Shown here: positions 1-64,000 of the stretch, piece by piece
How the letters are laid out: every line of letters starts with the position of its first letter
How positions within the stretch are numbered: the first letter of the stretch is position 1
Source of the DNA: Schmidtea polychroa
Taxonomy: Eukaryota
Length of the DNA: 64,000 bases
Reading direction: 5' to 3'
Assembly (NCBI GenBank): GCA_044892525.1
Contig: CM097885.1
Location: 29,452,001-29,516,000 of the forward strand
The notes under the pieces: generated by a model
What the model was told of the DNA's origin: nothing
Database searches by the model: none
What the model saw: only the letters and a program-made list of their open reading frames with translations
Program-made: the position numbers and the translations under genes

Positions 1-536
1 TCAGCAGCTCTTTTTCTAATACTATGTGTGGTGTTAATGTGTGTTCCATGAGACTCTAAATTTGAAATTCTTTTATTAAATGATGTAATCATCTCATTTA
101 TTATATTATATATTGCATTAAATTTAGTATTCATAATTTGTTTATCTTTAGAATTTAATATAGCAGTATTTAACTTTACAACTTGTTCAGTTAACAGACT
201 TTGTAACTTGTCAAATTTATCATTAAATCGTTGTTCGATATTATTAAGCTTTGATTCCATTGAATCAATTTTTGTTGTTAATGAACTTTCAATTCTTGTT
301 GTTGTTAAATCAGTATATTTTTTAACACCATCTACATATTTCTTATTAACTGCATCAGCTTCATCAGTTGGAAAAGATAATTCTTTTATCTTGTGTCCAT
401 TTAAAATTAAATCACCCTTCATTGAATCACCTCTTTCATTAATATATTTATTTTCTGTTAAAGTTAATATTTCTTCTGTATTAAACCCTGTTTTTATTGT
501 TCCACCACCTCTATTACATGGAATATAAGAACTCAT
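1..536 (-). CDS. Putative virion fibre/spike protein (runs off the window)
   Basis: Read by hand, absent from the ORF track: MSSYIPCNRGGG...GDSMKGDLILNGHKIKELSFPTDEADAVNKKYVD, then a coiled-coil-like region. The motif resembles trimeric tail-fibre/YadA-type repeats. Confidence 0.65.
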   Translation of the reverse strand, partial: MSSYIPCNRGGGTIKTGFNTEEILTLTENKYINERGDSMKGDLILNGHKIKELSFPTDEADAVNKKYVDGVKKYTDLTTTRIESSLTTKIDSMESKLNNIEQRFNDKFDKLQSLLTEQVVKLNTAILNSKDKQIMNTKFNAIYNIINEMITSFNKRISNLESHGTHINTTHSIRKRAA

Positions 537-560
537 TTATTAATAATTTAAAATGAATCT

Positions 561-1325
561 TCAAACCTGTTTCAAATGTAAATACATTGAAATCTCTTCT
601 CCATTAAAATCAATCAATTCTCCTTCTTGATTAAGAATTTTAAAATTAATATCCATTATATATTTTCTACATAAAGGTAAATAATTTGGAGGATTCATTC
701 TTTCAACTATTTTATATCCCATAGGAACTGTGTTTGAGGGAAAGGAATATAAAACATTTGTTTGTTTACCATTATTATAAGAACCTGTTATACAATCGCA
801 ATGAATATTTATTGTGTTTGTATTTATTATTTTTATAATATGTTCTGATGTTATTATTTTATCTTCTTTTATTGTTATATCCATAGGTTTAAATCCTAAA
901 ACTGTGTGAAAGAAACAATTATCTAAAAAACTAATTTTTATATTCTTCAAAGTCATTACACATTTTGAAGTTGGTATATCCATTTTAATTTTAATACCTT
1001 CATTTGTTTTTTTAGAAAGTATATCATTTAAATCTTTTATCTCATATGCCCCAGGTTCTATTGTTATAATTTCTGGTTTATGCCCATCACTAGTTTGAAT
1101 AGTAAATTTATTATTATCTTTAGTTATATTAAAAATAGTATTATAAGCACAAAACCATAATAGCCCCAATTCATAATTTAAATTTTGATCTAATTTAATT
1201 GAATCTTGAAAGTTTATAGTAAACTCTGATTCTTTTGAATTTATAGATAAAGTTCTTGAATATTTATCTGACATTATGTTTACCATTTTTTTTAAATTAT
1301 CTTCCGGAGGGTTGTGAAGCTCCAT
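561..1325 (-). CDS. Polinton minor capsid protein (penton, single jelly-roll)
   Basis: 254 aa with F..SIKL...YELGL, NITKDNNKF, I.PG.YEI..LN, INIHCD.I.GSY.NG, LYSF...P.GYKI.E and G.LIDFNGE motifs. The true start may be a downstream Met. Confidence 0.85.
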   Translation of the reverse strand: MELHNPPEDNLKKMVNIMSDKYSRTLSINSKESEFTINFQDSIKLDQNLNYELGLLWFCAYNTIFNITKDNNKFTIQTSDGHKPEIITIEPGAYEIKDLNDILSKKTNEGIKIKMDIPTSKCVMTLKNIKISFLDNCFFHTVLGFKPMDITIKEDKIITSEHIIKIINTNTINIHCDCITGSYNNGKQTNVLYSFPSNTVPMGYKIVERMNPPNYLPLCRKYIMDINFKILNQEGELIDFNGEEISMYLHLKQV

Positions 1326-1358
1326 TTCTTTAGTAGTAAATTCATATAGTAAAAATCC

Positions 1359-1823
1359 TTATAGTAGAGATTCTAGATCATTATAAATTTCTTGAATTAT
1401 AGATTCAAAATCCTGCGTATGCCCCTTTCCCTCTCCCTTATTCAATCTATACAAAACATATAAACTTAAAATACCACATATTTTAGTATTCAAAGGTTGA
1501 ACTTGTAAAGAGTTAAAAGTATAACCATTTGGGGAATCAATCGGAGAACCCCTCAAGAGATAATCTTCAACTTCTTTAGTAGGTTTAATCCCAAAAGAAT
1601 CAAAGTAGATAGATTTCTTATATATACAAACCCAATGAGATCCTTTTTCATTTGAATTTTGATAATTGATTATTATATTCAGGGGACTCTCCAGACTTGA
1701 TAATTCATCATTCAATAATATTTTAATTTTTAAATTTAAATAATTTGCATAATCTTTTAAATCAAAATTTGTTTTTGCATTTATTCCAAATGTTTTTAAA
1801 AAATCTAATATTGAAGGAGTCAT
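1359..1823 (-). CDS. Adenain-like cysteine protease
   Basis: GSHWVC (His), YFDSFG (Asp) and VQ..CG (Gln/Cys) catalytic motifs. Confidence 0.92.
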   Translation of the reverse strand: MTPSILDFLKTFGINAKTNFDLKDYANYLNLKIKILLNDELSSLESPLNIIINYQNSNEKGSHWVCIYKKSIYFDSFGIKPTKEVEDYLLRGSPIDSPNGYTFNSLQVQPLNTKICGILSLYVLYRLNKGEGKGHTQDFESIIQEIYNDLESLL

Positions 1824-1845
1824 TTTGTATTTTAAAACTTCGTAT

Positions 1846-2727
1846 TTATAACTTCGTATACTTATTAAATTTATCTTTTGAAATTATTCCTTGTTTTAAC
1901 AAATCTTTAGAAATCTTTAAAATATCAGAATCTAAATTATTATGTCCTGCTTTCCTTGCAGCTAATAGTTTTCTTAATTCAATAAAAAGATTGATGGGAT
2001 TTGGTTTACCACCTTCACTAATTAATCCCTCTCCCTCTGTAACAACATAACCCTTTTCATTTTTATTTAAATAATTCTTTAAATCTTGAATATATTTTGC
2101 TTTAGAACTAGCTCTTATTAATCTTATTAAATTTAAATATTTTTTAATTTCTTCAACATCATCTGAAGAATATCCACAAAGTAATCTATAAAAATCATCT
2201 GTAAATTCAAAGTCTAAATATTCATTATTATAAACATTTTGTGAATGAATACGTGATTTATTTTCTGAATTTGAATATAAAGTAAAGTTTTGTTTATTAA
2301 TTGTTATTATTTGATATCCTTCAGTATTAGTATTAAATGTGGGTCTAATTGAAGGAGGTAAATCATCTCTAATTTTAGGATCAACTTTAAGAGGTTTTGT
2401 TTTTAAAAACATTTCTTCTTCTTCCACATTAGAAATTCTTCTGCGTTTTCTTTGATTTCTTTCAGGATGGTTTTCACTGGATTCTTTTTCTTTATCCTGC
2501 CACTCTAGTTCTTTTATTTTTTGTTTTTTATCTTCTAACTCTTTAAATTTTGCTTGCTCATTGAAATCTTCCAACTCTTTTATAGCTTTAATTGTTGGAC
2601 CCTGTTGTTGTGTTATTACCTCATTTAATATTATAGATTCAGCATGTTGAGTTGTATCTTTTTTATTATATTTATCTTGTTCTGATTGTAATTTTTTTAA
2701 AAGTGCTAATCTTTCTTCATATACCAT
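1846..2727 (-). CDS. Conserved Polinton ORF of unknown function
   Basis: 293 aa. The C-terminal LFIELRKLLAARKAGHNN...ILKISKDLLKQGII resembles the L..L.LL.A...AG.N helix motif I recall from Maverick/adintovirus ORFs. A GEGL motif precedes it. Confidence 0.7.
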   Translation of the reverse strand: MVYEERLALLKKLQSEQDKYNKKDTTQHAESIILNEVITQQQGPTIKAIKELEDFNEQAKFKELEDKKQKIKELEWQDKEKESSENHPERNQRKRRRISNVEEEEMFLKTKPLKVDPKIRDDLPPSIRPTFNTNTEGYQIITINKQNFTLYSNSENKSRIHSQNVYNNEYLDFEFTDDFYRLLCGYSSDDVEEIKKYLNLIRLIRASSKAKYIQDLKNYLNKNEKGYVVTEGEGLISEGGKPNPINLFIELRKLLAARKAGHNNLDSDILKISKDLLKQGIISKDKFNKYTKL

Positions 2728-2749
2728 TTTAATGGTATCAAAAATGGTA

Positions 2750-3328
2750 TCATAGTTCGAAGGGCTTCAAGTATAATCCTTTACCATTTTTAGTTTTACA
2801 AAGGCATCCATTCTTTAAAGATTTACATATTTTTTTTAAATCTTCTTTATCTTTTGAAGATAAAGATTCAGATGTAGAAATTTGATTTTTTAAAAAATCA
2901 TTTAAACCTCTACCTTTATAAGGATCAAGATAGAGACCTTTGCCGTGAGACTTTTGCCGACTCCCCTCATATGGATTAAGATAGAGACCCTTTCCAACGG
3001 ACACTCCCCCTTTAGCTTGCCCTACCTTCTTCATTGAATCGATTTCAGTTTGTAGTTTTTCTTTTTCTAGGTCTGTCTTTTGAGATTCTTTAGCTTTTTG
3101 AACTGTAGTTGCAATTCCTCCAGCTATTCCAGCAGCACCTGATAAACCAGCAATGATTGCAGGTATTAAAGCAGCTAATGGAAGAATGCCACCTTCTTTA
3201 GCTTCGTGGAGCTTCGCTCTAACTTGTTCTTTTACATGTTTTCCAATAAAATATTTTTTACCATCAATTACTACTGATTTATTTTTATTTGAATTTATTA
3301 ATTCTTGCAAAGATTCTTCAGTTGTCAT
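2750..3328 (-). CDS. Putative core/pX-like structural precursor
   Basis: GGILPLAALIPAIIAGLSGAAGIAGG resembles the adenovirus pX GG(F/I)LP motif, with GKGLYL three times. Probable start is MTTEES at 3328 rather than 3391, which would overlap the ATPase. Confidence 0.7.
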   Translation of the reverse strand: MTTEESLQELINSNKNKSVVIDGKKYFIGKHVKEQVRAKLHEAKEGGILPLAALIPAIIAGLSGAAGIAGGIATTVQKAKESQKTDLEKEKLQTEIDSMKKVGQAKGGVSVGKGLYLNPYEGSRQKSHGKGLYLDPYKGRGLNDFLKNQISTSESLSSKDKEDLKKICKSLKNGCLCKTKNGKGLYLKPFEL

Positions 3329-3344
3329 TTTATAATAAATAAAA

Positions 3345-4136
3345 ATGGATACTTGGAAACCAATTTTAAATAGACATAAGAGTAAATTCAATAATAAAGT
3401 ATTTCCTGATAATTTTAGATTATTAATTGTTGGTTCTTCTGGATGTGGAAAGAATGTACTTGTTTTGAGAATGTTACTTGAAGATGATTTTTTAGATTAT
3501 AATAATTTAATCTTTTATTCTACAACCATAAATCAACCAGAATTACAACTTTTGAAATGTGGATTTGAAAATAAATTAACTAAAAAAGCAATAATTGATA
3601 TTTTTAAAAATCAACATAGGTGTCCTGAAGAAGTTTTTCAACCTTGTGATATGGTTGATTGGTATAAGGAAAAGATTTTAGAATCAGATATTAGTAATAA
3701 AAATGATTATATTTGTGAAGAAGGGCAGGAGGCAATTCAAGTTTTATTCTCTAATAAACCTGAAGATGTTTTACATTGTGATTTACTTCCTAAAGATAAA
3801 AAGAATCTAGTTATATTTGATGATGTTGTTAACATGAAAAATCAAGAGATTCAAAAGAGTTACTTTACACGAGGTCGACATAATAATTGTAATGTTATTT
3901 ATATATCTCAAACATATTATGCTTTAGATAAAAATTCAATAAGAAATAATTCCAATTGTTTTATATTTTTTAAATTAGATCGCCGTGATAAGAATATGAT
4001 TTATAATGATTTATTTTCAAATGTTGAACCTGATAAGAATATGTTTGATATGTTTGTTGATAATCATTGGAAAGAAAAATATAATTATATTTATTTGGAT
4101 AGAGAAGAAGCTGAAATATGGAAAAGTTTGTTTTAG
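3345..4136 (+). CDS. A32/FtsK-like DNA packaging ATPase
   Basis: Walker A GSSGCGKN, Walker B LVIFDD, FTRGRHNN arginine finger, YISQ and IRNNS motifs. Confidence 0.95.
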   Translation: MDTWKPILNRHKSKFNNKVFPDNFRLLIVGSSGCGKNVLVLRMLLEDDFLDYNNLIFYSTTINQPELQLLKCGFENKLTKKAIIDIFKNQHRCPEEVFQPCDMVDWYKEKILESDISNKNDYICEEGQEAIQVLFSNKPEDVLHCDLLPKDKKNLVIFDDVVNMKNQEIQKSYFTRGRHNNCNVIYISQTYYALDKNSIRNNSNCFIFFKLDRRDKNMIYNDLFSNVEPDKNMFDMFVDNHWKEKYNYIYLDREEAEIWKSLF

Positions 4137-4147
4137 GGCTTGTCGAC

Positions 4148-5551
4148 TTAAAAATCTGTTTTCTGTAGTTCATTATTATAAAATCTTCCTAATATTTTTT
4201 CATTATTTAAATCAAAGATGCTATATGTTATTGGAGTTGTATAATTTATTTTATTTATAATAAAAATTTCATTTGTCCATTTTGCTGTGAATCCTTTTTC
4301 AAATTTATTTTTATATTTAAATATTCTTACTCGGTCACCAATTTTAAACTTTGGTTTTTCAATAACATCATTTTCAATATTTACCACTTTAATGGTTTCA
4401 GGCTTCATGGAAGCATTTAAAGGTGTTAATTTTATAGAACTATGTACATCATTATTATATTCATTTACAATCTTTTGTAACAATTCATTGTTCCATTTTT
4501 GTTTTCCAATAGCAGTAAAATATTTCCACATTTTATTTTTTAATGTTCTATTTAATCTTTCAACTACGACTGCTTTTCCTTCGTTTTCTGTTGAATATAA
4601 TTTAATATCATTTTCATTTAAAAACTTTGTAAAAACTTTGTTATAAAATTCTGTTCCTTTATCACACCATAAATATTTTGGAATTCTTTGATATTCTTCA
4701 AATATATTTTCAAATGCTTCTGTAATAGAATATCCTGTTTTATTTTCTAAACACCTTGCAAAAGCAAATCTTGTATATAAATCTATTACAGTTAAAATTA
4801 TTTTATATTTTTCAGGGTCTGATGATTTGGGCATAAAGACTAAATCTGCAGACCATGTTTGATCTTTTTCATGTACTTGAACTTTTAAATATTTTTTATT
4901 TTTTCTAAATTCATGGTGTAATTCCTTTGCATATTTTATTTCTGATTCTGTTGGGGTTTGTAAACTAGTCTTGGATATATTCTCAAGGGATCTTTCAATG
5001 TCTGCTTGTTCGATAATCTTTTTATAATCAACATCTTTTGCTATTCTAGGAAGTCTTGCACCCATGGTGATCGGACTGTGTCCTAAGCCTATGAAAATCT
5101 TACCTTTCATTGCTAATTTAACTAGAGCTCTTTGAATCTTTTCTTGGGTTGATGGATTTTGGATACTATTTAAATCATGTATTAAATTCACATCTGCAAC
5201 ATGTCTATCTCTAAGATTTGTTGAATTGTATGCAATGTCATGTTTTAAAGCTGCTTGATCAATTCTATTTATTGGTTCTTCTCCTTGTTTGGGATTATTA
5301 TTTTTATCTAATCTAATATCTAGACGTGTTCCTGGTCCAGTATAGTTGTGTTTAAATAAATGTCTTTCACCTGGATATTTTTCTGTAGTAAAAGGTTTTA
5401 ATATTGAAGATGTTGTTTTTGAAGATTGCAAATCGCCTCCAGCTCGTGGAATTAGATCACCTCCTGTATGTTTTTTAGTTTTTAAATGACTTGCTTTGTG
5501 ATGTTTTGTAACTTGACAATTACAACTTTCACATCTCCAATAGAGAGACAT
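4148..5551 (-). CDS. Retroviral-type DDE integrase fused to an N-terminal C2H2 zinc finger and a parvovirus-VP1-like phospholipase A2 domain
   Basis: CESC..H..KKH zinc finger; NYTGPGT...DQAALKHDIAY...RHVAD PLA2; WSADL, LWCDKGTEF, VVERLNRTLK DDE core; FKIGDRVRI..FEKGFTAKWT C-terminal domain. Confidence 0.92.
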   Translation of the reverse strand: MSLYWRCESCNCQVTKHHKASHLKTKKHTGGDLIPRAGGDLQSSKTTSSILKPFTTEKYPGERHLFKHNYTGPGTRLDIRLDKNNNPKQGEEPINRIDQAALKHDIAYNSTNLRDRHVADVNLIHDLNSIQNPSTQEKIQRALVKLAMKGKIFIGLGHSPITMGARLPRIAKDVDYKKIIEQADIERSLENISKTSLQTPTESEIKYAKELHHEFRKNKKYLKVQVHEKDQTWSADLVFMPKSSDPEKYKIILTVIDLYTRFAFARCLENKTGYSITEAFENIFEEYQRIPKYLWCDKGTEFYNKVFTKFLNENDIKLYSTENEGKAVVVERLNRTLKNKMWKYFTAIGKQKWNNELLQKIVNEYNNDVHSSIKLTPLNASMKPETIKVVNIENDVIEKPKFKIGDRVRIFKYKNKFEKGFTAKWTNEIFIINKINYTTPITYSIFDLNNEKILGRFYNNELQKTDF

Positions 5552-5580
5552 TTTAAAATGTTAAAATATCAGGGATTATA

Positions 5581-6867
5581 TCAAGAATCTCCCCTAACAT
5601 TTTCGATTATTGAAATCTTTCCACCATATAATTTCATTTCTATTTTCTTTTCTTCTAATATTAATACTTTAGCTTTAAAATTAGAATCCTTTGTTACATG
5701 AAGTGTAACATCAACATTATTTATGGCTAGGCGATCATCTTGGTCTGAAACATTTATACAAAATATAGAATATAAATTTTTGAAATCTTCTAAACTTAAT
5801 TGCGGTTCAATTTTGAAATCATAACATGTTTCAATATAATTTAGATATGGGAATATGTTTTCATTATTTTCAATATTAAATTCCATTCTATTTATTGGAT
5901 AATAAGAACTATTTAATTGAATTTGGATTGTTTTTAAATTATCAACTCCAATCTTTTGAATAAACAAGTTGTTATTTTTTTGGAAAGATGAATCTACTTC
6001 TTTGAATTCAATCAAGATATATCTTGGTCGGTATGCTAAATTTGCTACCTTTATAGAATATGTTGAACCCTCTGTCATACTAAATTCACTACAGATTCTA
6101 TTTAAATAATTTACATTTATAGACTTGTTGGAATTTAATCTTTCAAGGAGTTTAATCTCAGAATGTGGGTTTAATGTCCATTCAGGTATATGTAATTCAA
6201 GTGTTGATAATTTTAATTTAGCTTTTGTATCTACAGCTCCATAGAACAATCTTTTATCACCTTCTACTCTATTACAGATGAATTCTATAAAAACATTATG
6301 AAGTATACGATTACAGTTTTGAAGGAATCCAAACAAGTGTTTTAATTCAAAATAACCTTCAAATTTTTTAGATTTATAAAGTTCAGCTCTTTTATGGTAA
6401 CCATGGTTTACATCTAAACCATCTTTATCTAAATCCCCTTTATTAACATCAGGAATCCAACCTGTTAATTCACCATATTCGTTTTTATAATCACAACCAG
6501 TCAAAATAAAATTTAACATTGTAGAATATACTCCCGGATGCAAAACAGTTTCAATTTCTGATGATCCTAGTTTTAATCTCATGTTGGAGAATAAATTTGG
6601 AAAGAAATTATTTTCTAGGGTTATATCTTTGTTTGCTTCAATTTCTAATTCGATTTTATAATATAATTTGGCATTACAAATATCTATAGGGTTTGATGTT
6701 TGAAGAGATTGAAAAACTATATCACCCCTACGATTTAAGTTTGCAATAGATCCTGAAGTTGGAGAGATTTTAAGTACATCATTTTTCTTGATTTCACGAG
6801 TAAATTCTTTATTATAATCAAGATTTAATTTATTTTTTTCTTGAATTTTAAGATTTATATTATTCAT
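5581..6867 (-). CDS. Polinton major capsid protein (double jelly-roll)
   Basis: 428 aa with NNFFPNLFSNMRLKLG..EIE, LKHLFGF, RPRYILIEF, LNS.YYP and DFKNLYSIFCINVSDQ motifs, in a capsid-gene context. Confidence 0.88.
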   Translation of the reverse strand: MNNINLKIQEKNKLNLDYNKEFTREIKKNDVLKISPTSGSIANLNRRGDIVFQSLQTSNPIDICNAKLYYKIELEIEANKDITLENNFFPNLFSNMRLKLGSSEIETVLHPGVYSTMLNFILTGCDYKNEYGELTGWIPDVNKGDLDKDGLDVNHGYHKRAELYKSKKFEGYFELKHLFGFLQNCNRILHNVFIEFICNRVEGDKRLFYGAVDTKAKLKLSTLELHIPEWTLNPHSEIKLLERLNSNKSINVNYLNRICSEFSMTEGSTYSIKVANLAYRPRYILIEFKEVDSSFQKNNNLFIQKIGVDNLKTIQIQLNSSYYPINRMEFNIENNENIFPYLNYIETCYDFKIEPQLSLEDFKNLYSIFCINVSDQDDRLAINNVDVTLHVTKDSNFKAKVLILEEKKIEMKLYGGKISIIENVRGDS

Positions 6868-6923
6868 TTTTATATATTAAAATTTACACACACACAATAG
6901 GATTAATTAAATATATTTTGTAA

Positions 6924-6997
6924 GCCATTATAGCGGAGTGGGAATAGGCTTCAATTTTATCACCGGGAGTACCGGGTTCAATTTTCGATTTTGGTCA
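6924..6997 (+). ncRNA. tRNA-like Pol III unit 1 (degenerate)
   Basis: A box TAGCGGAGTGG at 6931, B-box-like GGTTCAATT at 6975, T7 run after. Internal T4 runs may terminate transcription early. Confidence 0.45.
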
Positions 6998-7166
6998 ATT
7001 TTTTTCGATATTTTTTTTCAACGGAATCTGATTCAGCGTACTGATTTTAGTATATATTTAAATTTTCAGATAGATCTAAGTGGTAGTTGTCGAGAAAATG
7101 AATAATTAATTATCAATTTCATCAATAAATAGTCACACATTAACAACTTATTTTATATTGAGTATA

Positions 7167-7239
7167 GCTCTAATAGCTTAGTGGTAATAGCACTCGACTG
7201 CATTGCCAATACCAATGGGTTCAAATCCCATTTCGGTCA
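7167..7239 (+). ncRNA. tRNA-like Pol III unit 2 (Cys GCA-like loop, anticodon stem unpaired)
   Basis: A box TAGCTTAGTGG at 7174, perfect T arm ATGGG-TTCAAAT-CCCAT, CT-GCA-TT at the anticodon-loop position, T7 terminator. Confidence 0.65.
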
Positions 7240-7425
7240 TTTTTTTCCAAATTTTTTTTTAACGAAATATTGATCAGCATACTCGATTTAGTACTTGTAC
7301 AAATTTTTAATGAGATTGGTCAACGGCAACTTTTGGAAATTTAAGATCAAAAACGTTTTAACTACCAAAAAATTAATATATCCAATAAAAAAATATTTAT
7401 AAAAAAGGATGAGTTAAAAGAAAGA

Positions 7426-7659
7426 ATGAGAAATGAATTGAATGAAGTTAAACATAAGAGAATGAAAAGAAGAGAAGAAGAACCATTAGAATACATCAAA
7501 GAGTTGATGGTAGATAATGAAAAGTATCGACATTTTTATATGAAGGCTGTAGATGTTGCTGATATAAGATTGAAGAAAATGAAACAATTACAGGAAAGAG
7601 TTAAAGAACTTGAATCGATTATTTATAGTCTAAAAAATGACAAAAAATCCAAACCTTGA
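7426..7659 (+). CDS. Small charged coiled-coil protein of the Polinton
   Basis: 77-aa ORF rich in K/E/R with heptad-like periodicity. Its stop codon overlaps tRNA-like unit 3. Confidence 0.5.
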   Translation: MRNELNEVKHKRMKRREEEPLEYIKELMVDNEKYRHFYMKAVDVADIRLKKMKQLQERVKELESIIYSLKNDKKSKP

Positions 7660-7725
7660 TGGCGCAGTGGGCTAGACTGACACAGTGGTTCAAAATGCTA
7701 GCGGTTCAAATCACATCTGAGGTTA
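7653..7725 (+). ncRNA. tRNA-like Pol III unit 3
   Basis: A box TGGCGCAGTGG at 7660, B box GGTTCAAATC at 7703, terminal stem AACCTTGATG/CATCTGAGGTT, T9 terminator. Confidence 0.6.
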
Positions 7726-7871
7726 GTTTTTTTTTCAACATAAAATAATATTAAAAATTTGAAAATAATATTGAAAATAGTGTGGGTATCTTATATTTAT
7801 AAAGTACTTGTATATTTTATTTTATTTTATTTTTTTATAAATTAAAAATTAAAAAAATGACAAAAATTCAA

Positions 7872-7945
7872 ACCTTGATGGCGCAGTGGGAATAGACTGG
7901 CACAGTGGTTCAAATGGATAGTGGTTCAAATCACATCTGAGGTTA
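7872..7945 (+). ncRNA. tRNA-like Pol III unit 4 (duplicate of unit 3)
   Basis: A box at 7879, B box at 7923, same terminal stem, T8 terminator. Confidence 0.6.
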
Positions 7946-8429
7946 GTTTTTTTTCAACATAAAATAATATTAAAAATTTGAAAATAATATTGAAAATAGT
8001 GTGGGTATCTTATATTTATAAAGTACTTGTAAATTTTATTTTATTTATTTTATTTTTTTTTTTTTTTTTATTAATTAATTATTTTTTAAACATAAATATG
8101 AAAAAAAAAATATTGAAACGGGTGATGGTGGCGCACCGGTAATTATCGCCACCTGTCTTTCGAACACCACCGGATCGATCCCGGTAATGTGCACATTTAT
8201 TTCTCAGTTGTTTTCGGACCTCTTTCGAATTCGCTTTCGAATTCATTTGTACTTTCGAGCAGCACACTTAAAACGCCGATGAAATTGTATTCGAGCGAGA
8301 AGCGAATAATAAGGTGTGCTGCTATTATCGAATTGATTCTGATGTATGAGTCTGGCCAGCTTGTATATTGGAAGAGATTTGATAAACGAAAGAGGTTGAA
8401 TATAAAAAAAAATGATCCGGATCAAAAAA

Positions 8430-8492
8430 AAAACTGTTGAGAGGACAGTGAAAAAAAAAAAAAAAAAACCACTGTCCTCTCAGAGCAGTTTT
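8430..8492. repeat. Subterminal hairpin of the Polinton
   Basis: AAAACTGTTGAGAGGACAGTG, then an A-run loop, then CACTGTCCTCTCAGAGCAGTTTT. Confidence 0.85.
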
Positions 8493-8626
8493 ACTATTTC
8501 ATAAAATTTTTTATTTTTAAAACTTTCAAAACCTTAAGGTGATCAGGCGACCTAGATCATTATGAATTAGGTAATCTGATATTCTTATAACATTAAATCC
8601 TTATAACATTAAATCCTTAAGACCAA

Positions 8627-8870
8627 GTAGTGAGGAATCTATGCACCCCGTTACCTTTTCTCGGAATTACTAATCTATAAATACATCTATTCCGAACTTT
8701 TTTACTTTTAAGGGAAGAAATTAAGGGTTAATGGCAATAGGGGACAAAGTTTAAAAGTTAAAAAAAGTGAAGAATATGGGGTAAAAAAGCATATAAATGT
8801 GGAAAATATGGGTCAATAGCGCTGTTTTTTTTGAGGGTGGGGGTGCTGGGGTGCATAGATTCCTCACTAC
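8627..8870. mobile_element. ~245-bp MITE-like element with 23-bp TIRs
   Basis: GTAGTGAGGAATCTATGCACCCC (8627-8649) and its exact reverse complement (8848-8870). No TSD seen. Confidence 0.75.
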
Positions 8871-11125
8871 CTTTGATATTACTCTTCTTCAGTCAAAGGA
8901 TCAAAATATAAGAAAAACATTCTTGAATGCTGACCGCATAATTCCTCAATCACTTCCAATCGACATCGAAAACAAAAACTTTCCATTTCATATCTTTAAT
9001 AAAACGCTTCAGAATGGAGAAAAGGCATCTCGGGATTGGATTTATTATAGTGAGTCGACAAAATCTATTTACTGTGCTTGCTGCTTATTTGCAAATGAAT
9101 TAGCAAGTAATTTCACAAAAGGTTGGAGCCGTGATAAAGGTTGGCGAAAATTAAAAGACAAAGTTCCTGCACATAAAAATTCAAATTCTCATTTTAAGAA
9201 TTATGTCAATTGGAAGAATTCTGTAGCTGCTGAGAAGAATGAAACACAAGTGGAATCATTGTTGATGATAAATATTCACGATGAAACAGAAAAATGGAAG
9301 AAAATATTGACACGCATACTGGATGTTATTTTATTTCTTGCTGAACGTTGACTTGCATTTTTTGGAGATTCGTTTAAACTTGGAGATTCGTCGAATGGAA
9401 ATGTTTTAGGAATAATCGAGCTATTAAGCAAGTATGATGTGATTCTTAGCGAACATTTGACTAAAGTAAAAAATTCTCAAAAGGAAGGAAAGAAACTTCA
9501 AGTTCATTATCTTTCTAATGATTTACAAAATGAGTTTATACAAATATGCGGAGATATGGTTGAGAAAAAAAATTCTATCGGAAATAAGAAATGCAAAATA
9601 CTATTCCATAATTGCTGACAGCATTCCTGACAGCTCCCACAGTGAACAGTTTTCGATAGACATACGTTATGATGACCTGCAGTCAAATTCATTGATCCAG
9701 GAAAGATTTATTTGTTTTGACGAGTTTTACGGAAAAACTGGAAAACAAATTGCCATCAATATCCAAAAACTTCTTGACACCCGAGGTTTGATTATGAAAA
9801 ATTGTGTGGCTGGAAGTTTTGACAACGCAAGTTCAATGTCAGGAATAAATATTGGCGTTCAAGCTTGGCTTAAAGAGGCAAATCCTGAATTTATGTTCTC
9901 TCCTTGTTGCAATCATACACTTAATTTGGTAGGAAATGATGCAACATTATGCTGTACGAAATCAAACGACTATTTCGTGAAATTTCAAACGCTCTTCAAT
10001 TTTTTCTCTTCATTTACATCTCACTGGGCTATATTAAAGAAGCACTGCAACAAGTCGCTTACGAATGTATCAAAAACCAGACGGGATGCTCGTTTTAATG
10101 CCGCAAAACCAATCGTGTCTTCTTTGAATCTGATAAATTTGGCCCTTAAAGAAGTTGATTCGAATCTAAATCAATCTGCAGAATCCAAATATACATGCAA
10201 GTCGCTTTTAAAATTCACATCTCGATATGAAACGGTGGTCATGAATTCTATTTGGCTCCCTATACTGACAGCAGCACAGAACACAAATTTATTGTTAGAA
10301 GCAAGAGATGCAACTTTGGACGTCGAGACCGAGAACATAGATGCACTAATTAATTCAATAAAATTAATGCGATGGGAAAAGGTGATGAGTGATAGTAAGG
10401 AATATGCTGAAAAATTCTCCATTCACGCATCATTTGAAATTAAAAGAAAGTTTATTGATGAAGCAGCTGTTGAGTTACATTATCAACAAATATTCAATAA
10501 GATCATTTCAGTTTTACAAAAATCATTACAAACTCGCTTTTTAAGAATGATTGAAATTTGTGATAATTTTAAATTCCTGTGGACCTTCAATAGCATTGAT
10601 GTAGACATATTGCAAAATCAGTGCGACAAGATTAAAATTAAATTTTCGGATGACATTTCAACAGACCTGTATGATGAAATGATATTTTTTAAAAGCATTT
10701 ACGCAACCAACTTCAAATCATCAAAGCCAAAAGAAGTGCTTAAATCTATTATTGAAATGAATTTGGAGTCAATTTTTCCAAAGCTTGTAGTTGTATTAAG
10801 ATTATTTTTGGCAATCCCAGTTTCTGTAGCCGAGTCTGAACGTACGTTTTTTGCTCAAAAACGTATTAAGAATTTCTTGAGATCTACAATGGCACAAGAG
10901 CGGCTAAATGGATTAGCAATGCTGCATATTAATAACGATATTGCAAGAAACCTAAATTTTAGTGAAATAATTGATAAATTTGCAATTTCAAAAGCCCGTA
11001 AATCATTAATTTAATAAAATTTGTTTTTATATTGTGTTGTCGCTAACTATATATATTTTTTAATTATTAAAAAGGGGCCCCAAAAAAATTTGACTCAGGG
11101 CCCGCACTCTCTCTCCTAGGCCCTG
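8871..11125 (+). mobile_element. hAT transposon (ZMYM1/TTF-type transposase), 5'-truncated and pseudogenised
   Basis: RDWIYYSES..IYCACC, YYSIIAD, SFDNASSMSG, C.NHTLNL and PVSVAESERTF..LRSTMAQERLNGLAML motifs. In-frame TGA at 9349-9351, then a frameshift. The 3' end GGCCCTG at 11125 fits a CAGGGCC TIR. Confidence 0.9.
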
Positions 11126-12428
11126 AATATCACCAATATGAACTTTTTATAGCTATAATCATTTTTTTTTCAATGAAAATATTGTTTTAATCGTGTAAGA
11201 TTGGTCTACTTTTTCTTCATATTTGTATTAAATGCTGTATTGAAAATAACATATGACATAACTTATGCTAGTTTAGAGAAGACAATTATTGAAAGATTGT
11301 GAAAGAAAATGATAAGAAATATTCAGAATTTTCAAGCAATATATATATGTATGTATATATACAAATCTTAAAAAATTAATGGTAATCAAATATTATGATA
11401 ATATGGCAAATGAGGTTATTTTGTGTTCATTTTACAATTTTTTTCAATCATTTTTGGGTCAATTTTTCATTTTTTAATCTACAATATACTTTTGTATAAA
11501 ATTTAATTTACTTTAAATATGCAAAAATATATATACATTTAAGGTTAATTTTTTAAAATAAATTTGTAAAATTTAGATGATGAAAGCGATAAACATTTAT
11601 ATATTTTTAATTAAAAATGAATATATATATATATACAATGTTTTAACAATTCTTTTTTATTAATAATTTTTAAAATTTATTATTTGTAATATTAATATTA
11701 AATGAAATATTTTTAGTACAATTTTAATTAATTCAAATAATTAGTTTAAAATGAAAATTTAATAAATATGTTATTGGAATTTTGTTTAAATTTTGTTTAA
11801 TAATACGATAATAAAATCTGTTAAGAGCGGTTGTATGATCTTTCACTAGTATATTATTGGGGCTTTGGAGTGGCAATTTTCAAATTTCTATTTCAAAATT
11901 TTATACAAAATATTACAGAAATGCTTCTTTAGAATTGTTGTAAAAAATAATATGAATGCCTGAACATAAAGAAAAACCATTAATAAATTTCTTTTAAAGC
12001 AAAATTTAATTTTGATTTGTAAATTTATCAGAATAATAAATAAAAAATAATTTTCGAAATCTCTTGAAGTTTAAAGAAAAACCGGAAATTATTATCTAAA
12101 TAATCACACCCGTGTTATATTTTAATTAAAACAATTGCATTGAAAATAATTCGTGCATATTATATTGAGTTTGCATTTATTAGAATAGAAATTTCAAGAG
12201 CATTTAAACAAATTCTATTTTTTATTTTACTGTAAAATGAACTGACAATCGTTTTCATTTGTTGTTTTGCTAGAATTTTGATTAATGAGGATAATTGAAT
12301 TTATGAAATTAATTAATTCAAACTATTCATCCAAATTAGAAAATGTTTCATTATATATAGTCAGTTCAAATTTTAAAATTAATAAAATTTAGCTAAATAT
12401 TTCTATATACTATACAATTCAATGATTT

Positions 12429-12521
<93 letters not shown>

Positions 12522-12701
12522 TATAATAATAATGACGTAATATCACATTCATTAGAGACTGCGTGTTATTTATGTACATTAGTTCCAGAATATGTTCAAT
12601 TGAATGAAAATAATAATATTATTGAGCATAATATTACATGTAAGTTAAAAATTGACATTTCCAATTTTAAAGTGTTATCTAAGAGTTTCTCAAACTATTA
12701 T

Positions 12702-15062
12702 AGTAACATTTTCATTAAAAATCATTAAAACTAAAAAGCTATTTTCAAATATATTTAATATAAAATCTGAATATTTAAACAATATATCAATTTAAATCTC
12801 GTCACTCGCCCCTTCTTTAAGAACTGTGAAAACTCTTTCAGCCATTCAACTCTTCTGCATCTTTTCCCATCTGGATATTCCAGTTCAAATTGATGTTCCA
12901 TTGGAAAACCAAGAATCTTTACAGGACCTTCGAACAAATTACCATGTTTTGATCTCTTATGTGGATCCATTTTTATTAGAACTCTTTGACCCACCTCAAA
13001 ATGCCGATGACTTTTCTTATCTGTATCTCTTGATCTCACTTTATCTGCCGCTACCATAAAATTATTCTATGCTGTCAATAATACTTGTTCTCGGTTAAGA
13101 TCTATGAATGAATTCTTTCCATGTATATTAACCTTTCTTCCCAATAGTATTTCCATTGGCAAAAATCCCGTATAATTCTGTTTTTTTGAGTTTAGAGAAT
13201 ATTCAATTTTTAGCATAATTTTGTCCCAACACCCTCCAGTTTGACCATCACTCAAAAATGTCACGATCATATCACTAACTGTTCGTATTACCCGTTCTGC
13301 TAAACCATTAGACTTATGATCATATGGCGAAGTAAATAACCATTCGATGTTAAAATTGTCAACTAACCTTTTGATTTGACTTCCCTCGAAAACCTTACCT
13401 CCATCCGAAACCATGTAAGCTGGTTTACCGAATTTGTATATCCAATTGTGTAAAAGTACACGATATACAGTCTTTTCATCTTGGTTCTGAGTAGGCGTTA
13501 AATTAACAATCTTGCTGAACTGATCAATTATTATTAATGTTTCCTTCATATGAGCAATATCGATTACAATTTGTTCCATGGAATTCATTATTACCCTAGG
13601 AATTAAATATTCAACTGTTTTACTTGTTAAAACTTTCCTTCTCATGCATATATCACATTTTTATAATATCTCGTATATCGGTTACAATGTGTATCCAAAA
13701 GAAATAATCGTTCATATAATTTGTTGTTTTCTTAACTCCTAAATGACAGAGTTCTTTGTGCATATGCTGTACAACTTATAACGCTATCTTCTGCGGAATT
13801 ATTATCTTCTACTTATCATCATTTACTCTTAATAACATATTGTCTTTAACCAATATCTGATGCAATCTTTTGAAATAAGGTAAATCCCGAATCAAGTGAA
13901 GTATCTCGGGACTCGGGTTTAGCACATATTTCTTTATTATAGACAACAAATTATCTGCTTCCTTATTCTCAATATATAAATGTATGTTTAAATTACTTAA
14001 AGTAATCACGTTTAAAAATCTTATTCAGCTCTTCTCGAGTTTTCCTTCTTCGTGTTCGGTTTGAAATTTTGAGCAATAACTTAACAATATCCTCGATAGT
14101 CCATCAGTGTTGTTATGATATTCACCCTTTCTATATTTTAAATCAAAATCATAACCTACCAACTCACTTAACTATGTTTGGAATTGTGGATCTTTTGGTT
14201 TCGAAGTTGATTTTAAGAACTTTAAAGCCCTATGATCCGTGCATATATCAAACTTTTTTCCATATAAATAATGCCGAAAATATAGGACGTACTCGTATAT
14301 TGCTAATAGTTCTTTTTTAGTTACACAGTATCCTTTTTCGTGAGCACTAAAAAGTCTTGAACCATATGCTATGACTTTTTCACAACCATTTTGAACTTGA
14401 CTTAGAACAGCACCAATTCCACTAAAACACGCATCAGTATCCAAAATAAATTAATCGACCTTATTTGGAAACGCCAAGATTGGTGCACTCGATAATATCT
14501 GTTTAAGTTTTCGGAAACTTTCTTCACACTTGTCATTCCATTTAATATCTTTTCATGTCCCTTTGTAGCCTCATACAACGGTTTGGCTATTTCAGCAAAA
14601 TTTATCAGACTTATGTCTTCGATATTTTGCAAAAAACATTTGAATTTTACATATTTTAAAATAAATCAACTTTTTACCTCTTGATCTGAGACCGGAGTCT
14701 TTTGTGGTTTCTTAAAAGCCATTCATAACTGTTTTGCGTCTCCATGTAATAAAAAATCGAATGCTGCTCCTAAATTGAGCGAATTTATCGTCACAAATTC
14801 TTCAATAGATACAAGTCAGTATTTTGCATTTTCTTTTCCTCCAAAAATCTTCTTTATCACTGCATAAATTGAATCTTGAATATTTTTTGGCAAAGACTCC
14901 TCAATTTCTGCCTTTGCTGTAATCTCGCCAGAGCTGCGATTTCGGCGTGGTCGCCAGTAACCTTTTCATTAAAAATCATTAAAACTAACACGCTATTTTC
15001 AAATATATATTTATTATAAAATCTGAATATTTAAACAATATATCAATTTAAATATCGTCACT
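12702..15062 (-). mobile_element. Internally deleted Ty3/Gypsy LTR retrotransposon with ~105-bp LTRs
   Basis: LTRs at 12702-12806 and 14956-15062 with AGT..ACT ends; 5-bp TSD ATTAT; PBS TGGCGACCACG; PPT AAAGAAGGGG; RNase H (DTDAC..GIGAVL, ELLAI, TDH) and integrase fragments. Confidence 0.92.
14945..14956 (-). promoter_or_regulatory. Primer binding site (probably tRNA-Arg)
   Basis: The minus strand reads TGGCGACCACGC, overlapping the 5' LTR end by one base. Confidence 0.7.
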
Positions 15063-15322
15063 ATTATGAACACTATGAACATTTTGAAATTACCATAACT
15101 TGTGAGAACTAGATGATAAAAATTATTCAAACCAAAATTCAACATTCGAAATACGTGTATTTTCAGAGTGTTAAATTAATTTTATTAAGATTAATAAATT
15201 ATATTGGATTCCGCACATATAATTATGTAATTACCAATTGTTGAAGTTATTTAATGCCTGATGAAATATATCGCAAAAATTTATTTTTAAAAAATAGTAT
15301 TTTATTGATTTGAATAATATAA

Positions 15323-15643
<321 letters not shown>

Positions 15644-17481
15644 TAAATTGTCATTTTTTAATTTCATTTAATAAAGAACGTTTTATGATAACTAATTAAT
15701 AACTTTTATTATTTCTATTGTTCTAGATATATATTCTCTTTCTATATGTGAATGACATTTAAAACCATTGTTCTATATAAGTAATTCTCAGTTAGCTATT
15801 GAATCATTGATGATGTGTTTTGATTTTCCCAAACTCATTTATCTTTATTTATCATATTCACTTTAAAAGCTCATTAACTTACCAATAGTTTTACCAATAA
15901 AATTTAACAAAATTAATAAAATTGTCTGACTCTTTCTAATACCGAATAGACTTTCGGATTGTAGGTTTCCACAAAAATGTATTCTATAGATAAACGAAAA
16001 CCACAATTAAAGCTACAATTAATACATTAATTTATTAAAATATTCATTGAATCAAAAATAATTTCTACCAAATTAGGTATTTAATTCATCTATGAGCCGT
16101 AACTGTTAATGTAAATAACTGTAAGTAACTAGATGATATTTTCTATTTCAATTAAAACACATAATTTACATTTTAGAGCGAAATTATTAACGAACTCTTT
16201 ATAAAATGGTTCTTTATTTTTTGTTAAATATTTCAACAAAAATACAAAAATTATTTCACAATTCAGATTTCAACATTTATGCTGATTCCCATACTTATTT
16301 CAAACCTTTCTAGAGATAAAGACCTAACAGTGACTTACACTTGATTTAAACTGTTCTCATTATTTATCCTTATAAATAAATATTTTATTAATCTCATATT
16401 ATTAACTAATGGAAACTTTTCATTTTCTGAAACATTACATAAAAATGTTGAAAATAATAATAAAAATATTAGTAATGAAAATTTATTGTTGTGGTTATGT
16501 AAAATATTTAAAACAAATCAATTTAAATACTAATTTAACACAAAAAATATCAATTAAAAAATGATACAAATAATTACAAAAATAATTAATTAATTATACA
16601 AATTATTTAACTATACAAATAATAAACAAAATCTCCATCATTGATAAGCATGATGGTAAACTAAAATAAAGATAAATTAAATTTTTTCAAATTTTTCAGT
16701 TTCTCACAGACAGGCAATTTTATTTGGAAGTGAATGAGGAAGATAGAGTATTATAAAAAGAGAAAAAAACAAAGTCAATTTTCCTTGGTGACAAATTAAA
16801 AAATTAATAGAAGCTATTAAACAAAAAAGTGAAAATTAAAGAAATCGCAATTAAAGAGGTATCAAGTGAAGTTTTTTTGTTAGTGACAATGAAAAGGTTT
16901 TGATTTTATAATAAAAATTCTGACCAAGAGTATAAGAAGTAAGCGCATAAGGTCTGTCCTATCAAATAGTGATAATAGAACAAGAAGCAAAATAATATTA
17001 TCAGATTAAATATTAAGTTAATATAAAAATAATTATACTTTATAGTAAAACGCAAGAGTGATATTAATAATAGTTATAGTGATATGTAAATCTTTTTATT
17101 TCAACGATGTAAAATCCTTTGAAAAAATAATAAAATAAAATATTTATCATAGTTTTGATATTAATTTGATATATTTATACATTGTAGCAAAGATTATCAT
17201 GAAAAAGTAGGTATAAATGAAAGTAGATTTTAATAATTTAATAATTTAATGATTAATAATTTAATACTTCTGAAAAATTTTAAAAACCAAAAATAATTTC
17301 TCTTTTTTAATAACAATAAAATAAAAGGATAGTTTCTTGGTACCAGCATAATTTAAATAAATAATAAGATAAGTCTTTTGCAACAAAGTATGTGAGTTCC
17401 AATAGAAACAAACGTTTGATTATTAGATAATCCTTTCCAATTTTTTGAAATAATAATAATGATAATAATAATAATAATAAT

Positions 17482-17661
<180 letters not shown>

Positions 17662-18433
17662 TATATATATTATTCAACTTCAGTTTAATCATTTATTTTA
17701 TTTATGTTTTAAAAATTGCAAGTAGACAGTTTCAATGTAACATCTTTTGTTCTTGTAAGATTGAACAATCGTTATTCTTTTAAGTTAAATATTCGGTCAA
17801 ATTCATTAATTTTTCACAAATAAATTAAAATTATGAAAAGAAAACCTTCAAATAATAGAAAACAGAATTATTGTTTTAAAGAACATATAGTTTCAATTAA
17901 AAGAAAACCAACTATTGAATCATTAATTAATAATATAATCAAACAGGCTTTTTCTCATTTCGTCTATAATAAATCTAATTTTATTTTTAATAATAACGAA
18001 TTTATTTTCCTAATCAAATGCGGTTTCTTTGATTGAAACAATGCGTGATTTAATTCTGAATTGAAACGCAAAACATTTAATAGACCGAAATTGTGTCATG
18101 ACAACATTTATTGCTTTTACAATAATTATTAGTTGCAACATTTTGAATAAAGTGGGTATTTAATTGCGTTTATGACATTTTCATTACCTTTTACACTGAA
18201 ACAGTAGAATGTTAGTCAATTAAAACAAAAGTAATATTATAAAAATTTTAATGATTACTAATAATAATTGTACTGACTAATAATACGATATTATTAGTAA
18301 TAAATAAAAATAAAAATATCTGATGAACATAGATTCTTTTGAGTACTACTATATGGCAATGTCAGATTTTATTTACCATGTGAATGTATATTGAAATTAG
18401 CCACTAAAAGTTGTAACTGAATTGTACAATCAT

Positions 18434-18523
<90 letters not shown>

Positions 18524-19678
18524 TGTTCCGAAAATTCGTGAGTATCAAAAACATCGAAATATTACTGATTTATAGTCTTCAAGCTCTCTTTTTAATATAT
18601 ATTTATATATATTTTTAATATATATTAATATATATTTTTATCTTTAATTATCCTAAGCTTTTAAAGAAATGTCATTACTAATTCGTTGCCGATGAGGCTT
18701 TCTATCAAAAAATTTCATTTTATGCTAAAGAATGCCTTAAATTCATTTGATTGAAGTACGGTGTAATTACAACAATAATTAAATAATTAATATAATAATT
18801 ATTTAAACAATTAATTATTTAATTAATTAAATAATTAAATAATTAATTAAACAAATAAATAATTAAATAAATAATTAATTAAATAATTAAATTTTCAATA
18901 ATTAAAATTTTGTAGACGATTTCAATCAATTCTTTTGCGAAACAAAATCACCGAATTTGTTAGACACAATTTAGGCGTGGCAAACTACATTTATAAAATA
19001 AACTTCATATTTTCTTTTTAATGAAAGATTATTTCTTTAGCTAGCAACATTTTATAAAAAACATTTCATTTATTATTAACATAATTAGTTCATTTTAGCT
19101 CATAATTATTAATATTTTGAGTTTTTTGAAAATTGGAATAGATGTACTAACATATTATTCGTTCATATTTTGAATATGCAAATTTATATTTCATTTAAAT
19201 TACATTGAAATTACATTTTTTAAATCTGTAAGAATTGACAAAAATTAAATTTGTTTTTGTGTTGAACTGTTTTATTGAATTAAATGCGCAAACCAAGATT
19301 AAAGTCTTTACCCAATAAAATCCCAACAATAATAAAAATTTTAAAATTAGCATATTAATAAAAAATATTTTTTATCTAAAATATTTATTAAAAATTAAAA
19401 AAAGTTAAAAAAATTAAAATATTATCAGATAAAAAAATTATAAAGCATATAATCTTAACATAATCAGGAAATAAAATAAAATATTTATTATTTAATTAAA
19501 AAGTTGTTGTGAAACATAAATCATTGAAATTTGCTAGACAGAAATATTTTTGACAACAACAACAAATCAGTTGACAATTAGAGAGGAAAGACAGAAGTGT
19601 ATAAAAATAAAATTTCATTCACTTAAGTAAATAAATGAAAATGTTTTCTTTAAAGAAGTGATACAAATTGTGAGGAAA

Positions 19679-19727
<49 letters not shown>

Positions 19728-22399
19728 TTATATTATAAAATACATTTTTCAATTATTAATTTAAAATGAAAAATCAGACATATTGCACAAGTAATATTTC
19801 ATTTAATTAAAGATGACTGCTTGTCATAATAAACGACAAAAAATTATTTTAATGTAAAAACATGAATTTGCAATTTGAATGAAACATTAGTAGCATGTCT
19901 AACATAAACATGTATGAGTTACGGAAAGAAAAGTATTTACTATTCCTTTTAAAGCGCTTATGAAATATGTTAAATAACAGCTAATTATTCCGAAATAGAT
20001 TAAAACAAAAAAGGCTAAGTTAATATAAATTGAAAAATAGATGAATTGGTACGTACTCTTTACCATGGTATCCGCGCAAATCAACTGAAATCGACAACAA
20101 TATTCACAACGGAAACCAATAATCTCTCCAGCTGAAACAAATGATAGAAATTTCACTTTCATCTGAAAAAAATGAAAAGGAAATATTGGATTGAAAAATC
20201 AAGAATCATACACTAGACAAAACCCGATTGTAAGTTGTGGAAACTCAAATCTCAATTGAATTTAGCGATAAATGGACGAAACGCAAAAATATAATAGTCT
20301 CATTATAAGCTAAAATCCGGAAACGGTAAAGCAATAAAACTTATCAATTTATTAATAAAATTTATTAATTAATAAAAGTGACATTAAGTACTCTTGATTT
20401 TCCAGTTAGTTTTTATCCCGTTGTGTTGAATTGATTAAAACAAAATTTTGTGACGCTTTGCCAATATCCGAGAAAATTGGTATCATAATTTGTCGTTCTT
20501 TAGGGAATAGTTATTTTCTTTCTTTTTCCTAAATTAAAAATATAATAAAGATTAAAAAGATTTATTTTTTAACTGGGTTCTCTTAAAATTATTGTGTACT
20601 ACTTGCACTCACCATAAAGTGACATACAATACAAACTGCAAAACCAAAATTTTAGGCAGTATTTTTATTAGCCATATAGGTGACATTATTTCAAAATGAA
20701 ATGTTCTTAAAATATTTTGCATTATTCCATCTGCGACAACTCTAAAAAAAATATACGATCACATCTGTAACATTAGTTTTTCTATAGTTACTTTTATCTC
20801 TAGTATAAGTAAAGCACTGGCCTAATAAATTCAAATTCTTGCAAGTGTTAATTTTTTAAATTCACTTTCAACAATCTTTTTTAAATAAATTTTTATATCA
20901 GTTTTAAATTTTATTGGATTAAAAAATAATCATAATTTCTATTTCCCATATTGTAAGACCAAAAAATCTCGATTTATTAAATGTGACAACAAAATTGACA
21001 ATAAATGATATTAAAAAATCTCACTTTAGACTATATTATTTTTGAAATGTCTGAATCGTTTTTTCTCTAAAGTTTATTTTTATAAAATTTAAAATCAAAA
21101 TAATTGAAATTCTTTCATAAATTAGTAAAAAAAAATTCATAAAAACTTGCATAAATATATTCATTGGCCATTTCTAATTTTAGACAAATAAATATTTCAT
21201 TTCATTTGTTTTTTCTCCCATTGTTATATTGATTCAATTTAATTAAATTGGCATATTTAATAGTTTTAAATTGGAATTTTCTGTATGATTTTCAAATTAA
21301 TAAAAAATTATAGAATACTAAGTTAATGGAATTTGTATTTTTGCTTCAAAAGATAACTGTCAATTATGAAATAAATAATGAAGAACGTGAGCAAGACCAA
21401 TTTTTAAATGGTTTAATTGAGTTAATTGATAAAGTACAAACTGCCATTGACAAATTAAACAAACAAGCTAGTGAAACTAACGTCAGATTTAGAAAAATCT
21501 ATTCAAAAATATCATGTCTAAAATGATATAATAATATTTTATACATAATAATAAACTAAGTAATAAACTAATTATATAATTAAGTTAGTATGACCTTGAA
21601 GTTTAGTTATTCATGTTTGTGTGTAATGAAGTGAAATATGTATGTCTGTGATCTGTATCAATAGTATTGATTAAACTAATTTCCTATGCAATTGTAAGTA
21701 TTATAAATATTTTAAATAAATATTGAATAATAATGTGTTCTTCTAACATCAACCATTAATTAAAAAACATGCATAAATTTGAATTAATGTTTTGAGTAAT
21801 TGTTAATTTTTAATTGAGTAATTTGAGTAAAATAGTGATTGTTTTGGAGCACGATGTAAAATTGTTGCAACTAATTTTGATGTTTAAGAATTAGCTGATA
21901 ATGATGATTTTTATTCTAATGGAAAATGTTTGAATTACACTCTGAATTAAGTATTTCATTCATATCTGTCCAATGCTCTACTTTTATCTGTATAAATAAT
22001 AGAAACATCTATCAGTGGCAGGGCTCTTTCCTCTAAGACAATAGCCCAGATTAGTAACTAAATCAAAAGAAAAGATATGTTTTTAATGACCTTTTCAAAC
22101 AAATTTTGCAACAATAATATGTTGAAAAATACACATTTTTATTTCAAAATAAATTTTACTATTTCATAATATAATATGCAAACACTCAAGGACAGAATAT
22201 ACGTAATTATAATATATTAAATATACCAAATAAAGGTTTTACTAAAGCTTTAATTTTTAATCGACAATATTTAATTTTTTTTTCTGTGTTACAGTGTAAT
22301 GATTAAATTTATTTTAAAGTAGATATTTTTTGTATTTTTTTGTATTTTTATATTTTTTGTATTTTTGTTTTTTCTTTAACTTATGCAACATATATGCTT

Positions 22400-22740
22400 C
22401 TACCTTTGGAACTTTGTGCGTTTACTTCAAGTGGTGGCACATAGTCTTCTGTTTGAAATTCTTTTCATCAGCTCAACCCCGTCCCCTCCTCCGCTGTTTT
22501 GTGTCTATTTTCTTTCAAAGATGTGTTTGAATGGTCCTCATCAATGTCAGTATGACGGCCAGAATGAGTTGTGTCATTAAGGTTAAAATTACCGCTTTTA
22601 AATTTGTTGCACCATCTCTATGCTGCATACTTGGTATTCACGTTTTCTCTGTACATTGCACAAATTTTGCGAGTAGCGTCCGTGACTTAAAACCACAAAA
22701 GAATTCAAAAGGTTTATGCTATTAAAAATAAAGAAAAGCA
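22400..22740 (-). pseudogene. mariner transposase N-terminal HTH remnant
   Basis: Hand translation: ATRKICAMY..*RWCNKFKSGNFNLNDTTHSGRHTDIDED, a Mos1-like HTH with stops. Confidence 0.8.
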
Positions 22741-22861
22741 ATTATAATACAATAAAGACACAATCAAAATATATAAAAAAAAGAGAGAGATTAAATAATA
22801 ACTCTCTTTGTCTCTCTTGCTGACATTTTATAACAAGAAGAGGATCGGCTTGAATAATCTT

Positions 22862-23680
22862 GATATTCCTTTCTTAATTGATATTTTCTTTCTTAATTAA
22901 AATTAAAATATTAATTAAAAATCGCCATTCGTACGCTCCTTTCGGTCGACAGTATTCTTGAACTCGATTACATAGATAACGGGAAGTCTCTCTCAAACAA
23001 GATGAGCCAAAATATACGATGGTATTGGCGTATTCTGAAGGATATAAAGATTTCAAAAGAAAGATAGGTAAACATCTGGGTACATTTAATTATAAAATTG
23101 TTTCGAAATCATGCAAAGTACGTAGTATGTTTGTTAGTAAATCTCAAACACCGGTTGGATTGTGTTTGGATTTCGTTTATCAATTCACATGTAATGGGTG
23201 TAATGCCACATACATTGGAGAGACTTCCTGTCATATCTATACTCGAGTGCAAAAACATTGTCGACCGAAGGGAGTATTCATTATTAAGGATCATGATAAA
23301 GTCTACATGAGAGAATTAGGAATGTCGGATTTTAAAATCTTATCAAAACATATTGATAATTGTTTTGATCGTGTGATATGTGAAGCATTATTGATAAGAA
23401 TTTTTAATCCTAAAATCAATGTGCAGAATGCAGTGAATACATGTGTGTTGAATGTTTTAGATTAAGTTTTTGTATGTAATTATGTATATTGAATAATAGT
23501 TATATAAATAATTAAAAAAATAAAGAAAATAATATTTTTTTAAAGAATTTTTAAAAGTGAAAAATAATGTTTCTTGAAAATTATTTTTGAAAATAATTAT
23601 TTAAATAGTGATAGTGATGCTATCGAAATATATATATCGAAAAATATGTACGAATGGCGAATTTTATTAATAAAGTCTTT
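22862..23680 (+). mobile_element. Penelope-like element 3' fragment (GIY-YIG endonuclease) with an inverted partial copy at its 5' end
   Basis: ORF 23019-23465 has VYQFTCNGCNATYIGET..RV.KH...R.I.EALLI...PKIN.Q. Bases 22862-22993 are the reverse complement of parts of the element. Confidence 0.88.
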
Positions 23681-24734
23681 ACCGTGTTTATTTAAATAAT
23701 AATATGATTAATATGATTAATAATAATGATAATAATAATAATAAATTTTAATAATAAAATTAATTCCTAATTTATCATGGTGAAAGCCTATTTATTTTAA
23801 AGAAAATTATTTTTCATTTCTGACGTCTTATCAAATATTTCATTAAAACATAATAAACGAATGAAAAAGAAATTATTCTTGTTTACTAATGAATTTTCAT
23901 TTTAATTAAAAATACAATCTGTATCCCAAAATCTTATTGAGGCGTGAGTAGAAAAGTAAGTATTACTTAATTTATTATAATTAATATTCATTGCAAAGAT
24001 TGACTTAACGACTTTTAGTTTAGAATATCATTTAGATGTTGCAAACCACTTCATAGTTCTTTATGTAAATTTCTGTCACGCAAGCTAGGGAATTTTTATA
24101 ACATTTATTGTTGCATTCTGATGGTGCGAATATTATTTCACTTAAAGTATTTGCGTACGGTGGATTTAGTTTATAATTATCCATTTTAAAAAAATGATGC
24201 CGTGATGATAAGTATCTTTTGTAACCTCTTATTAAAGTTATTTACCCATTTCCAAAAATGCGGGATAAAATAACATAAAAATAGTAAAATATCTTTATTT
24301 AAAAAGGGAGACATTATTATTAGAGCACTTATATAGAGTCAGTATAAAACGGTTATATGACAAAAGAATAACAATAACCTTTTAATATAAAGTACCTCAA
24401 GTGCATCCAACTATATTATTTTGCACCGATATTACCTATTCGGATAAAATATCTTTTTAAGAAGATATTAAATAGAATAAATATTTCTAAATTAATTTTT
24501 TTCGCTAAATAAATTTGTTACTGGAAATAATCAATTAGAAAAAAATACTTATTTGATTATTTTTATTTTGATTAAATTATTTTTAGAAATTTCAATTCTT
24601 CACATTCAATGAGATAATCAAAATAATTTTACAGTATTAAAATAAATCATAATAAAATATTTCCGATAATATTTATAATAATAGCAATATACTTTATCAA
24701 AATCAAAATTTATTATTAATAAATATTATTATTA

Positions 24735-24840
<106 letters not shown>

Positions 24841-25629
24841 AACAATAAAATAAAATCTAATCTTATCTTATCATATAATTTAATTATTTAAAATAAAATA
24901 TTTTTACATAAATATAATTCATTTTTATACAGAGATTTTTCAATTCCTTATATTTTTGCCTGTTGATTGATAAATGTCAGATTCTATATATCTTTGAAAT
25001 AAAAACATTTCACATGTCTCATTGGAGACACTATAAAAAAATTATAAAAAGTCTTCTATATAACGTTTACATATCTCAGGTCTTACAAGACGAAGATCAG
25101 AAAACGTTTTCTCTAAATTTGAAAGAAAAATTGAAACAAGAGGTGGAGATAAAATCATTTTAAAATTTTATTAAAAATGCATAAATACAATAAAAGTCAT
25201 ATCAATTTGAATGTAAGTTAAATTTTATTAGAACTTACTTTAAATTGTAAAATATTTGAAAAGAAACAAATTTGGTCAAATCATAATTGTAAAAAAATAC
25301 TTTTGACAAATTGCGACTCATCTATGAATTTGTATATCAACCTGCTTTATAAATGAATTTATTCCATTGAAACAGATCTAGTTCAATGAGAAAATATTTA
25401 CTATAGAAATTGATAAAGTGATACAAAAATTAGAAAACAATACGTGATAAAATATTCATGCAAAATCTTTATATGTAGAACTATTTTAATGAGACACATT
25501 TGCGTCACTAGGGTTGGTGTCACCCCGTCTCGACACCCCATAAACCTCATCCGAGTCCGCCAATGCCAAATAACGGAGACATGCAGAATTCTTAGTAAGG
25601 TTTATAAATATAGATCCTACATTTGATTT

Positions 25630-26340
25630 TAGGACTTTTCGTCCCCGGACGATTCATCCACGGACTGTTCATCTAGTGGAATGTTCATCCATGAACGATT
25701 CATTAAAGGACGGTTCATTTAAAATACTAATTTTATATTAGAAAATGGAAAAATAATAATAGAAATAAATTAATTTACTATACACATATTACAATTGTTG
25801 TAGGAAATGACACTGTAATTATTTCATTTTTAACTGGAAATAATACTTAGAATGATACAATAATTATACTGTAGTAACTTGTATTTAATTACAACCTAAA
25901 TAATGTAAGTTTTAAACATATCTAAATCAAAAGAACTAAATAGATTTTACGAAAAACAAAAACTGATTATAACTTAGTTATGAATATTAATAGTTGAACA
26001 AGTGTTAATTGTCCTAAGATATATAGACACATTTGCTCTTCCGTATGCGGCAACAACACTTCGACTCTGCCAAACAAGTCATGATATTTCTTGACACCAA
26101 TTTCCTGACTTCCAGTTTCTCCTTGCATGAATACTGCCTTCTGTTTCTGACAATCTTTCTCCAGCACTTAGATCAGCAATCAGATCGAAGAATGACTGAA
26201 CATGAATAATGATTGACTTCCGTTATGTCAGCCTTCGACGATGTTTGCGGTTCTTGCGATTCCGTCACAGGCAGACTCATACTGATTCCATATTGGGATT
26301 GAAAATGTCTCTGGGTCATAATAATTCCCTCTATCACAGA
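25630..26340 (-). mobile_element. Mutator/MULE remnant (transposase C-terminus plus repetitive terminus)
   Basis: The minus strand gives FSIPIWNQY...RTANIVEG*HN (RTNNxxEGWH-like). ~15-bp GGACGATTCATCCAC-type repeats lie at 25630-25720. Confidence 0.7.
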
Positions 26341-27124
26341 GTCTTGCTCGAAGTAGGAAAGAAGTTTGTTCAGAATTGAATAGTAGTAGATTGGTGAATT
26401 TTGATGAAAAATTAAAGTGAGGCGATTATTAGAGCAGAAAGACGAATTAAGGTGGATGAAATAGTAGAATTACTTAAAATAAGTGTTGGCAGTTGGTACA
26501 ACATTATTGGGAAATTAAACTAGAAGTTCCGAATGAATATAATCAATACACTCAAGCATCGCTCTCTTGTTTTCTTCTTGCAAAATTAGTCCAGCATCTC
26601 TTGTCTTCTTATCTGTCATCCTCTTCATAAACCCGGGTCTGCTCTGTACTGAAATTCCATATTGGTCTGATTTTAAAAGCACCTGTTCGATTGCCTGCTC
26701 CACAAGATGATTATCTCATTTTCATGGTTAGAGTCACAGTCACTCTCAGTCCACTCTTCTGCAACAAATTCAGCCATTTCATCTCCTTGTTCTTCTGCTT
26801 TATTTTATTCTATTTCTCCTTCCTCCTCTCATTGAGACAAATTCATGTTAAAAATTTCAATAGAATTCCAAGGACTCTATTAAAAGGTTTTGAGAAAATG
26901 AAAATATTTAATTTCTTTTAGAGTTTAGATAATACAAAATCTCCTACAATCCGCAATATCCGAACAAGAAATGAAATTCTTTTTATAAAAGTTTTGAAAA
27001 TATATTATTTTAAATAAATTTCATTTGACAAAATCAAATTAATAAGTGGCATGGAAAATGGCGAGGGACACTTCCATTTTCAGGGATTTTTGGGACACCA
27101 CAAAATTCCGTTAAAAATAAATTA

Positions 27125-27155
<31 letters not shown>

Positions 27156-27158
<3 letters not shown>

Positions 27159-27300
27159 TTTATTAAAAGGCTTGACAATGAATCAGTAAATATATCGATG
27201 TTTTTGATATATTTACTGATTAATAGTCAAGCTTTATAATAAATACAATGTCAATGGAAAAGAAATCAGTGATGAAATTTGAAAAAAAGTTCTTATAATA
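27156..27300. repeat. Dispersed hairpin-containing short repeat; related copies at ~35836-35920, ~36385-36510 and ~38523-38650
   Basis: CTTGACAATGAATCAGTAAATATATC pairs with GATATATTTACTGATTAATAGTCAAG. The copies share a TACTGATTCATAGTCAA..AATAAAT..AATGTCAAT-type tail. Confidence 0.75.
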
Positions 27301-27622
27301 TATATATGAAACACTTATATATTAAACAATATTGAAAATGACTAGTTGAGTCCATCTATAAAATCAGGGATTATTTATCACTGAACATCGCTATCGAACC
27401 CTCTTTAAAATACATTAAAAATGCAAAGTTTCAGCATCAAATTGAAGAAAACTAATCATTACAGTTGGAAAATAAATAAGTTGATATTTCTAATTCCAGG
27501 CAGGTTTATGGTAAAATTGTTATTTATATTCATTATTTATGAGATTATGCTTGACATATTCTTGGCCAGATATTGTTTTTTAAAATGAATTATCTAGAGT
27601 CAAATCTAAAACCACAAAAGAA

Positions 27623-27768
<146 letters not shown>

Positions 27769-27773
27769 GTATT

Positions 27774-27830
<57 letters not shown>

Positions 27831-28832
27831 GCTTATTTATATTAATTTCAAACATTTTAATATTTTTAATTATTTTTACCTCAATTATTCATTTTCTGTT
27901 TTATCTCAGTTTGGATTATGATGATTAATTTGTTAATTCAACTTATATTAATCTTATGTAAATTAATTATTTTTTCATGTAGTTTGATAAAGTAAAGAAA
28001 ATTTTTGCAATTAAGAGGTCTAACTCGTAGACAGTTGATATAATTTTAACATATAACTATAATTATATTCCTTTTAACTGCTTTATATTGTCTAATTATG
28101 GTTTGCATAGAATTTATTTATTTTGTTGATGGGACATTGTCAAAGGGTGGGGCACAATTCTTGTTGACAAATCTCTTCTTAATAATTAAATTATGTTAGC
28201 TTGATAATGTTAGGCCAAAAATACGTAAATAAGATTTTGATGTCCACTGTATAATTAAGAGATAACAATTTCTACAGTTGATTACCACCAAAAAAATATA
28301 AATTAAAATTAAAATTAAAATTAAATAAAAAATTATATGATATTCAATTACAAAAGAATTTTGTGTAAAATATATAATAAATATATATAAAAATAGAAAG
28401 TCCGGACTCGTCCGGCCAAAAATATAAAGTTTACCAAATTTTGAACTGATCATCTTTCTGATGGATTTGAACATTTTTAAATATTCTAAATTTCAACCGT
28501 ACAAAAGAAATGTTAAAAAATGCAGAGACGTTTGTTTATTTATTAATTAATCATTTTTTTATTATTTAACTATTTGATATTATTTATTTATAATATTTAA
28601 TATTTATAAAAAATTCCTCGTGAGTGAAAATTTTATGTGATCTGCTATATTTACAAGGTTTAATCACTTACCATTGTGAAAGTTTCAAAATAGAAATTCA
28701 TTTTTTGTGCTTATCTTGAACACTTATGATTATAAAAAATCCCAAATCTTATTTTAAGGTTTTGACGAGCTTATGTTTGATAATTTGATCTTAAGTGGAT
28801 AATTTCTACATATATACGTTCAACCTGTACAG

Positions 28833-29144
28833 CAGTGGTTCTCTATTAATATAAAAGCGCGAAACACCATTCACATGATTTTTTACGCGGGACACTGACA
28901 AAAAAATACTTGCCCACAATGAGTGACCAATCACAAATTACTATAAATCTGTCGTAAACGTAAACAATGCCTTCTTATAAGCAAAGAAAATACTACGCGC
29001 AACAATAACAAACAATAAAAACACTTCTATTTGTATGTTTATATATCCGTGTAACGGCTTTCTTATTTAATCATCTTATAAAAAATTAATTGAGGTTTTT
29101 GATGATATGTATCTTAAATGCAAATTTAAAGATAAAAACACCGG
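28833..29144. mobile_element. Old hAT (Charlie-like) MITE
   Basis: Starts CAGTGGTTCT and ends AAAACACCGG. Flanks CTGTACAG/CTCTACAG match 7/8, an NTCTAGAN-like 8-bp TSD. Confidence 0.5.
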
Positions 29145-30245
29145 CTCTACAGATTAATATAAATGCCTTGGTATAATCATCCAAAACTGCAGAAGGCTAG
29201 ATTCTAACTATCGTTTGGATTTATTCTTTTTATTTTTCTTCTTCTCAGATTTTTCATAATTACAATTTTAATAATTATAAGTGGTTTCATTTCAAGTATC
29301 AAGACCCAGAATCTTTTATATTCTTTTAGTGAACTTAGGAACTATTACCTTCAAATTCTAGTAATGATTCAACAGTCATTATCCAAACATATATCAAATT
29401 TTAAAATAAATTTAATTTAACTTAATTTAAATTTAATTTAACTTAATTTAAATTTAATTTAACTTTTTTAATTTATTTAAATATCTTCGTAATTCTTTAT
29501 TTCTAAGGAGATTTACCTACTGTGCTCGTCCTTATTATTTATTATTTATTATTTATCAAACAGAAAATATATAAGATATTCAAAAAATTAATAAAGGGTT
29601 AAGATTTAAGTTCAATAATTTCTATATTATTGTTAATATAAATACAGACTTGATAAAGGTTGTGTACCTTATATATTGTTTTGCTCTACATTCTTATAAA
29701 CATTATTGTGTAAATTATTGAATTAAAAAAATGATCAAAGGTGAAACTAAAGTTTAAGTGGTATTTTGGTTCACATAGCAAACAGTAGAGACGTTATTAA
29801 TTATGCAAGCAAAGAAACATATTTTATTAAACGAATTCCAAAAATTCCTAGAATGTAATAATCATAAATGAAATATCAAAAAAATATATAAATTGGTTTC
29901 AATATTAAAGATTCGGTCATAATGCAATATCCACATTTATGCCTATGAAATTCTCCTTTCCCCTAAAGTTTTCCCTGAAAAATACTACAAAATTTCTCAC
30001 AATCTCATGTATTTGATCGCTAAATTTCCAGACTTTGTTGATTGATGTTCATTTTATCTTTAATCAGAATTTATTAGAGCAAATTGAGAAAATTTTCTGC
30101 ATTTTAATGGAATTTAATGCATTTATTTTTGTAAAATCTTTTTTAGGGAGTTTGGTAGAAATTCAGACAAATAATTATAAAATAATTTTTTGAAAAAATG
30201 TAAAGAATGTTATAAAATAATAATATTAATAATAAAAATAATAAA

Positions 30246-30412
<167 letters not shown>

Positions 30413-31845
30413 TACATCTACAACATCCTAATATGAAAAACATTGAATAAAAGTTATTTCATATTTTTGTTTGTCTAAAAGCATTAGACATTTTTAAAAT
30501 TATAATAAATTTGTAGTTTATAGTTTTTTGTTATTTATTGGTGTTAAATAAATTACATATTAACTTATTATTTCAAACATACATTTACACATTGACCCGA
30601 TCTGTTCCAACAGAGTTTTATTTTTGGAACCGCTTTTGGCTTCAACAAGATTTTTTATATTTCAAAAAATAATACAACAAATGAATAAGCAACATAACCG
30701 TCAAAAATCTCATATTTTTTATCATTCAATTAATACTTTTTCTCAAAAAAAGTTTTAAAGATTGTTATTATTAAATTTACTAAGATCGTTGTTTAAATAA
30801 AAATATAAAAAAATATTTTTTTTATGGATTTTATAATTTAAATGATATTAAAAATTAATCTTTTTTTATTTTATTTTTTTTACATTTCTTTTTAATAATA
30901 TTGTTTATATTTATCAATTTTCTGAAAAGTAAAAAAATTAAATTTTTTTGTTTATAATATTAATTACAACTATTATTTTTTAATTATATTTTTATATTAA
31001 TTTTATTTAAAAAAATCCTTTAAAATTTGTTTTATTGTAAATTAAATTTTTTTAATAAATATTGTTCTTTATTTAAAAAACAAAAAAAATATTATCCGAT
31101 TTATTTTTAAAATTATTTTTTACAGAATGCGATACTTTTAAATCAAAATATCTAATGAAAATATATTCGGAAATACATAGTAATAATCCAAAAGCAAGAT
31201 TGCTGTGTTTACATCTGGACATGGATTTTGTATTAAATGATAGAAAACTAATAGAAAAAGGATTTTGTGAATAAATGTAATAATTCTAAGAGAAATAACA
31301 ATTCGATCAAGTTGTTTAATATATAAAGTTAAAAAACGGAAGTGGTTTAATGATTTAACGGATATTAGTTTAATTTTTAAAATGAAACCTGATTCAAATT
31401 TTCATATGATTTCAGTTCTTTTTCACATGATGAAAGAGCAGGAAAAAATAAGTTGCATAAATGTCGATGGTAATCACTTCATAAAGTTAAAAGGTTTTGT
31501 GATAAATCGAAAATTTACATGATAGTGTTAAAGTTAATGGAAACACAGAGGTAGCTTAAATGTAAATTATTTTACTATTCACATTCGTGAACATTAAATG
31601 TTTTCATGCAAAGTTTTTACCATTAGTTCTATTTAAAAATACTTATTTTAGAGTGATATTTTTGTTACCAAGAAAAGATGATATCATTATTTGAGACAGG
31701 CAATGTCCATGGGTAGCGCAAAGTATTCAACTGGTTTGATGTCCGTAAAGGTCTTGAAAACCATCCAACAGACTCATCATTTTCTAACAATTTGCTTTCG
31801 TGTTTTTATATTATATCTTTTGATTTATTCGAATTTTCCTTTTAT

Positions 31846-31986
31846 AATTAATATTTCCAAAAAATTTAAAACTAATATAAAATATATATTTTAAAAATTT
31901 TATTAAATGTTATATTTTATTTATAAAAATCGCCATTCGTACATCTTTTTTGCACTATATATTTCGATAGCATCACTATCATCATC

Positions 31987-32027
<41 letters not shown>

Positions 32028-32430
32028 ATAATATATAAACAAATTATAAAATATATAAATTTTAAATTATAAATAAAAATTTTAAATAATCATTCTTTTT
32101 AAAAACAATTTTAAATAATCAATTATATTTAAACTTTTAAAATTATTAAAAATATTTTTTCAATTATTTAACATAACTATTATTAATATACATCAACATA
32201 CAAAAACTTAATTAAAAACATTCAACACATAAGTATTCACTGCATTCTGCACATTGATTTTAGGATTAAAAGTTCTTAATATCACACGCTCAAAACAATT
32301 ATCAAAATATTTTGATAAGATTTTAAGATCAGACATTCCTAATTCTCTCATACAGACTTTATTGTGATCCTTAATATTAGACACTCCCTTTGGTCGACAG
32401 TGTTCTTGAACTCGAGTACAGATAGATGAC
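31846..32430 (-). mobile_element. Second Penelope-like fragment
   Basis: Reverse-complement similarity to 23230-23670, including the GIY-YIG C-terminal half and the GTACGAATGGCG tail. Confidence 0.85.
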
Positions 32431-33838
32431 TTGTGAAATTATTGAATTTTTATCGGCATAACTATTTCCTTGTCTCCATCCTCTTGGATGAAGTTCATCA
32501 GAAATGTAGATAATAGGAATGAAGTGTTGCAACTTGAAATGTTTATTTAATGCTATTCAAATTAAATTGGATTTTCCTCAATGATTTGAATTTCAAAATC
32601 TTCGCAAAATATATAATATGCTGAAGTAGTTTTAGAATCAAAATATTTATTATTTGATATTTAAAATGAACAAAAAGTGAATAGGTGAAAAGGTTTTTAC
32701 TTAATTAAAATTATTATAATATTTGAACAAACCTGGGCATAAAATAATTAACTATTAAAGCAATTAACTACAATTATTAAATCAAAAATGTAATAAGTTG
32801 TTTAAATCGTACTCCACAAAAATTGTTTTTATCCTTTAAATTCCAAGTTTTTATCAAATTTTGTCATCCGTTGAAAGAATTTATATTCATCTAAATTCAA
32901 TTAAAAGGTACCATAAACTTTGCCAATGAGCAAATAAATTTTTTTTAAAGGAGACCGGCAAAGAATAAAGAAAAGGAATTAAAAATAACCACGAAACTCA
33001 TTCCAATAGCACAAGTGGAATTATAATTGTAATTAATATCATCAAGGTTAAAGAAACAAATAATGTGAGCAATTTGAATAGAGTTTTTTTCTCTAGGCAA
33101 TTATCCTCTGAAACGGAAAAATATACTATTAAATCAATGTCCGGATTTTCTGCCGCGGTTTCAAGAAAGATTGAAAAAAACAACGCGGAAAATGTTTGAA
33201 AATTTCATACTAAAAAACTTGAAAGAATTCATTAAAAGAAATGTCTTAGCTCTATCCGCTTTTGAAAAAATATAAATATTAAATATACAGTAAATATACT
33301 TTTACAAATATATAAATAAAATCTTTGTTTGAAAAATTTATTTTAAAAAATAAAAACACTAAAAAAGTAAATTCTAAAAATATAATAATTAGTATGTCGT
33401 TGGGATGTTAATAATTCTCAATTCTAAAATCGAGTGTTTAAATGACTTGAAATGTCAGGGTTAAATTGTACCGAAAACATTCATTGAAAGCGGAATTGTT
33501 TAATGAATATTAAAACAAAAACTTATAATGAATTATTTATATATTTTCCAAATTTTGCTTAAAAATAAAATTAACAATAAAATTAACAATAGTAAACCAA
33601 TTAACGTGGTACATTATAAGTAATGAAATTTTACATAAGCCTGTTTTTATTAATCTTTGTTAATAAGTAATTAAACAAAATAAAGATTATGTAAACTATT
33701 ATTACTGTTCTTATTTGACAACGCCTTGCAAAAACACTAGATTACGAAAGTTTTGAATTTCTTAAATATTTTTATAGTGCTTTTACTTCATCTTTCTTAA
33801 AGCGATTCATTTTTTTCTACTTATTATTATTCACATAT

Positions 33839-33943
<105 letters not shown>

Positions 33944-34945
33944 TTTAATCCTTGAAAATATTAAACATATATATTATTTTTCATTAAATCATATCAAATA
34001 TCATATATAAAGTTTTACTTTAGTTATTTGTAAATCATTTGATTTTATGTAATAATTTATCACTTTCGGATGCCATTACAAATTTTAATTGTACTTACAC
34101 CGACTTAGCAACACAATAGTGATATGAGCTGTACATACTCTTAATTTGTAAGATGTCAAAATTATTCATAGTGGCTATCCATAATACAATAAAGATTTTA
34201 TAATACAACCAAATTTACTATTAAGATACATACTCAAAATGTTTGGTATTCAAAGTTTAAGGTTTAAGCTTTTTCAATTATTCTTTTTTATTATTTTAAT
34301 TGATTTTTTGTTTGGACTGAACATATATTTATTTTTAATACACAACATTATTTTAAATCATTTATATTAAAAATAAAAATAGGCCCATCATATAATATGT
34401 GGGAGTTGTTTCCAGTAGATAATATATTATAATCTATTGGAAATCAAGCCAGTCAAATGATACAGATGTGCTTTGTAAAAACTAAATAAATAAATAGTTA
34501 AAATTATTAATTAAATGAAAACTAGAATATGTCTGCAAATGTTAATTCTTTATAACTCTTTACACATTGAAATATTTTTAAAATTAAATAACATTAAATA
34601 AAAAAACAATTTGTATTATTCTAAAATATGAATGCAATTATTAAAGTATTAAAATAAAAAATATTTTATAGACATTAAAATCTTTTAATTATTACATTTT
34701 TATATCTGCATTATTATATATTTATAAATTATTTTATTTTTATTTTTTATCATTTTGTAAAATAGCAATCATAATAAAAAATAGTGTTAAAATAGTGTTC
34801 AGATAATATTTTTTGAAACCTTTTATGAAAATGAGATAAAATTTTCATATTTGTTTTTGATATAAATATTTATAAATTTTTTATAAATTTTTTATAAATT
34901 TTTTTATAAATTTTTTTATAAATTTTTTTTAATAATTTATTTTAG

Positions 34946-35109
34946 CAGGACTATCAAAATTTACAGGAATTAATTATATTCAACAAATAAATATCTGTGA
35001 TTCTCCTTGTATATACAAATGGAATAAATCGGAAATAATGTTGAATAAACCACTTGGAGACTCAGTCGAAATGTTATGTGACATAGGCGGCGTTCATAAA
35101 ATATCCCAG
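34946..35109 (+). CDS. Exon of a host Ig-domain protein (first half of the domain)
   Basis: tttag acceptor, open frame GLSKFTG...KPLGDSVEMLCDIGGVHKISQ, phase-0 GTAAAA donor. Confidence 0.65.
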
Positions 35110-36559
35110 GTAAAATATATTTAATTAAATCTGTCATATTTTCATGACGAATCTCATTTTAAAATTTTAATGTAAAGTTATGATATTTTTAAAAATATTT
35201 TATTTAAATAATGGTTCTTTTTATAATTACCATTGTCACAGTTGATATCAGTTTTCTTCATCATAATCTTTTACCCTTTTCAATTTTAATGTTAATCTTA
35301 CACATTTTCTTCAGAAATAAAAAACAATTGAATATGATATAATTTAATAATAATAATTACTCTCTGGATGTCTAAACATCTGTACATCACCGTTTGACAA
35401 GAAAGAATCCGAAATAAAACAAATACCATACAATTATATTCATATACGTGCAAATTTTAAGAGAGCTTTATCAAATTACAATAAAACTATTTTTACAATG
35501 ATTACATTTCGGAAGGGATACTAGATATGCATAAAGACTTACTGCGCTTAAGTATTAAGATGACTATTATTAAACCACAGAAGAAATATCAGAAAGACGA
35601 AATGCAAAATGATTAGGTTGCATACTAAATTACCGTTGAATACTTTCTTCACTAGTCTCTTGAGGAATAAAGAAGAGATTTAAAATAGAGATGAATTCTT
35701 AAAAATAATATGAATCGGGATCAAAGTTTAACTTGAAGAGAAGACTTTAACTGATTTATTAATTAAAGCTCACAATAAAAACTAGAAAATCAAAAGAAAA
35801 TTTTGTTTTAATAAAGAAAATCATTTTAAAGAAAAGGCAGTGCCAAAAATTTGTGAATGTCAAAAAAACATGAAAATATTTACTGATTCATAGTCAAGTT
35901 TTTCAATAAATAAAATGTCAATAACTTTAATCTCCGATCAGTCATGGTCTTCTATACTTCTGTGAAATCTATAATAAACTTTCAACACACAGTAAAATTT
36001 GGTACCATCTCTATAAATACTAATAAATAATTTTAAGAAATAAATATTTTATTTTTTAAATATCATAAATTATTACAAAATAAACGAAAGTTTGAAAATA
36101 TTACACGAAGGTACAATTCAAACATTCGTTTTATGATATCTTTCGAATGTTTTCCATTCATCGTTATGTAAGATAGAAAACACTATAGATATTATAGATT
36201 TTATGAACAAATTTCATTAATATTTCTTTGAAAATAAAATATTCAAATTTAAATAATAAATGATTTTTCTATTTACATTAAATATATTCAAAGATTTTAA
36301 AATATTTCATTATATTTTTATTTAAATATAATTTTTAATTTTAATAATTTAAAAACGTTTTAAAAATTGTATTTATTAAAATTATTGACTATAAACCAGT
36401 AAAGATATCGATCTTTTTTTATATCTGTACTGATCCATAATCAATATTTTAATAAATACAATGTCAATTAAAAAGAAATCAGAGGTGAAAATTGAAAAAT
36501 ATTCTTATAACATTTTAAAAATTGAAATTTATAAATTATTTAACACATTTAAAACAACA

Positions 36560-38340
36560 ACACTCCACATTCGATTACTTCACAATTCTTACAGCTGCCA
36601 ACGGTTCATCAATAAGAGGTTCGGAAACAAGAAAACGTCAATTAAATTAAATTGAAATATTTATGGCTGGATGTTTCAAGTCTGTAATGTCTCACAGACA
36701 ATATTAGGCTTCGGTTTCCTTGTGGATATTACCATAAATGCTATAGAACCGAAGAGTTACCATACAATTAAACATGAGAATCAATTAACTGGAACGCCAA
36801 AGAGACTTCAAGCCTGAAGACATTTTGGAGAGAAACTTAAAGCAGTAAAGTCATGGTTTAACGATATGATCAAATCTGGGAAGTGTAGACCATCAAACCT
36901 CTATATCTTCTCCACTGGTAGTAGTCAATAAATTTGTAAAATTTAAAATGTATGGAGATTATCGGGTTAGTAAATTCTGCAATGAATGTATGTCTTCTAC
37001 AATTAATCTAGATAAGGCATACTTTCAAATTCCAATGGTAGCAGCAGATATTTATAAAACCGCAATATTAACTCCTTTTGGTATGTTTGAATTTACCTGT
37101 ATGAAATGCACTAGAAACATTCCATAGAACAGTGGACGATTTATTAAGACCATTCCCTCTTTTCGCAGCGTATTTGGATGACATTATTGTGGCATCAAGC
37201 TCGAAGAATGAACATATTGGGCACATTCGAATAATCACCGAAATCCTAGATTCAGATGCCTTAAAATTGAATCTCGATAAATGTCAATTTTCAAATCACA
37301 AGTTCGATAACTTGGTCATGAAATTGCTGTCAGTAATATCAAATCCTTACGGGCAAAAAAGGAAGTCATAAATAGATTTGAAAAACCAACAAGCAAACGT
37401 CAGTTAAGGAACCTTTGCGATATATTTAACTTATATCACAGATATATGACAAATATCGCATCTCTAATGGCATCACTTTATAATACGTTGAAACGAAAAT
37501 TAACATATCAGAAGGAAAAAAACAGAGCATTTACCAATACTAAAAAATCGCTGCATTTAGCTACCGAGCTTGCCACATTCTCGGAAACTCATGAAACATG
37601 TCTGAGAACCGATGTATCTAGAGATGCAATTAGAAATGTTTTGGAACCCATTGGTGCCAAGAGTATGATAACTGTGCTCGGAACAAAATATGTATAGCAT
37701 GTAAAGTTCCAAATTCAACCTCTTCCCGATGCCATCCGTTTCGAAGTCATTCATTTAGACATAAAAAGCCTTTATCATAAGTATAAAATAAACATTATTT
37801 ATTAAAAATAATAGATATATCGGGATTTGGAATACCAAGTTAAATCGTCTCAGATAAGGAACTAAATTCACAAGTAATCTTTTTCAAGAATTATACAAAG
37901 GTTTTGGTATAGAGAATAACAGAACGACAGCCATCCATCGAACCTTGAAAGCGGCAATGACAGTATCATTACACACTGCTCGTCAAAATTGGACAAAAAG
38001 ACTCCCCAAAATATGGTTATGTTTGAGAAACTGTTCAGACGAATCTGGATATTAACCAACTCAGAAAGTTTACGGTGCTGATTTAGCAATTTCCGGAGCC
38101 ATGTTCCATCAGCCAAAGGAAACGAATAAACAAATAAAAAAAAGAATTAACGGAAGCAATGAACATAATTTGAAATCAATTTGGAATACCAATTGACATA
38201 CCGAAGACATTAAAGGACGTGAAACATGTTTACATCAGAAAAGAAAACAAAAACTGCCTCGAAACAGCATATATCGGTCCTTATCCAGTTCTGGAAAAAC
38301 TTTCTTATCCATGAAGGAGTTTTAGACTTGGTGGAGAGGA
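36560..38340 (+). mobile_element. Highly degenerate Ty3/Gypsy pol remnant
   Basis: LDKAYFQIP, TPFGMFEF and AYLDDIIVAS (RT), LRTDVSRDAI (RNase H), FEVIHLDI (integrase); PPT-like GGAGAGGAA before TGTTAG. Confidence 0.82.
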
Positions 38341-38656
38341 ATGTTAGAAATTATTTATTTAAATATTAATTGTAATAATATTTAAAACAAGTATTGGTTT
38401 TATTACATTTTAAAATTTGTTTTAAATGTGATTTTAAAGGAAAAATACAGAATGTGAATTTGACTTATTATTTAATGTTGAATCACAATGTATTTAATTG
38501 AATATTAAAATCACTTGAAAATGGCAGTGCCGAAAATTTGTGAATATCAAAAAGACATCGCTATCTTTACTGATTCATAGTCAATTTTCTTTATAAATCC
38601 AATGCCAATTGAAAAGAAATCATAGATTAAAATCGAAAGATGTTCTTAAAATTTAT

Positions 38657-38719
<63 letters not shown>

Positions 38720-40329
38720 AGAGAAAGAAAGAATATGGTTATTAAACTGGGTTAGGTAGATTTTGAACCAGTTCGTTGGGATAAATATGATTTAACAAAG
38801 AGTATATGAAAATATTTTTGAATGTTTTCATCAACTATTTTTAAATTCCTCTAGTCGTAAAATATCTAAAACAAAATATTTCAATATAATTCATTAATAA
38901 AAACCCAAATGTATATAAATTGCGAAAGAATGTTGTTTGGATTAATGCTAAACATCCTTTTTCAATTAAATTATTTTGGAGTTTTTAAGCTACTCTAAAT
39001 ATTTAATCGATAAAAAATATTTTTTTTATTTTGCAATATTTTAAATGGAAAATATTTATACATTGAAAATACAGAGAATATATAAAAAAGATAATTGATT
39101 GTTTATACAAGTTTACAAAATATACTATGTATCAAACAGCAATGGGACTGATTTTAAATAATAAATTATAATAATTTATAACTATTTATTTATTTGCTAT
39201 AATATTTGTAAAATGTAAAATTATTACTGAAAATGTTGTTATTGAAAGTTGACATTTCCTATTTTTTATAAAATTTATTTTTTATGAAATATTTGAATAT
39301 AATAATTATGGTAAAATAAGTAAATTTTGTTTTCAATCATTTTGCGGTTTTGTGGTTTCATTAAAAACACGTGCAATTTATTTTAATAAAGAATTTTGGT
39401 CATAGAATATCTTTTATAGAAAAATATGATCGGATGATATTTTTGTACATAGTTTTCAACTGGGAAAGTTTTCAAATAACAAAAGCACATGTATATAATT
39501 AATTTTAATAGAGACTTTTGGTAACTGAAATTTATGAATTAAGAAATTATGTATATTTATACTGAAAATTTTAACATAAAGTCTTATTAAAGTCAATAAT
39601 ATACATAAAATTAAATAATAATTTAAATCATAATTTAAAGATAATTAGAATAAAGTTTATCAAGTTCTTATTATAATTTCTATAACAAATGTTTTCAGAA
39701 TGGAAATAATAATTAAATTTTTCAATAAAATAATTTGAAATAGTGAAAGCCTGTATTAAATTTGAATGTGTAATAACTGTGGTTTAAAATACATAACTAT
39801 TTAAAATGCAAAAAAGCGCCAATCAAGAACTCGTTTCACAATATACTTCGACAGTTTTCCTGTCATCATCAGGTAGGATATAATAACTATAGAAATTAAA
39901 GTTTTTTAAAAAAATTTATTAATTGTATTAATTATTATTTATAAACAGAAATATTATAAGCAATTTTGCAAGTGTTAAAGCAAGGAAGGCATATTTTAAT
40001 GTATAAACATACTTTTAGACACTAGAATCTATGAAACATTTCAAAATTACATAAAAATTTGTAATAAAATTTGCAAAATTAAAAAATTCGTCTTACTCCA
40101 GTAAATATTTTTAATAGATTTATTTCTTTTCACGATAATGTATGTGTTTTACAATTTCCCAACAAATTTATATTAACAAATGCTAGCTCTACACATTAAC
40201 AAAAATTATAATAATAAATAACTATAATAATAAATAATAATAATAATATAATAATAAAGCCATTGTAGTTAGGACCTTATATACATATATGCACACTCCT
40301 ACACATACTTTTCATATATTACTATCCTC

Positions 40330-41035
40330 TTTTGGTTTCGGGCTGTCAGAAAAGTGCATCCATTTAACAGATACATTCTGATCAGAAAATTCAACAAGGA
40401 ATTCCCATTTTCTTTTGGAAGCATCAAAATAACTTAAATTGTAAATATATTTTCAATTTTCACAACATTTGTCGTCTTGATAAACTCTGACAACTGCATT
40501 TCCCGTTTCGTCTGGTTCAAAATGTACATCTTTGTCAATTCTAAATGAATTGGTTTCAGTTTCTTCATTTGCTTTCACTCTTAACATTGCATTTTCTACA
40601 GAAATCGTACAAAGTTGCCAAGTTGCGTTGAGAGTTTCCTTTTCAATTTGATGAATAAAATTCTTACAATTAGAATTTTTACTGAATCGTTTGTGAATTT
40701 CCACATAATCCATACAGAGACAGGATCAACATTCATAGTCTGCTTGGTAGTTTCAGGTGGCGGTTTGTCGCCAGAAATCTGTTTGCTTGAATCACTAGGT
40801 ACATTATCCTTAATTACTTTACTTTCTGCTGATTCCTGATATAAAAAAGAAAATAATTGTCGAAGTGTTATATATTAAAAGGCATAATTTTCTAATTTAA
40901 AATTTCGTTATTTATTAAAATATATTTAAAAAAGTAAAATATCAAAATTATCCAAGATACAAATAATAAATTGTTGGTTCAAGGATGTTTCCTTTTTAGT
41001 CCATACCATTTGTTGATGACAATGAGAACACTTGA
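40330..41035 (-). pseudogene. Possible exon remnants of an unknown gene
   Basis: Coding-like composition, an acceptor at ~40836 and ORF 40453-40713. The frames do not join cleanly. Confidence 0.3.
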
Positions 41036-43226
41036 AATATAAGTTTTAATTTTAATAAATAATTATACTTAATAAACATTTTTACGTTTTAAAACTTCTT
41101 CTATTAAACTTTAATTATAAGGTGTAATTTTATTTCCTTTTAAAATTACTCTTAAAATATTCTACATCAGAAATTAAACTTGAAAAGGTAGAATTCACGT
41201 TTAAGTTAAAACGAAACATTGCTAATAAACATTTAAATTGTACTTATCAGATTACTTAAATTTTTATATAAATATTTAAATTAATAAATAAAAGTAAGTT
41301 TAAAATATAAAAATAAATTAAAATCTATTAAATATTAAAATAAATTAAACCAGCATTGAAATCAGCATCAAAATAAAAATAAAACCCTCGAAGCTATCTG
41401 TTTGAATATTACGATAAAAGCGCAGTTTTAGTTAATTTTAGTTAAAATTGGTAATTTTATTAATTGATTTTATGGATATTGAAAATGAATTTGATGTTGT
41501 TGCGACTAACAACACTTATAAAATTTCTGCCACCAAGATTACACTTGTAAAAGTCCCGCCCCTTTTTACAAGATCCAACGATAATAAAGGAAAATGATTT
41601 AACGAATTACCATTCTGGAAAAATAATTAATATGTAAAAAGTTATAAAAGAATAAGGTGTTCCGGTGCAAGGAGTGTGAATAAATTTAAAAATGGAGAAG
41701 TAAATGTCAAAATGTTCAATGCACTTTGTTACAACAAACAGAATAGACCTTAGAACTATTCAAACATTTGGTTTATCAAACAAAGGGACCAGTAAGAAGA
41801 GGATTGTTAAGTTCTGTAATAGATCCATGTTTTATTTTCTATTCTACGACTTTTCGACACAACATGTATCAATATAGTAAACAAAAGACAGTAAATAAAA
41901 ATAAATTAAAAAAACAATATTGTAAAAATAATATTTTAAATTTACCTAAATTCGTAGATAATTTTCTATTTCATTTATATGCCAATAAAGTGTTTGTTTC
42001 AACTTGAGTGTACCTAAAATATGTAACCAAATCAATAAACAAAATTATTTTGATAAATGTGGTGAGAATAATACGCTACAATGTAGGATAACAAATATTA
42101 AACGAAACTATAGGGATCTTAAATTAGAATAAATTCGTATATTTATGTTTTAAGAATCCCTAACTTACCGATGCAACATAACAATACAACTGTAACAATT
42201 ACTTCATTTAACAATGGATCTTTCCTTGCCAGTGTCATATATCTCCAGTGACAGTTTTTATGAGAAGTTTTGCCACATTTCTCGCTTCGACTTGTTTATT
42301 CCCAAATTACAAATTTTATATATGAAATGACTTTATTTATTTTACAATATCAACAAATAACAATTCATTATCAGTTTTAGTTTTTATCATTGAATAAAGG
42401 ATGTTTATTTAATTTCCTTTATTTATTACTCCAAAACCAAACCATATCGAATATTATTGTTGTGCCGCTGTTTTTAAATGTATAAATAATTTGACATATT
42501 ACAAATTATGAGTAAAATAAAAGGATATCATGATACTGATAAATATTTGTTTATTTAATATTTGTTAATTAAATAAAACCATCACAAAATTTAACAATGT
42601 TTTTACAAAAACATTAGTAAGTTATGTCCCCTCTAAGACAGAACCCCTCTCACCTAATAAGGAAAAAATATTAAGCTAAAAATATTTTGCTTAATAATTT
42701 TATTTAGGTAATAGTAGGATGTGGGCTCCCCCGGCCAGGGGCCCTCTGGATCACATACCCCTCCCCCACCCCCCCCGGGGAAAATTTTTTTTTTTTAAAT
42801 AAAAGGTCAAGGTCAACGTCAAATTTTTAATAAAAGGCCAAGGTCATTTTTTTTTGTTTTATTATTTGATCCAGCGGGCTCACACTTTTTTTCATCCCAA
42901 AAATTAATGTTCCCGCCAACAGAATTTATTGACCGATACATCATCTTAAAGCCCAATGCAAGAAATTTAAGATGTGTTATAGGTATTTTATATATCTTTA
43001 ATAGTTTTAATGTTATTATCCATTGATGACCACCATCTTTTCAAAGTTAAATTATTATTATTTTTCAAAATATTTTTCTTCATCCCAAAGATTAATGTTC
43101 CCATTACCCGAATTTATTAAACGATAGCTTATTTTGAAGCTTAGTGTAAGATCTATCGATTGATATATAAATATTATTATTATCATTATTATTGTCAAAA
43201 TTATTAACGTTTTTCCGAGACCATTT

Positions 43227-43512
43227 TCAAGGTCATTTGACTATTTTATTATTTTTTCAAAATATTATTTTTCAAGGTCATTTATTTTTTCAGAGTCATT
43301 TATTATTTTCAAGGTCATTTATTTTTTCAGGGTCATTTATTATTTTCAAGGTCATTTATTATTTTCAAGGTCATTTATTTATTCAAGGGCATTTATTTTT
43401 TTCAAGGTCATTTTTTCAAGGTCATTTTTTCAAGGTCATTTATTATTTTCAAGGTCATTTATTTTTTGAAGGTCATTTATTATTTTCAAGGTCATTTATT
43501 TTTTCAAGGTCA
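43227..43512 (+). repeat. TCAAGGTCA tandem array
   Basis: About 15 copies (roughly 11 exact by my count), mostly at 14-19 bp spacing. Confidence 0.92.
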
Positions 43513-43710
43513 TATTATTATTTTAAAAAAAATTATTATTATTTTCTAAATTTTTATTATTTTTAAGTTAAGTTAAAGTTTTATTATTATTATTATTATT
43601 ATTATTGTTAATGAAAAATCTAAAATATGGTTTACACACACAACCCATCAACCATTATTATTATTATCAATATTAAAAACCTAAAATATTTTTTACACAA
43701 CTCAATAAAC

Positions 43711-43751
<41 letters not shown>

Positions 43752-43754
43752 TCA

Positions 43755-46700
43755 AAAACCTAAAATAATTTTTACACACTAAGTTATGGGGTAGAGAATT
43801 ATTATAAGTTTGCAGTATTCTGTGTTTGCCTTTACAGGAAGTTGTCAATAAGGAGCGATAATTTTATACACACATTCTATATACACATACCTTGTTTAAC
43901 ATGGGTGTATATACTCCTAGTCTATCCGACAAAATATTCTGTCCCCCTATGGGTATTGCTCATATGGGTAATGGTCACAAGGGTACTACTCACACTCAAC
44001 ATGTCGCAAGGGTATATTAATTAAGTTTAGTAAATAAAACCTATCACACATACTATTTTTAATAATATTTAAACGATAAAAAATCAAGACAAGAGAGTAC
44101 AAGGCAAAGTTTATGCATTTAGTATTGCCAGGTCTAATGAGCAGTGACCAAATATCTGTGCTTGAAAGACACGGTGGATATTTGTTCGCGTCCACAAGGG
44201 TCGTCTGTGCCTCCCCCAAGTGGGGTCAGAAGAACTTGGGCATTATAGCTTTCCGTACGGAACATTACGCCTAGCATGGGTAGTCAACTACCAGAACATT
44301 CGAAACGTATAATTACAAAATACATGCGTCATTGGCACTATAACCAAATTAATTAATGTTTTCACAAACAAAAATATATATTTACAGAGGCCTCCCACTA
44401 GTTGGATTACAACCGCCCACCACGACGATCAGCTTGTAAATATATATTAATTAAGGGATTAAGAGGACCCACCCAACCCTATTATATTTAATTTACAAAA
44501 GGTTTCTCGCTCTTCTGCTGGTAATCTATCTCAAAATTATCATCTCCATCGGGCCATTTGGAATACATCTTGCAAATTGGACGTATTTCTTAGTTTCTGA
44601 TGCGGTGTCAACTATCATTGCTAAAATTTATATTGATTTAAAAGCAATTAATTTACATTATCTAGCATTTTATCGTCACAGGCTTGATAAATTAGGCAAC
44701 TGTTATTTGTGGTATACTTTTTCAATGTCATTTCTTATCAATTCCCACCATAAAACACAGATACCTAAATATAATATATATATTTTAAAGAATTAATTCA
44801 TGTCTTACATTAATAATAATATTCTTCAGGTATGACGAGTACTTTACTTAATTGCTAAAACATCGGTTTTCCCATTTTTCCTAACATTCGTTGAAAGAAA
44901 GTTTACATAATTTAAATCTGATAAGTAAACATTCATGTTGAAGGACACCCACAATCAGCTAATTCATTTAAAAAATTCAGAAAATAAGTCATTTAGTGTT
45001 GCACCATTTTGTCTGGTTCATCTTCTTCATAATCATATAATTCATTTTCTTCATTACTAAGTAAAATAATTAAAATATTGTAGTAAATTCTTTATTTACT
45101 TACTTTATGGATATTAAAACGAAAGAAATAAAGTTATATGAAAAGTTTATTTAATTAATTTAAATTTAGTTATTTAAAAATATTTAAACAATTTAGTTAT
45201 TTAAGCATATTTAAACATTATTATATAGTATAATTTTATATAATATTATAATATTATAATTTTATGTACACTTATATATCCTTCATTTAATTTTTTAAAT
45301 TCAAATATTTATAATGAAGATTCTTTGAATTAAAAATAATTCCAGTGAACTTATATCCTTTTAGAGGTTTATTAGGTCGTGATGAATGTTATTGCACAGT
45401 AATTTAGATTTATATTTTAGAACAAGTTTTTATTAATTAATTATTCACGGTTTTATTAAGTCGTTTAGGGTTAATGATCAATTAGGTGTTTATTTACTTG
45501 GTTTTGACAATGAAATATCTGAAATCTTTAGAATTAATTGAGAATGATATCAAAGGTTATTGCTTTAAATTATTTACCTTTATTTAACATGTTATAGACG
45601 GATATTCATTGTGGGGATATCGGTGACAAAACTTGAGAAATATTGACTTAAAAGTTGGAAATCGACAACTAAAGAAAATTTAACTTTATTGAAGGAAATT
45701 TATGATTTTAATTAGAAATTAAATAGGTTGAATGTCAGTTAATCTATTGAAGGAATATTTTTATCGGGTGGATAAATGATATTTTGCTAAATTACCTTTG
45801 CTAAATATTATTTTAAATGACTAAAAATAACAAAATTAACCAATATTCATAAATTTATCGCACAAAATATCCATGTTTTGGTTACTCAAACATCTTAAAT
45901 TTCTCGCAAAGATATATTACGTCTAATGATCATCTAATTAAATAAGAAAATAATTGTTACTTTATAATATATATTTCTAACTAATAAGCCCCTTAATTGG
46001 ATAAATGATAACCATATTTCTATAATGACTCCTTTATTTATTTTTGCCTCAAACAAATTTACTCCAAATGATAAAGAATTTAAAATTATCAATGAATAAA
46101 GACCATGTTTTTCTCATATTATTAACTATTGTAACGAACATTAGATGAATAAATTAATTTTTGCTTTAAATGACACCAAAGTTAACCAATAAATTAGTCG
46201 CTCGACATAAGTGTAAAGTTACATTTAAAATATTCACGAATTTCTGATCATCTCACTAAATTACCTAAGAATTTCTCACTGATTAATATTGCGACGTTGA
46301 ATGTGACCAGTACCCTTGCTAGCAATACCCATAGGGGGACAGAATATTTTGTCAGATAAACTCGGAGTATATGGTCTTTATTGATATATCAAAATACTGT
46401 TATTTATAAATTAACTAAAACATACTCAAAAATACCATATTATTTTACTGAATGATACCGTAAATGTTTTTAATATATCTATTTCTAAAACAAATCAACA
46501 GTTCAAACCAACAACATGTATGGATGACCACCCATTGTTAATTTATTTCCAGTGTCACATCTTTCAAGAATACCGTGAGTGTTTTAACAAAGCTGAGCTA
46601 AAAGAAACTTCCCAGATAACAACTCACCTGAATGTTTTGAACAAAAATGAGCAAAATTGAGAACAGGCTGATAACTGAACAAACAATTAGATGGCGATTT

Positions 46701-48535
46701 ACTTCTGGCAACAACCCTAAATATATAACATGAAAATTAAGATTTTAATTATTGAATTCGTTGTTTTCTGCTTGGAAATACTAACAGAATATTTTTTTAA
46801 TTCAAAGAATCTTCATTATAAATATTTGAATTTAAAAAATTAAATGAAGGATATATAAGTGTACATAAAATTATAATATTATATAAAATTATACTGTATT
46901 TATTAATAAATTTAGAATACATAAAATTATAATATTATAATATTATATAAAGTTATACTATATAATAATGTTTAAATATGCTTAAATAACTAAATTGTTT
47001 AAATATTTTTAAATAACTAAATTTAAATTAATTAAATAAACTTTTCATATAACTTTATTTCTTTCGTTTTAGTATCCATAAAGTAAGTAAATAAAGAATT
47101 TACTACAATATTTTAATTATTTTACTTAGTAATGAAGAAAATGAATTATATGATTATGAAGAAGATGAACCAGACAAATGGTGAAACACCAAAAGACTCA
47201 TGTTCTGGATTTAGAGATTTCTTATTAAAACATGAATTATGAAGAAGATGAAAGAGACAAAATGGTGCAACACTAAATGACTTATTTTCTGAATTTTTTA
47301 AATGAATTAGCTAATTGTGGGTGTCCTTCAACATGAATTATCAGATTTAAATTATGTAAACTTTCTTTCAACGAATGTCAAGCAAAATGGAAAAACCGAT
47401 GTTTTAGCAATTAAGTAAAGTACTCGTCATACCTGAAGAATATTATTATTAATGTAAGACATGAATTAATTCTTTAAAATATATATATTATATTTAGGTA
47501 TCTGTGTTTTATGGTGGGAATTGATAAGAAATGACATTGAAAAAGTATACCACAAATAACAGTTGCCTAATTTATCAAGCCTGTGACGATAAAATGCTAG
47601 ATAATGTAAATTAATTGCTTTTAAATCAATATAAATTTTAGCAATGATAGTTGACACCGCATCAGAAACTAAGAAATACGTCCAATTTGCAAGATGTATT
47701 CCAAATGGCCCGATGGAGATGATAATTTTGAGATAGATTACCAGCAGAAGAGCGAGAAACCTTTTGTAAATTAAATATAATAGGGTTGGGTGGGTCCTCT
47801 TAATCCCTTAATTAATATATATTTACAAGCTGATCGTCGTGGTGGGCGGTTGTAATCCAACTAGTGGGAGGCCTCTGTAAATATATATTTTTGTTTGTGA
47901 AAACATTAATTAATTTGGTTATAGTGCCAATGACGCATGTATTTTGTAATTATACGTTTCGAATGTTCTGGTAGTTGACTACCCATGCTAGGCGTAATGT
48001 TCCGTACGGAAAGCTATAATGCCCAGGTTCTTCTGACCCCACTTGGGGGAGGCACAGACGACCCTTGTGGACGCGAACAAATATCCACCGTGTCTTTCAA
48101 GCACAGATATTTGGTCACTGCTCATTAGACCTGGCAATACTAAATGCATAAACTTTGCCTTGTACTCTCTTGTCTTGATTTTTTATCGTTTAAATATTAT
48201 TAAAAATAGTATGTGTGATAGGTTTTATTTACTAACCTTAATTAATATACCCTTGCGACATGTTGAGTGTGAGTAGTACCCTTGTGACCATTACCCATAT
48301 GAGCAATACCCATAGGGGGACAGAATATTTTGTCGGATAGACTCTGACTATATACACCCATGTTAAACAAGGTATGTGTATATAGAATGTGTGTATAAAA
48401 TTATCGCTCCTTATTGACAACTTCCTGTATAGGCAAACACAGAATACTGTAAACATATAATACATAAACATATAATATATAAACATGTAATTCTCTACCC
48501 CATAACTGAGTGTGTAAAAATTATTTTGGGTTTTT
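43755..48535. repeat. Near-identical inverted arms (~43755-45338 and ~46791-48535) around a ~1.45-kb spacer
   Basis: Mirror ORFs 44605-44796(+)/47466-47657(-) are identical. ORFs 43986-44219(-)/48043-48276(+) differ by one residue. Confidence 0.95.
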
Positions 48536-48542
48536 GACTAAT

Positions 48543-48614
<72 letters not shown>

Positions 48615-48755
48615 TATAATAATAATAATAATAATAATAATTGTTAATGGGTTGTGTGTGTGTAAAAATATTTTAGGTTTTTCACTAATATTGATAATAA
48701 TAATTGTTAATGGGTTGTGTGTGTGTAAGAATATTTTAGGTTTTCACTTATATTG

Positions 48756-48800
<45 letters not shown>

Positions 48801-49214
48801 TTAATAATAATAACATCTTTCGCGTGGGTGTTATTATTTTAAAAGAAAATATTGAAAATTCAAAAAAAAAATAATATTTATGCAAAGCATGTGCAAAAAT
48901 TATAATCTTTTATAAATAAGTCAACTTTAGCGTCAAAATAAGTTTTTGAAATATATTTAAATTTTAAAAATACCGCAGCGTAATATATTTTTGTCATACC
49001 CTTTCATTGATTTAAGTTGGTCAGAATTTAATAATAATTTTAATAATAATAATAAATAATAATAATAATACTTTGAAATTGTATTTGAAAATAATTTACG
49101 ACCTGTTGAATGTGAGTAGTACCTATGTGATCAGTACCTTTGTGAGTAGTACCTTTATGACCATTACTCTTAGGGGGACAGAATATATTGTCGGATAGAT
49201 TAAGACTATATATG

Positions 49215-49281
<67 letters not shown>

Positions 49282-49366
49282 TAATAATAATAATAATAAT
49301 GTCATTGTGAACAGTACCTTTGTGACCATTACCCATAGGAGGACAATTTGTCGGATTGATTAGGAG

Positions 49367-49441
<75 letters not shown>

Positions 49442-49684
49442 GAATAATAATAATAATAATAATTATAATAATAATGATAATAATATTGATTAAAACTTTG
49501 AAAATAACCTCTTTCGCGCGGTCGTTAATATCTTTCCCAATAATAATGATGATAATAATATTTATATATCAGTAGATAGATCTTGCACTGGGCTTTAAAA
49601 TGAACTATCGATCGATGAATGATGGGAACGATAACTTTTGGGCAAACCGCTAGATCACTAATAATATTTGACTAATAATAATTT

Positions 49685-50256
49685 ATGAGTCATCGTATGA
49701 GCCATCGAATGAGTCGTCGTTCTAAGAATATGTGGCATCGATTACGTAATAATTCTAAAAATATGAGGCATCGTTCTAAAAATATGATGAGTCATTGTCT
49801 TTGTTCTAAAAATGTGATGAGTCATCGTATGATAGAAATCTATATCTCATTAGAAAGGTCTTGCACAGAGCTTTAAAATAAGCTATCGATCAATATAATC
49901 TGTTGGCGGGAACATTAATTTTTGGGATGAAAAAAAGTGTGAGCCCGCTGGGTCAATTAATAATATTTTGAAAAATAATAATAATTTAACTTTGAAAAGA
50001 TGGTGGTCATCAATTGTTAATAACTATACCAATAATAATGATGATAATAATATTTATAGATCAGTAGATAGATCTTGCACTAACGAAAACCATGTCACCG
50101 CTAGATCACTAATAATATTTTGAATAATATGTGGCATCCTTCTAAAAATATGAGGCATCGATTACACAATAGTTCTAAAAATATGTGGCATCGTTCTAAA
50201 AATATGAGGCATCGATTACATAATAGTTCTAAAAATATGTGGCATCGTTCTAAAAA
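49685..50256 (+). repeat. TCTAAAAATATG(A/T)GGCATCG minisatellite blocks
   Basis: Repeated ~21/33-bp units at 49685-49830 and 50125-50256. Confidence 0.85.
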
Positions 50257-53191
50257 AATTTTTTCCCCGGGGGGGGCAGGGGGTATAAGTGGCCGGGCGG
50301 GCTCACATCCTACTACTTTAGGTCAACTCAAATTTAATGATTTTCATGAAATCTTTCCAAGTATATATGTGGGTTAAGTCAAAAGTTATGTAGTCGGTCA
50401 TAGATACACATCCACATAAAAGTAGAGCCCCCTACTTTTATATATATATAGATTTAATTAATTAATAAGTAAGTCACAGAAACGCATTCTATATAGTTTT
50501 TTTAATAAATAAGTAGGTCACAAACACTTATTCTATATAATTTTATTATTAAATAAGGACGTTACACATACAAATTCTATATTTGTTTCTGAAAATTAGC
50601 TTGTTTTATGTTATATTTGACTTTTAAATAATAAAAATTATAATTAATGTCATAAAGATATCTGTATTTTATAGTTTTTATTAATTTTTGACATTGTAAC
50701 AATATGTCTCTCATATTTATTGAAAGTTTTCTTTCTTTTTATTCGAAATTAAAGATTTCAATACAATGAATTTAGCACTTTCCACTTATGTTTATGATTG
50801 TTTAAACTTTAAACGATAACAAAATAATAATATTTCTTTTATAACTATGATAACGATGTTACCTCAAATAGCATTGAATTCTAACAAAGATAGAGATTTG
50901 ACTAAATTTACTAATTAAAGTATTTCTTTCAAACATATCAATGATTGTTTTCATAAATGACGATGTATTTCTCAAAAAGAGGAGTAAATTACTTATAAAA
51001 TGTAAAATTGCTAAATATTATGTATTTACTGACCACATATTTACTGATTAATATATATTTATTGAGATGCTTAGATACACTAAAAAATGACAAACTTAAA
51101 CGATATTCATAATTTCGTCAGTTCGATCAAAATATACATGTTTTACTTAATAATTCGGTAAAAGTTACATTCATATTTAAAAATGTTACCCTAATTATCC
51201 TTGAATTTCTGACAAAGATATATTACCGAAATGACCATCTATTTCTCACTAAATTTCCTGTATAACCGTGTATTTTTAACTAATGTATATGCCCTAATTT
51301 GCAAAATTATATCGAAATCATTGAGTCTTTACTAACATATAGATATGAATTCGTTAAATATTACCTCAAATAGTCATTTAACAAAGATATCAAAATTTTA
51401 CTACATGTGATAAAACTTTTCTACCTAAATTTAATAAATAATCAATGAAATGTTGTTATAAAATGACCATGTATTTCTCACAAAGTTGTATAAACCTGTA
51501 TGGTTTTGTTAAATGTTTTCTCAAACAACAATATATTTCTAACAAATATACATAAAATACCTGAAATTGTTAATAATTGTTAATAAAATAGTCATACATT
51601 TTTCACAAAGATTTATGATTGACCTATTAACTTTGTTCGATACTACACCAATTAGTCATGTATTAATCTTAAATCGACAATGTTTTTGTTACATAAATCA
51701 CCCCAAATATGTTTCTAGTTAATTGATTGAAATAATTGGTACCGTAGAACTATGTATTTCTATCAATTATATACAAATTTGTTATGAATTGTAGAATAAA
51801 ATAACCATATTTTAACTAAATTAAATAGTACTTTTCAAATCATGGATTTCTAACCAAATTGTCTATGAATTGATAGATATTTTCTGAAAATGATCAAATT
51901 TTCTAAATTACTTTCGGAATTGCTATATACATAAATAACCATATAATTTTGACTACATAGTCTAAGAATTTGCTATATGGTATCCAAATAATCATGTTTT
52001 TCTTAAATTGTATATGACATTGTTAAATACTTTAAAATAATAAAAATAATAATAATAAAACAATAATAAAATTAAAAATAATAAAATAATATTATGTGAA
52101 TGCTTGATAAACAAATATAATTGCATAATTAATAAATTTGCCTACAAGAACATAACTAACAAAGACATTGAAATGTCATACTTGCATTTCGTCAAAGAAA
52201 ATTATGGCGGTAATATCAGATGGGAATCAATCGACAGAAGAGTGGCGTCATTTATTCAATGTTATTTTATGAATTGTTATGCACTGTAATTTTTTTTATA
52301 GTTTTGTATTTATTTTCTTGAACATGTTTTTTATTTAAATTTTAAAAAATGTATTTAATTTTCATGTTTTTTATGAATTTTTATTGAATGTTTTAGCATT
52401 GCCTAAACGGGATGATAAGAGATCTTGGGTAAGTAAACTCTAGTTTTGCATGTGGGGATTATTTAGGGGTTGATTTCATTGATATTGACGATAATAATAT
52501 TCAGCCTGGAGCAGATTCTGATATCTTCAATCATCATTTTGAAAAATTATTTAATTCTGTGATTTATGAACATTATAATAAAGTGTAATATATATGAAAC
52601 CAATGCAAAATTAAAATTATTTTAAATCATTATTTTAATTTTTATATTATTTTGTGTTTATTATTTTAAATTGTTTATTGTTAATTATTTTTATTAGAGT
52701 AATTTTATTACAGTGCAATTAAAATTAATATTAAAAAGAATAATAATAATAATAATAATAATAATAGAATAATAGAATAATAATAGTAATTGTTAGACTG
52801 TGTGGATCGAGTATTAATTGTATCCATTTGTTATTAATTAAAGACTCGAAATTATTTTATGCCAACAATATCCTGGGTAAGAAAACATCATTCTACAATC
52901 ATTCTATTAATTTAAATTATATAATTATATTATAATTATACTTACATTTAAATTATTAATATATTATTTAAAATTATTATTTACATATCGTGAAATTCTA
53001 AATTAATTAATAAATTATTTAATTAATTAAGTTAAGCTTTATTTAAATTATTACATACATTTTACCATTTGGCATTCATATTTCATAACTCCTTTTATGT
53101 CTTTTATTGGTTATTACTCCTGTGCCTTCATATAGATCGCAATCTTTATTACGCAAAACTTTTTTAATTAACACAATATTACCATTTTTAT

Positions 53192-53283
<92 letters not shown>

Positions 53284-56184
53284 TTATTAAACTTACTTTG
53301 ATTAAGACTATTTATTGAAACTATATAGTGTATATGAGAAACTTATTTATTAATAACTATATATAGACTGTCCTGGAGGGGACACAAGGTTTTATCAGGA
53401 TGTGTGTCTGTGACCTACTACATAATTTTTAAGTTTACCTACATAAAATCCTAGAAATATTTCATGAAAATCATTGAAATTAAGTTGACTTACATAAAAG
53501 CATAAAAAAAATAAAATTATTAAAATTTCGTTATAAAACCTTGAAAATCGTAAAGATAAAAATATTAAGCAGATTTTTTGAGCCTAATATTTTTTTACTT
53601 AGCAGTCGGATTCTGTCCTGGAATGAACATATCCTACTACTCAACCATAATATTAAATTTTTATTTGTATCGTTTTACGTATTACTATTCCATGTATAAA
53701 TTTTAAGTAACATTTTATGTAAATTAAATATGACTTTCAAAATAAATAATTGTTTGAATCGCGTGCAAAATTAAAATGAAAATATCTATGACTACACTCT
53801 TAGAATATTTTCTTTCAAAAGTAAAATTATCAAAAAAATAAAACAAGAATTTAAACAATTTATTATTTTTCTTAGAATAAATGAAAAACAAAATATATAA
53901 AGAATAAATTTGTAAACATCAATTAGAATTGAGACAAACACTTTCACATTTTAGTAATATAAATATACTATATTTATTTCAAGTATTTATTTGTTTGAAT
54001 CATTTGAAAATAAATGGTTGTCTATTTTAAAGAAACGTAATTGAATTCCTTATGTACCTTTTAATATATTTCTTCAGTGTCTTATCACGACAAAAGAAGT
54101 AAAAATATATCTAGTTTGTTTTCAATAAAATTACATTTGCAATAATTTCAGTTTATGGGAGTGTCAATTATATTTATTTTATTCAAAATAATATAAATAA
54201 TTATAAAGCAATTTCGTGCGAAATATATACCTCACAATATATATAAAGCCTTTTATTTATTTTTGTCCCAAGAATCATGTCTTCATTAATGACATTAGAT
54301 GAACCAATACAAGTAATTAGTGACAATGAACTGCGTAACTGTTATGAACAATATATTTGTGGTGGTCAAACTTATTTGTTAAAATAATGAAAATACTGAA
54401 TTGTTTTATATATTAATAATATTTACAGATGAGCTTTAAGTAATTCACTTCCATGTGTAGAATTTAGTTGGGTACATAATAATCTTGATAATACTTTGAT
54501 AGATTATATGAATTCAATCATTAGATTATGAATATACTTTAGAAGTAAATCTTGAAATAGATTTGAGAATTCATGAGATATATGACGATTACCTCTGTTG
54601 TGGCATAAAAAATGAAACCGATAGGATCTACAATTGAAATACTATTATGAAAATAACTTCATGAAAGTTTTTATATAATACATGGCCGGTAATAAATAGT
54701 AAACCATCTGGTACAGTCGCTTCTGATTCGCTGAATAAAAGCATGACTCATACAAATGATAACTAATTCGATGTGTCATGATTCGGCATACATTTTAGCA
54801 TAATATATTGATGGGTGCGATGCGTTATCAGTCAAACATTTAGTATTTTCTGCTAAAAAAATTCGTTAATGCTAGTAAATAGATGTGTGGACTCCAGTTC
54901 AACAAGAATCTTAGACTCTCACAAATTTTTTTGGCACCCCGCCATACAAAATATTTTCTAATTTTGTTTTAATACGTGATTACATAATATTTTAAATTTT
55001 GTTTTGTTCATCGATTACTCAATATCAAAAGATTTTTAAATTACTGATTACATCATCAATTTTCATTTTTTATAAGAATTTCAAAGACTTAACTGCTTGA
55101 AATTAAATTCTCCATTTATTGAGACTAGCTTAATCAAAATTTAGAAAGTTAATTTTCAGTACACCATTTTTGAAGTTACACATCATTTTAAACAACTTGA
55201 GATATTTTCACTTTAACCAACTTTCCCCATCTTTATATTTAATTTTTTCAAAGGCATTCTGAAAACGGGAATTTCGATTGTTAATGAATATATTTTCATT
55301 GTAATGTAGATTCTTATTGCTTTTGTCCAAAACTTTATTTACTGCTTCTTTTTTTGTTATATGAGCAATGAAACTTTAATATTGCGACTTGATCAATTTG
55401 ACTCATTTTGAGAATTTATATGGAATTTCATCTACCAAGTAATATATCTTATGGTTATGATACATTTGTATTGGTTTCAAATCTTTTTTGATTTGAACCT
55501 GTTTTGTCTTAGTTATTTTCTTAATTGAACTTGTTTCTTTAAATAAATTAGAAAATGATTTCTCCCCAACAACATTCTTCTTGAATTGCATTTTAAAAAG
55601 TAATGACTATATGTAATTTCATCTCTCTTTTAAACTTGTGTATAACCAATCAAATTAATGTATAACAACATGCGTTTGTGAATCAATGACTTTTGTGAGA
55701 CCTTTCTATGTGAGTCATATATGATTTGAAAATTATTTAATCAAGTATTAAATTTACTAGTATGATATCACAAATATTCATAAGCATATCCATTGGCGTG
55801 TAACTCACCCGCCTAATCCTCCTTTCAGGATATTCGAGATTAGTTTCCATAGTTGTTATCCAATAATAATAGCGTCACCGATCAGTTCGTCGAATGTAGT
55901 TTCGTCAAAGTCCATTTTGCAATCATAATAGCAATTAATTACAAATAATTTATACCATTTTATATGTATTAATTTAATGGAGAAACTGAAGTTAAAAAGA
56001 GCAACCAGGTAAAAGTTCGAGAACCAAAAATTATTAAATTATTAAATTATTAAATGGAGTTTTTTTAACATTTATCATGTCTCCATCAATGCTAAAGACA
56101 CTGAGTTAAGTAAAACTAAGATGGTAATCTGTCCCAAGGCTAAACAGCTGATTGAAACTTACTTTAATTTAAAAATATTTTAGT

Positions 56185-58546
56185 GGTCGATGGATATGTC
56201 CCATACAAACCCCCTCCCCACTAGAAAATATCTAGGTCGACTCAGAATTTTATGTAGGTCACGAAAATATATGGTGTGTATACACAAAAAATAAATTAAA
56301 ATTTTATATAAATTATTTGATTTTTTATTGAACAAAAAAAAGTAACAATAATAATTTAAAAAATAAAAATATGAATAAAAAATATAAATTACACGTCAAA
56401 ACAAAATAGCTTAAATGTACAAAAAGTTTTTTTTATAATTCATTGCCTTTTAATCGTTTAATCGTTTACTTTGGATAGTTTTTATTATTTCAATAGAATT
56501 TCATTTCCAACTAACTCATTCTTGATTACTTTCATTATTTATTATATTTTTCTTGTTCTTTCTTTTATTTTTCTTTCGTTTTGTTTTGTTTCTTGATATT
56601 TTTAATTGCCCATCGCTTGTTTTTCTTTTTTCTACCATTAATTGCAACACCAGCAAGGGGATTTTCAATTTGAAATATATCATAATCCAATATGGCAATA
56701 ATTTTTGAATTGAAAAGTATTAATTCAACACCATTAGAAGGTGATGAATGCTAGTTTATATTTGTGGGGTTTTTTGATAATAGGGAGGCCACAATATAAA
56801 TATCTGCTACATAAAGTAGACTTCTGAGTGAAATTAATTTCAACATTACAAATAATATTCTATGACGGACACGAATTTTAATACCGAATTTATATATTAC
56901 GATATTTGTTTACTTTAGGCAAGATTTACCTACCAATGGATTTAGCATGACTAATATTTTTCAACCTTGTATAATTTCTTATTAATTATATTTTTGAATG
57001 GAATTTATTTGGAATTCAGACCCTTCATTCAAGCTTTTGTGGACCCAAATTGTCTTATAGAATTCGCATTTGAAATTTTAATTTAATAACAAATTCCACC
57101 AATAAAATCTTTGACAAAATCCGAAAATTATCGACTCTCACTTTGTCTCATATTCTCATATTTTTTTCATCAAATTTTAATATTTTATCTTTTACAGAAA
57201 TATTGTAATAAAAACAAACTTAAAATGGCACATATATTGTTTTTCTATAAAAAAGACCACTTCTTTGAAATATTATAGACATATTATGCCATTGTCGTCT
57301 GCTTCTATTATTGGCCAATGAAAAAAAAACGTTAAAAAAATAAAATAAAAACTTTTTGTACATTTAAGCTATTTTGTTTTGACGTGTATTTTATATTTTT
57401 TATTCATATTTTTTTGTTCAATGAAAAATCACATAATTTATATAATTTTAATTTATTATTGAGTTTTTGTTACAATAATTGATAAAGTCTGGCACAATAA
57501 ATGCTTCTTGTTCGAGGAAATTTCGGAATATTGAAAAAAATTTATATTCCTTTATTTTCTGTTATCAAATATTTATTTTTGTTAGTTTTGAATTTACTGA
57601 TTTTCATTTTATTTTAATTTAATTTGTAAGAAATATATTTTTTAATCCAAGTTTAATTTTTCAACAAGGAACAAAAACTCCATAATTTTTTATTTATTAC
57701 CATTAACGATAAAATTTATTGGTCAAATAATATTTTTTGTTAACTGACAAAATTCAATCCGAAACATAAGCTTGCGTAAAATAATACTGAACCCAAAAAT
57801 AAACCAGCAAAATTCAAATCTTACTTTGTCGTGAACAGTCGTAAATATTTATTTAAGTCACACTCCGATACTTTCTGAAATTAATAGTCTGAAATTCTCT
57901 AGTTTTGCGCAATTGAAATTCAAGCGTTGTTGAATTTTTTCAATTTGAATATTTTTAATAAATGTACATCAACATGTTTTGTGGTGAAATCTTGATTAAA
58001 AATAATAGTCATAAAAATTTATGAAATTTCAGTTGAGAAATTTAATTTGGGGACTTTTTAAAATTCGTGGAAATTTATCTTGCGGATTCTTTTAGTTGGG
58101 AAGATTTTTTACTTGTAAATATCTTTTATTTTTTCTATACGGATGATTTTCTATAATAAAGTTATATTTTTAAAATTTTTCCTAGTATTTTTTACATATA
58201 TAAAATTTCGTAATTTTTGAAAAAAGTTTGAGTTGGAAAATTTTAGGAAAATTAATTTAGAAAACTTTTTGATTTATGAAATTTATTTTCAGGATTTTTA
58301 ATTTTGGTAATTTTTGAGTTTGGAGGATTCTTCCTGTAAATAACTTTGTATAATTTTTTTTAAATTTTCCAAATATTTTTCTAAAGCTTTTGCTCATTGT
58401 CTCACTATGTGTTATGAATTTAAGAATATGAATTTAAGCATTTTTAGCATATGTACACTATATATTTTGGTGACCTAAATTAAATTCTGAATCGATTTAG
58501 ATATTTTCCATGTTGAGGTTGTGTGGGTGGGACACATTCATCTACT
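56185..58546. mobile_element. Third, degenerate Polinton-type TIR element (2.36 kb)
   Basis: 56185-56283 is inverted at 58449-58546 (end CATCTACT), and 56286-56433 is inverted at 57348-57457. Flanks TTTAGT/TTTAGC match 5/6. Confidence 0.7.
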
Positions 58547-60582
58547 TTTAGCGATCACTATTATTTATTTCAAGTGACTAAGTCAGTTTTTTAAGAGATT
58601 AATAAATAAACTTCCATTGATATTGTAGCAGGTGATACAAACATTATTTGAAGAAAATATTGGAAGTTAGAAAACCTATTATCTGAAATGATAAAAACTG
58701 ATCGTTTGAAGGTCAGAGTTACACAAAAGATTAGATTCTGTTAAGGAACGACATCATGTGATATGATGAGTGGGATTTTTATAGGCCTAAATGTTATTAG
58801 CTTATTAGGTGAATCAAAAAGCCCTAAAGACTATGAAATATCTTTAAAAGATGATAAACTACTATACTACTATACTAATTATATGGTTTTATGGAAACAA
58901 AAATAGGTTGAAGTAATAAAGATGATGCAGGGGTTTAGGTGTGAAAAAGTAAAAGTTACTCATAAGAATAATGGCGTCTTTTGAAAATTGGCTTAGCTTT
59001 ATAAGGCGCCCTAAATATATTTTTTCCAGATTTTTTATTTACAAAAAGGATAAACATACGCAATTTAAAAACAAAAATTTTATTAACAAAAATAAAATAT
59101 TTATTCATTTAAAATAAATATCTAAATAAATAATAAAAATATGAAAAGAATGTAAAAGATGTTGATAATTTAGATTTTTTTCAATAAAATTATAATTATT
59201 CGTAATTTTCTAATTTATTATCTTTTTTAGTATTATTATTTTGTATTTAAATAATAGTTCTTATTGATTATTTTATTTTTATTTGTATTTTCTGTGTTTT
59301 TGTTGGTAAACCTTTTATATGTGTGTATTATTATTATTTGCAAAAATGTAATGTCATTCGGTGGATTGGTGATTCTTCCAGAAAATACTGAGACCAAAAA
59401 TACTACAAAATATCAACTCCCATTTGACCATAAAACTCCCTACAAAAAAGCCAATTTACCCATTCAACATTTCATTTTGATTTATTACTAAAAAGAGCCA
59501 TGTTCAGATATTGATACCTGCCTAACTTTTGTTGAAGGTGGAAGGAAGTCGTTCAGAAATTGACCAGTGGGGTACTGAGCTTCTTTAACTACCTACCCCA
59601 GTGGCTTGAATTATTTTAAATATATTAATTAATTATAATTTCAATTTCTTTATTTTCATTAGTTTTCAGACAAAAGATTTTATTTAATTATTTTAATTTA
59701 TTAACCGTAAAATTGAAAATAAATCTAAATAAATATAATATTTCACAGATAATAAACATTATCATGGTGATTATGTAAATATAAATAATAATTAATTAAA
59801 TATCATTTAGATAAATTTGAATGAACATTCATTAGTGATATTCAAAGTTGAATAATCTAAAAAATTTAAATAAATAAGTAATAAATATCAAACTTTATTA
59901 TTTGTTGTTTAACTGTAAAAATGTATATTATATGTTTTACTGATATTTCATTTTATCACACAATTTAAAATTTGTTAGTAGCATTAAAATATATTTTTTA
60001 TGACATTCGTTAAACTTTATTTTGTTTTATCTAACAAATCAAAAAGTCACTTTGTTGATGATGGCAAAGGAACAATAATTTACTATGATCTTATACATTT
60101 ATTTAAACACAATAGGAGCATTTATTTATAATATGTTGCCAAATTATAAGATTTTGCTAATGAATAATTAATTTGCAAAAAATATATTTCTTCGGTTTTG
60201 ATGTATTTTATCAAAGTTCAAGATTTCGTTAATTTAATATAGATAATAATGAAAGTGAAGGAAAATGAAAAAAAGAAACGAATATATTAATTAATTTTTA
60301 CAATGCTCAATATTCAAAATAATGATTTATGAATTATTATATGAACAAATAATTTTGATATAATAATTATAAAAATTAATTAAATTAAAATATTTAATTA
60401 AAATATTTAAAAATTTAATTAAAATATTAAAATATTTAAAATAAAATATGAAATGTAAAGTGATGATTTCTTGGTAGCAGCATTTATTATTTAAAACAAT
60501 AAAATGATAATTTAAGCTGCAAATAATGTATTTAATGAATAAGGCTTAAATTATCATTTTATTGTTTTAAAATATGAAATAC

Positions 60583-60725
<143 letters not shown>

Positions 60726-61639
60726 GTATTTTAATAATAATCTTTTGAATAATAAGTAATTTTCAAGTTTTAATTATTTTTAAAGTTTTGTATGTAAAAC
60801 TTGGTTTGTGAAATTATCATTGTAAAATTATTGTAGAATTATTTTTTGATTAAAAGCTTGGCCATGATATTTCATAGTTTAAATGAAATAAATTAAAATC
60901 TTTTCTAAGTTGTTTTAAGAATATTTCAATTTATGCAAGATCAAAGACAAATTTATTGGAAAGGAAAAAATAAGAATAAGTGCTGCTTGTAAATCTTGTT
61001 CATCTTTAAATTTCAATTTAAAAGTTAAATGAAAATTATATAACAAAGATGTTGAATTTGTAGAAAGGCTTTGTTGATTAACAATTAGGCTCTCGAAACC
61101 ATTAATGAGGCTGGGAAGTTTCTATTAAAATCTTTGGGATATATTTTTTTATTATTGGCTGTAGATACTTAAATGATAAAACCCAATAAATATTAAATGA
61201 ATAAAATAATCAGAGGGGAAATGTATGTGATGAATGATGTGTTATTCCAGAATTCTGAGAAACTGAAAGTGAGAAAAAGAAATTGAAAAAGAGAGAAAAA
61301 ATAATAAAATAATAAGTATGAAAAACAAAAACAAAATCGAAATTTAATTTGCATATCTCGATAGCCTCCAAATAGAAAAGAACAAGGTATCTAAACGAAA
61401 GTTAATATAATTAAGTGCCATTAGATTGCAGATTATAAAAGGAAACACAACTTGAATTAATTGACAGAATATTTAAAGGACACAATTAGTAAAAGGGAAA
61501 AGGTAACAAAATTTGTCAAGTAAAAAAGAAACAAAAGCTGTTTAAGTGTCGAAAGGAACATGTTGGCTCTGATAAACTCGCTCTGGTATTGAGCATCATA
61601 TTCTTTCGAAGCAGCAGCTAAAAGCCTTTGACTTGATTC

Positions 61640-62026
61640 CTAATATAGTAACACCTCATGTTCGGGGATAAAGTCCGATTTATAGAGATTCGTGTCCAAA
61701 TTTCCATGCGTCTGTTCCAGTTTTATTGTTCGAATATATAGAAATTCATATTTGGATAATGGATCAACTATCCGCTTAAAGTCAACTGATTTGAATTTAT
61801 TAAACTTCATTTGATCAAGATTTAGTTTCCATACGATTACATAATCACATAAATCCACACTTACAAGGAATGAGTTAGTTTCGTTGATTAATTTCGTTAT
61901 TGATTCTGAATGTTCATATAATATATCACTCTGTTTGCCATCTTCTAAACTCCATGCAATTATAATATCATCCATTCCAACAGTGATTGCAACTCTTGAT
62001 TTATTGTACCAAACTACATTTTCCAT
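61640..62026 (-). CDS. WD40-repeat-like ORF fragment (gene or pseudogene)
   Basis: AITVGMDDIIIAWSL...LYEHSESITKL...LVSVDLCDYVIVWKL pattern. Confidence 0.5.
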   Translation of the reverse strand: MENVVWYNKSRVAITVGMDDIIIAWSLEDGKQSDILYEHSESITKLINETNSFLVSVDLCDYVIVWKLNLDQMKFNKFKSVDFKRIVDPLSKYEFLYIRTIKLEQTHGNLDTNLYKSDFIPEHEVLLY

Positions 62027-63741
62027 TTCGAAATCAGAAGGCCAAACGAATTTTAAATCTTTTTATTTTCAAATTCACCGAAAAACCACAAAATTTAAAC
62101 AACAAGTCCTTTTCAAACAAACTTCCAAATTCACAAAAATAATCCAAAGATTTTATCACCAAACCAAATCCAAAAAAACAGATATCTCCAAAACTCGACC
62201 ATTAAACTCAAAACAATTGTCCACGTCTGTGTGCACACACAAATTAATACAATTTAAAAGCAAAAAACGCACACAGACGCGAAACTTCAACTCATAATTC
62301 ACCAAAAGCTGTAAAGTAAAGAAGAAAATGAAATTAAAATGAAACTCAAGGTAAATTATGAAGTTATCGAAGAAGCAATTTTAAAAAAAAGTTAAAGCTT
62401 GAAAATGCAACTAGATCGAATCATCCTATCATTGAAACCCGAAACAGTATTCAAGTATTTGTGAATTCCCAGTTGTATTGTAAATGTGCTATTCTTCCCG
62501 AAAGGTTGCTATAAGCACTCAAGCTATTGTTATAATATTGAGTTACTAGTGTCGCAGTAAATTGGTAATCAATCATGTTAAATCAATATCAAATCAATAA
62601 TTGTTAATTTCACTTTTTACCGACAACTCAAACATATTAATGGGTTCTTAGTTTGAAATCATTGAGCTTTTACAAAGTCATATAAATTAGGAAAATATTA
62701 AATGTCGGTTCATTACATATGTCATTCTACTATTTGTATTATTTCATAGTTTGTTCGATTATTAAAATCATTTTGTTGGCGCATGCTTGGCACTGACAAA
62801 TATAAAAGATTTGAAAGAGATTCTTGTTTTAATTTAATTACTAAATTCAACAAAAGATTTTATCGAAATCAAAAAGAGCCATTCAAACAATCAGTTTGAT
62901 AATGAACATCTGTATTATATTATGATGCACAACTTTGCCAAAGAACATTATGGATGTCCCACTTGATAATCACATAATATGGTTAATAATCTCAGCTTAT
63001 GGGCTTTTCATATATTAATTTGACGTTGACGTAGAATAGTGTTAATTTCTAATTCAATAATGTGTCTATTAATTTGTTTACGTAAATTTTATATTGTAAT
63101 TATTAATTAATTATTAATAAAAACAATTAATTGACAAATAATCAAAAAATATATTAAAAATATTTTATATAAATTTTAAAAATTAAATATTAATAATCAA
63201 ATTAAAATAAAACACTATTATATTACAAGTACGACCATTTAACATTTTGTTCACTTTTTATCCGATTTTATTCCTTTAGAATTTCATTTATCTTCATTTC
63301 TACTGTAGATGAATATTTATCTTTAATTGATAAAAATGATACATCAAATATTCTTTCTCATAAATTTATGTTGAAATACACAAACGTATGAATAGGTAGT
63401 ACTCAAATATAATACCGATAGAATTGACAGACATTTGGAATAAAATAAGACAGCACTAAACTCTAAAAATTTATTTAAAAACCTATTACAGATATTCTAG
63501 AAATATTTTAAATACCACATAATTGTCAATTATTATTACATTGCCTTATCATTACATTACAAGTATTTATCTATATCACCACTTTTTCGTTGATATATTT
63601 CCATTCTTTCTTAATTATAGTTTCACAATTATGATTATATTTAATTTGAGTCTATGAAATTTTTCTCACTTTTCAATAATTTCACCACTTAATAATTAAA
63701 TTTATTATTAAAATTATTTTATTTAAATTAAAATATTTTAG

Positions 63742-63955
63742 TTAGTAATGTGGGAGAAAAATGGAGAGCCAATATTTATTAATAAAGTAGCGTTCCACAA
63801 AAATTATCGCTATATTCTCAGACAAGTTGATAATGGTCATTCAAGAGTTTCTTCAACTTTCATCATTAATAACCTTCAGAAATCAGATAAAGGATCATAC
63901 AGTTGTAAAATATCTGCATCCGATGAAGAACTAAACTTTCAATTGTGTGTTTTTG
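63742..63955 (+). CDS. Exon of a host Ig-domain protein (second half of an I-set domain)
   Basis: tttag acceptor, LVMWEKNG...FIINNLQKSDKGSYSCKI (W and DxGxYxC), phase-1 GTAAG donor. Confidence 0.85.
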
Positions 63956-64000
63956 GTAAGAATTAAGTTTGAAATTGTTTTATTGAATTTTTGATTATAA

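Follow-up and report, generated by a model that had tools for sequence, protein, structure and literature searches.

The window analyzed here is a stretch of 64,000 nucleotides from Schmidtea polychroa (assembly GCA_044892525.1, contig CM097885.1, positions 29,452,001 to 29,516,000). Near its left edge lies a 467-aa open reading frame (ORF), which a Polinton/adintovirus integrated at this place carries as its integrase gene. The features of this element are as follows, in window coordinates:

1..536, minus strand: fibre-like ORF with a coiled coil, truncated at the window edge
561..1325, minus strand: probable minor capsid protein (penton), judged from homologs that adjoin the MCP in related loci
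1359..1823, minus strand: Ulp1/adenain-like cysteine protease; GSHW, FDSFG and ICG are its His, Asp and Cys motifs
1846..2727, minus strand: 293-aa element ORF with homologs in related loci L003, L031, L032, L055 and L058
2750..3328, minus strand: pX-like core protein in its own ORF, with seven GG/GxG motifs (Adeno_PX, weak, E 0.04)
3345..4136, plus strand: A32-like packaging ATPase (PF04665, E 9.7e-9)
4148..5551, minus strand: finger-PLA2-integrase ORF, 467 aa in one frame (sequence, Pfam and AlphaFold)
5581..6867, minus strand: double jelly-roll capsid gene (PF21738, E 1.7e-23)
8626..8874, no strand: probable right end of the element, with inverted arms and an AGTAGT lead; a hAT gene resumes at 8875

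Several features that mark Polintoviricetes are found here: an rve integrase with a DDE triad, the PF21738 and PF04665 genes, and a Ulp1/adenain-like protease. The protease resembles protease ORFs of related loci and aligns with the Peptidase_C5-like region of protein P0128 (pairwise E 2e-4); neither it nor the ORF at 561-1325 has a direct Pfam match. The protein-primed PolB of Polintons is not visible because the element runs off the left edge of the window; a fusion-type relative (L060) carries PF03175. ORFs of ~1280 aa occupy the PolB position in two other loci (L070:7965-11801 and L041:39-3884) and, unlike that of L060, have no Pfam match.

At the right end, perfect inverted arms of 23 nt (8627-8649/8848-8870) lie 198 nt apart, and the preceding bases make the first arm read AGTAGT; AGT is the end motif of Polintons (PMC8097293). 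Polinton terminal inverted repeats have AGT/ACT ends and a 6-bp target duplication. Of the present element, one end only is inside the window, and because matching 6-bp flanks are absent, the structure at 8626-8871 is possibly a fold-back terminal repeat. The integrated Polinton appears to have interrupted a hAT element. The adjoining hAT (ZMYM1-like) transposase gene (8875-11014) lacks the initial ~115 codons on the side that borders the Polinton and changes frame near 9560, and its homology begins abruptly at 8875, which corresponds to residue 114-118 of about 830. An animal host is one criterion for adintoviruses, and the best named matches of the flanking hAT are animal (41-44%), with plant matches next.

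Domains of the 467-aa protein

The original prediction described one uninterrupted frame joining a C2H2 finger, a phospholipase A2 (PLA2) with intact calcium loop and catalytic residues, and a DDE integrase without a C-terminal chromodomain. The frame is uninterrupted, as described, over 4148-5551 on the minus strand, and AlphaFold resolves the protein into two confident domains, with low-confidence stretches at residues 29-48 and 156-177. Its parts, all on the minus strand, are:

5468..5533: C2H2-like zinc finger, residues 7-28 (motif and AlphaFold; no Pfam match)
5459..5464: second GG copy, non-conserved
5435..5440: Gly-Gly, residues 38-39, before the PLA2, a candidate protease site (conserved in homologs, disordered in the model)
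5081..5434: parvovirus-type PLA2 module, residues 40-157 (Pfam, fold and homolog conservation)
5330..5344, 5237..5242 and 5192..5194: Ca loop, His-Asp pair and Asp120 of the PLA2
5081..5089: G-L-G, residues 155-157, closing the PLA2 module, a candidate protease site (homolog conservation)
4937..5080: variable linker, residues 158-205, in frame here; relatives change frame at this place
4151..4936: retrovirus-like integrase, D236-D297-E331, without chromodomain (Pfam and structure match)

The PLA2 matches PF08398 over residues 64-145 (E 3.8e-9; 37.1 bits against a cut-off of 23.9), and Y70-T-G-P-G74, D98, H104-D105, Y108 and D120 are all present. It is modeled as a domain folded on its own (pLDDT 85). 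Structure comparison gave rice PLA2 as the top PDB match, with a middling score (Z 7.5, rmsd 3.5, 86 residues aligned; the remaining listed PDB rows align fewer), and densovirus and parvovirus VP1 PLA2s were matched in BFVD. The Ca-binding loop and His-Asp catalytic residues that characterize parvovirus-type PLA2s are thus in place. It shares Pfam family, catalytic residues and fold with the PLA2 of parvovirus VP1u but is tethered to an integrase rather than to a capsid protein.

The integrase has an rve match at residues 227-319 (E 4.9e-12), the triad D236/D297/E331 and a structural match to the foamy-virus intasome (Z 21.6). The chromodomain is indeed absent, the protein stopping 5 residues past the last conserved integrase motif. 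The finger has the motif C7-x2-C10-x11-H22-x5-H28 and no Pfam match, but is modeled as a hairpin plus helix (pLDDT 69-81 in the first two blocks). The two GG-DL motifs and one GLG that had been pointed out are also there, the doubling being local, since GG-DLQ occurs only once in each of the sisters P0001 and P0272. Both glycine sites flanking the PLA2 lie in low-pLDDT linkers. No slippery heptamer was found in phase within residues 158-205, and the gene is in frame. Among the 12 listed of 59 indels from public-run contigs, a single one falls in the ORF and adds 3 nt in frame at 4829, and one low-depth contig from public runs skips 4371-6516.

Alpha adintoviruses (Starrett et al. 2021, PMC8502044) share with the window the capsid, ATPase and protease module, and their PLA2X protein is likewise a parvovirus-type PLA2 ending in K-x-x-[FIL]-G-x-G. 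There, a pX-like segment follows the PLA2 and the integrase, which has a chromodomain, is encoded by a gene of its own, whereas in the window the pX is separate (2750-3328) and the integrase follows the PLA2. Two adintovirus hallmarks, an integrase with a C-terminal chromodomain and a PLA2 with a C-terminal pX-like domain, are therefore lacking here.

Distribution of the fusion and its split relatives

The original prediction took the PLA2-like genes of adintoviruses to be usually separate and named beforehand, as a refuting outcome, that the fusion is common in the clade. This is what we found: among the best 120 of 2382 homologs, 114 contain both enzymes. Nor is the fusion new to annotation, as two proteins (Adinto6405 and Adinto15303) are already labeled "PLA2-Integrase" in a published supplement (Buck et al. 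2024 preprint, PMC11071296). Both have the same in-frame ORF with GG before and GxG after the PLA2, differing from the window protein in being without the C2H2 finger. The fusion is therefore neither rare nor unannotated, and the window ORF, taken alone, is unexceptional within its large clade. That clade (support 0.997) has 56 tips, comprising 47 fused proteins, the window, one split locus and 7 incomplete or integrase-only proteins; the sisters P0001 (88% identity) and P0272 (same 90% cluster) are full length.

The absence of a chromodomain and the presence of a finger are clade traits. None of the 56 tips has a tail of chromodomain length, and a long C-terminal tail occurs in 16 of the 114 fused homologs. 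The N-terminal module is variable; it is a finger in 12 of 114, and DUF5679 stands at that place in another clade. Catalytic residues are largely kept: the PLA2 His, Asp, Tyr and Asp are present in 111/113 and the DDE triad in 113/114; the Ca loop deviates from [FYW]xGPG in 24/108 fused homologs. In three fusions (L096, L100 and P0145), additional sequence, up to about 240 aa long, separates the two domains. The fusion is not obligatory in the family, because 123 of 148 more distant representatives are integrase-only (23 are PLA2 fusions) and the integrase is free, with a Met of its own, in six loci. On a midpoint-rooted FastTree of 136 tips, which leaves out partial integrases, retains about a third of the redundant proteins and has weak deep nodes, we counted 14 changes of fusion state against a shuffled mean of 36. 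A single-protein scan of viral contigs gave no match.

Stops or frameshifts between the domains of sister copies had likewise been named as evidence against the fusion. Such breaks do occur in relatives, yet they do not refute it, because their pattern looks like a programmed -1 frameshift. We compared 105 loci, 26 of them viral and 79 metagenomic (the latter from the best 80 of 427 matches, with a query that favors PLA2-linked forms). PLA2 and integrase lie in overlapping frames in 25 loci, and 39 ORFs hold both in frame. The integrase is at -1 relative to the PLA2 in 23 of the 25 split loci and at +1 in 2. In 24 of the 25, the first ATG of the integrase frame lies downstream of the first catalytic Asp, so that AUG initiation cannot give active enzyme. 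Internal initiation at Met163 was set aside as a general route, the linker Met being present in only 21 of 114 fused homologs and absent in P0001.

The junctions of the split loci resemble recoding sites. Within the interval from GxG to the PLA2 stop (4-55 nt), an in-phase X XXY YYZ heptamer is present in 21 of the 23 -1 loci, with 0.5 expected from integrase windows of the same length, and in 3 of 39 in-frame linkers. The heptamer is A AAA AAC in 15 of the 23, whereas this sequence accounts for 16 of the A AAA AAN sites in a comparable background of 86; it is the slip site of MMTV, HTLV-I, EIAV and astroviruses (PMC3835772). Nine loci have in common a 12-bp stem after a 5-nt spacer, with 97% of cells paired against 30-68% in slid registers. 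Two-sided changes appear in 3 of its pairs, a covariation score reached by 21 of 500 shuffles and not significant alone, in a test limited by the nine loci being related to one another and chosen for having the stem. A tenth locus (L090), ended by a contig edge, carries the same heptamer-stem cassette. Folds downstream of the heptamer are strong in L035 and L076 and weak or missing in about 10 of 21 loci. A DNA pattern scan for the heptamer-stem combination gave no match. Split forms cluster in two clades, both almost wholly -1, and the window's own clade includes a split locus, L035, that has both A AAA AAC and a stem. These features suggest that many relatives make the fusion by -1 ribosomal frameshifting. 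Adinto13074, annotated in PMC11071296 as a PLA2X plus an integrase starting past the first catalytic Asp, may be read as a frameshift in the same way.

We considered whether the split forms could instead result from errors of assembly or sequencing, or from decay at A runs, with the in-frame fusion as the sole functional form. The linker is rich in lysine, several heptamer loci have runs of 8-11 A at which slippage or assembly error is possible, and in one subclade (L034, L039, L046, L048, L062) the in-frame, +1 and -1 arrangements all occur, around long A runs. Against this stand the 23:2 bias towards -1, heptamers in phase with a preference for AAC, a stem conserved at fixed spacing, and the existence of two clades that are almost wholly -1. 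The identical split recurs in two separate contigs (L069 and L071), and the split loci have diverged to a median pairwise identity of 53%. Breaks also fall at the domain junction in 25 cases and inside the PLA2 or integrase cores in 5. We therefore regard this explanation as very improbable.

Glycine motifs and protease-integrase fusions

The original prediction supposed that the integrase may enter virions as a polyprotein with the PLA2 and be released by adenain, and it pointed to glycine motifs flanking the PLA2; this idea fares unevenly. Comparative support comes from the homologs: in fused proteins with residues at the relevant columns, GG is found upstream of the PLA2 in 85/101 and GxG downstream in 93/112; the integrase cores give a background of 0.4% of 25-aa windows. 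The adenain consensus, (M/I/L)xGG|x or (M/I/L)xGx|G with M, I or L needed at P4 (PMC4246237), is missed at all three sites of the window protein, where P4 is H, R and F; homologs mostly have Lys, with the glycines conserved. Because the window protein and most homologs miss this consensus, the Polinton protease would need a specificity of its own. An amphipathic helix after GG, as in pVI, was also sought and proved unremarkable (the window scores 0.26 and 54 homologs have a median of 0.45, with the 90th percentile of the background at 0.55). At L084:80, the GxG position is taken by an in-frame stop (KLG*GIEW) in place of the Trp or other residue of close relatives; decay and readthrough are both possible.

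A second set of fusions bears on the meaning of these motifs. Using the protease part of a protease-integrase fusion as query, we obtained 215 proteins of 255-814 aa, and in 112 of the 120 matches listed the capsid protease continues into an integrase N-terminus, a proportion that does not give the fused share of all proteases because the search was length-limited. GxG lies within 25 residues of the integrase N-terminus in 108 of these 112 fusions, compared with 1.5% of integrase-core windows. It was found after the last helix in 0 of 20 stand-alone proteases read by eye. In one protein (P0459), protease, PLA2 and integrase follow one another as protease-GNG-PLA2-GLG-integrase, with GxG at both joints. 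PLA2X and protease are also combined: in frame in L002:340-1371, and overlapping over long A runs in L003:1013-1992 (-1) and L005:2718-3699 (+1). The protease of these loci has its own Met, and PLA2X-Adenain products appear in the supplement of Buck et al. (PMC11071296).

We then asked whether the motifs need be cleavage sites. The protein might remain an uncut fusion in which PLA2, finger and integrase act together, with the glycines serving as flexible hinges or end-caps. The departure from the P4 rule suits such a reading, as does the shortening of the linker after GxG to about 3-4 residues in some homologs. The GxG motif also belongs to the PLA2 module in every layout seen: K-x-x-[FIL]-G-x-G closes the PLA2 in stand-alone PLA2X proteins too, ahead of a basic linker and a GG-led pX segment, so that GxG could be a structural end-cap. 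Against it, GxG occurs at protease-integrase junctions that have no PLA2 and is absent from stand-alone protease ends, and the pX-like protein and the C-terminus of the capsid protein are both sites where GG/GxG motifs cluster. On balance, it appears unlikely that the fusion stays uncut.

The other main rival of a cleaved precursor is that the arrangement achieves translational coupling only, on a compact polycistronic transcript, the integrase being released in the cell and acting before packaging without becoming a virion component. Coupling alone explains why the integrase frame of split loci needs an upstream start, and related elements have free integrase genes. Against it, the partners that recur are PLA2 and protease, each predicted to be a virion protein (PMC4642659, PMC8502044), and no fusion to the ATPase or to other element genes was found among the 268 proteins screened. 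We consider mere coupling quite unlikely.

Proposed precursor mechanism and its relation to known systems

The layout [Zn module]-GG-[PLA2]-GxG-[integrase], with all catalytic residues intact, is read directly from sequence. Based on this layout and on the comparisons above, we propose that in a widespread lineage the integrase would be translated as the C-terminal tail of a virion-protein precursor, which would be packaged via its PLA2/core-protein part. The element's cysteine protease would cut at the glycine motifs during maturation; on entry, the freed PLA2 would breach the endosome and the freed integrase would arrive together with the genome, so that integration would need no new gene expression. 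PLA2-aided endosomal escape has already been suggested by analogy with parvoviruses (PMC4642659, PMC8502044). In the window's clade, where the precursor is made in frame, PLA2 and integrase would be produced 1:1. In sister clades, a -1 ribosomal frameshift would yield much PLA2 and little PLA2-integrase, and in other lineages the integrase would be attached to the protease instead. Precursor synthesis, packaging, cleavage and dosing by frame are deduced from the gene arrangement, and to this explanation as a whole we assign a probability of about 0.6.

The recurrent fusions and the frameshift pattern suggest that virus particles take up the integrase and that it is released by cleavage inside them. 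More broadly, we lean slightly towards the view that many Polintons are Gag-Pol-like, their integrase existing only as the tail of a virion protein, dosed by -1 frameshifting in some clades, packaged, and freed at GxG. The virion-protein partner would then be the PLA2 or the maturation protease, sometimes both, and the window gene would be the constitutive in-frame form. As in retroviral Gag-Pro-Pol of MMTV, HTLV-I and EIAV (PMC3835772), the relatives have A AAA AAC, a 5-8 nt spacer and, in part of the loci, downstream structure, and their enzyme would be the tail of a structural precursor from which the viral protease would release it. The differences are that the relatives are dsDNA jelly-roll viruses, that the partner is a PLA2 or a cysteine protease and not Gag, and that the window gene itself is without a frameshift.

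Adenovirus pVI offers another comparison, being a membrane-active precursor bracketed by glycine motifs from which cleavage at IVGL|G frees the basic pVIc (PMC4246237). The split PLA2 ORFs of relatives similarly end in GLG and a short basic tail. Unlike pVI, they fall outside the P4 rule and the PLA2 is an enzyme rather than a lytic helix; we claim no homology. Mavirus is a virus that packages its integrase.

The separate parts and the in-frame fusion are already known, and the expression strategy is the point of interest. In the literature searched (PMC8502044, PMC3671162, PMC5803895, PMC11131425, PMC8097293, PMC11071296, PMC4642659, PMC11296320, PMC11161782, PMC10318531 and 2026 bioRxiv preprints, with supplements covered in part, so that an earlier report is possible), we found no description of a PLA2-integrase frameshift or polyprotein, of the protease-integrase parallel or of the GxG junction rule. 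In the portions covered of Buck et al. (PMC11071296), the fusion is only a label and penton and hexon-adenain are the only products for which -1 frameshifting is put forward; recoding in adintoviruses is therefore not a new idea. Polinton virions have not been observed (PMC8097293; bioRxiv 10.64898/2026.06.19.733378), and the three apparent routes (in-frame PLA2-integrase, frameshifted PLA2-integrase and protease-integrase) provide indirect evidence that integrase travels in the particle. The fusions further offer the Polinton protease a set of candidate substrates and a candidate GG/GxG specificity, and the frameshift cassette lends itself to a standard reporter assay. Current annotation treats the integrases of these clades as truncated or dead, since the first catalytic Asp precedes their first ATG, and intact elements may consequently be undercounted.

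Several minor features lie in and beside the element. Between the capsid gene and the element end, 6931-8180 (plus strand) holds five tRNA-like units starting at 6931, 7174, 7660, 7879 and 8129. Each has A-box and B-box-like motifs, and long T runs follow four of them. One unit (7167-7239, 32.4 bits) scores above the Rfam tRNA threshold; ARAGORN called no tRNA over the units. A pattern tuned on these units was absent from the rest of the window, from 100 shuffles and from the 105 related loci. They may be virus-encoded Pol III RNAs, for which the adenovirus VA RNAs, themselves Pol III RNAs, offer a comparison, or SINE-like inserts. A long hairpin with an A-rich loop (-30 kcal/mol) lies near the element end at 8428-8494. 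Very many contigs from two public runs map onto the element at 1-8700 (105,579 in X1), which suggests many variant copies, such depth not being a copy number. Farther along the window are a decayed LTR retrotransposon at 12702-15062, with an rve ORF at 13067-13645 and 107-nt direct repeats at 12702 and 14956, and an inverted duplication of about 1.5 kb (43592-45336/46794-48704) with 94% identity.

Follow-up and report, generated by a model that had tools for sequence, protein, structure and literature searches.

The Polinton and its right end

The window analyzed here is a stretch of 64,000 nucleotides of Schmidtea polychroa DNA, and positions given without a locus name refer to it. The element at its start is a Polinton/Maverick of the adintovirus type with a length of ~15.5 kb. 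The left end of this element lies ~6.6 kb before the window (L031:3418). The following genes and features were recognized in and around its right end:

3345..4136, plus strand: packaging ATPase (A32-like; Pfam Pox_A32, E 9.7e-9)
4148..5551, minus strand: integrase of the rve type carrying a PLA2-like domain at its N terminus (Pfam rve, E 4.9e-12; Phospholip_A2_4, E 3.8e-9)
5581..6867, minus strand: double-jelly-roll major capsid protein (DJR-like_dom, E 1.7e-23), pointing away from the Pol III units
6879..7368, plus strand: rDNA-spacer cassette of 490 bp, flanked by a 6-bp AAAATT repeat and missing from many sister copies
6924..7005, plus strand: unit 1, tRNA-like Pol III unit common to the rDNA spacer, with internal T4 runs
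7167..7246, plus strand: unit 2, tRNA-like Pol III unit common to the rDNA spacer, in which the octamer CGACTGCA from the anticodon arm of host tRNA-Cys(GCA) persists
7426..7659, plus strand: 77-codon ORF (ORF77) that matches no Pfam family; its stop codon lies within the 5′ end of unit 3
7631..8871, no strand assigned: right terminal repeat with short unit(s), long Pol III gene and terminal unit, mirrored at the left end outside the window
7653..7735, plus strand: unit 3, Pol III unit of the terminal repeat in which a B-box-like motif is duplicated, nearest to tRNA-Trp of four host tRNAs tested
7872..7954, plus strand: unit 4, which arose recently from unit 3 by tandem duplication
8122..8492, plus strand: candidate long Pol III-type gene with A box (8129), B box GGATCGATYC (8172), multi-hairpin body (8213–8400), A-tracts and a 3′ hairpin (8435–8486)
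8626..8871, no strand assigned: terminal unit that has AGTAGT ends, contains a 23-bp inverted repeat and varies between subfamilies
8872..8877, no strand assigned: 6-bp target-site duplication TTTGAT, found again immediately beyond the left end

A single ORF (4148–5551) encodes both the integrase and the PLA2-like domain. Toward the left end, in locus L031, there are three ORF pieces that we take to be polymerase-like on the basis of motifs. ORF77 lies in the 486-bp gap between units 2 and 3 and was found in some subfamilies only; its Atlas neighbors are unnamed small viral proteins of low recognition value. The Polinton family comprises well over 1,500 copies in the genome. Just beyond the right end a broken hAT transposase (Pfam Dimer_Tnp_hAT) is present at 8797–11014.

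Sister copies of the element part after CTCACTACT at 8870/8871, and the terminal repeat measures ~1.05 kb. The left repeat (L031:3418–4470) corresponds to 8870–7812 at 88% identity and carries its own unit-3-type gene at L031:4401, located on the minus strand and facing outward. Since a gene of this type is present in both repeats, units 3 and 4 are genes of the terminal repeat. In 14 of 30 loci centered on the head of the long gene the module adjoins the 5′ end of the polymerase. The terminal unit itself is 200–250 bp long, has AGTAGT ends and a short inverted repeat of its own, and differs sharply among subfamilies with 88–99% capsid identity (L194–L263). Polinton ends appear to be swapped as modules.

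Anatomy and origins of the four short units

A sequence-only reading of this DNA had proposed an array of four tRNA-like Pol III units on the plus strand, starting at 6924, 7167, 7653 and 7872, and these positions were borne out. The A boxes are found at 6931, 7174, 7660 and 7879, the GGTTCAA B boxes follow 44, 44, 43 and 44 nt downstream, and runs of T7, T7, T9 and T8 begin at 6999, 7240, 7727 and 7947; the unit starts are spaced by 243, 486 and 219 bp. A strict A-box/B-box/T-run pattern picked out the four units and nothing else in the 64-kb window, and it gave no match in 200 mononucleotide shuffles of the window. The boxes, their tRNA-like spacing and the T-run terminators support the presence of type-2 Pol III promoter units inside a Polinton. 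With a loose version of the pattern 12,343 forward matches were obtained in the genome, which combine units from Polintons, rDNA and satellites and may also include host tRNAs.

Low tRNA scores had been predicted for the units. ARAGORN reported no tRNAs, and the Rfam tRNA model was passed by unit 2 only, at 32.4 bits (cut-off 29) and with several broken pairs. No tRNA cloverleaf was found in the units by ARAGORN, Rfam or folding, and there is no sound anticodon or acceptor stem. The 5′ acceptor strand is missing from 23–24 of 60 distinct unit-2 copies (~40%), unit 1 contains internal T4 runs at 6955, 6982 and 6989, and the core of units 3 and 4 includes a second B-box-like GGTTCAAA. In global alignments to four host tRNAs unit 2 scored 53.5 with tRNA-Cys and 52.5 with tRNA-Lys, which does not separate the two, while unit 3 scored 51 with tRNA-Trp versus 31–37.5 with the others. 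The host genes for tRNA-Lys, tRNA-Arg, tRNA-Cys (992 matches), tRNA-Trp (850 matches) and SRP RNA occur in long homogeneous tandem arrays (L051, L074, L111, L266, L268) with periods of 424, 278, 281, 284 and 593 bp.

The proposal that a single family gave rise to all four units by amplification within the element, its cores diversifying, was not supported. Units 1 and 2 are shared with rDNA and units 3 and 4 are unrelated to them, with alignment scores of 39–55 between the two pairs and 114–128 among units 3 and 4 themselves; the cores differ because the units differ in origin. Within each pair the described relationships were confirmed: the flanks of units 1 and 2 are shared and diverged (73% over 78 nt), and units 3 and 4 are a recent duplication (92–96% identity). 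Explaining the 486-bp gap as two 243-bp periods with lost repeats was rejected because the gap contains an ORF and the cassette junction. The array recurs in sister copies: all 30 loci picked by similarity to this stretch contain 3–5 units each, two of them being four-unit loci where the regular expression undercounted. Units of the 3/4 type number one, two or three per sister copy. The possibility, raised in the same reading, that the units belong to a host family independent of Polintons proved correct in part, namely for units 1 and 2, which occur in the rDNA spacer and are absent from many sisters.

The cassette harboring units 1 and 2 has 93–95% BLAST identity to spacer loci that neighbor 18S, 5.8S and 28S genes. 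Its sequence is also part of a ~13.4-kb tandem repeat identified by Rfam as 45S rDNA, where it is located in the intergenic spacer between 28S and 18S, antisense to the rRNA. In this spacer a third, diverged unit is found 237 bp upstream, and unit 2 is present in up to three copies with a 243-bp period. The host 45S spacer as such carries three diverged tRNA-like Pol III units with a period of ~240 bp, antisense to rRNA, in ~680 copies (L032:1745–2921; L115, L116). Counting of junctions in the genome gave 1419 for capsid–cassette, 683 for the rDNA spacer and 169 for the cassette-less form, the last number covering one junction type only. The exact cassette-less junction, 6884/7369 across AAAATT, was observed in 6 of 30 loci. 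The cassette is carried by 20 of 70 capsid loci, a non-random sample ranked by similarity to a distant homologue.

Three observations favor a recent capture of this cassette from the spacer. The identity of ORF77 to the ORF77 of the window is 98–100% in those cassette-bearing copies that possess it and 87–96% in cassette-less ones. The spacer flanks past the Polinton breakpoints match older dispersed copies, downstream at 86% and upstream at 89% (one locus). Furthermore, separate spacer pieces are present in other Polinton ends (L210, L199, L049). We conclude that the cassette with units 1 and 2 was probably captured recently from the host rDNA spacer, and with good though not full confidence the direction of transfer was from spacer to Polinton. 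In a tree of unit 2 built with 25 of the 60 distinct Polinton repeats the rDNA copy falls inside the Polinton copies, with no branch strongly supported, and about 10 of the 60 Polinton copies have apparently derived letters in common with rDNA. In view of these two results repeated or reverse exchange between spacer and Polinton is possible. An origin of the additional upstream spacer unit from a second Polinton family was unsupported, as one exact non-rDNA junction was found versus 683 rDNA junctions. Two further relatives of the spacer were noted. A 1245-bp satellite (L033:2794–5756) combines a relative of unit 2 with sequence from downstream in the rDNA spacer at 86% identity, and a dispersed 89% copy of the upstream spacer unit (L277:5986–6250) ends 5 nt from where the cassette starts in the spacer.

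For units 3 and 4, with at least 2933 matches in the genome, variation was analyzed in 131 distinct copies taken from 196 matches, a shared variant being one present in at least four copies. Such variants occurred at 1 of 21 A/B-box sites and at 24 of 45 other sites of the units (p 1e-4), and the duplicated B-box-like core motif varied at none of its 8 sites. Rare changes struck the boxes as well. Haplotypes combine the 5′ and 3′ halves of the stem in different ways, and there is no stable fold. Thus of the conservation that had been anticipated, that of the boxes was found in units 3 and 4, and stem covariation was not, since no consistent stem is kept.

These data bear on the function originally suggested for the array, in which the four short RNAs themselves would be VA-like decoys or small-RNA precursors whose cores diversify for different partners. 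The boxes and T runs are kept in all four units and the units were duplicated repeatedly, as this model would have it. In addition, for MHV68 the tRNA-like part alone rescued pathogenesis (PMC8223928), which indicates that short tRNA-like RNAs do not need a body to act. However, three of the four units fold no better than shuffled sequences (z-scores of 0.07, −2.74, 0.31 and 0.08 for units 1–4, with only unit 2 beating its shuffles), the acceptor halves are shuffled between haplotypes with no covariation, and the differences between cores track origin. A search of the variable cores against element genes, rRNA and SRP gave nothing beyond chance (best E 0.067), and complementarity to the element or to rRNA was likewise not above chance. 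We consider the short-RNA model distinctly unlikely.

A candidate long gene in the terminal repeat

A fifth Pol III-type gene candidate, overlooked in the sequence-only reading, begins 168 bp after unit 4 and is ~370 nt long. Among 115 distinct copies the A box is present in 115 and a GWTCRANNC B box in 112, mostly 43 nt apart; the A box has a C at one purine position. T4 runs are found at 8211 and 8489 and the first run of five or more is the T6 at 8507, which gives 8211, 8489 and 8507 as candidate terminators. The tail of the gene contains the perfect palindrome TGATCCGGATCA (8409–8420) between two A-tracts. Rfam returned no family at cut-off for the long gene, and no VA match at E <=10 in 5500–10500 or 8050–8560. 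Descent from SRP (7SL) RNA was rejected on the basis of a local score with z 0.2 versus the host SRP gene, and comparison to rDNA, done without a shuffle control, produced only background-level local scores. Summed contig depth peaks over 8122–8463 in two of four presumed-RNA runs, a measure that cannot rank genes or show transcript ends and that serves here as a lead only.

The predicted fold of the 376-nt sequence has a minimum free energy of −125.8 kcal/mol (z −7.43), which none of 100 shuffles equaled. It includes a 59-nt imperfect hairpin at 8326–8384, and the head of the gene does not form a cloverleaf in it. In all 109 copies the core folds better on the plus strand than on the minus strand (−68 vs. 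−43 kcal/mol), and the latter also folds (z −5.8). Using 83 confident, probability-based pairs and defining shared variants as those present in at least three copies, we found that at paired sites the base pair survives in 11 of 16 shared variants versus 10 of 39 singletons (Fisher p 0.005). When compensated pairs were counted once the result was 9 of 14 (p 0.02). Since the copies are related and the structure was derived from one copy, these p values are indicative only. An example of a pair-keeping series is A-U/G.U/G-C at 8266/8315. The other five of the 16 shared variants break pairs, three of them in a poorly aligning A/T-tract helix. Full compensation at 8442/8478 lies in a near-perfect inverted repeat, where DNA template switching can produce such changes.

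The same hairpins might function in single-stranded DNA, while the element is replicated by strand displacement or is packaged, and not as RNA. Protein-primed replication in this class of elements displaces single strands, and both this and the location of the hairpins in the terminal repeats, together with the folding of the minus strand, would fit such a role. On the other hand many G.U-type alleles are frequent, tRNA-spaced A and B boxes head the structure, and subfamilies that do not possess it have complete ends. We give this explanation very little weight.

A different origin of the fold would follow if the long gene were a dead tRNA-headed SINE with head, body and A-rich tail, inserted in the terminal repeat and still bearing the fold of its SINE past. 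The layout is SINE-like, with tRNA-spaced A and B boxes, a body of ~200 nt and A-tracts. The genomic distribution argues against this. The head gave 2372 and the body 2715 matches, and these counts and that of units 3/4 fit Polinton ends alone. All 30 sampled heads, taken from the first 4.9 Mb of contig 1 in a search that diverged families would escape, are located in Polinton ends; each has a gene of the unit-3/4 type immediately upstream and further Polinton-end sequence next to it. Moreover, the pair-keeping changes originated within Polinton lineages. Overall, a dead SINE seems improbable.

The module was detected in 59 of 70 sampled capsid loci, which were ranked by protein similarity and are not a random set, and it occurs there with several different terminal units. 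It is absent from 10 of the 70, several of which end in a complete 200–250-bp terminal unit right after the capsid gene; the module is therefore dispensable for spread. On a capsid tree of 31 rows the absence of the module requires six changes and the cassette two, and midpoint rooting places the root near module-less copies, which is weak evidence. Among 34 metagenomic capsid loci, most of them too short to reach an end, no convincing A/B/T unit was recognized by regular expression (34 of 34) or Rfam (18 of 34). One of these distant relatives has a GC-rich intergenic hairpin (L162:5436–5515) with a chance-level mir-754 match and no visible A/B boxes. Viral contigs contained no capsid relative and no match to the long gene head, and in 150 kb representing more distant Polinton families the module was not found, the one related sequence being a piece of rDNA spacer.

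That some subfamilies do without the module raises the possibility that it is passenger DNA. Polinton ends would then pick up host Pol III-type fragments, such as rDNA spacer, tRNA pieces or an old SINE-like gene, and these would be copied without benefit. The repeated spacer pick-ups and the spacer pieces elsewhere in the genome show that such copying is common, and the frequent lack of the 5′ stem in unit 2 and the internal T4 runs of unit 1 are in agreement with a lack of function. Such a scenario does not account well for the conservation specific to the boxes in units 3 and 4, for the pair-keeping and strand-biased variation of the long gene, or for the presence of the module in most of the sampled loci alongside several different terminal units. 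We regard passenger DNA as an unlikely explanation for the module as a whole.

A putative host-transcribed module and its relatives

The explanation that we prefer, and to which we assign slightly less than an even chance, is that both terminal repeats of this Polinton lineage contain an outward-facing Pol III module that is transcribed by the host. The host factor TFIIIC would bind the internal A and B boxes, as suggested by motif conservation. The functional product would most likely be the ~370-nt tRNA-headed RNA from 8122 to ~8492. Its long imperfect hairpins might act in a VA- or TMER-like manner, as an abundant dsRNA-like decoy or as a substrate for Dicer or other dsRNA-binding proteins, so that the RNA could serve as a decoy for a dsRNA pathway or as a small-RNA precursor. 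The long gene is accordingly a better candidate for the VA/TMER-like function than the four short units. Units 3 and 4, if they matter at all, may do so as DNA that offers TFIIIC and Pol III additional places to load upstream of the long gene; they may keep the ends open and could block the inward spread of heterochromatin. Units 1 and 2 appear to have joined the element recently, most likely when a microhomology-guided event copied them from the rDNA spacer, and would be passengers or extra promoters.

In a planarian, Polintons are piRNA-silenced, with repression by nuclear PIWI at the chromatin level (PMC8532177). A more far-reaching interpretation is that animal Polintons possess Pol III transcription units of their own, that the module produces an abundant, structure-selected RNA directed against small-RNA or dsRNA defense of the host in the manner of adenovirus VA RNA, and that extra tRNA-type promoters, even those from the rDNA spacer, keep the ends open against piRNA-guided heterochromatin. 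We propose this tentatively and consider it on balance doubtful.

If the module is expressed, virus-encoded Pol III RNAs such as VA, EBER and TMER would extend to Polintons, which are proposed relatives of adenoviruses, and a possible counter-defense mechanism would be present in an element family of well over 1,500 copies. The long gene, at ~2,400–2,700 copies, could yield abundant RNA even if it were only weakly active. The predictions suggest that these Polintons make their own non-coding RNA. Apart from the Polinton, the presence of tRNA-like Pol III units in the host 45S spacer, antisense to rRNA, and the traffic of spacer DNA into mobile elements are of interest by themselves. Searches of the open literature yielded no account of Pol III genes in Polintons; a pseudo-tRNA list in the supplement of PMC7962491 could include relatives of the units.

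Genes related to tRNA are found in virophages and MELD viruses, which are related integrating viruses (PMC6905037, PMC8502044). Those tRNAs are predicted to be canonical, unlike the Polinton units, which fail ARAGORN and have no sound anticodon or acceptor stem. The Cassandra and Ajax retrotransposons resemble the Polinton in being mobile elements with host Pol III promoter sequence in their terminal repeats (PMC10946416). They are LTR retroelements with type-1 (5S) promoters, whereas the Polinton is DNA virus-like and has type-2 (tRNA) promoters plus a piece of 45S spacer. For the short units a comparison to chromatin barriers is relevant, since tRNA genes and TFIIIB/TFIIIC are cited in this role in PMC9540200. 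Like such barriers, the Polinton units keep promoter boxes while the fold decays, and they flank the coding region at both ends. The known cases are host loci, and a barrier role in the Polinton is putative.

For the long gene the relevant systems are viral. Adenovirus VA RNA I and II and the EBV EBERs have an internal A/B promoter, a highly structured RNA and a T-run end, all of which are predicted in the Polinton, and adenovirus, like the Polinton, belongs to the same broad lineage of dsDNA viruses. VA RNAs are inhibitors of PKR and also saturate Dicer (PMC4378190). With ~160 nt they are shorter than the ~370-nt Polinton gene, which is located in the terminal repeats, is present in two copies per element and has no Rfam VA match. 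PKR is a vertebrate protein, so any target of a Polinton RNA in this host would be another dsRNA pathway. The TMERs of MHV68 are clustered type-2 Pol III genes near a genome end and have a tRNA-like 5′ part (PMC8223928, PMC4378190). They differ from the Polinton module in several respects: the short Polinton units stop at T runs and carry no hairpin cargo, the head of the long gene has no cloverleaf, which makes cleavage by RNase Z doubtful, no triplicated A box was noted, and the carrier is an integrated Polinton. The long gene has predicted hairpins behind a tRNA-spaced head, an arrangement that may be comparable to that of the TMERs, and as predicted from its sequence the module would add to the known class of virus-encoded Pol III RNA genes.

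Follow-up and report, generated by a model that had tools for sequence, protein, structure and literature searches.

A gene-less 7.6-kb insertion with Polinton-type ends, nested in an older element of Schmidtea polychroa: a probable non-autonomous satellite

Introduction

Can a piece of DNA with the ends of a Polinton and none of its genes be a mobile element, and if so, what moved it? The question is raised by a 7.6-kb segment of Schmidtea polychroa contig CM097885.1, which lies within the 64,000 nucleotides analysed here (the window). Polintons, or Mavericks, are described with 5′-(AGT)2//(ACT)2-3′ tips, or (AG)3//(CT)3, and a 6-bp target-site duplication (TSD) (PMC8097293). They are usually low-copy, and in the accounts available their replication in animals has never been watched directly (PMC8097293, PMC4028283). 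A preliminary description of the window had taken the segment for a foldback satellite or defective element mobilised in trans by a Polinton integrase.

The insertion and its target

The element is 7,608 bp long (nt 42710–50317) and is flanked on both sides by TTAGGT in direct orientation, without a mismatch (Table 1), so the perfect 6-bp TSD claimed at the outset is present. The two copies match at 6/6 positions, with a probability by chance of 2.3e-4 at a fixed place. TTAGGT is not self-complementary, and the inverted symmetry is therefore broken there, as expected of a TSD. The right tip is ACTACT, an exact (ACT)2, and the left tip is AATAGT; the AGTAGT-type ends described before thus hold exactly on the right and with one mismatch on the left. 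The two tips are 86% identical over 64 aligned columns, and more blocks follow at 82–88%, making them terminal inverted repeats (TIRs).

A window-wide scan for an exact non-palindromic 6-mer with an inverted match of at least 15/20 returned 28 pairs, among which the element's pair (16/20) only ties for first with 4 AT-rich pairs. The 6-mer alone does not carry the case for insertion; the GC-rich match between the tips, which is longer, and the rejoined target do. After removal of the element and one TSD, the flanks are collinear with the other TIR of an outer element (264/353 columns), which shows that the 7.6-kb element is an insertion. That nt 42710–50317 is a real insertion is confirmed.

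An older, gene-less element of 3.4 kb served as the target: the insertion lies in its left end, and the two have the tip AGTAGTAGGAT in common. No ATG-initiated ORF above 45 aa is found in nt 50324–53641 of this older element. Its tip at nt 53641, where the flank is unrelated, likewise starts with AG, and the public run X5 has G at nt 42614, in its left tip. AG thus precedes TAGT at several independent ends: nt 50317, nt 53641, the X5 variant at nt 42614 and, in organism B, a single contig (AGTGGTAGG).

Table 1. Positions of the features of the 7.6-kb element and of its target within the window.
Feature	Position (nt)	Strand	Remarks
Outer element, left end	42613–42703	+	tip ATTAGT here
TSD, left copy	42704–42709	+	TTAGGT
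Left tip	42710–42793	+	AATAGTAGGATGTG, next a C-rich tract and an A/T run
Left subterminal region	42859–43209	+	tip motif GGGCTCACA present in inverted orientation
19-bp minisatellite	43249–43524	+	TCAAGGTCA core; left side only
Left inverted arm	43533–45336	+	~1.8 kb
Mirror SRP Alu head	44373–44448	-	head 44390–44433 in 14-bp hairpin; outward-pointing
Unique spacer	45337–46793	.	1,457 bp; one diverged 87-nt motif copy (46287–46373)
Right inverted arm	46794–48813	-	~2.0 kb
SRP/7SL Alu 5′ head	47814–47889	+	head 47829–47872 within perfect 14-bp inverted repeat, then T5; outward-pointing
87-nt internal motif	48268–48354	+	includes AGTAGT and GGGGGACAGAAT
87-nt motif, further copies	43908–43994 (-), 46287–46373, 49126–49212, ~49305–49372		
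Right subterminal region	49523–50083	-	82–88% to the left one, blocks rearranged
54-bp minisatellite	50126–50256	+	right side only
Right tip	50252–50317	-	minus-strand reading AGTAGTAGGATGTG
TSD, right copy	50318–50323	+	TTAGGT
Outer element, remainder	50324–53641	.	left TIR continued through 50324–50511; right TIR 53309–53641 with AGTAGTAGGAT tip

Inverted arms and subterminal repeats

Near-identical inverted arms are present as claimed, although "multi-kb" was generous for lengths of ~1.8 and ~2.0 kb. The arm core, nt 47392–48232 against nt 44030–44870, is 99.9% identical, with one mismatch in 841 columns. In total the arms differ by 17 substitutions (~1,580 columns) and 4 indels of 27, 7, 83 and 56 nt. 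The outer blocks beyond the arms display only patchy likeness (82–88%). The two ends thus split before the inner palindrome arose.

The left subterminal region carries a unit of ~200 bp that is tandemly repeated in other copies; joints and loose ends at nt 43060–43074 in contigs of public runs lead back to nt ~42860–42890. The GC-rich stretch at nt 47965–48140 folds no better than z −1.3/−1.8, and the best folding z among 126 sliding windows is −2.25.

Coding content

A Pfam search of 30 six-frame read-through pieces of the element gave no match near cut-off, and 12 window proteins and 120 integrase homologues, used as tblastn queries, found nothing at E≤0.05. Both searches being empty, the reported absence of a recognisable Polinton gene stands. 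Autonomous Polintons are recognised by pPolB and rve integrase genes, neither of which was detected (pPolB by six-frame Pfam, the integrase by six-frame Pfam and tblastn), and by ATPase, protease, and major and minor capsid genes within 13–25 kb, none of which the 7,608-bp element has.

A 113-aa ORF present in both arms has no Pfam match. One arm frame, compared with 1.84 billion representatives, found a single match, the bacterial PKD-repeat protein P0121; the match, at 26% identity, was rejected as a coding remnant, its score being the sum of five identical repeats. A second arm frame yielded 0 of 550 candidates. For the third arm frame and the spacer, the search for coding remnants consisted of Pfam and tblastn only.

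An SRP RNA head in each arm

Each arm carries a head of the SRP RNA Alu 5′ domain, and the two copies are identical over 101 nt. The 44-nt head aligns to positions 1–44 of Rfam RF00017, a segment that comprises helix 3, helix 4 and the UGUAA turn, at 29.5 bits (E 1.4e-4), which is below the gathering score of 70. In the right arm the 14-bp inverted repeat around it lies at nt 47814–47827 and 47876–47889. A 65-nt segment with the head has a folding z of +0.5 alone and −2.55 with the flanking hairpin.

In contrast to the 7SL-derived RNAs (Alu, B1, BC200), the head has neither an A-tail nor a TSD of its own; it is a fixed part of a DNA element, inside the inverted repeat. An origin as a 7SL-derived SINE was rejected, because the flanking repeat is inverted rather than direct and an A-rich tail is absent. 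The other Rfam matches (mir-297, PhrS, snR83, snoTBR7) are due to low complexity or chance.

Abundance and age of the family

The summed contig depth in the flank is 259/50/40 in three public runs (X1/X2/X5). In the tip bin it reaches 266×/343×/60× of the flank, a ratio that is not a copy number, and at its peak (nt 42865–42919) up to 19,644×/22,019×/14,100×, again not a copy number. The depth of the left end, far above the flank in all three runs, indicates that the element belongs to an abundant family. Of the words sampled across the whole stretch, a fraction of 0.69 occurs in run X1, which shows that the content is present, not its arrangement. The matches listed (loose ends in the public runs) include no other copy flanked by a TSD of another sequence.

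At 9 left-end positions, at least 97% of the X1 depth has another letter, and the right end carries the family-majority letter at 7/7 alignable of these. Seeing that its left end has many letters rare in the family, the present copy is probably a resting fossil, to judge by its sequence.

Relation to Polintons

The element is probably a non-autonomous, gene-less Polinton-type satellite of a very abundant family, moved in trans. What had been proposed in this respect is borne out as to a true gene-less insertion, a repeated family, the Polinton tip motif and the TSD length. The Polinton of the window, once suggested as a possible helper, is at most a candidate for that role: its only candidate end (nt 8626–8873) resembles the element tips no better than shuffles do beyond AGTAGT (p 0.08–0.13). 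The tip of the outer element gave p 0.008 against this end, in one of 22 comparisons. No DNA or protein homology beyond simple repeats was found between the element and the window's Polinton. Polintons in the genome have an open integrase (DDE core and PLA2), an ATPase and a DJR capsid.

The (AGT)2 tips of Polintons are the start site of protein-primed replication and the end joined by the integrase. The element would retain cis signals only, namely (AGT)2 tips and repeated subterminal motifs. The rve integrase, with its 6-bp staggered cut, would have come from an autonomous Polinton in this genome, and so, probably, would the protein-primed polymerase. Single strands freed by strand-displacement copying would be able to fold on themselves; the near-identical inner palindrome could then have arisen by a template switch or, later, by conversion between the arms.

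A wider reading, which we hold to be doubtful, takes the element to be an inherited satellite of a Polinton virus of animals. It would be copied by fold-back with the helper polymerase, inserted by the integrase and possibly packaged, and might prefer the ends of its kin as targets. Both arms would express a circularly permuted SRP Alu-domain RNA that binds SRP9/14 and modulates translation or the stress responses of the host; adenovirus VA RNAs have such an effect through a different mechanism.

Alternative explanations

It is unlikely that the 7.6-kb form was never mobile and is a relic made in situ from a longer Polinton-type insertion, which lost its middle and later gained the inner inverted duplication. 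The contrast between the arm core (99.9%) and the outer blocks (82–88%) suits such a history, as do the minority letters of the left end opposite the majority letters of the right. However, Polinton-type integration is still required, no coding remnant was found, and 0.69 of the whole-stretch words, in content if not in arrangement, occur in X1.

Rather improbable is a cut-and-paste DDE foldback whose Polinton look arose by chance, either MuDR-like, with TAGTAGG tips and a decayed 10-bp TSD, or hAT-like, with an 8-bp TSD. Foldback elements typically have long arms and subterminal minisatellites; MuDR-type foldbacks have a 9–10-bp TSD and hAT elements an 8-bp TSD. With the boundary shifted by +2 the tips become identical and the duplication matches at 8/10 (9-mers match at 4/9 at most); with a shift of +1 it matches at 7/8. 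The high copy number fits MITE-like families, and a hAT transposase is present within the window. Yet either shift takes two changes at the junction where the unshifted boundary takes one, the AG start recurs at nt 53641 in an unrelated flank and in the X5 and X13 variants, and the window's hAT end is unlike the element tips. IS3EU/GingerRoot elements have a 6-bp TSD and TA..TA (or TG..CA) termini (PMC10045372), and were rejected because the 6-mers at the TA..TA boundary match at only 2/6.

An assembly, amplification or polishing artefact that made the inner palindrome within a real TIR element would explain the single mismatch across the 841 arm-core columns, but it is very improbable given the substitutions and four indels (7–83 nt) that separate the arms, the unique 1.46-kb spacer, and a symmetry that ends at the tips.

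Comparison with known systems

Foldback and MITE-like non-autonomous DNA transposons are gene-less, with long inverted arms, subterminal tandem repeats, high copy number and nesting in kin. The element resembles them in these features, and the shifted boundaries for MuDR or hAT fit less well; foldbacks of MuDR, hAT and P have another tip motif and TSD length.

With Polintons the element shares the (AGT)2//(ACT)2 tips, TIRs and 6-bp TSD, as far as these are described (PMC8097293), and it lacks their polymerase, integrase, ATPase, protease and capsid genes. Intact vertebrate Polintons are given as 12.7–24.6 kb, and vertebrate Mavericks as mostly low-copy (PMC8097293), whereas the element is 7.6 kb with a long internal palindrome and a far more abundant end sequence. 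In the anole, non-autonomous Mavericks are absent. One non-autonomous Polinton is named in print, Polinton-1N1_DR of zebrafish (PMC9341505), compared here by name only; "N" marks non-autonomous families in element names (PMC10045372). The polB-less Polintons of Pieris, reported as still mobile with ~2-kb TIRs (bioRxiv 2025.02.07.637071), likewise need functions in trans, yet retain most genes. Neither a foldback without genes nor a piece of SRP RNA is mentioned in the available parts of these accounts. Copy-back or snap-back defective viral genomes are described as helper-dependent, with kept ends and a palindromic or panhandle shape (PMC13506859); they arise anew during infection, whereas the element is inherited as part of the genome, into which it is integrated between the two copies of its TSD.

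The accessible literature on non-autonomous Polintons or Mavericks, planarian Polintons and captured 7SL pieces (Repbase, subscription journals and supplements lie outside this scope) describes no gene-less foldback Polinton. In JGI metagenomes the 19-nt tip pattern occurred at 3 loci (GC 47–50%) with no further likeness, and in IMG/VR the 14-nt tip occurred in 120 stretches, the best extension among 123 loci being 7/16 next bases; both were set aside as chance. Integrase relatives in IMG/VR were none with a single query and one 10.7-kb contig, without termini, with an alignment query.

Significance

New here are the nesting in an older kin-tipped element, the finding that the end sequences are so abundant, and the presence of an SRP RNA head in both arms. 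An abundant family consisting of ends only would define the minimal cis signals of Polintons, and would offer many dated insertions for testing the protein-primed, fold-back model. Protein-based annotation misses such gene-less elements. The kept SRP RNA head suggests a small-RNA function that can be tested. Such a family would also show that the virus-like Polintons carry parasites of their own.

Insertion site, ends and nesting

The 7.6-kb foldback element (42710-50317, 7,608 bp as read from the sequence) lies between TTAGGT repeats at 42704-42709 and 50318-50323, and the target-site duplication claimed in the preliminary description is exact on both sides. TTAGGT is not self-complementary, and its chance at a fixed place is 2.3e-4. 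Because 28 pairs across the window combine an exact non-palindromic 6-mer with at least 15/20 inverted matches, and the pair of the element shares first place with four AT-rich pairs, the 6-mer alone is weak evidence. The rejoined flanks are stronger evidence. Without the element and one TSD they are collinear (264 of 353 columns) with the far TIR of the outer element, an older gene-less element of 3.4 kb that the insertion interrupts.

The left end is AATAGTAGGATGTG and the right end, on the minus strand, is AGTAGTAGGATGTG. The tips align at 86% over 64 columns; the right one fits the described AGTAGT type exactly, the left one with a single mismatch. The tip motif GGGCTCACA recurs in inverted orientation 150-350 bp inside either end.

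A third such tip, AGTAGTAGGAT, at 53641 forms the right end of the outer element. This outer element has its left end near 42613 and TIRs that agree at 79-80%. The 7.6-kb element was inserted about 90 bp inside this left end, a single case that gives no measure of target preference. The outer element's own TSD has decayed (best 4/6). Sequencing run X5 has G at 42614, which gives AGTAGT at the outer left end, and a search for extra depth at this left tip at a likeness of at least 80% found none. The outer element (42613-53641) is a candidate second non-autonomous family of Polinton type. Further along, 56180-58560 is another gene-less TIR element with TAGTG ends and a TIR of about 107 bp at 78%. 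Its TIR interior resembles that of the outer element, and its right end carries a motif resembling the tip of the 7.6-kb element (p 0.009-0.014, uncorrected).

Arms, SRP RNA head and gene content

Features of the 7.6-kb element and of the Polinton in the window
Feature	Position	Length	Strand or orientation
Polinton gene block, open ORFs	1-6900		
A32-type ATPase	3339-4136		
rve integrase fused to PLA2-like domain	4148-5560		minus
DJR capsid	5581-6876		minus
Left inner arm	43533-45336		inverted relative to right arm
Right inner arm	46794-48813		inverted relative to left arm
Unique spacer between arms		1,457 bp	

The inverted arms noted earlier are present, but the subterminal blocks outside them are only 82-88% alike and rearranged in order. 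Comparison over 43755-45345 gave 22 mismatches in 1,584 columns, five beyond the arm end and 17 inside the arms, with indels of 27, 7, 83 and 56 nt; an arm core of 841 columns holds one mismatch. Each side of the element has a separate minisatellite, and an 87-nt motif occurs in five copies.

Nucleotides 47829-47872 match positions 1-44 of metazoan SRP RNA, the 5' Alu head, with an Rfam score of 29.5 bits (E 1.4e-4) that falls short of the gathering score, 70. Its mirror copy, at 44390-44433, has the same sequence. The head is flanked by a perfect 14-bp inverted repeat, then T5. Folding gave z -2.55 for the head with its enclosing hairpin and z +0.5 for the head alone. The 14-bp stem could take the place of helix 5 in a putative circularly permuted Alu domain.

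That the element holds no recognisable Polinton gene was borne out. A Pfam search of both the inner and the outer element, read through in six frames as 30 pieces, returned two rows, both far below cut-off. In tblastn with 12 window proteins and 120 integrase homologues as queries, no match in the element reached E<=0.05, while the identical queries recovered their own genes in the window. One arm frame had a single match among 1.84 billion proteins, which was spurious and repeat-driven; a protein search with a second arm frame yielded 0 of 550 candidates.

Abundance and variation of the family

Contigs of four of the 24 listed runs were compared with 41600-43245. Flank depth on single long contigs is 259, 50 and 40 in X1, X2 and X5, respectively. 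Summed depth reaches 266, 343 and 60 times flank in the tip bin, 3,517, 2,856 and 939 times in the bin after it, and up to 19,644, 22,019 and 14,100 times at 42865-42919, where joints indicate a unit of about 200 bp tandemly repeated in other copies. The end sequence belongs to an abundant family in two studies, summed contig depth being no copy number. In X13 (organism B), 17 contigs aligned, one of which matches 42720-42757 with AGTGGTAGG directly upstream. No TSD of a second copy appears among the loose ends listed, a listing that leaves aside 512 rows.

At nine of 15 left-end positions (among the 40 of 78 rows listed), at least 97% of X1 depth has another letter, so the left end is decayed or a rare variant. 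The majority letter is present at the right end in 7 of the 7 alignable positions. That the arm core is near-identical despite such a left end suggests that folding back or conversion took place late.

Polinton and other elements in the window

The Polinton integrase has 964 homologues at E<=1e-20 (best 88%). Further ORFs in 1-6900 are likely penton and protease, as judged from gene order and motifs, with no Pfam match. Near the Polinton end, 6925-7960 holds four outward-pointing tRNA-like Pol III units with A/B boxes and T-runs; 7167-7239 passes Rfam tRNA (32.4 bits), and the last two units are a 219-bp tandem duplication. A strong hairpin with an A-run loop follows at 8428-8494. The 248-bp unit at 8626-8873, with 23-bp inverted AGTAGT-type tips and without TSD, may be the end of the Polinton or else a mini-element. 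Next to this unit lies a 5'-truncated hAT ORF; the hAT transposase at 8874-11127 is split over two ORFs, with its right TIR near 11127. Since the hAT left TIR is absent from the window, the Polinton may sit inside the hAT element. Elsewhere are a Gypsy-like remnant (12700-15060) with an rve integrase and direct repeats of about 107 bp at 12702 and 14956, and two inverted copies, about 80% alike, of a GIY-YIG (Penelope-like) fragment (22980-23674 and 31916-32424).

Origin of the element

The 7.6-kb element is not an autonomous Polinton. In print, a non-autonomous Polinton appears as a name, Polinton-1N1_DR (PMC9341505), polB-less Polintons are mobile (bioRxiv 2025.02.07.637071), and the anole is without non-autonomous Polintons/Mavericks (PMC3014272). 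A literature search limited to openly accessible articles found no gene-less foldback Polinton or SRP piece.

The earlier use of Polinton-type ends and a 6-bp TSD as class traits agrees with PMC8097293, in which Mavericks have 5'-(AGT)2//(ACT)2-3' ends and 6-bp TSDs, the repeats serving the jump-back step of protein-primed replication. IS3EU/GingerRoot elements also make 6-bp TSDs, but are given TA..TA ends (PMC10045372); at a TA..TA boundary of our element the 6-mers match at 2/6, and this candidate was rejected. The candidate end of the window's Polinton at 8626-8873 has AGTAGT-type tips, but their match to those of the 7.6-kb element reaches only p 0.08-0.13. A search for homology between the two outside the tips found none beyond simple repeats, and this Polinton is thus no more than a candidate helper.

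It is unlikely that the element is a relic rearranged in place after insertion. A cut-and-paste foldback of hAT or MuDR type is quite improbable: shifted boundaries do give 7/8 and 8/10 duplications, but these readings require two changes and leave the AG at independent ends unaccounted for. An artefactual palindrome is very improbable, a plain fold-back artefact seeming unlikely because arms and outer sides differ in mismatches, indels, unlike subterminal blocks and side-specific minisatellites.

We consider it probable that the gene-less element was inserted by the integrase of a resident Polinton. Starting at the (AGT)2 tips, the Polinton polymerase would probably copy the element's family. 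Single strands displaced by this copying may fold back to yield the palindrome, an origin resembling that of copy-back defective genomes (PMC13506859).
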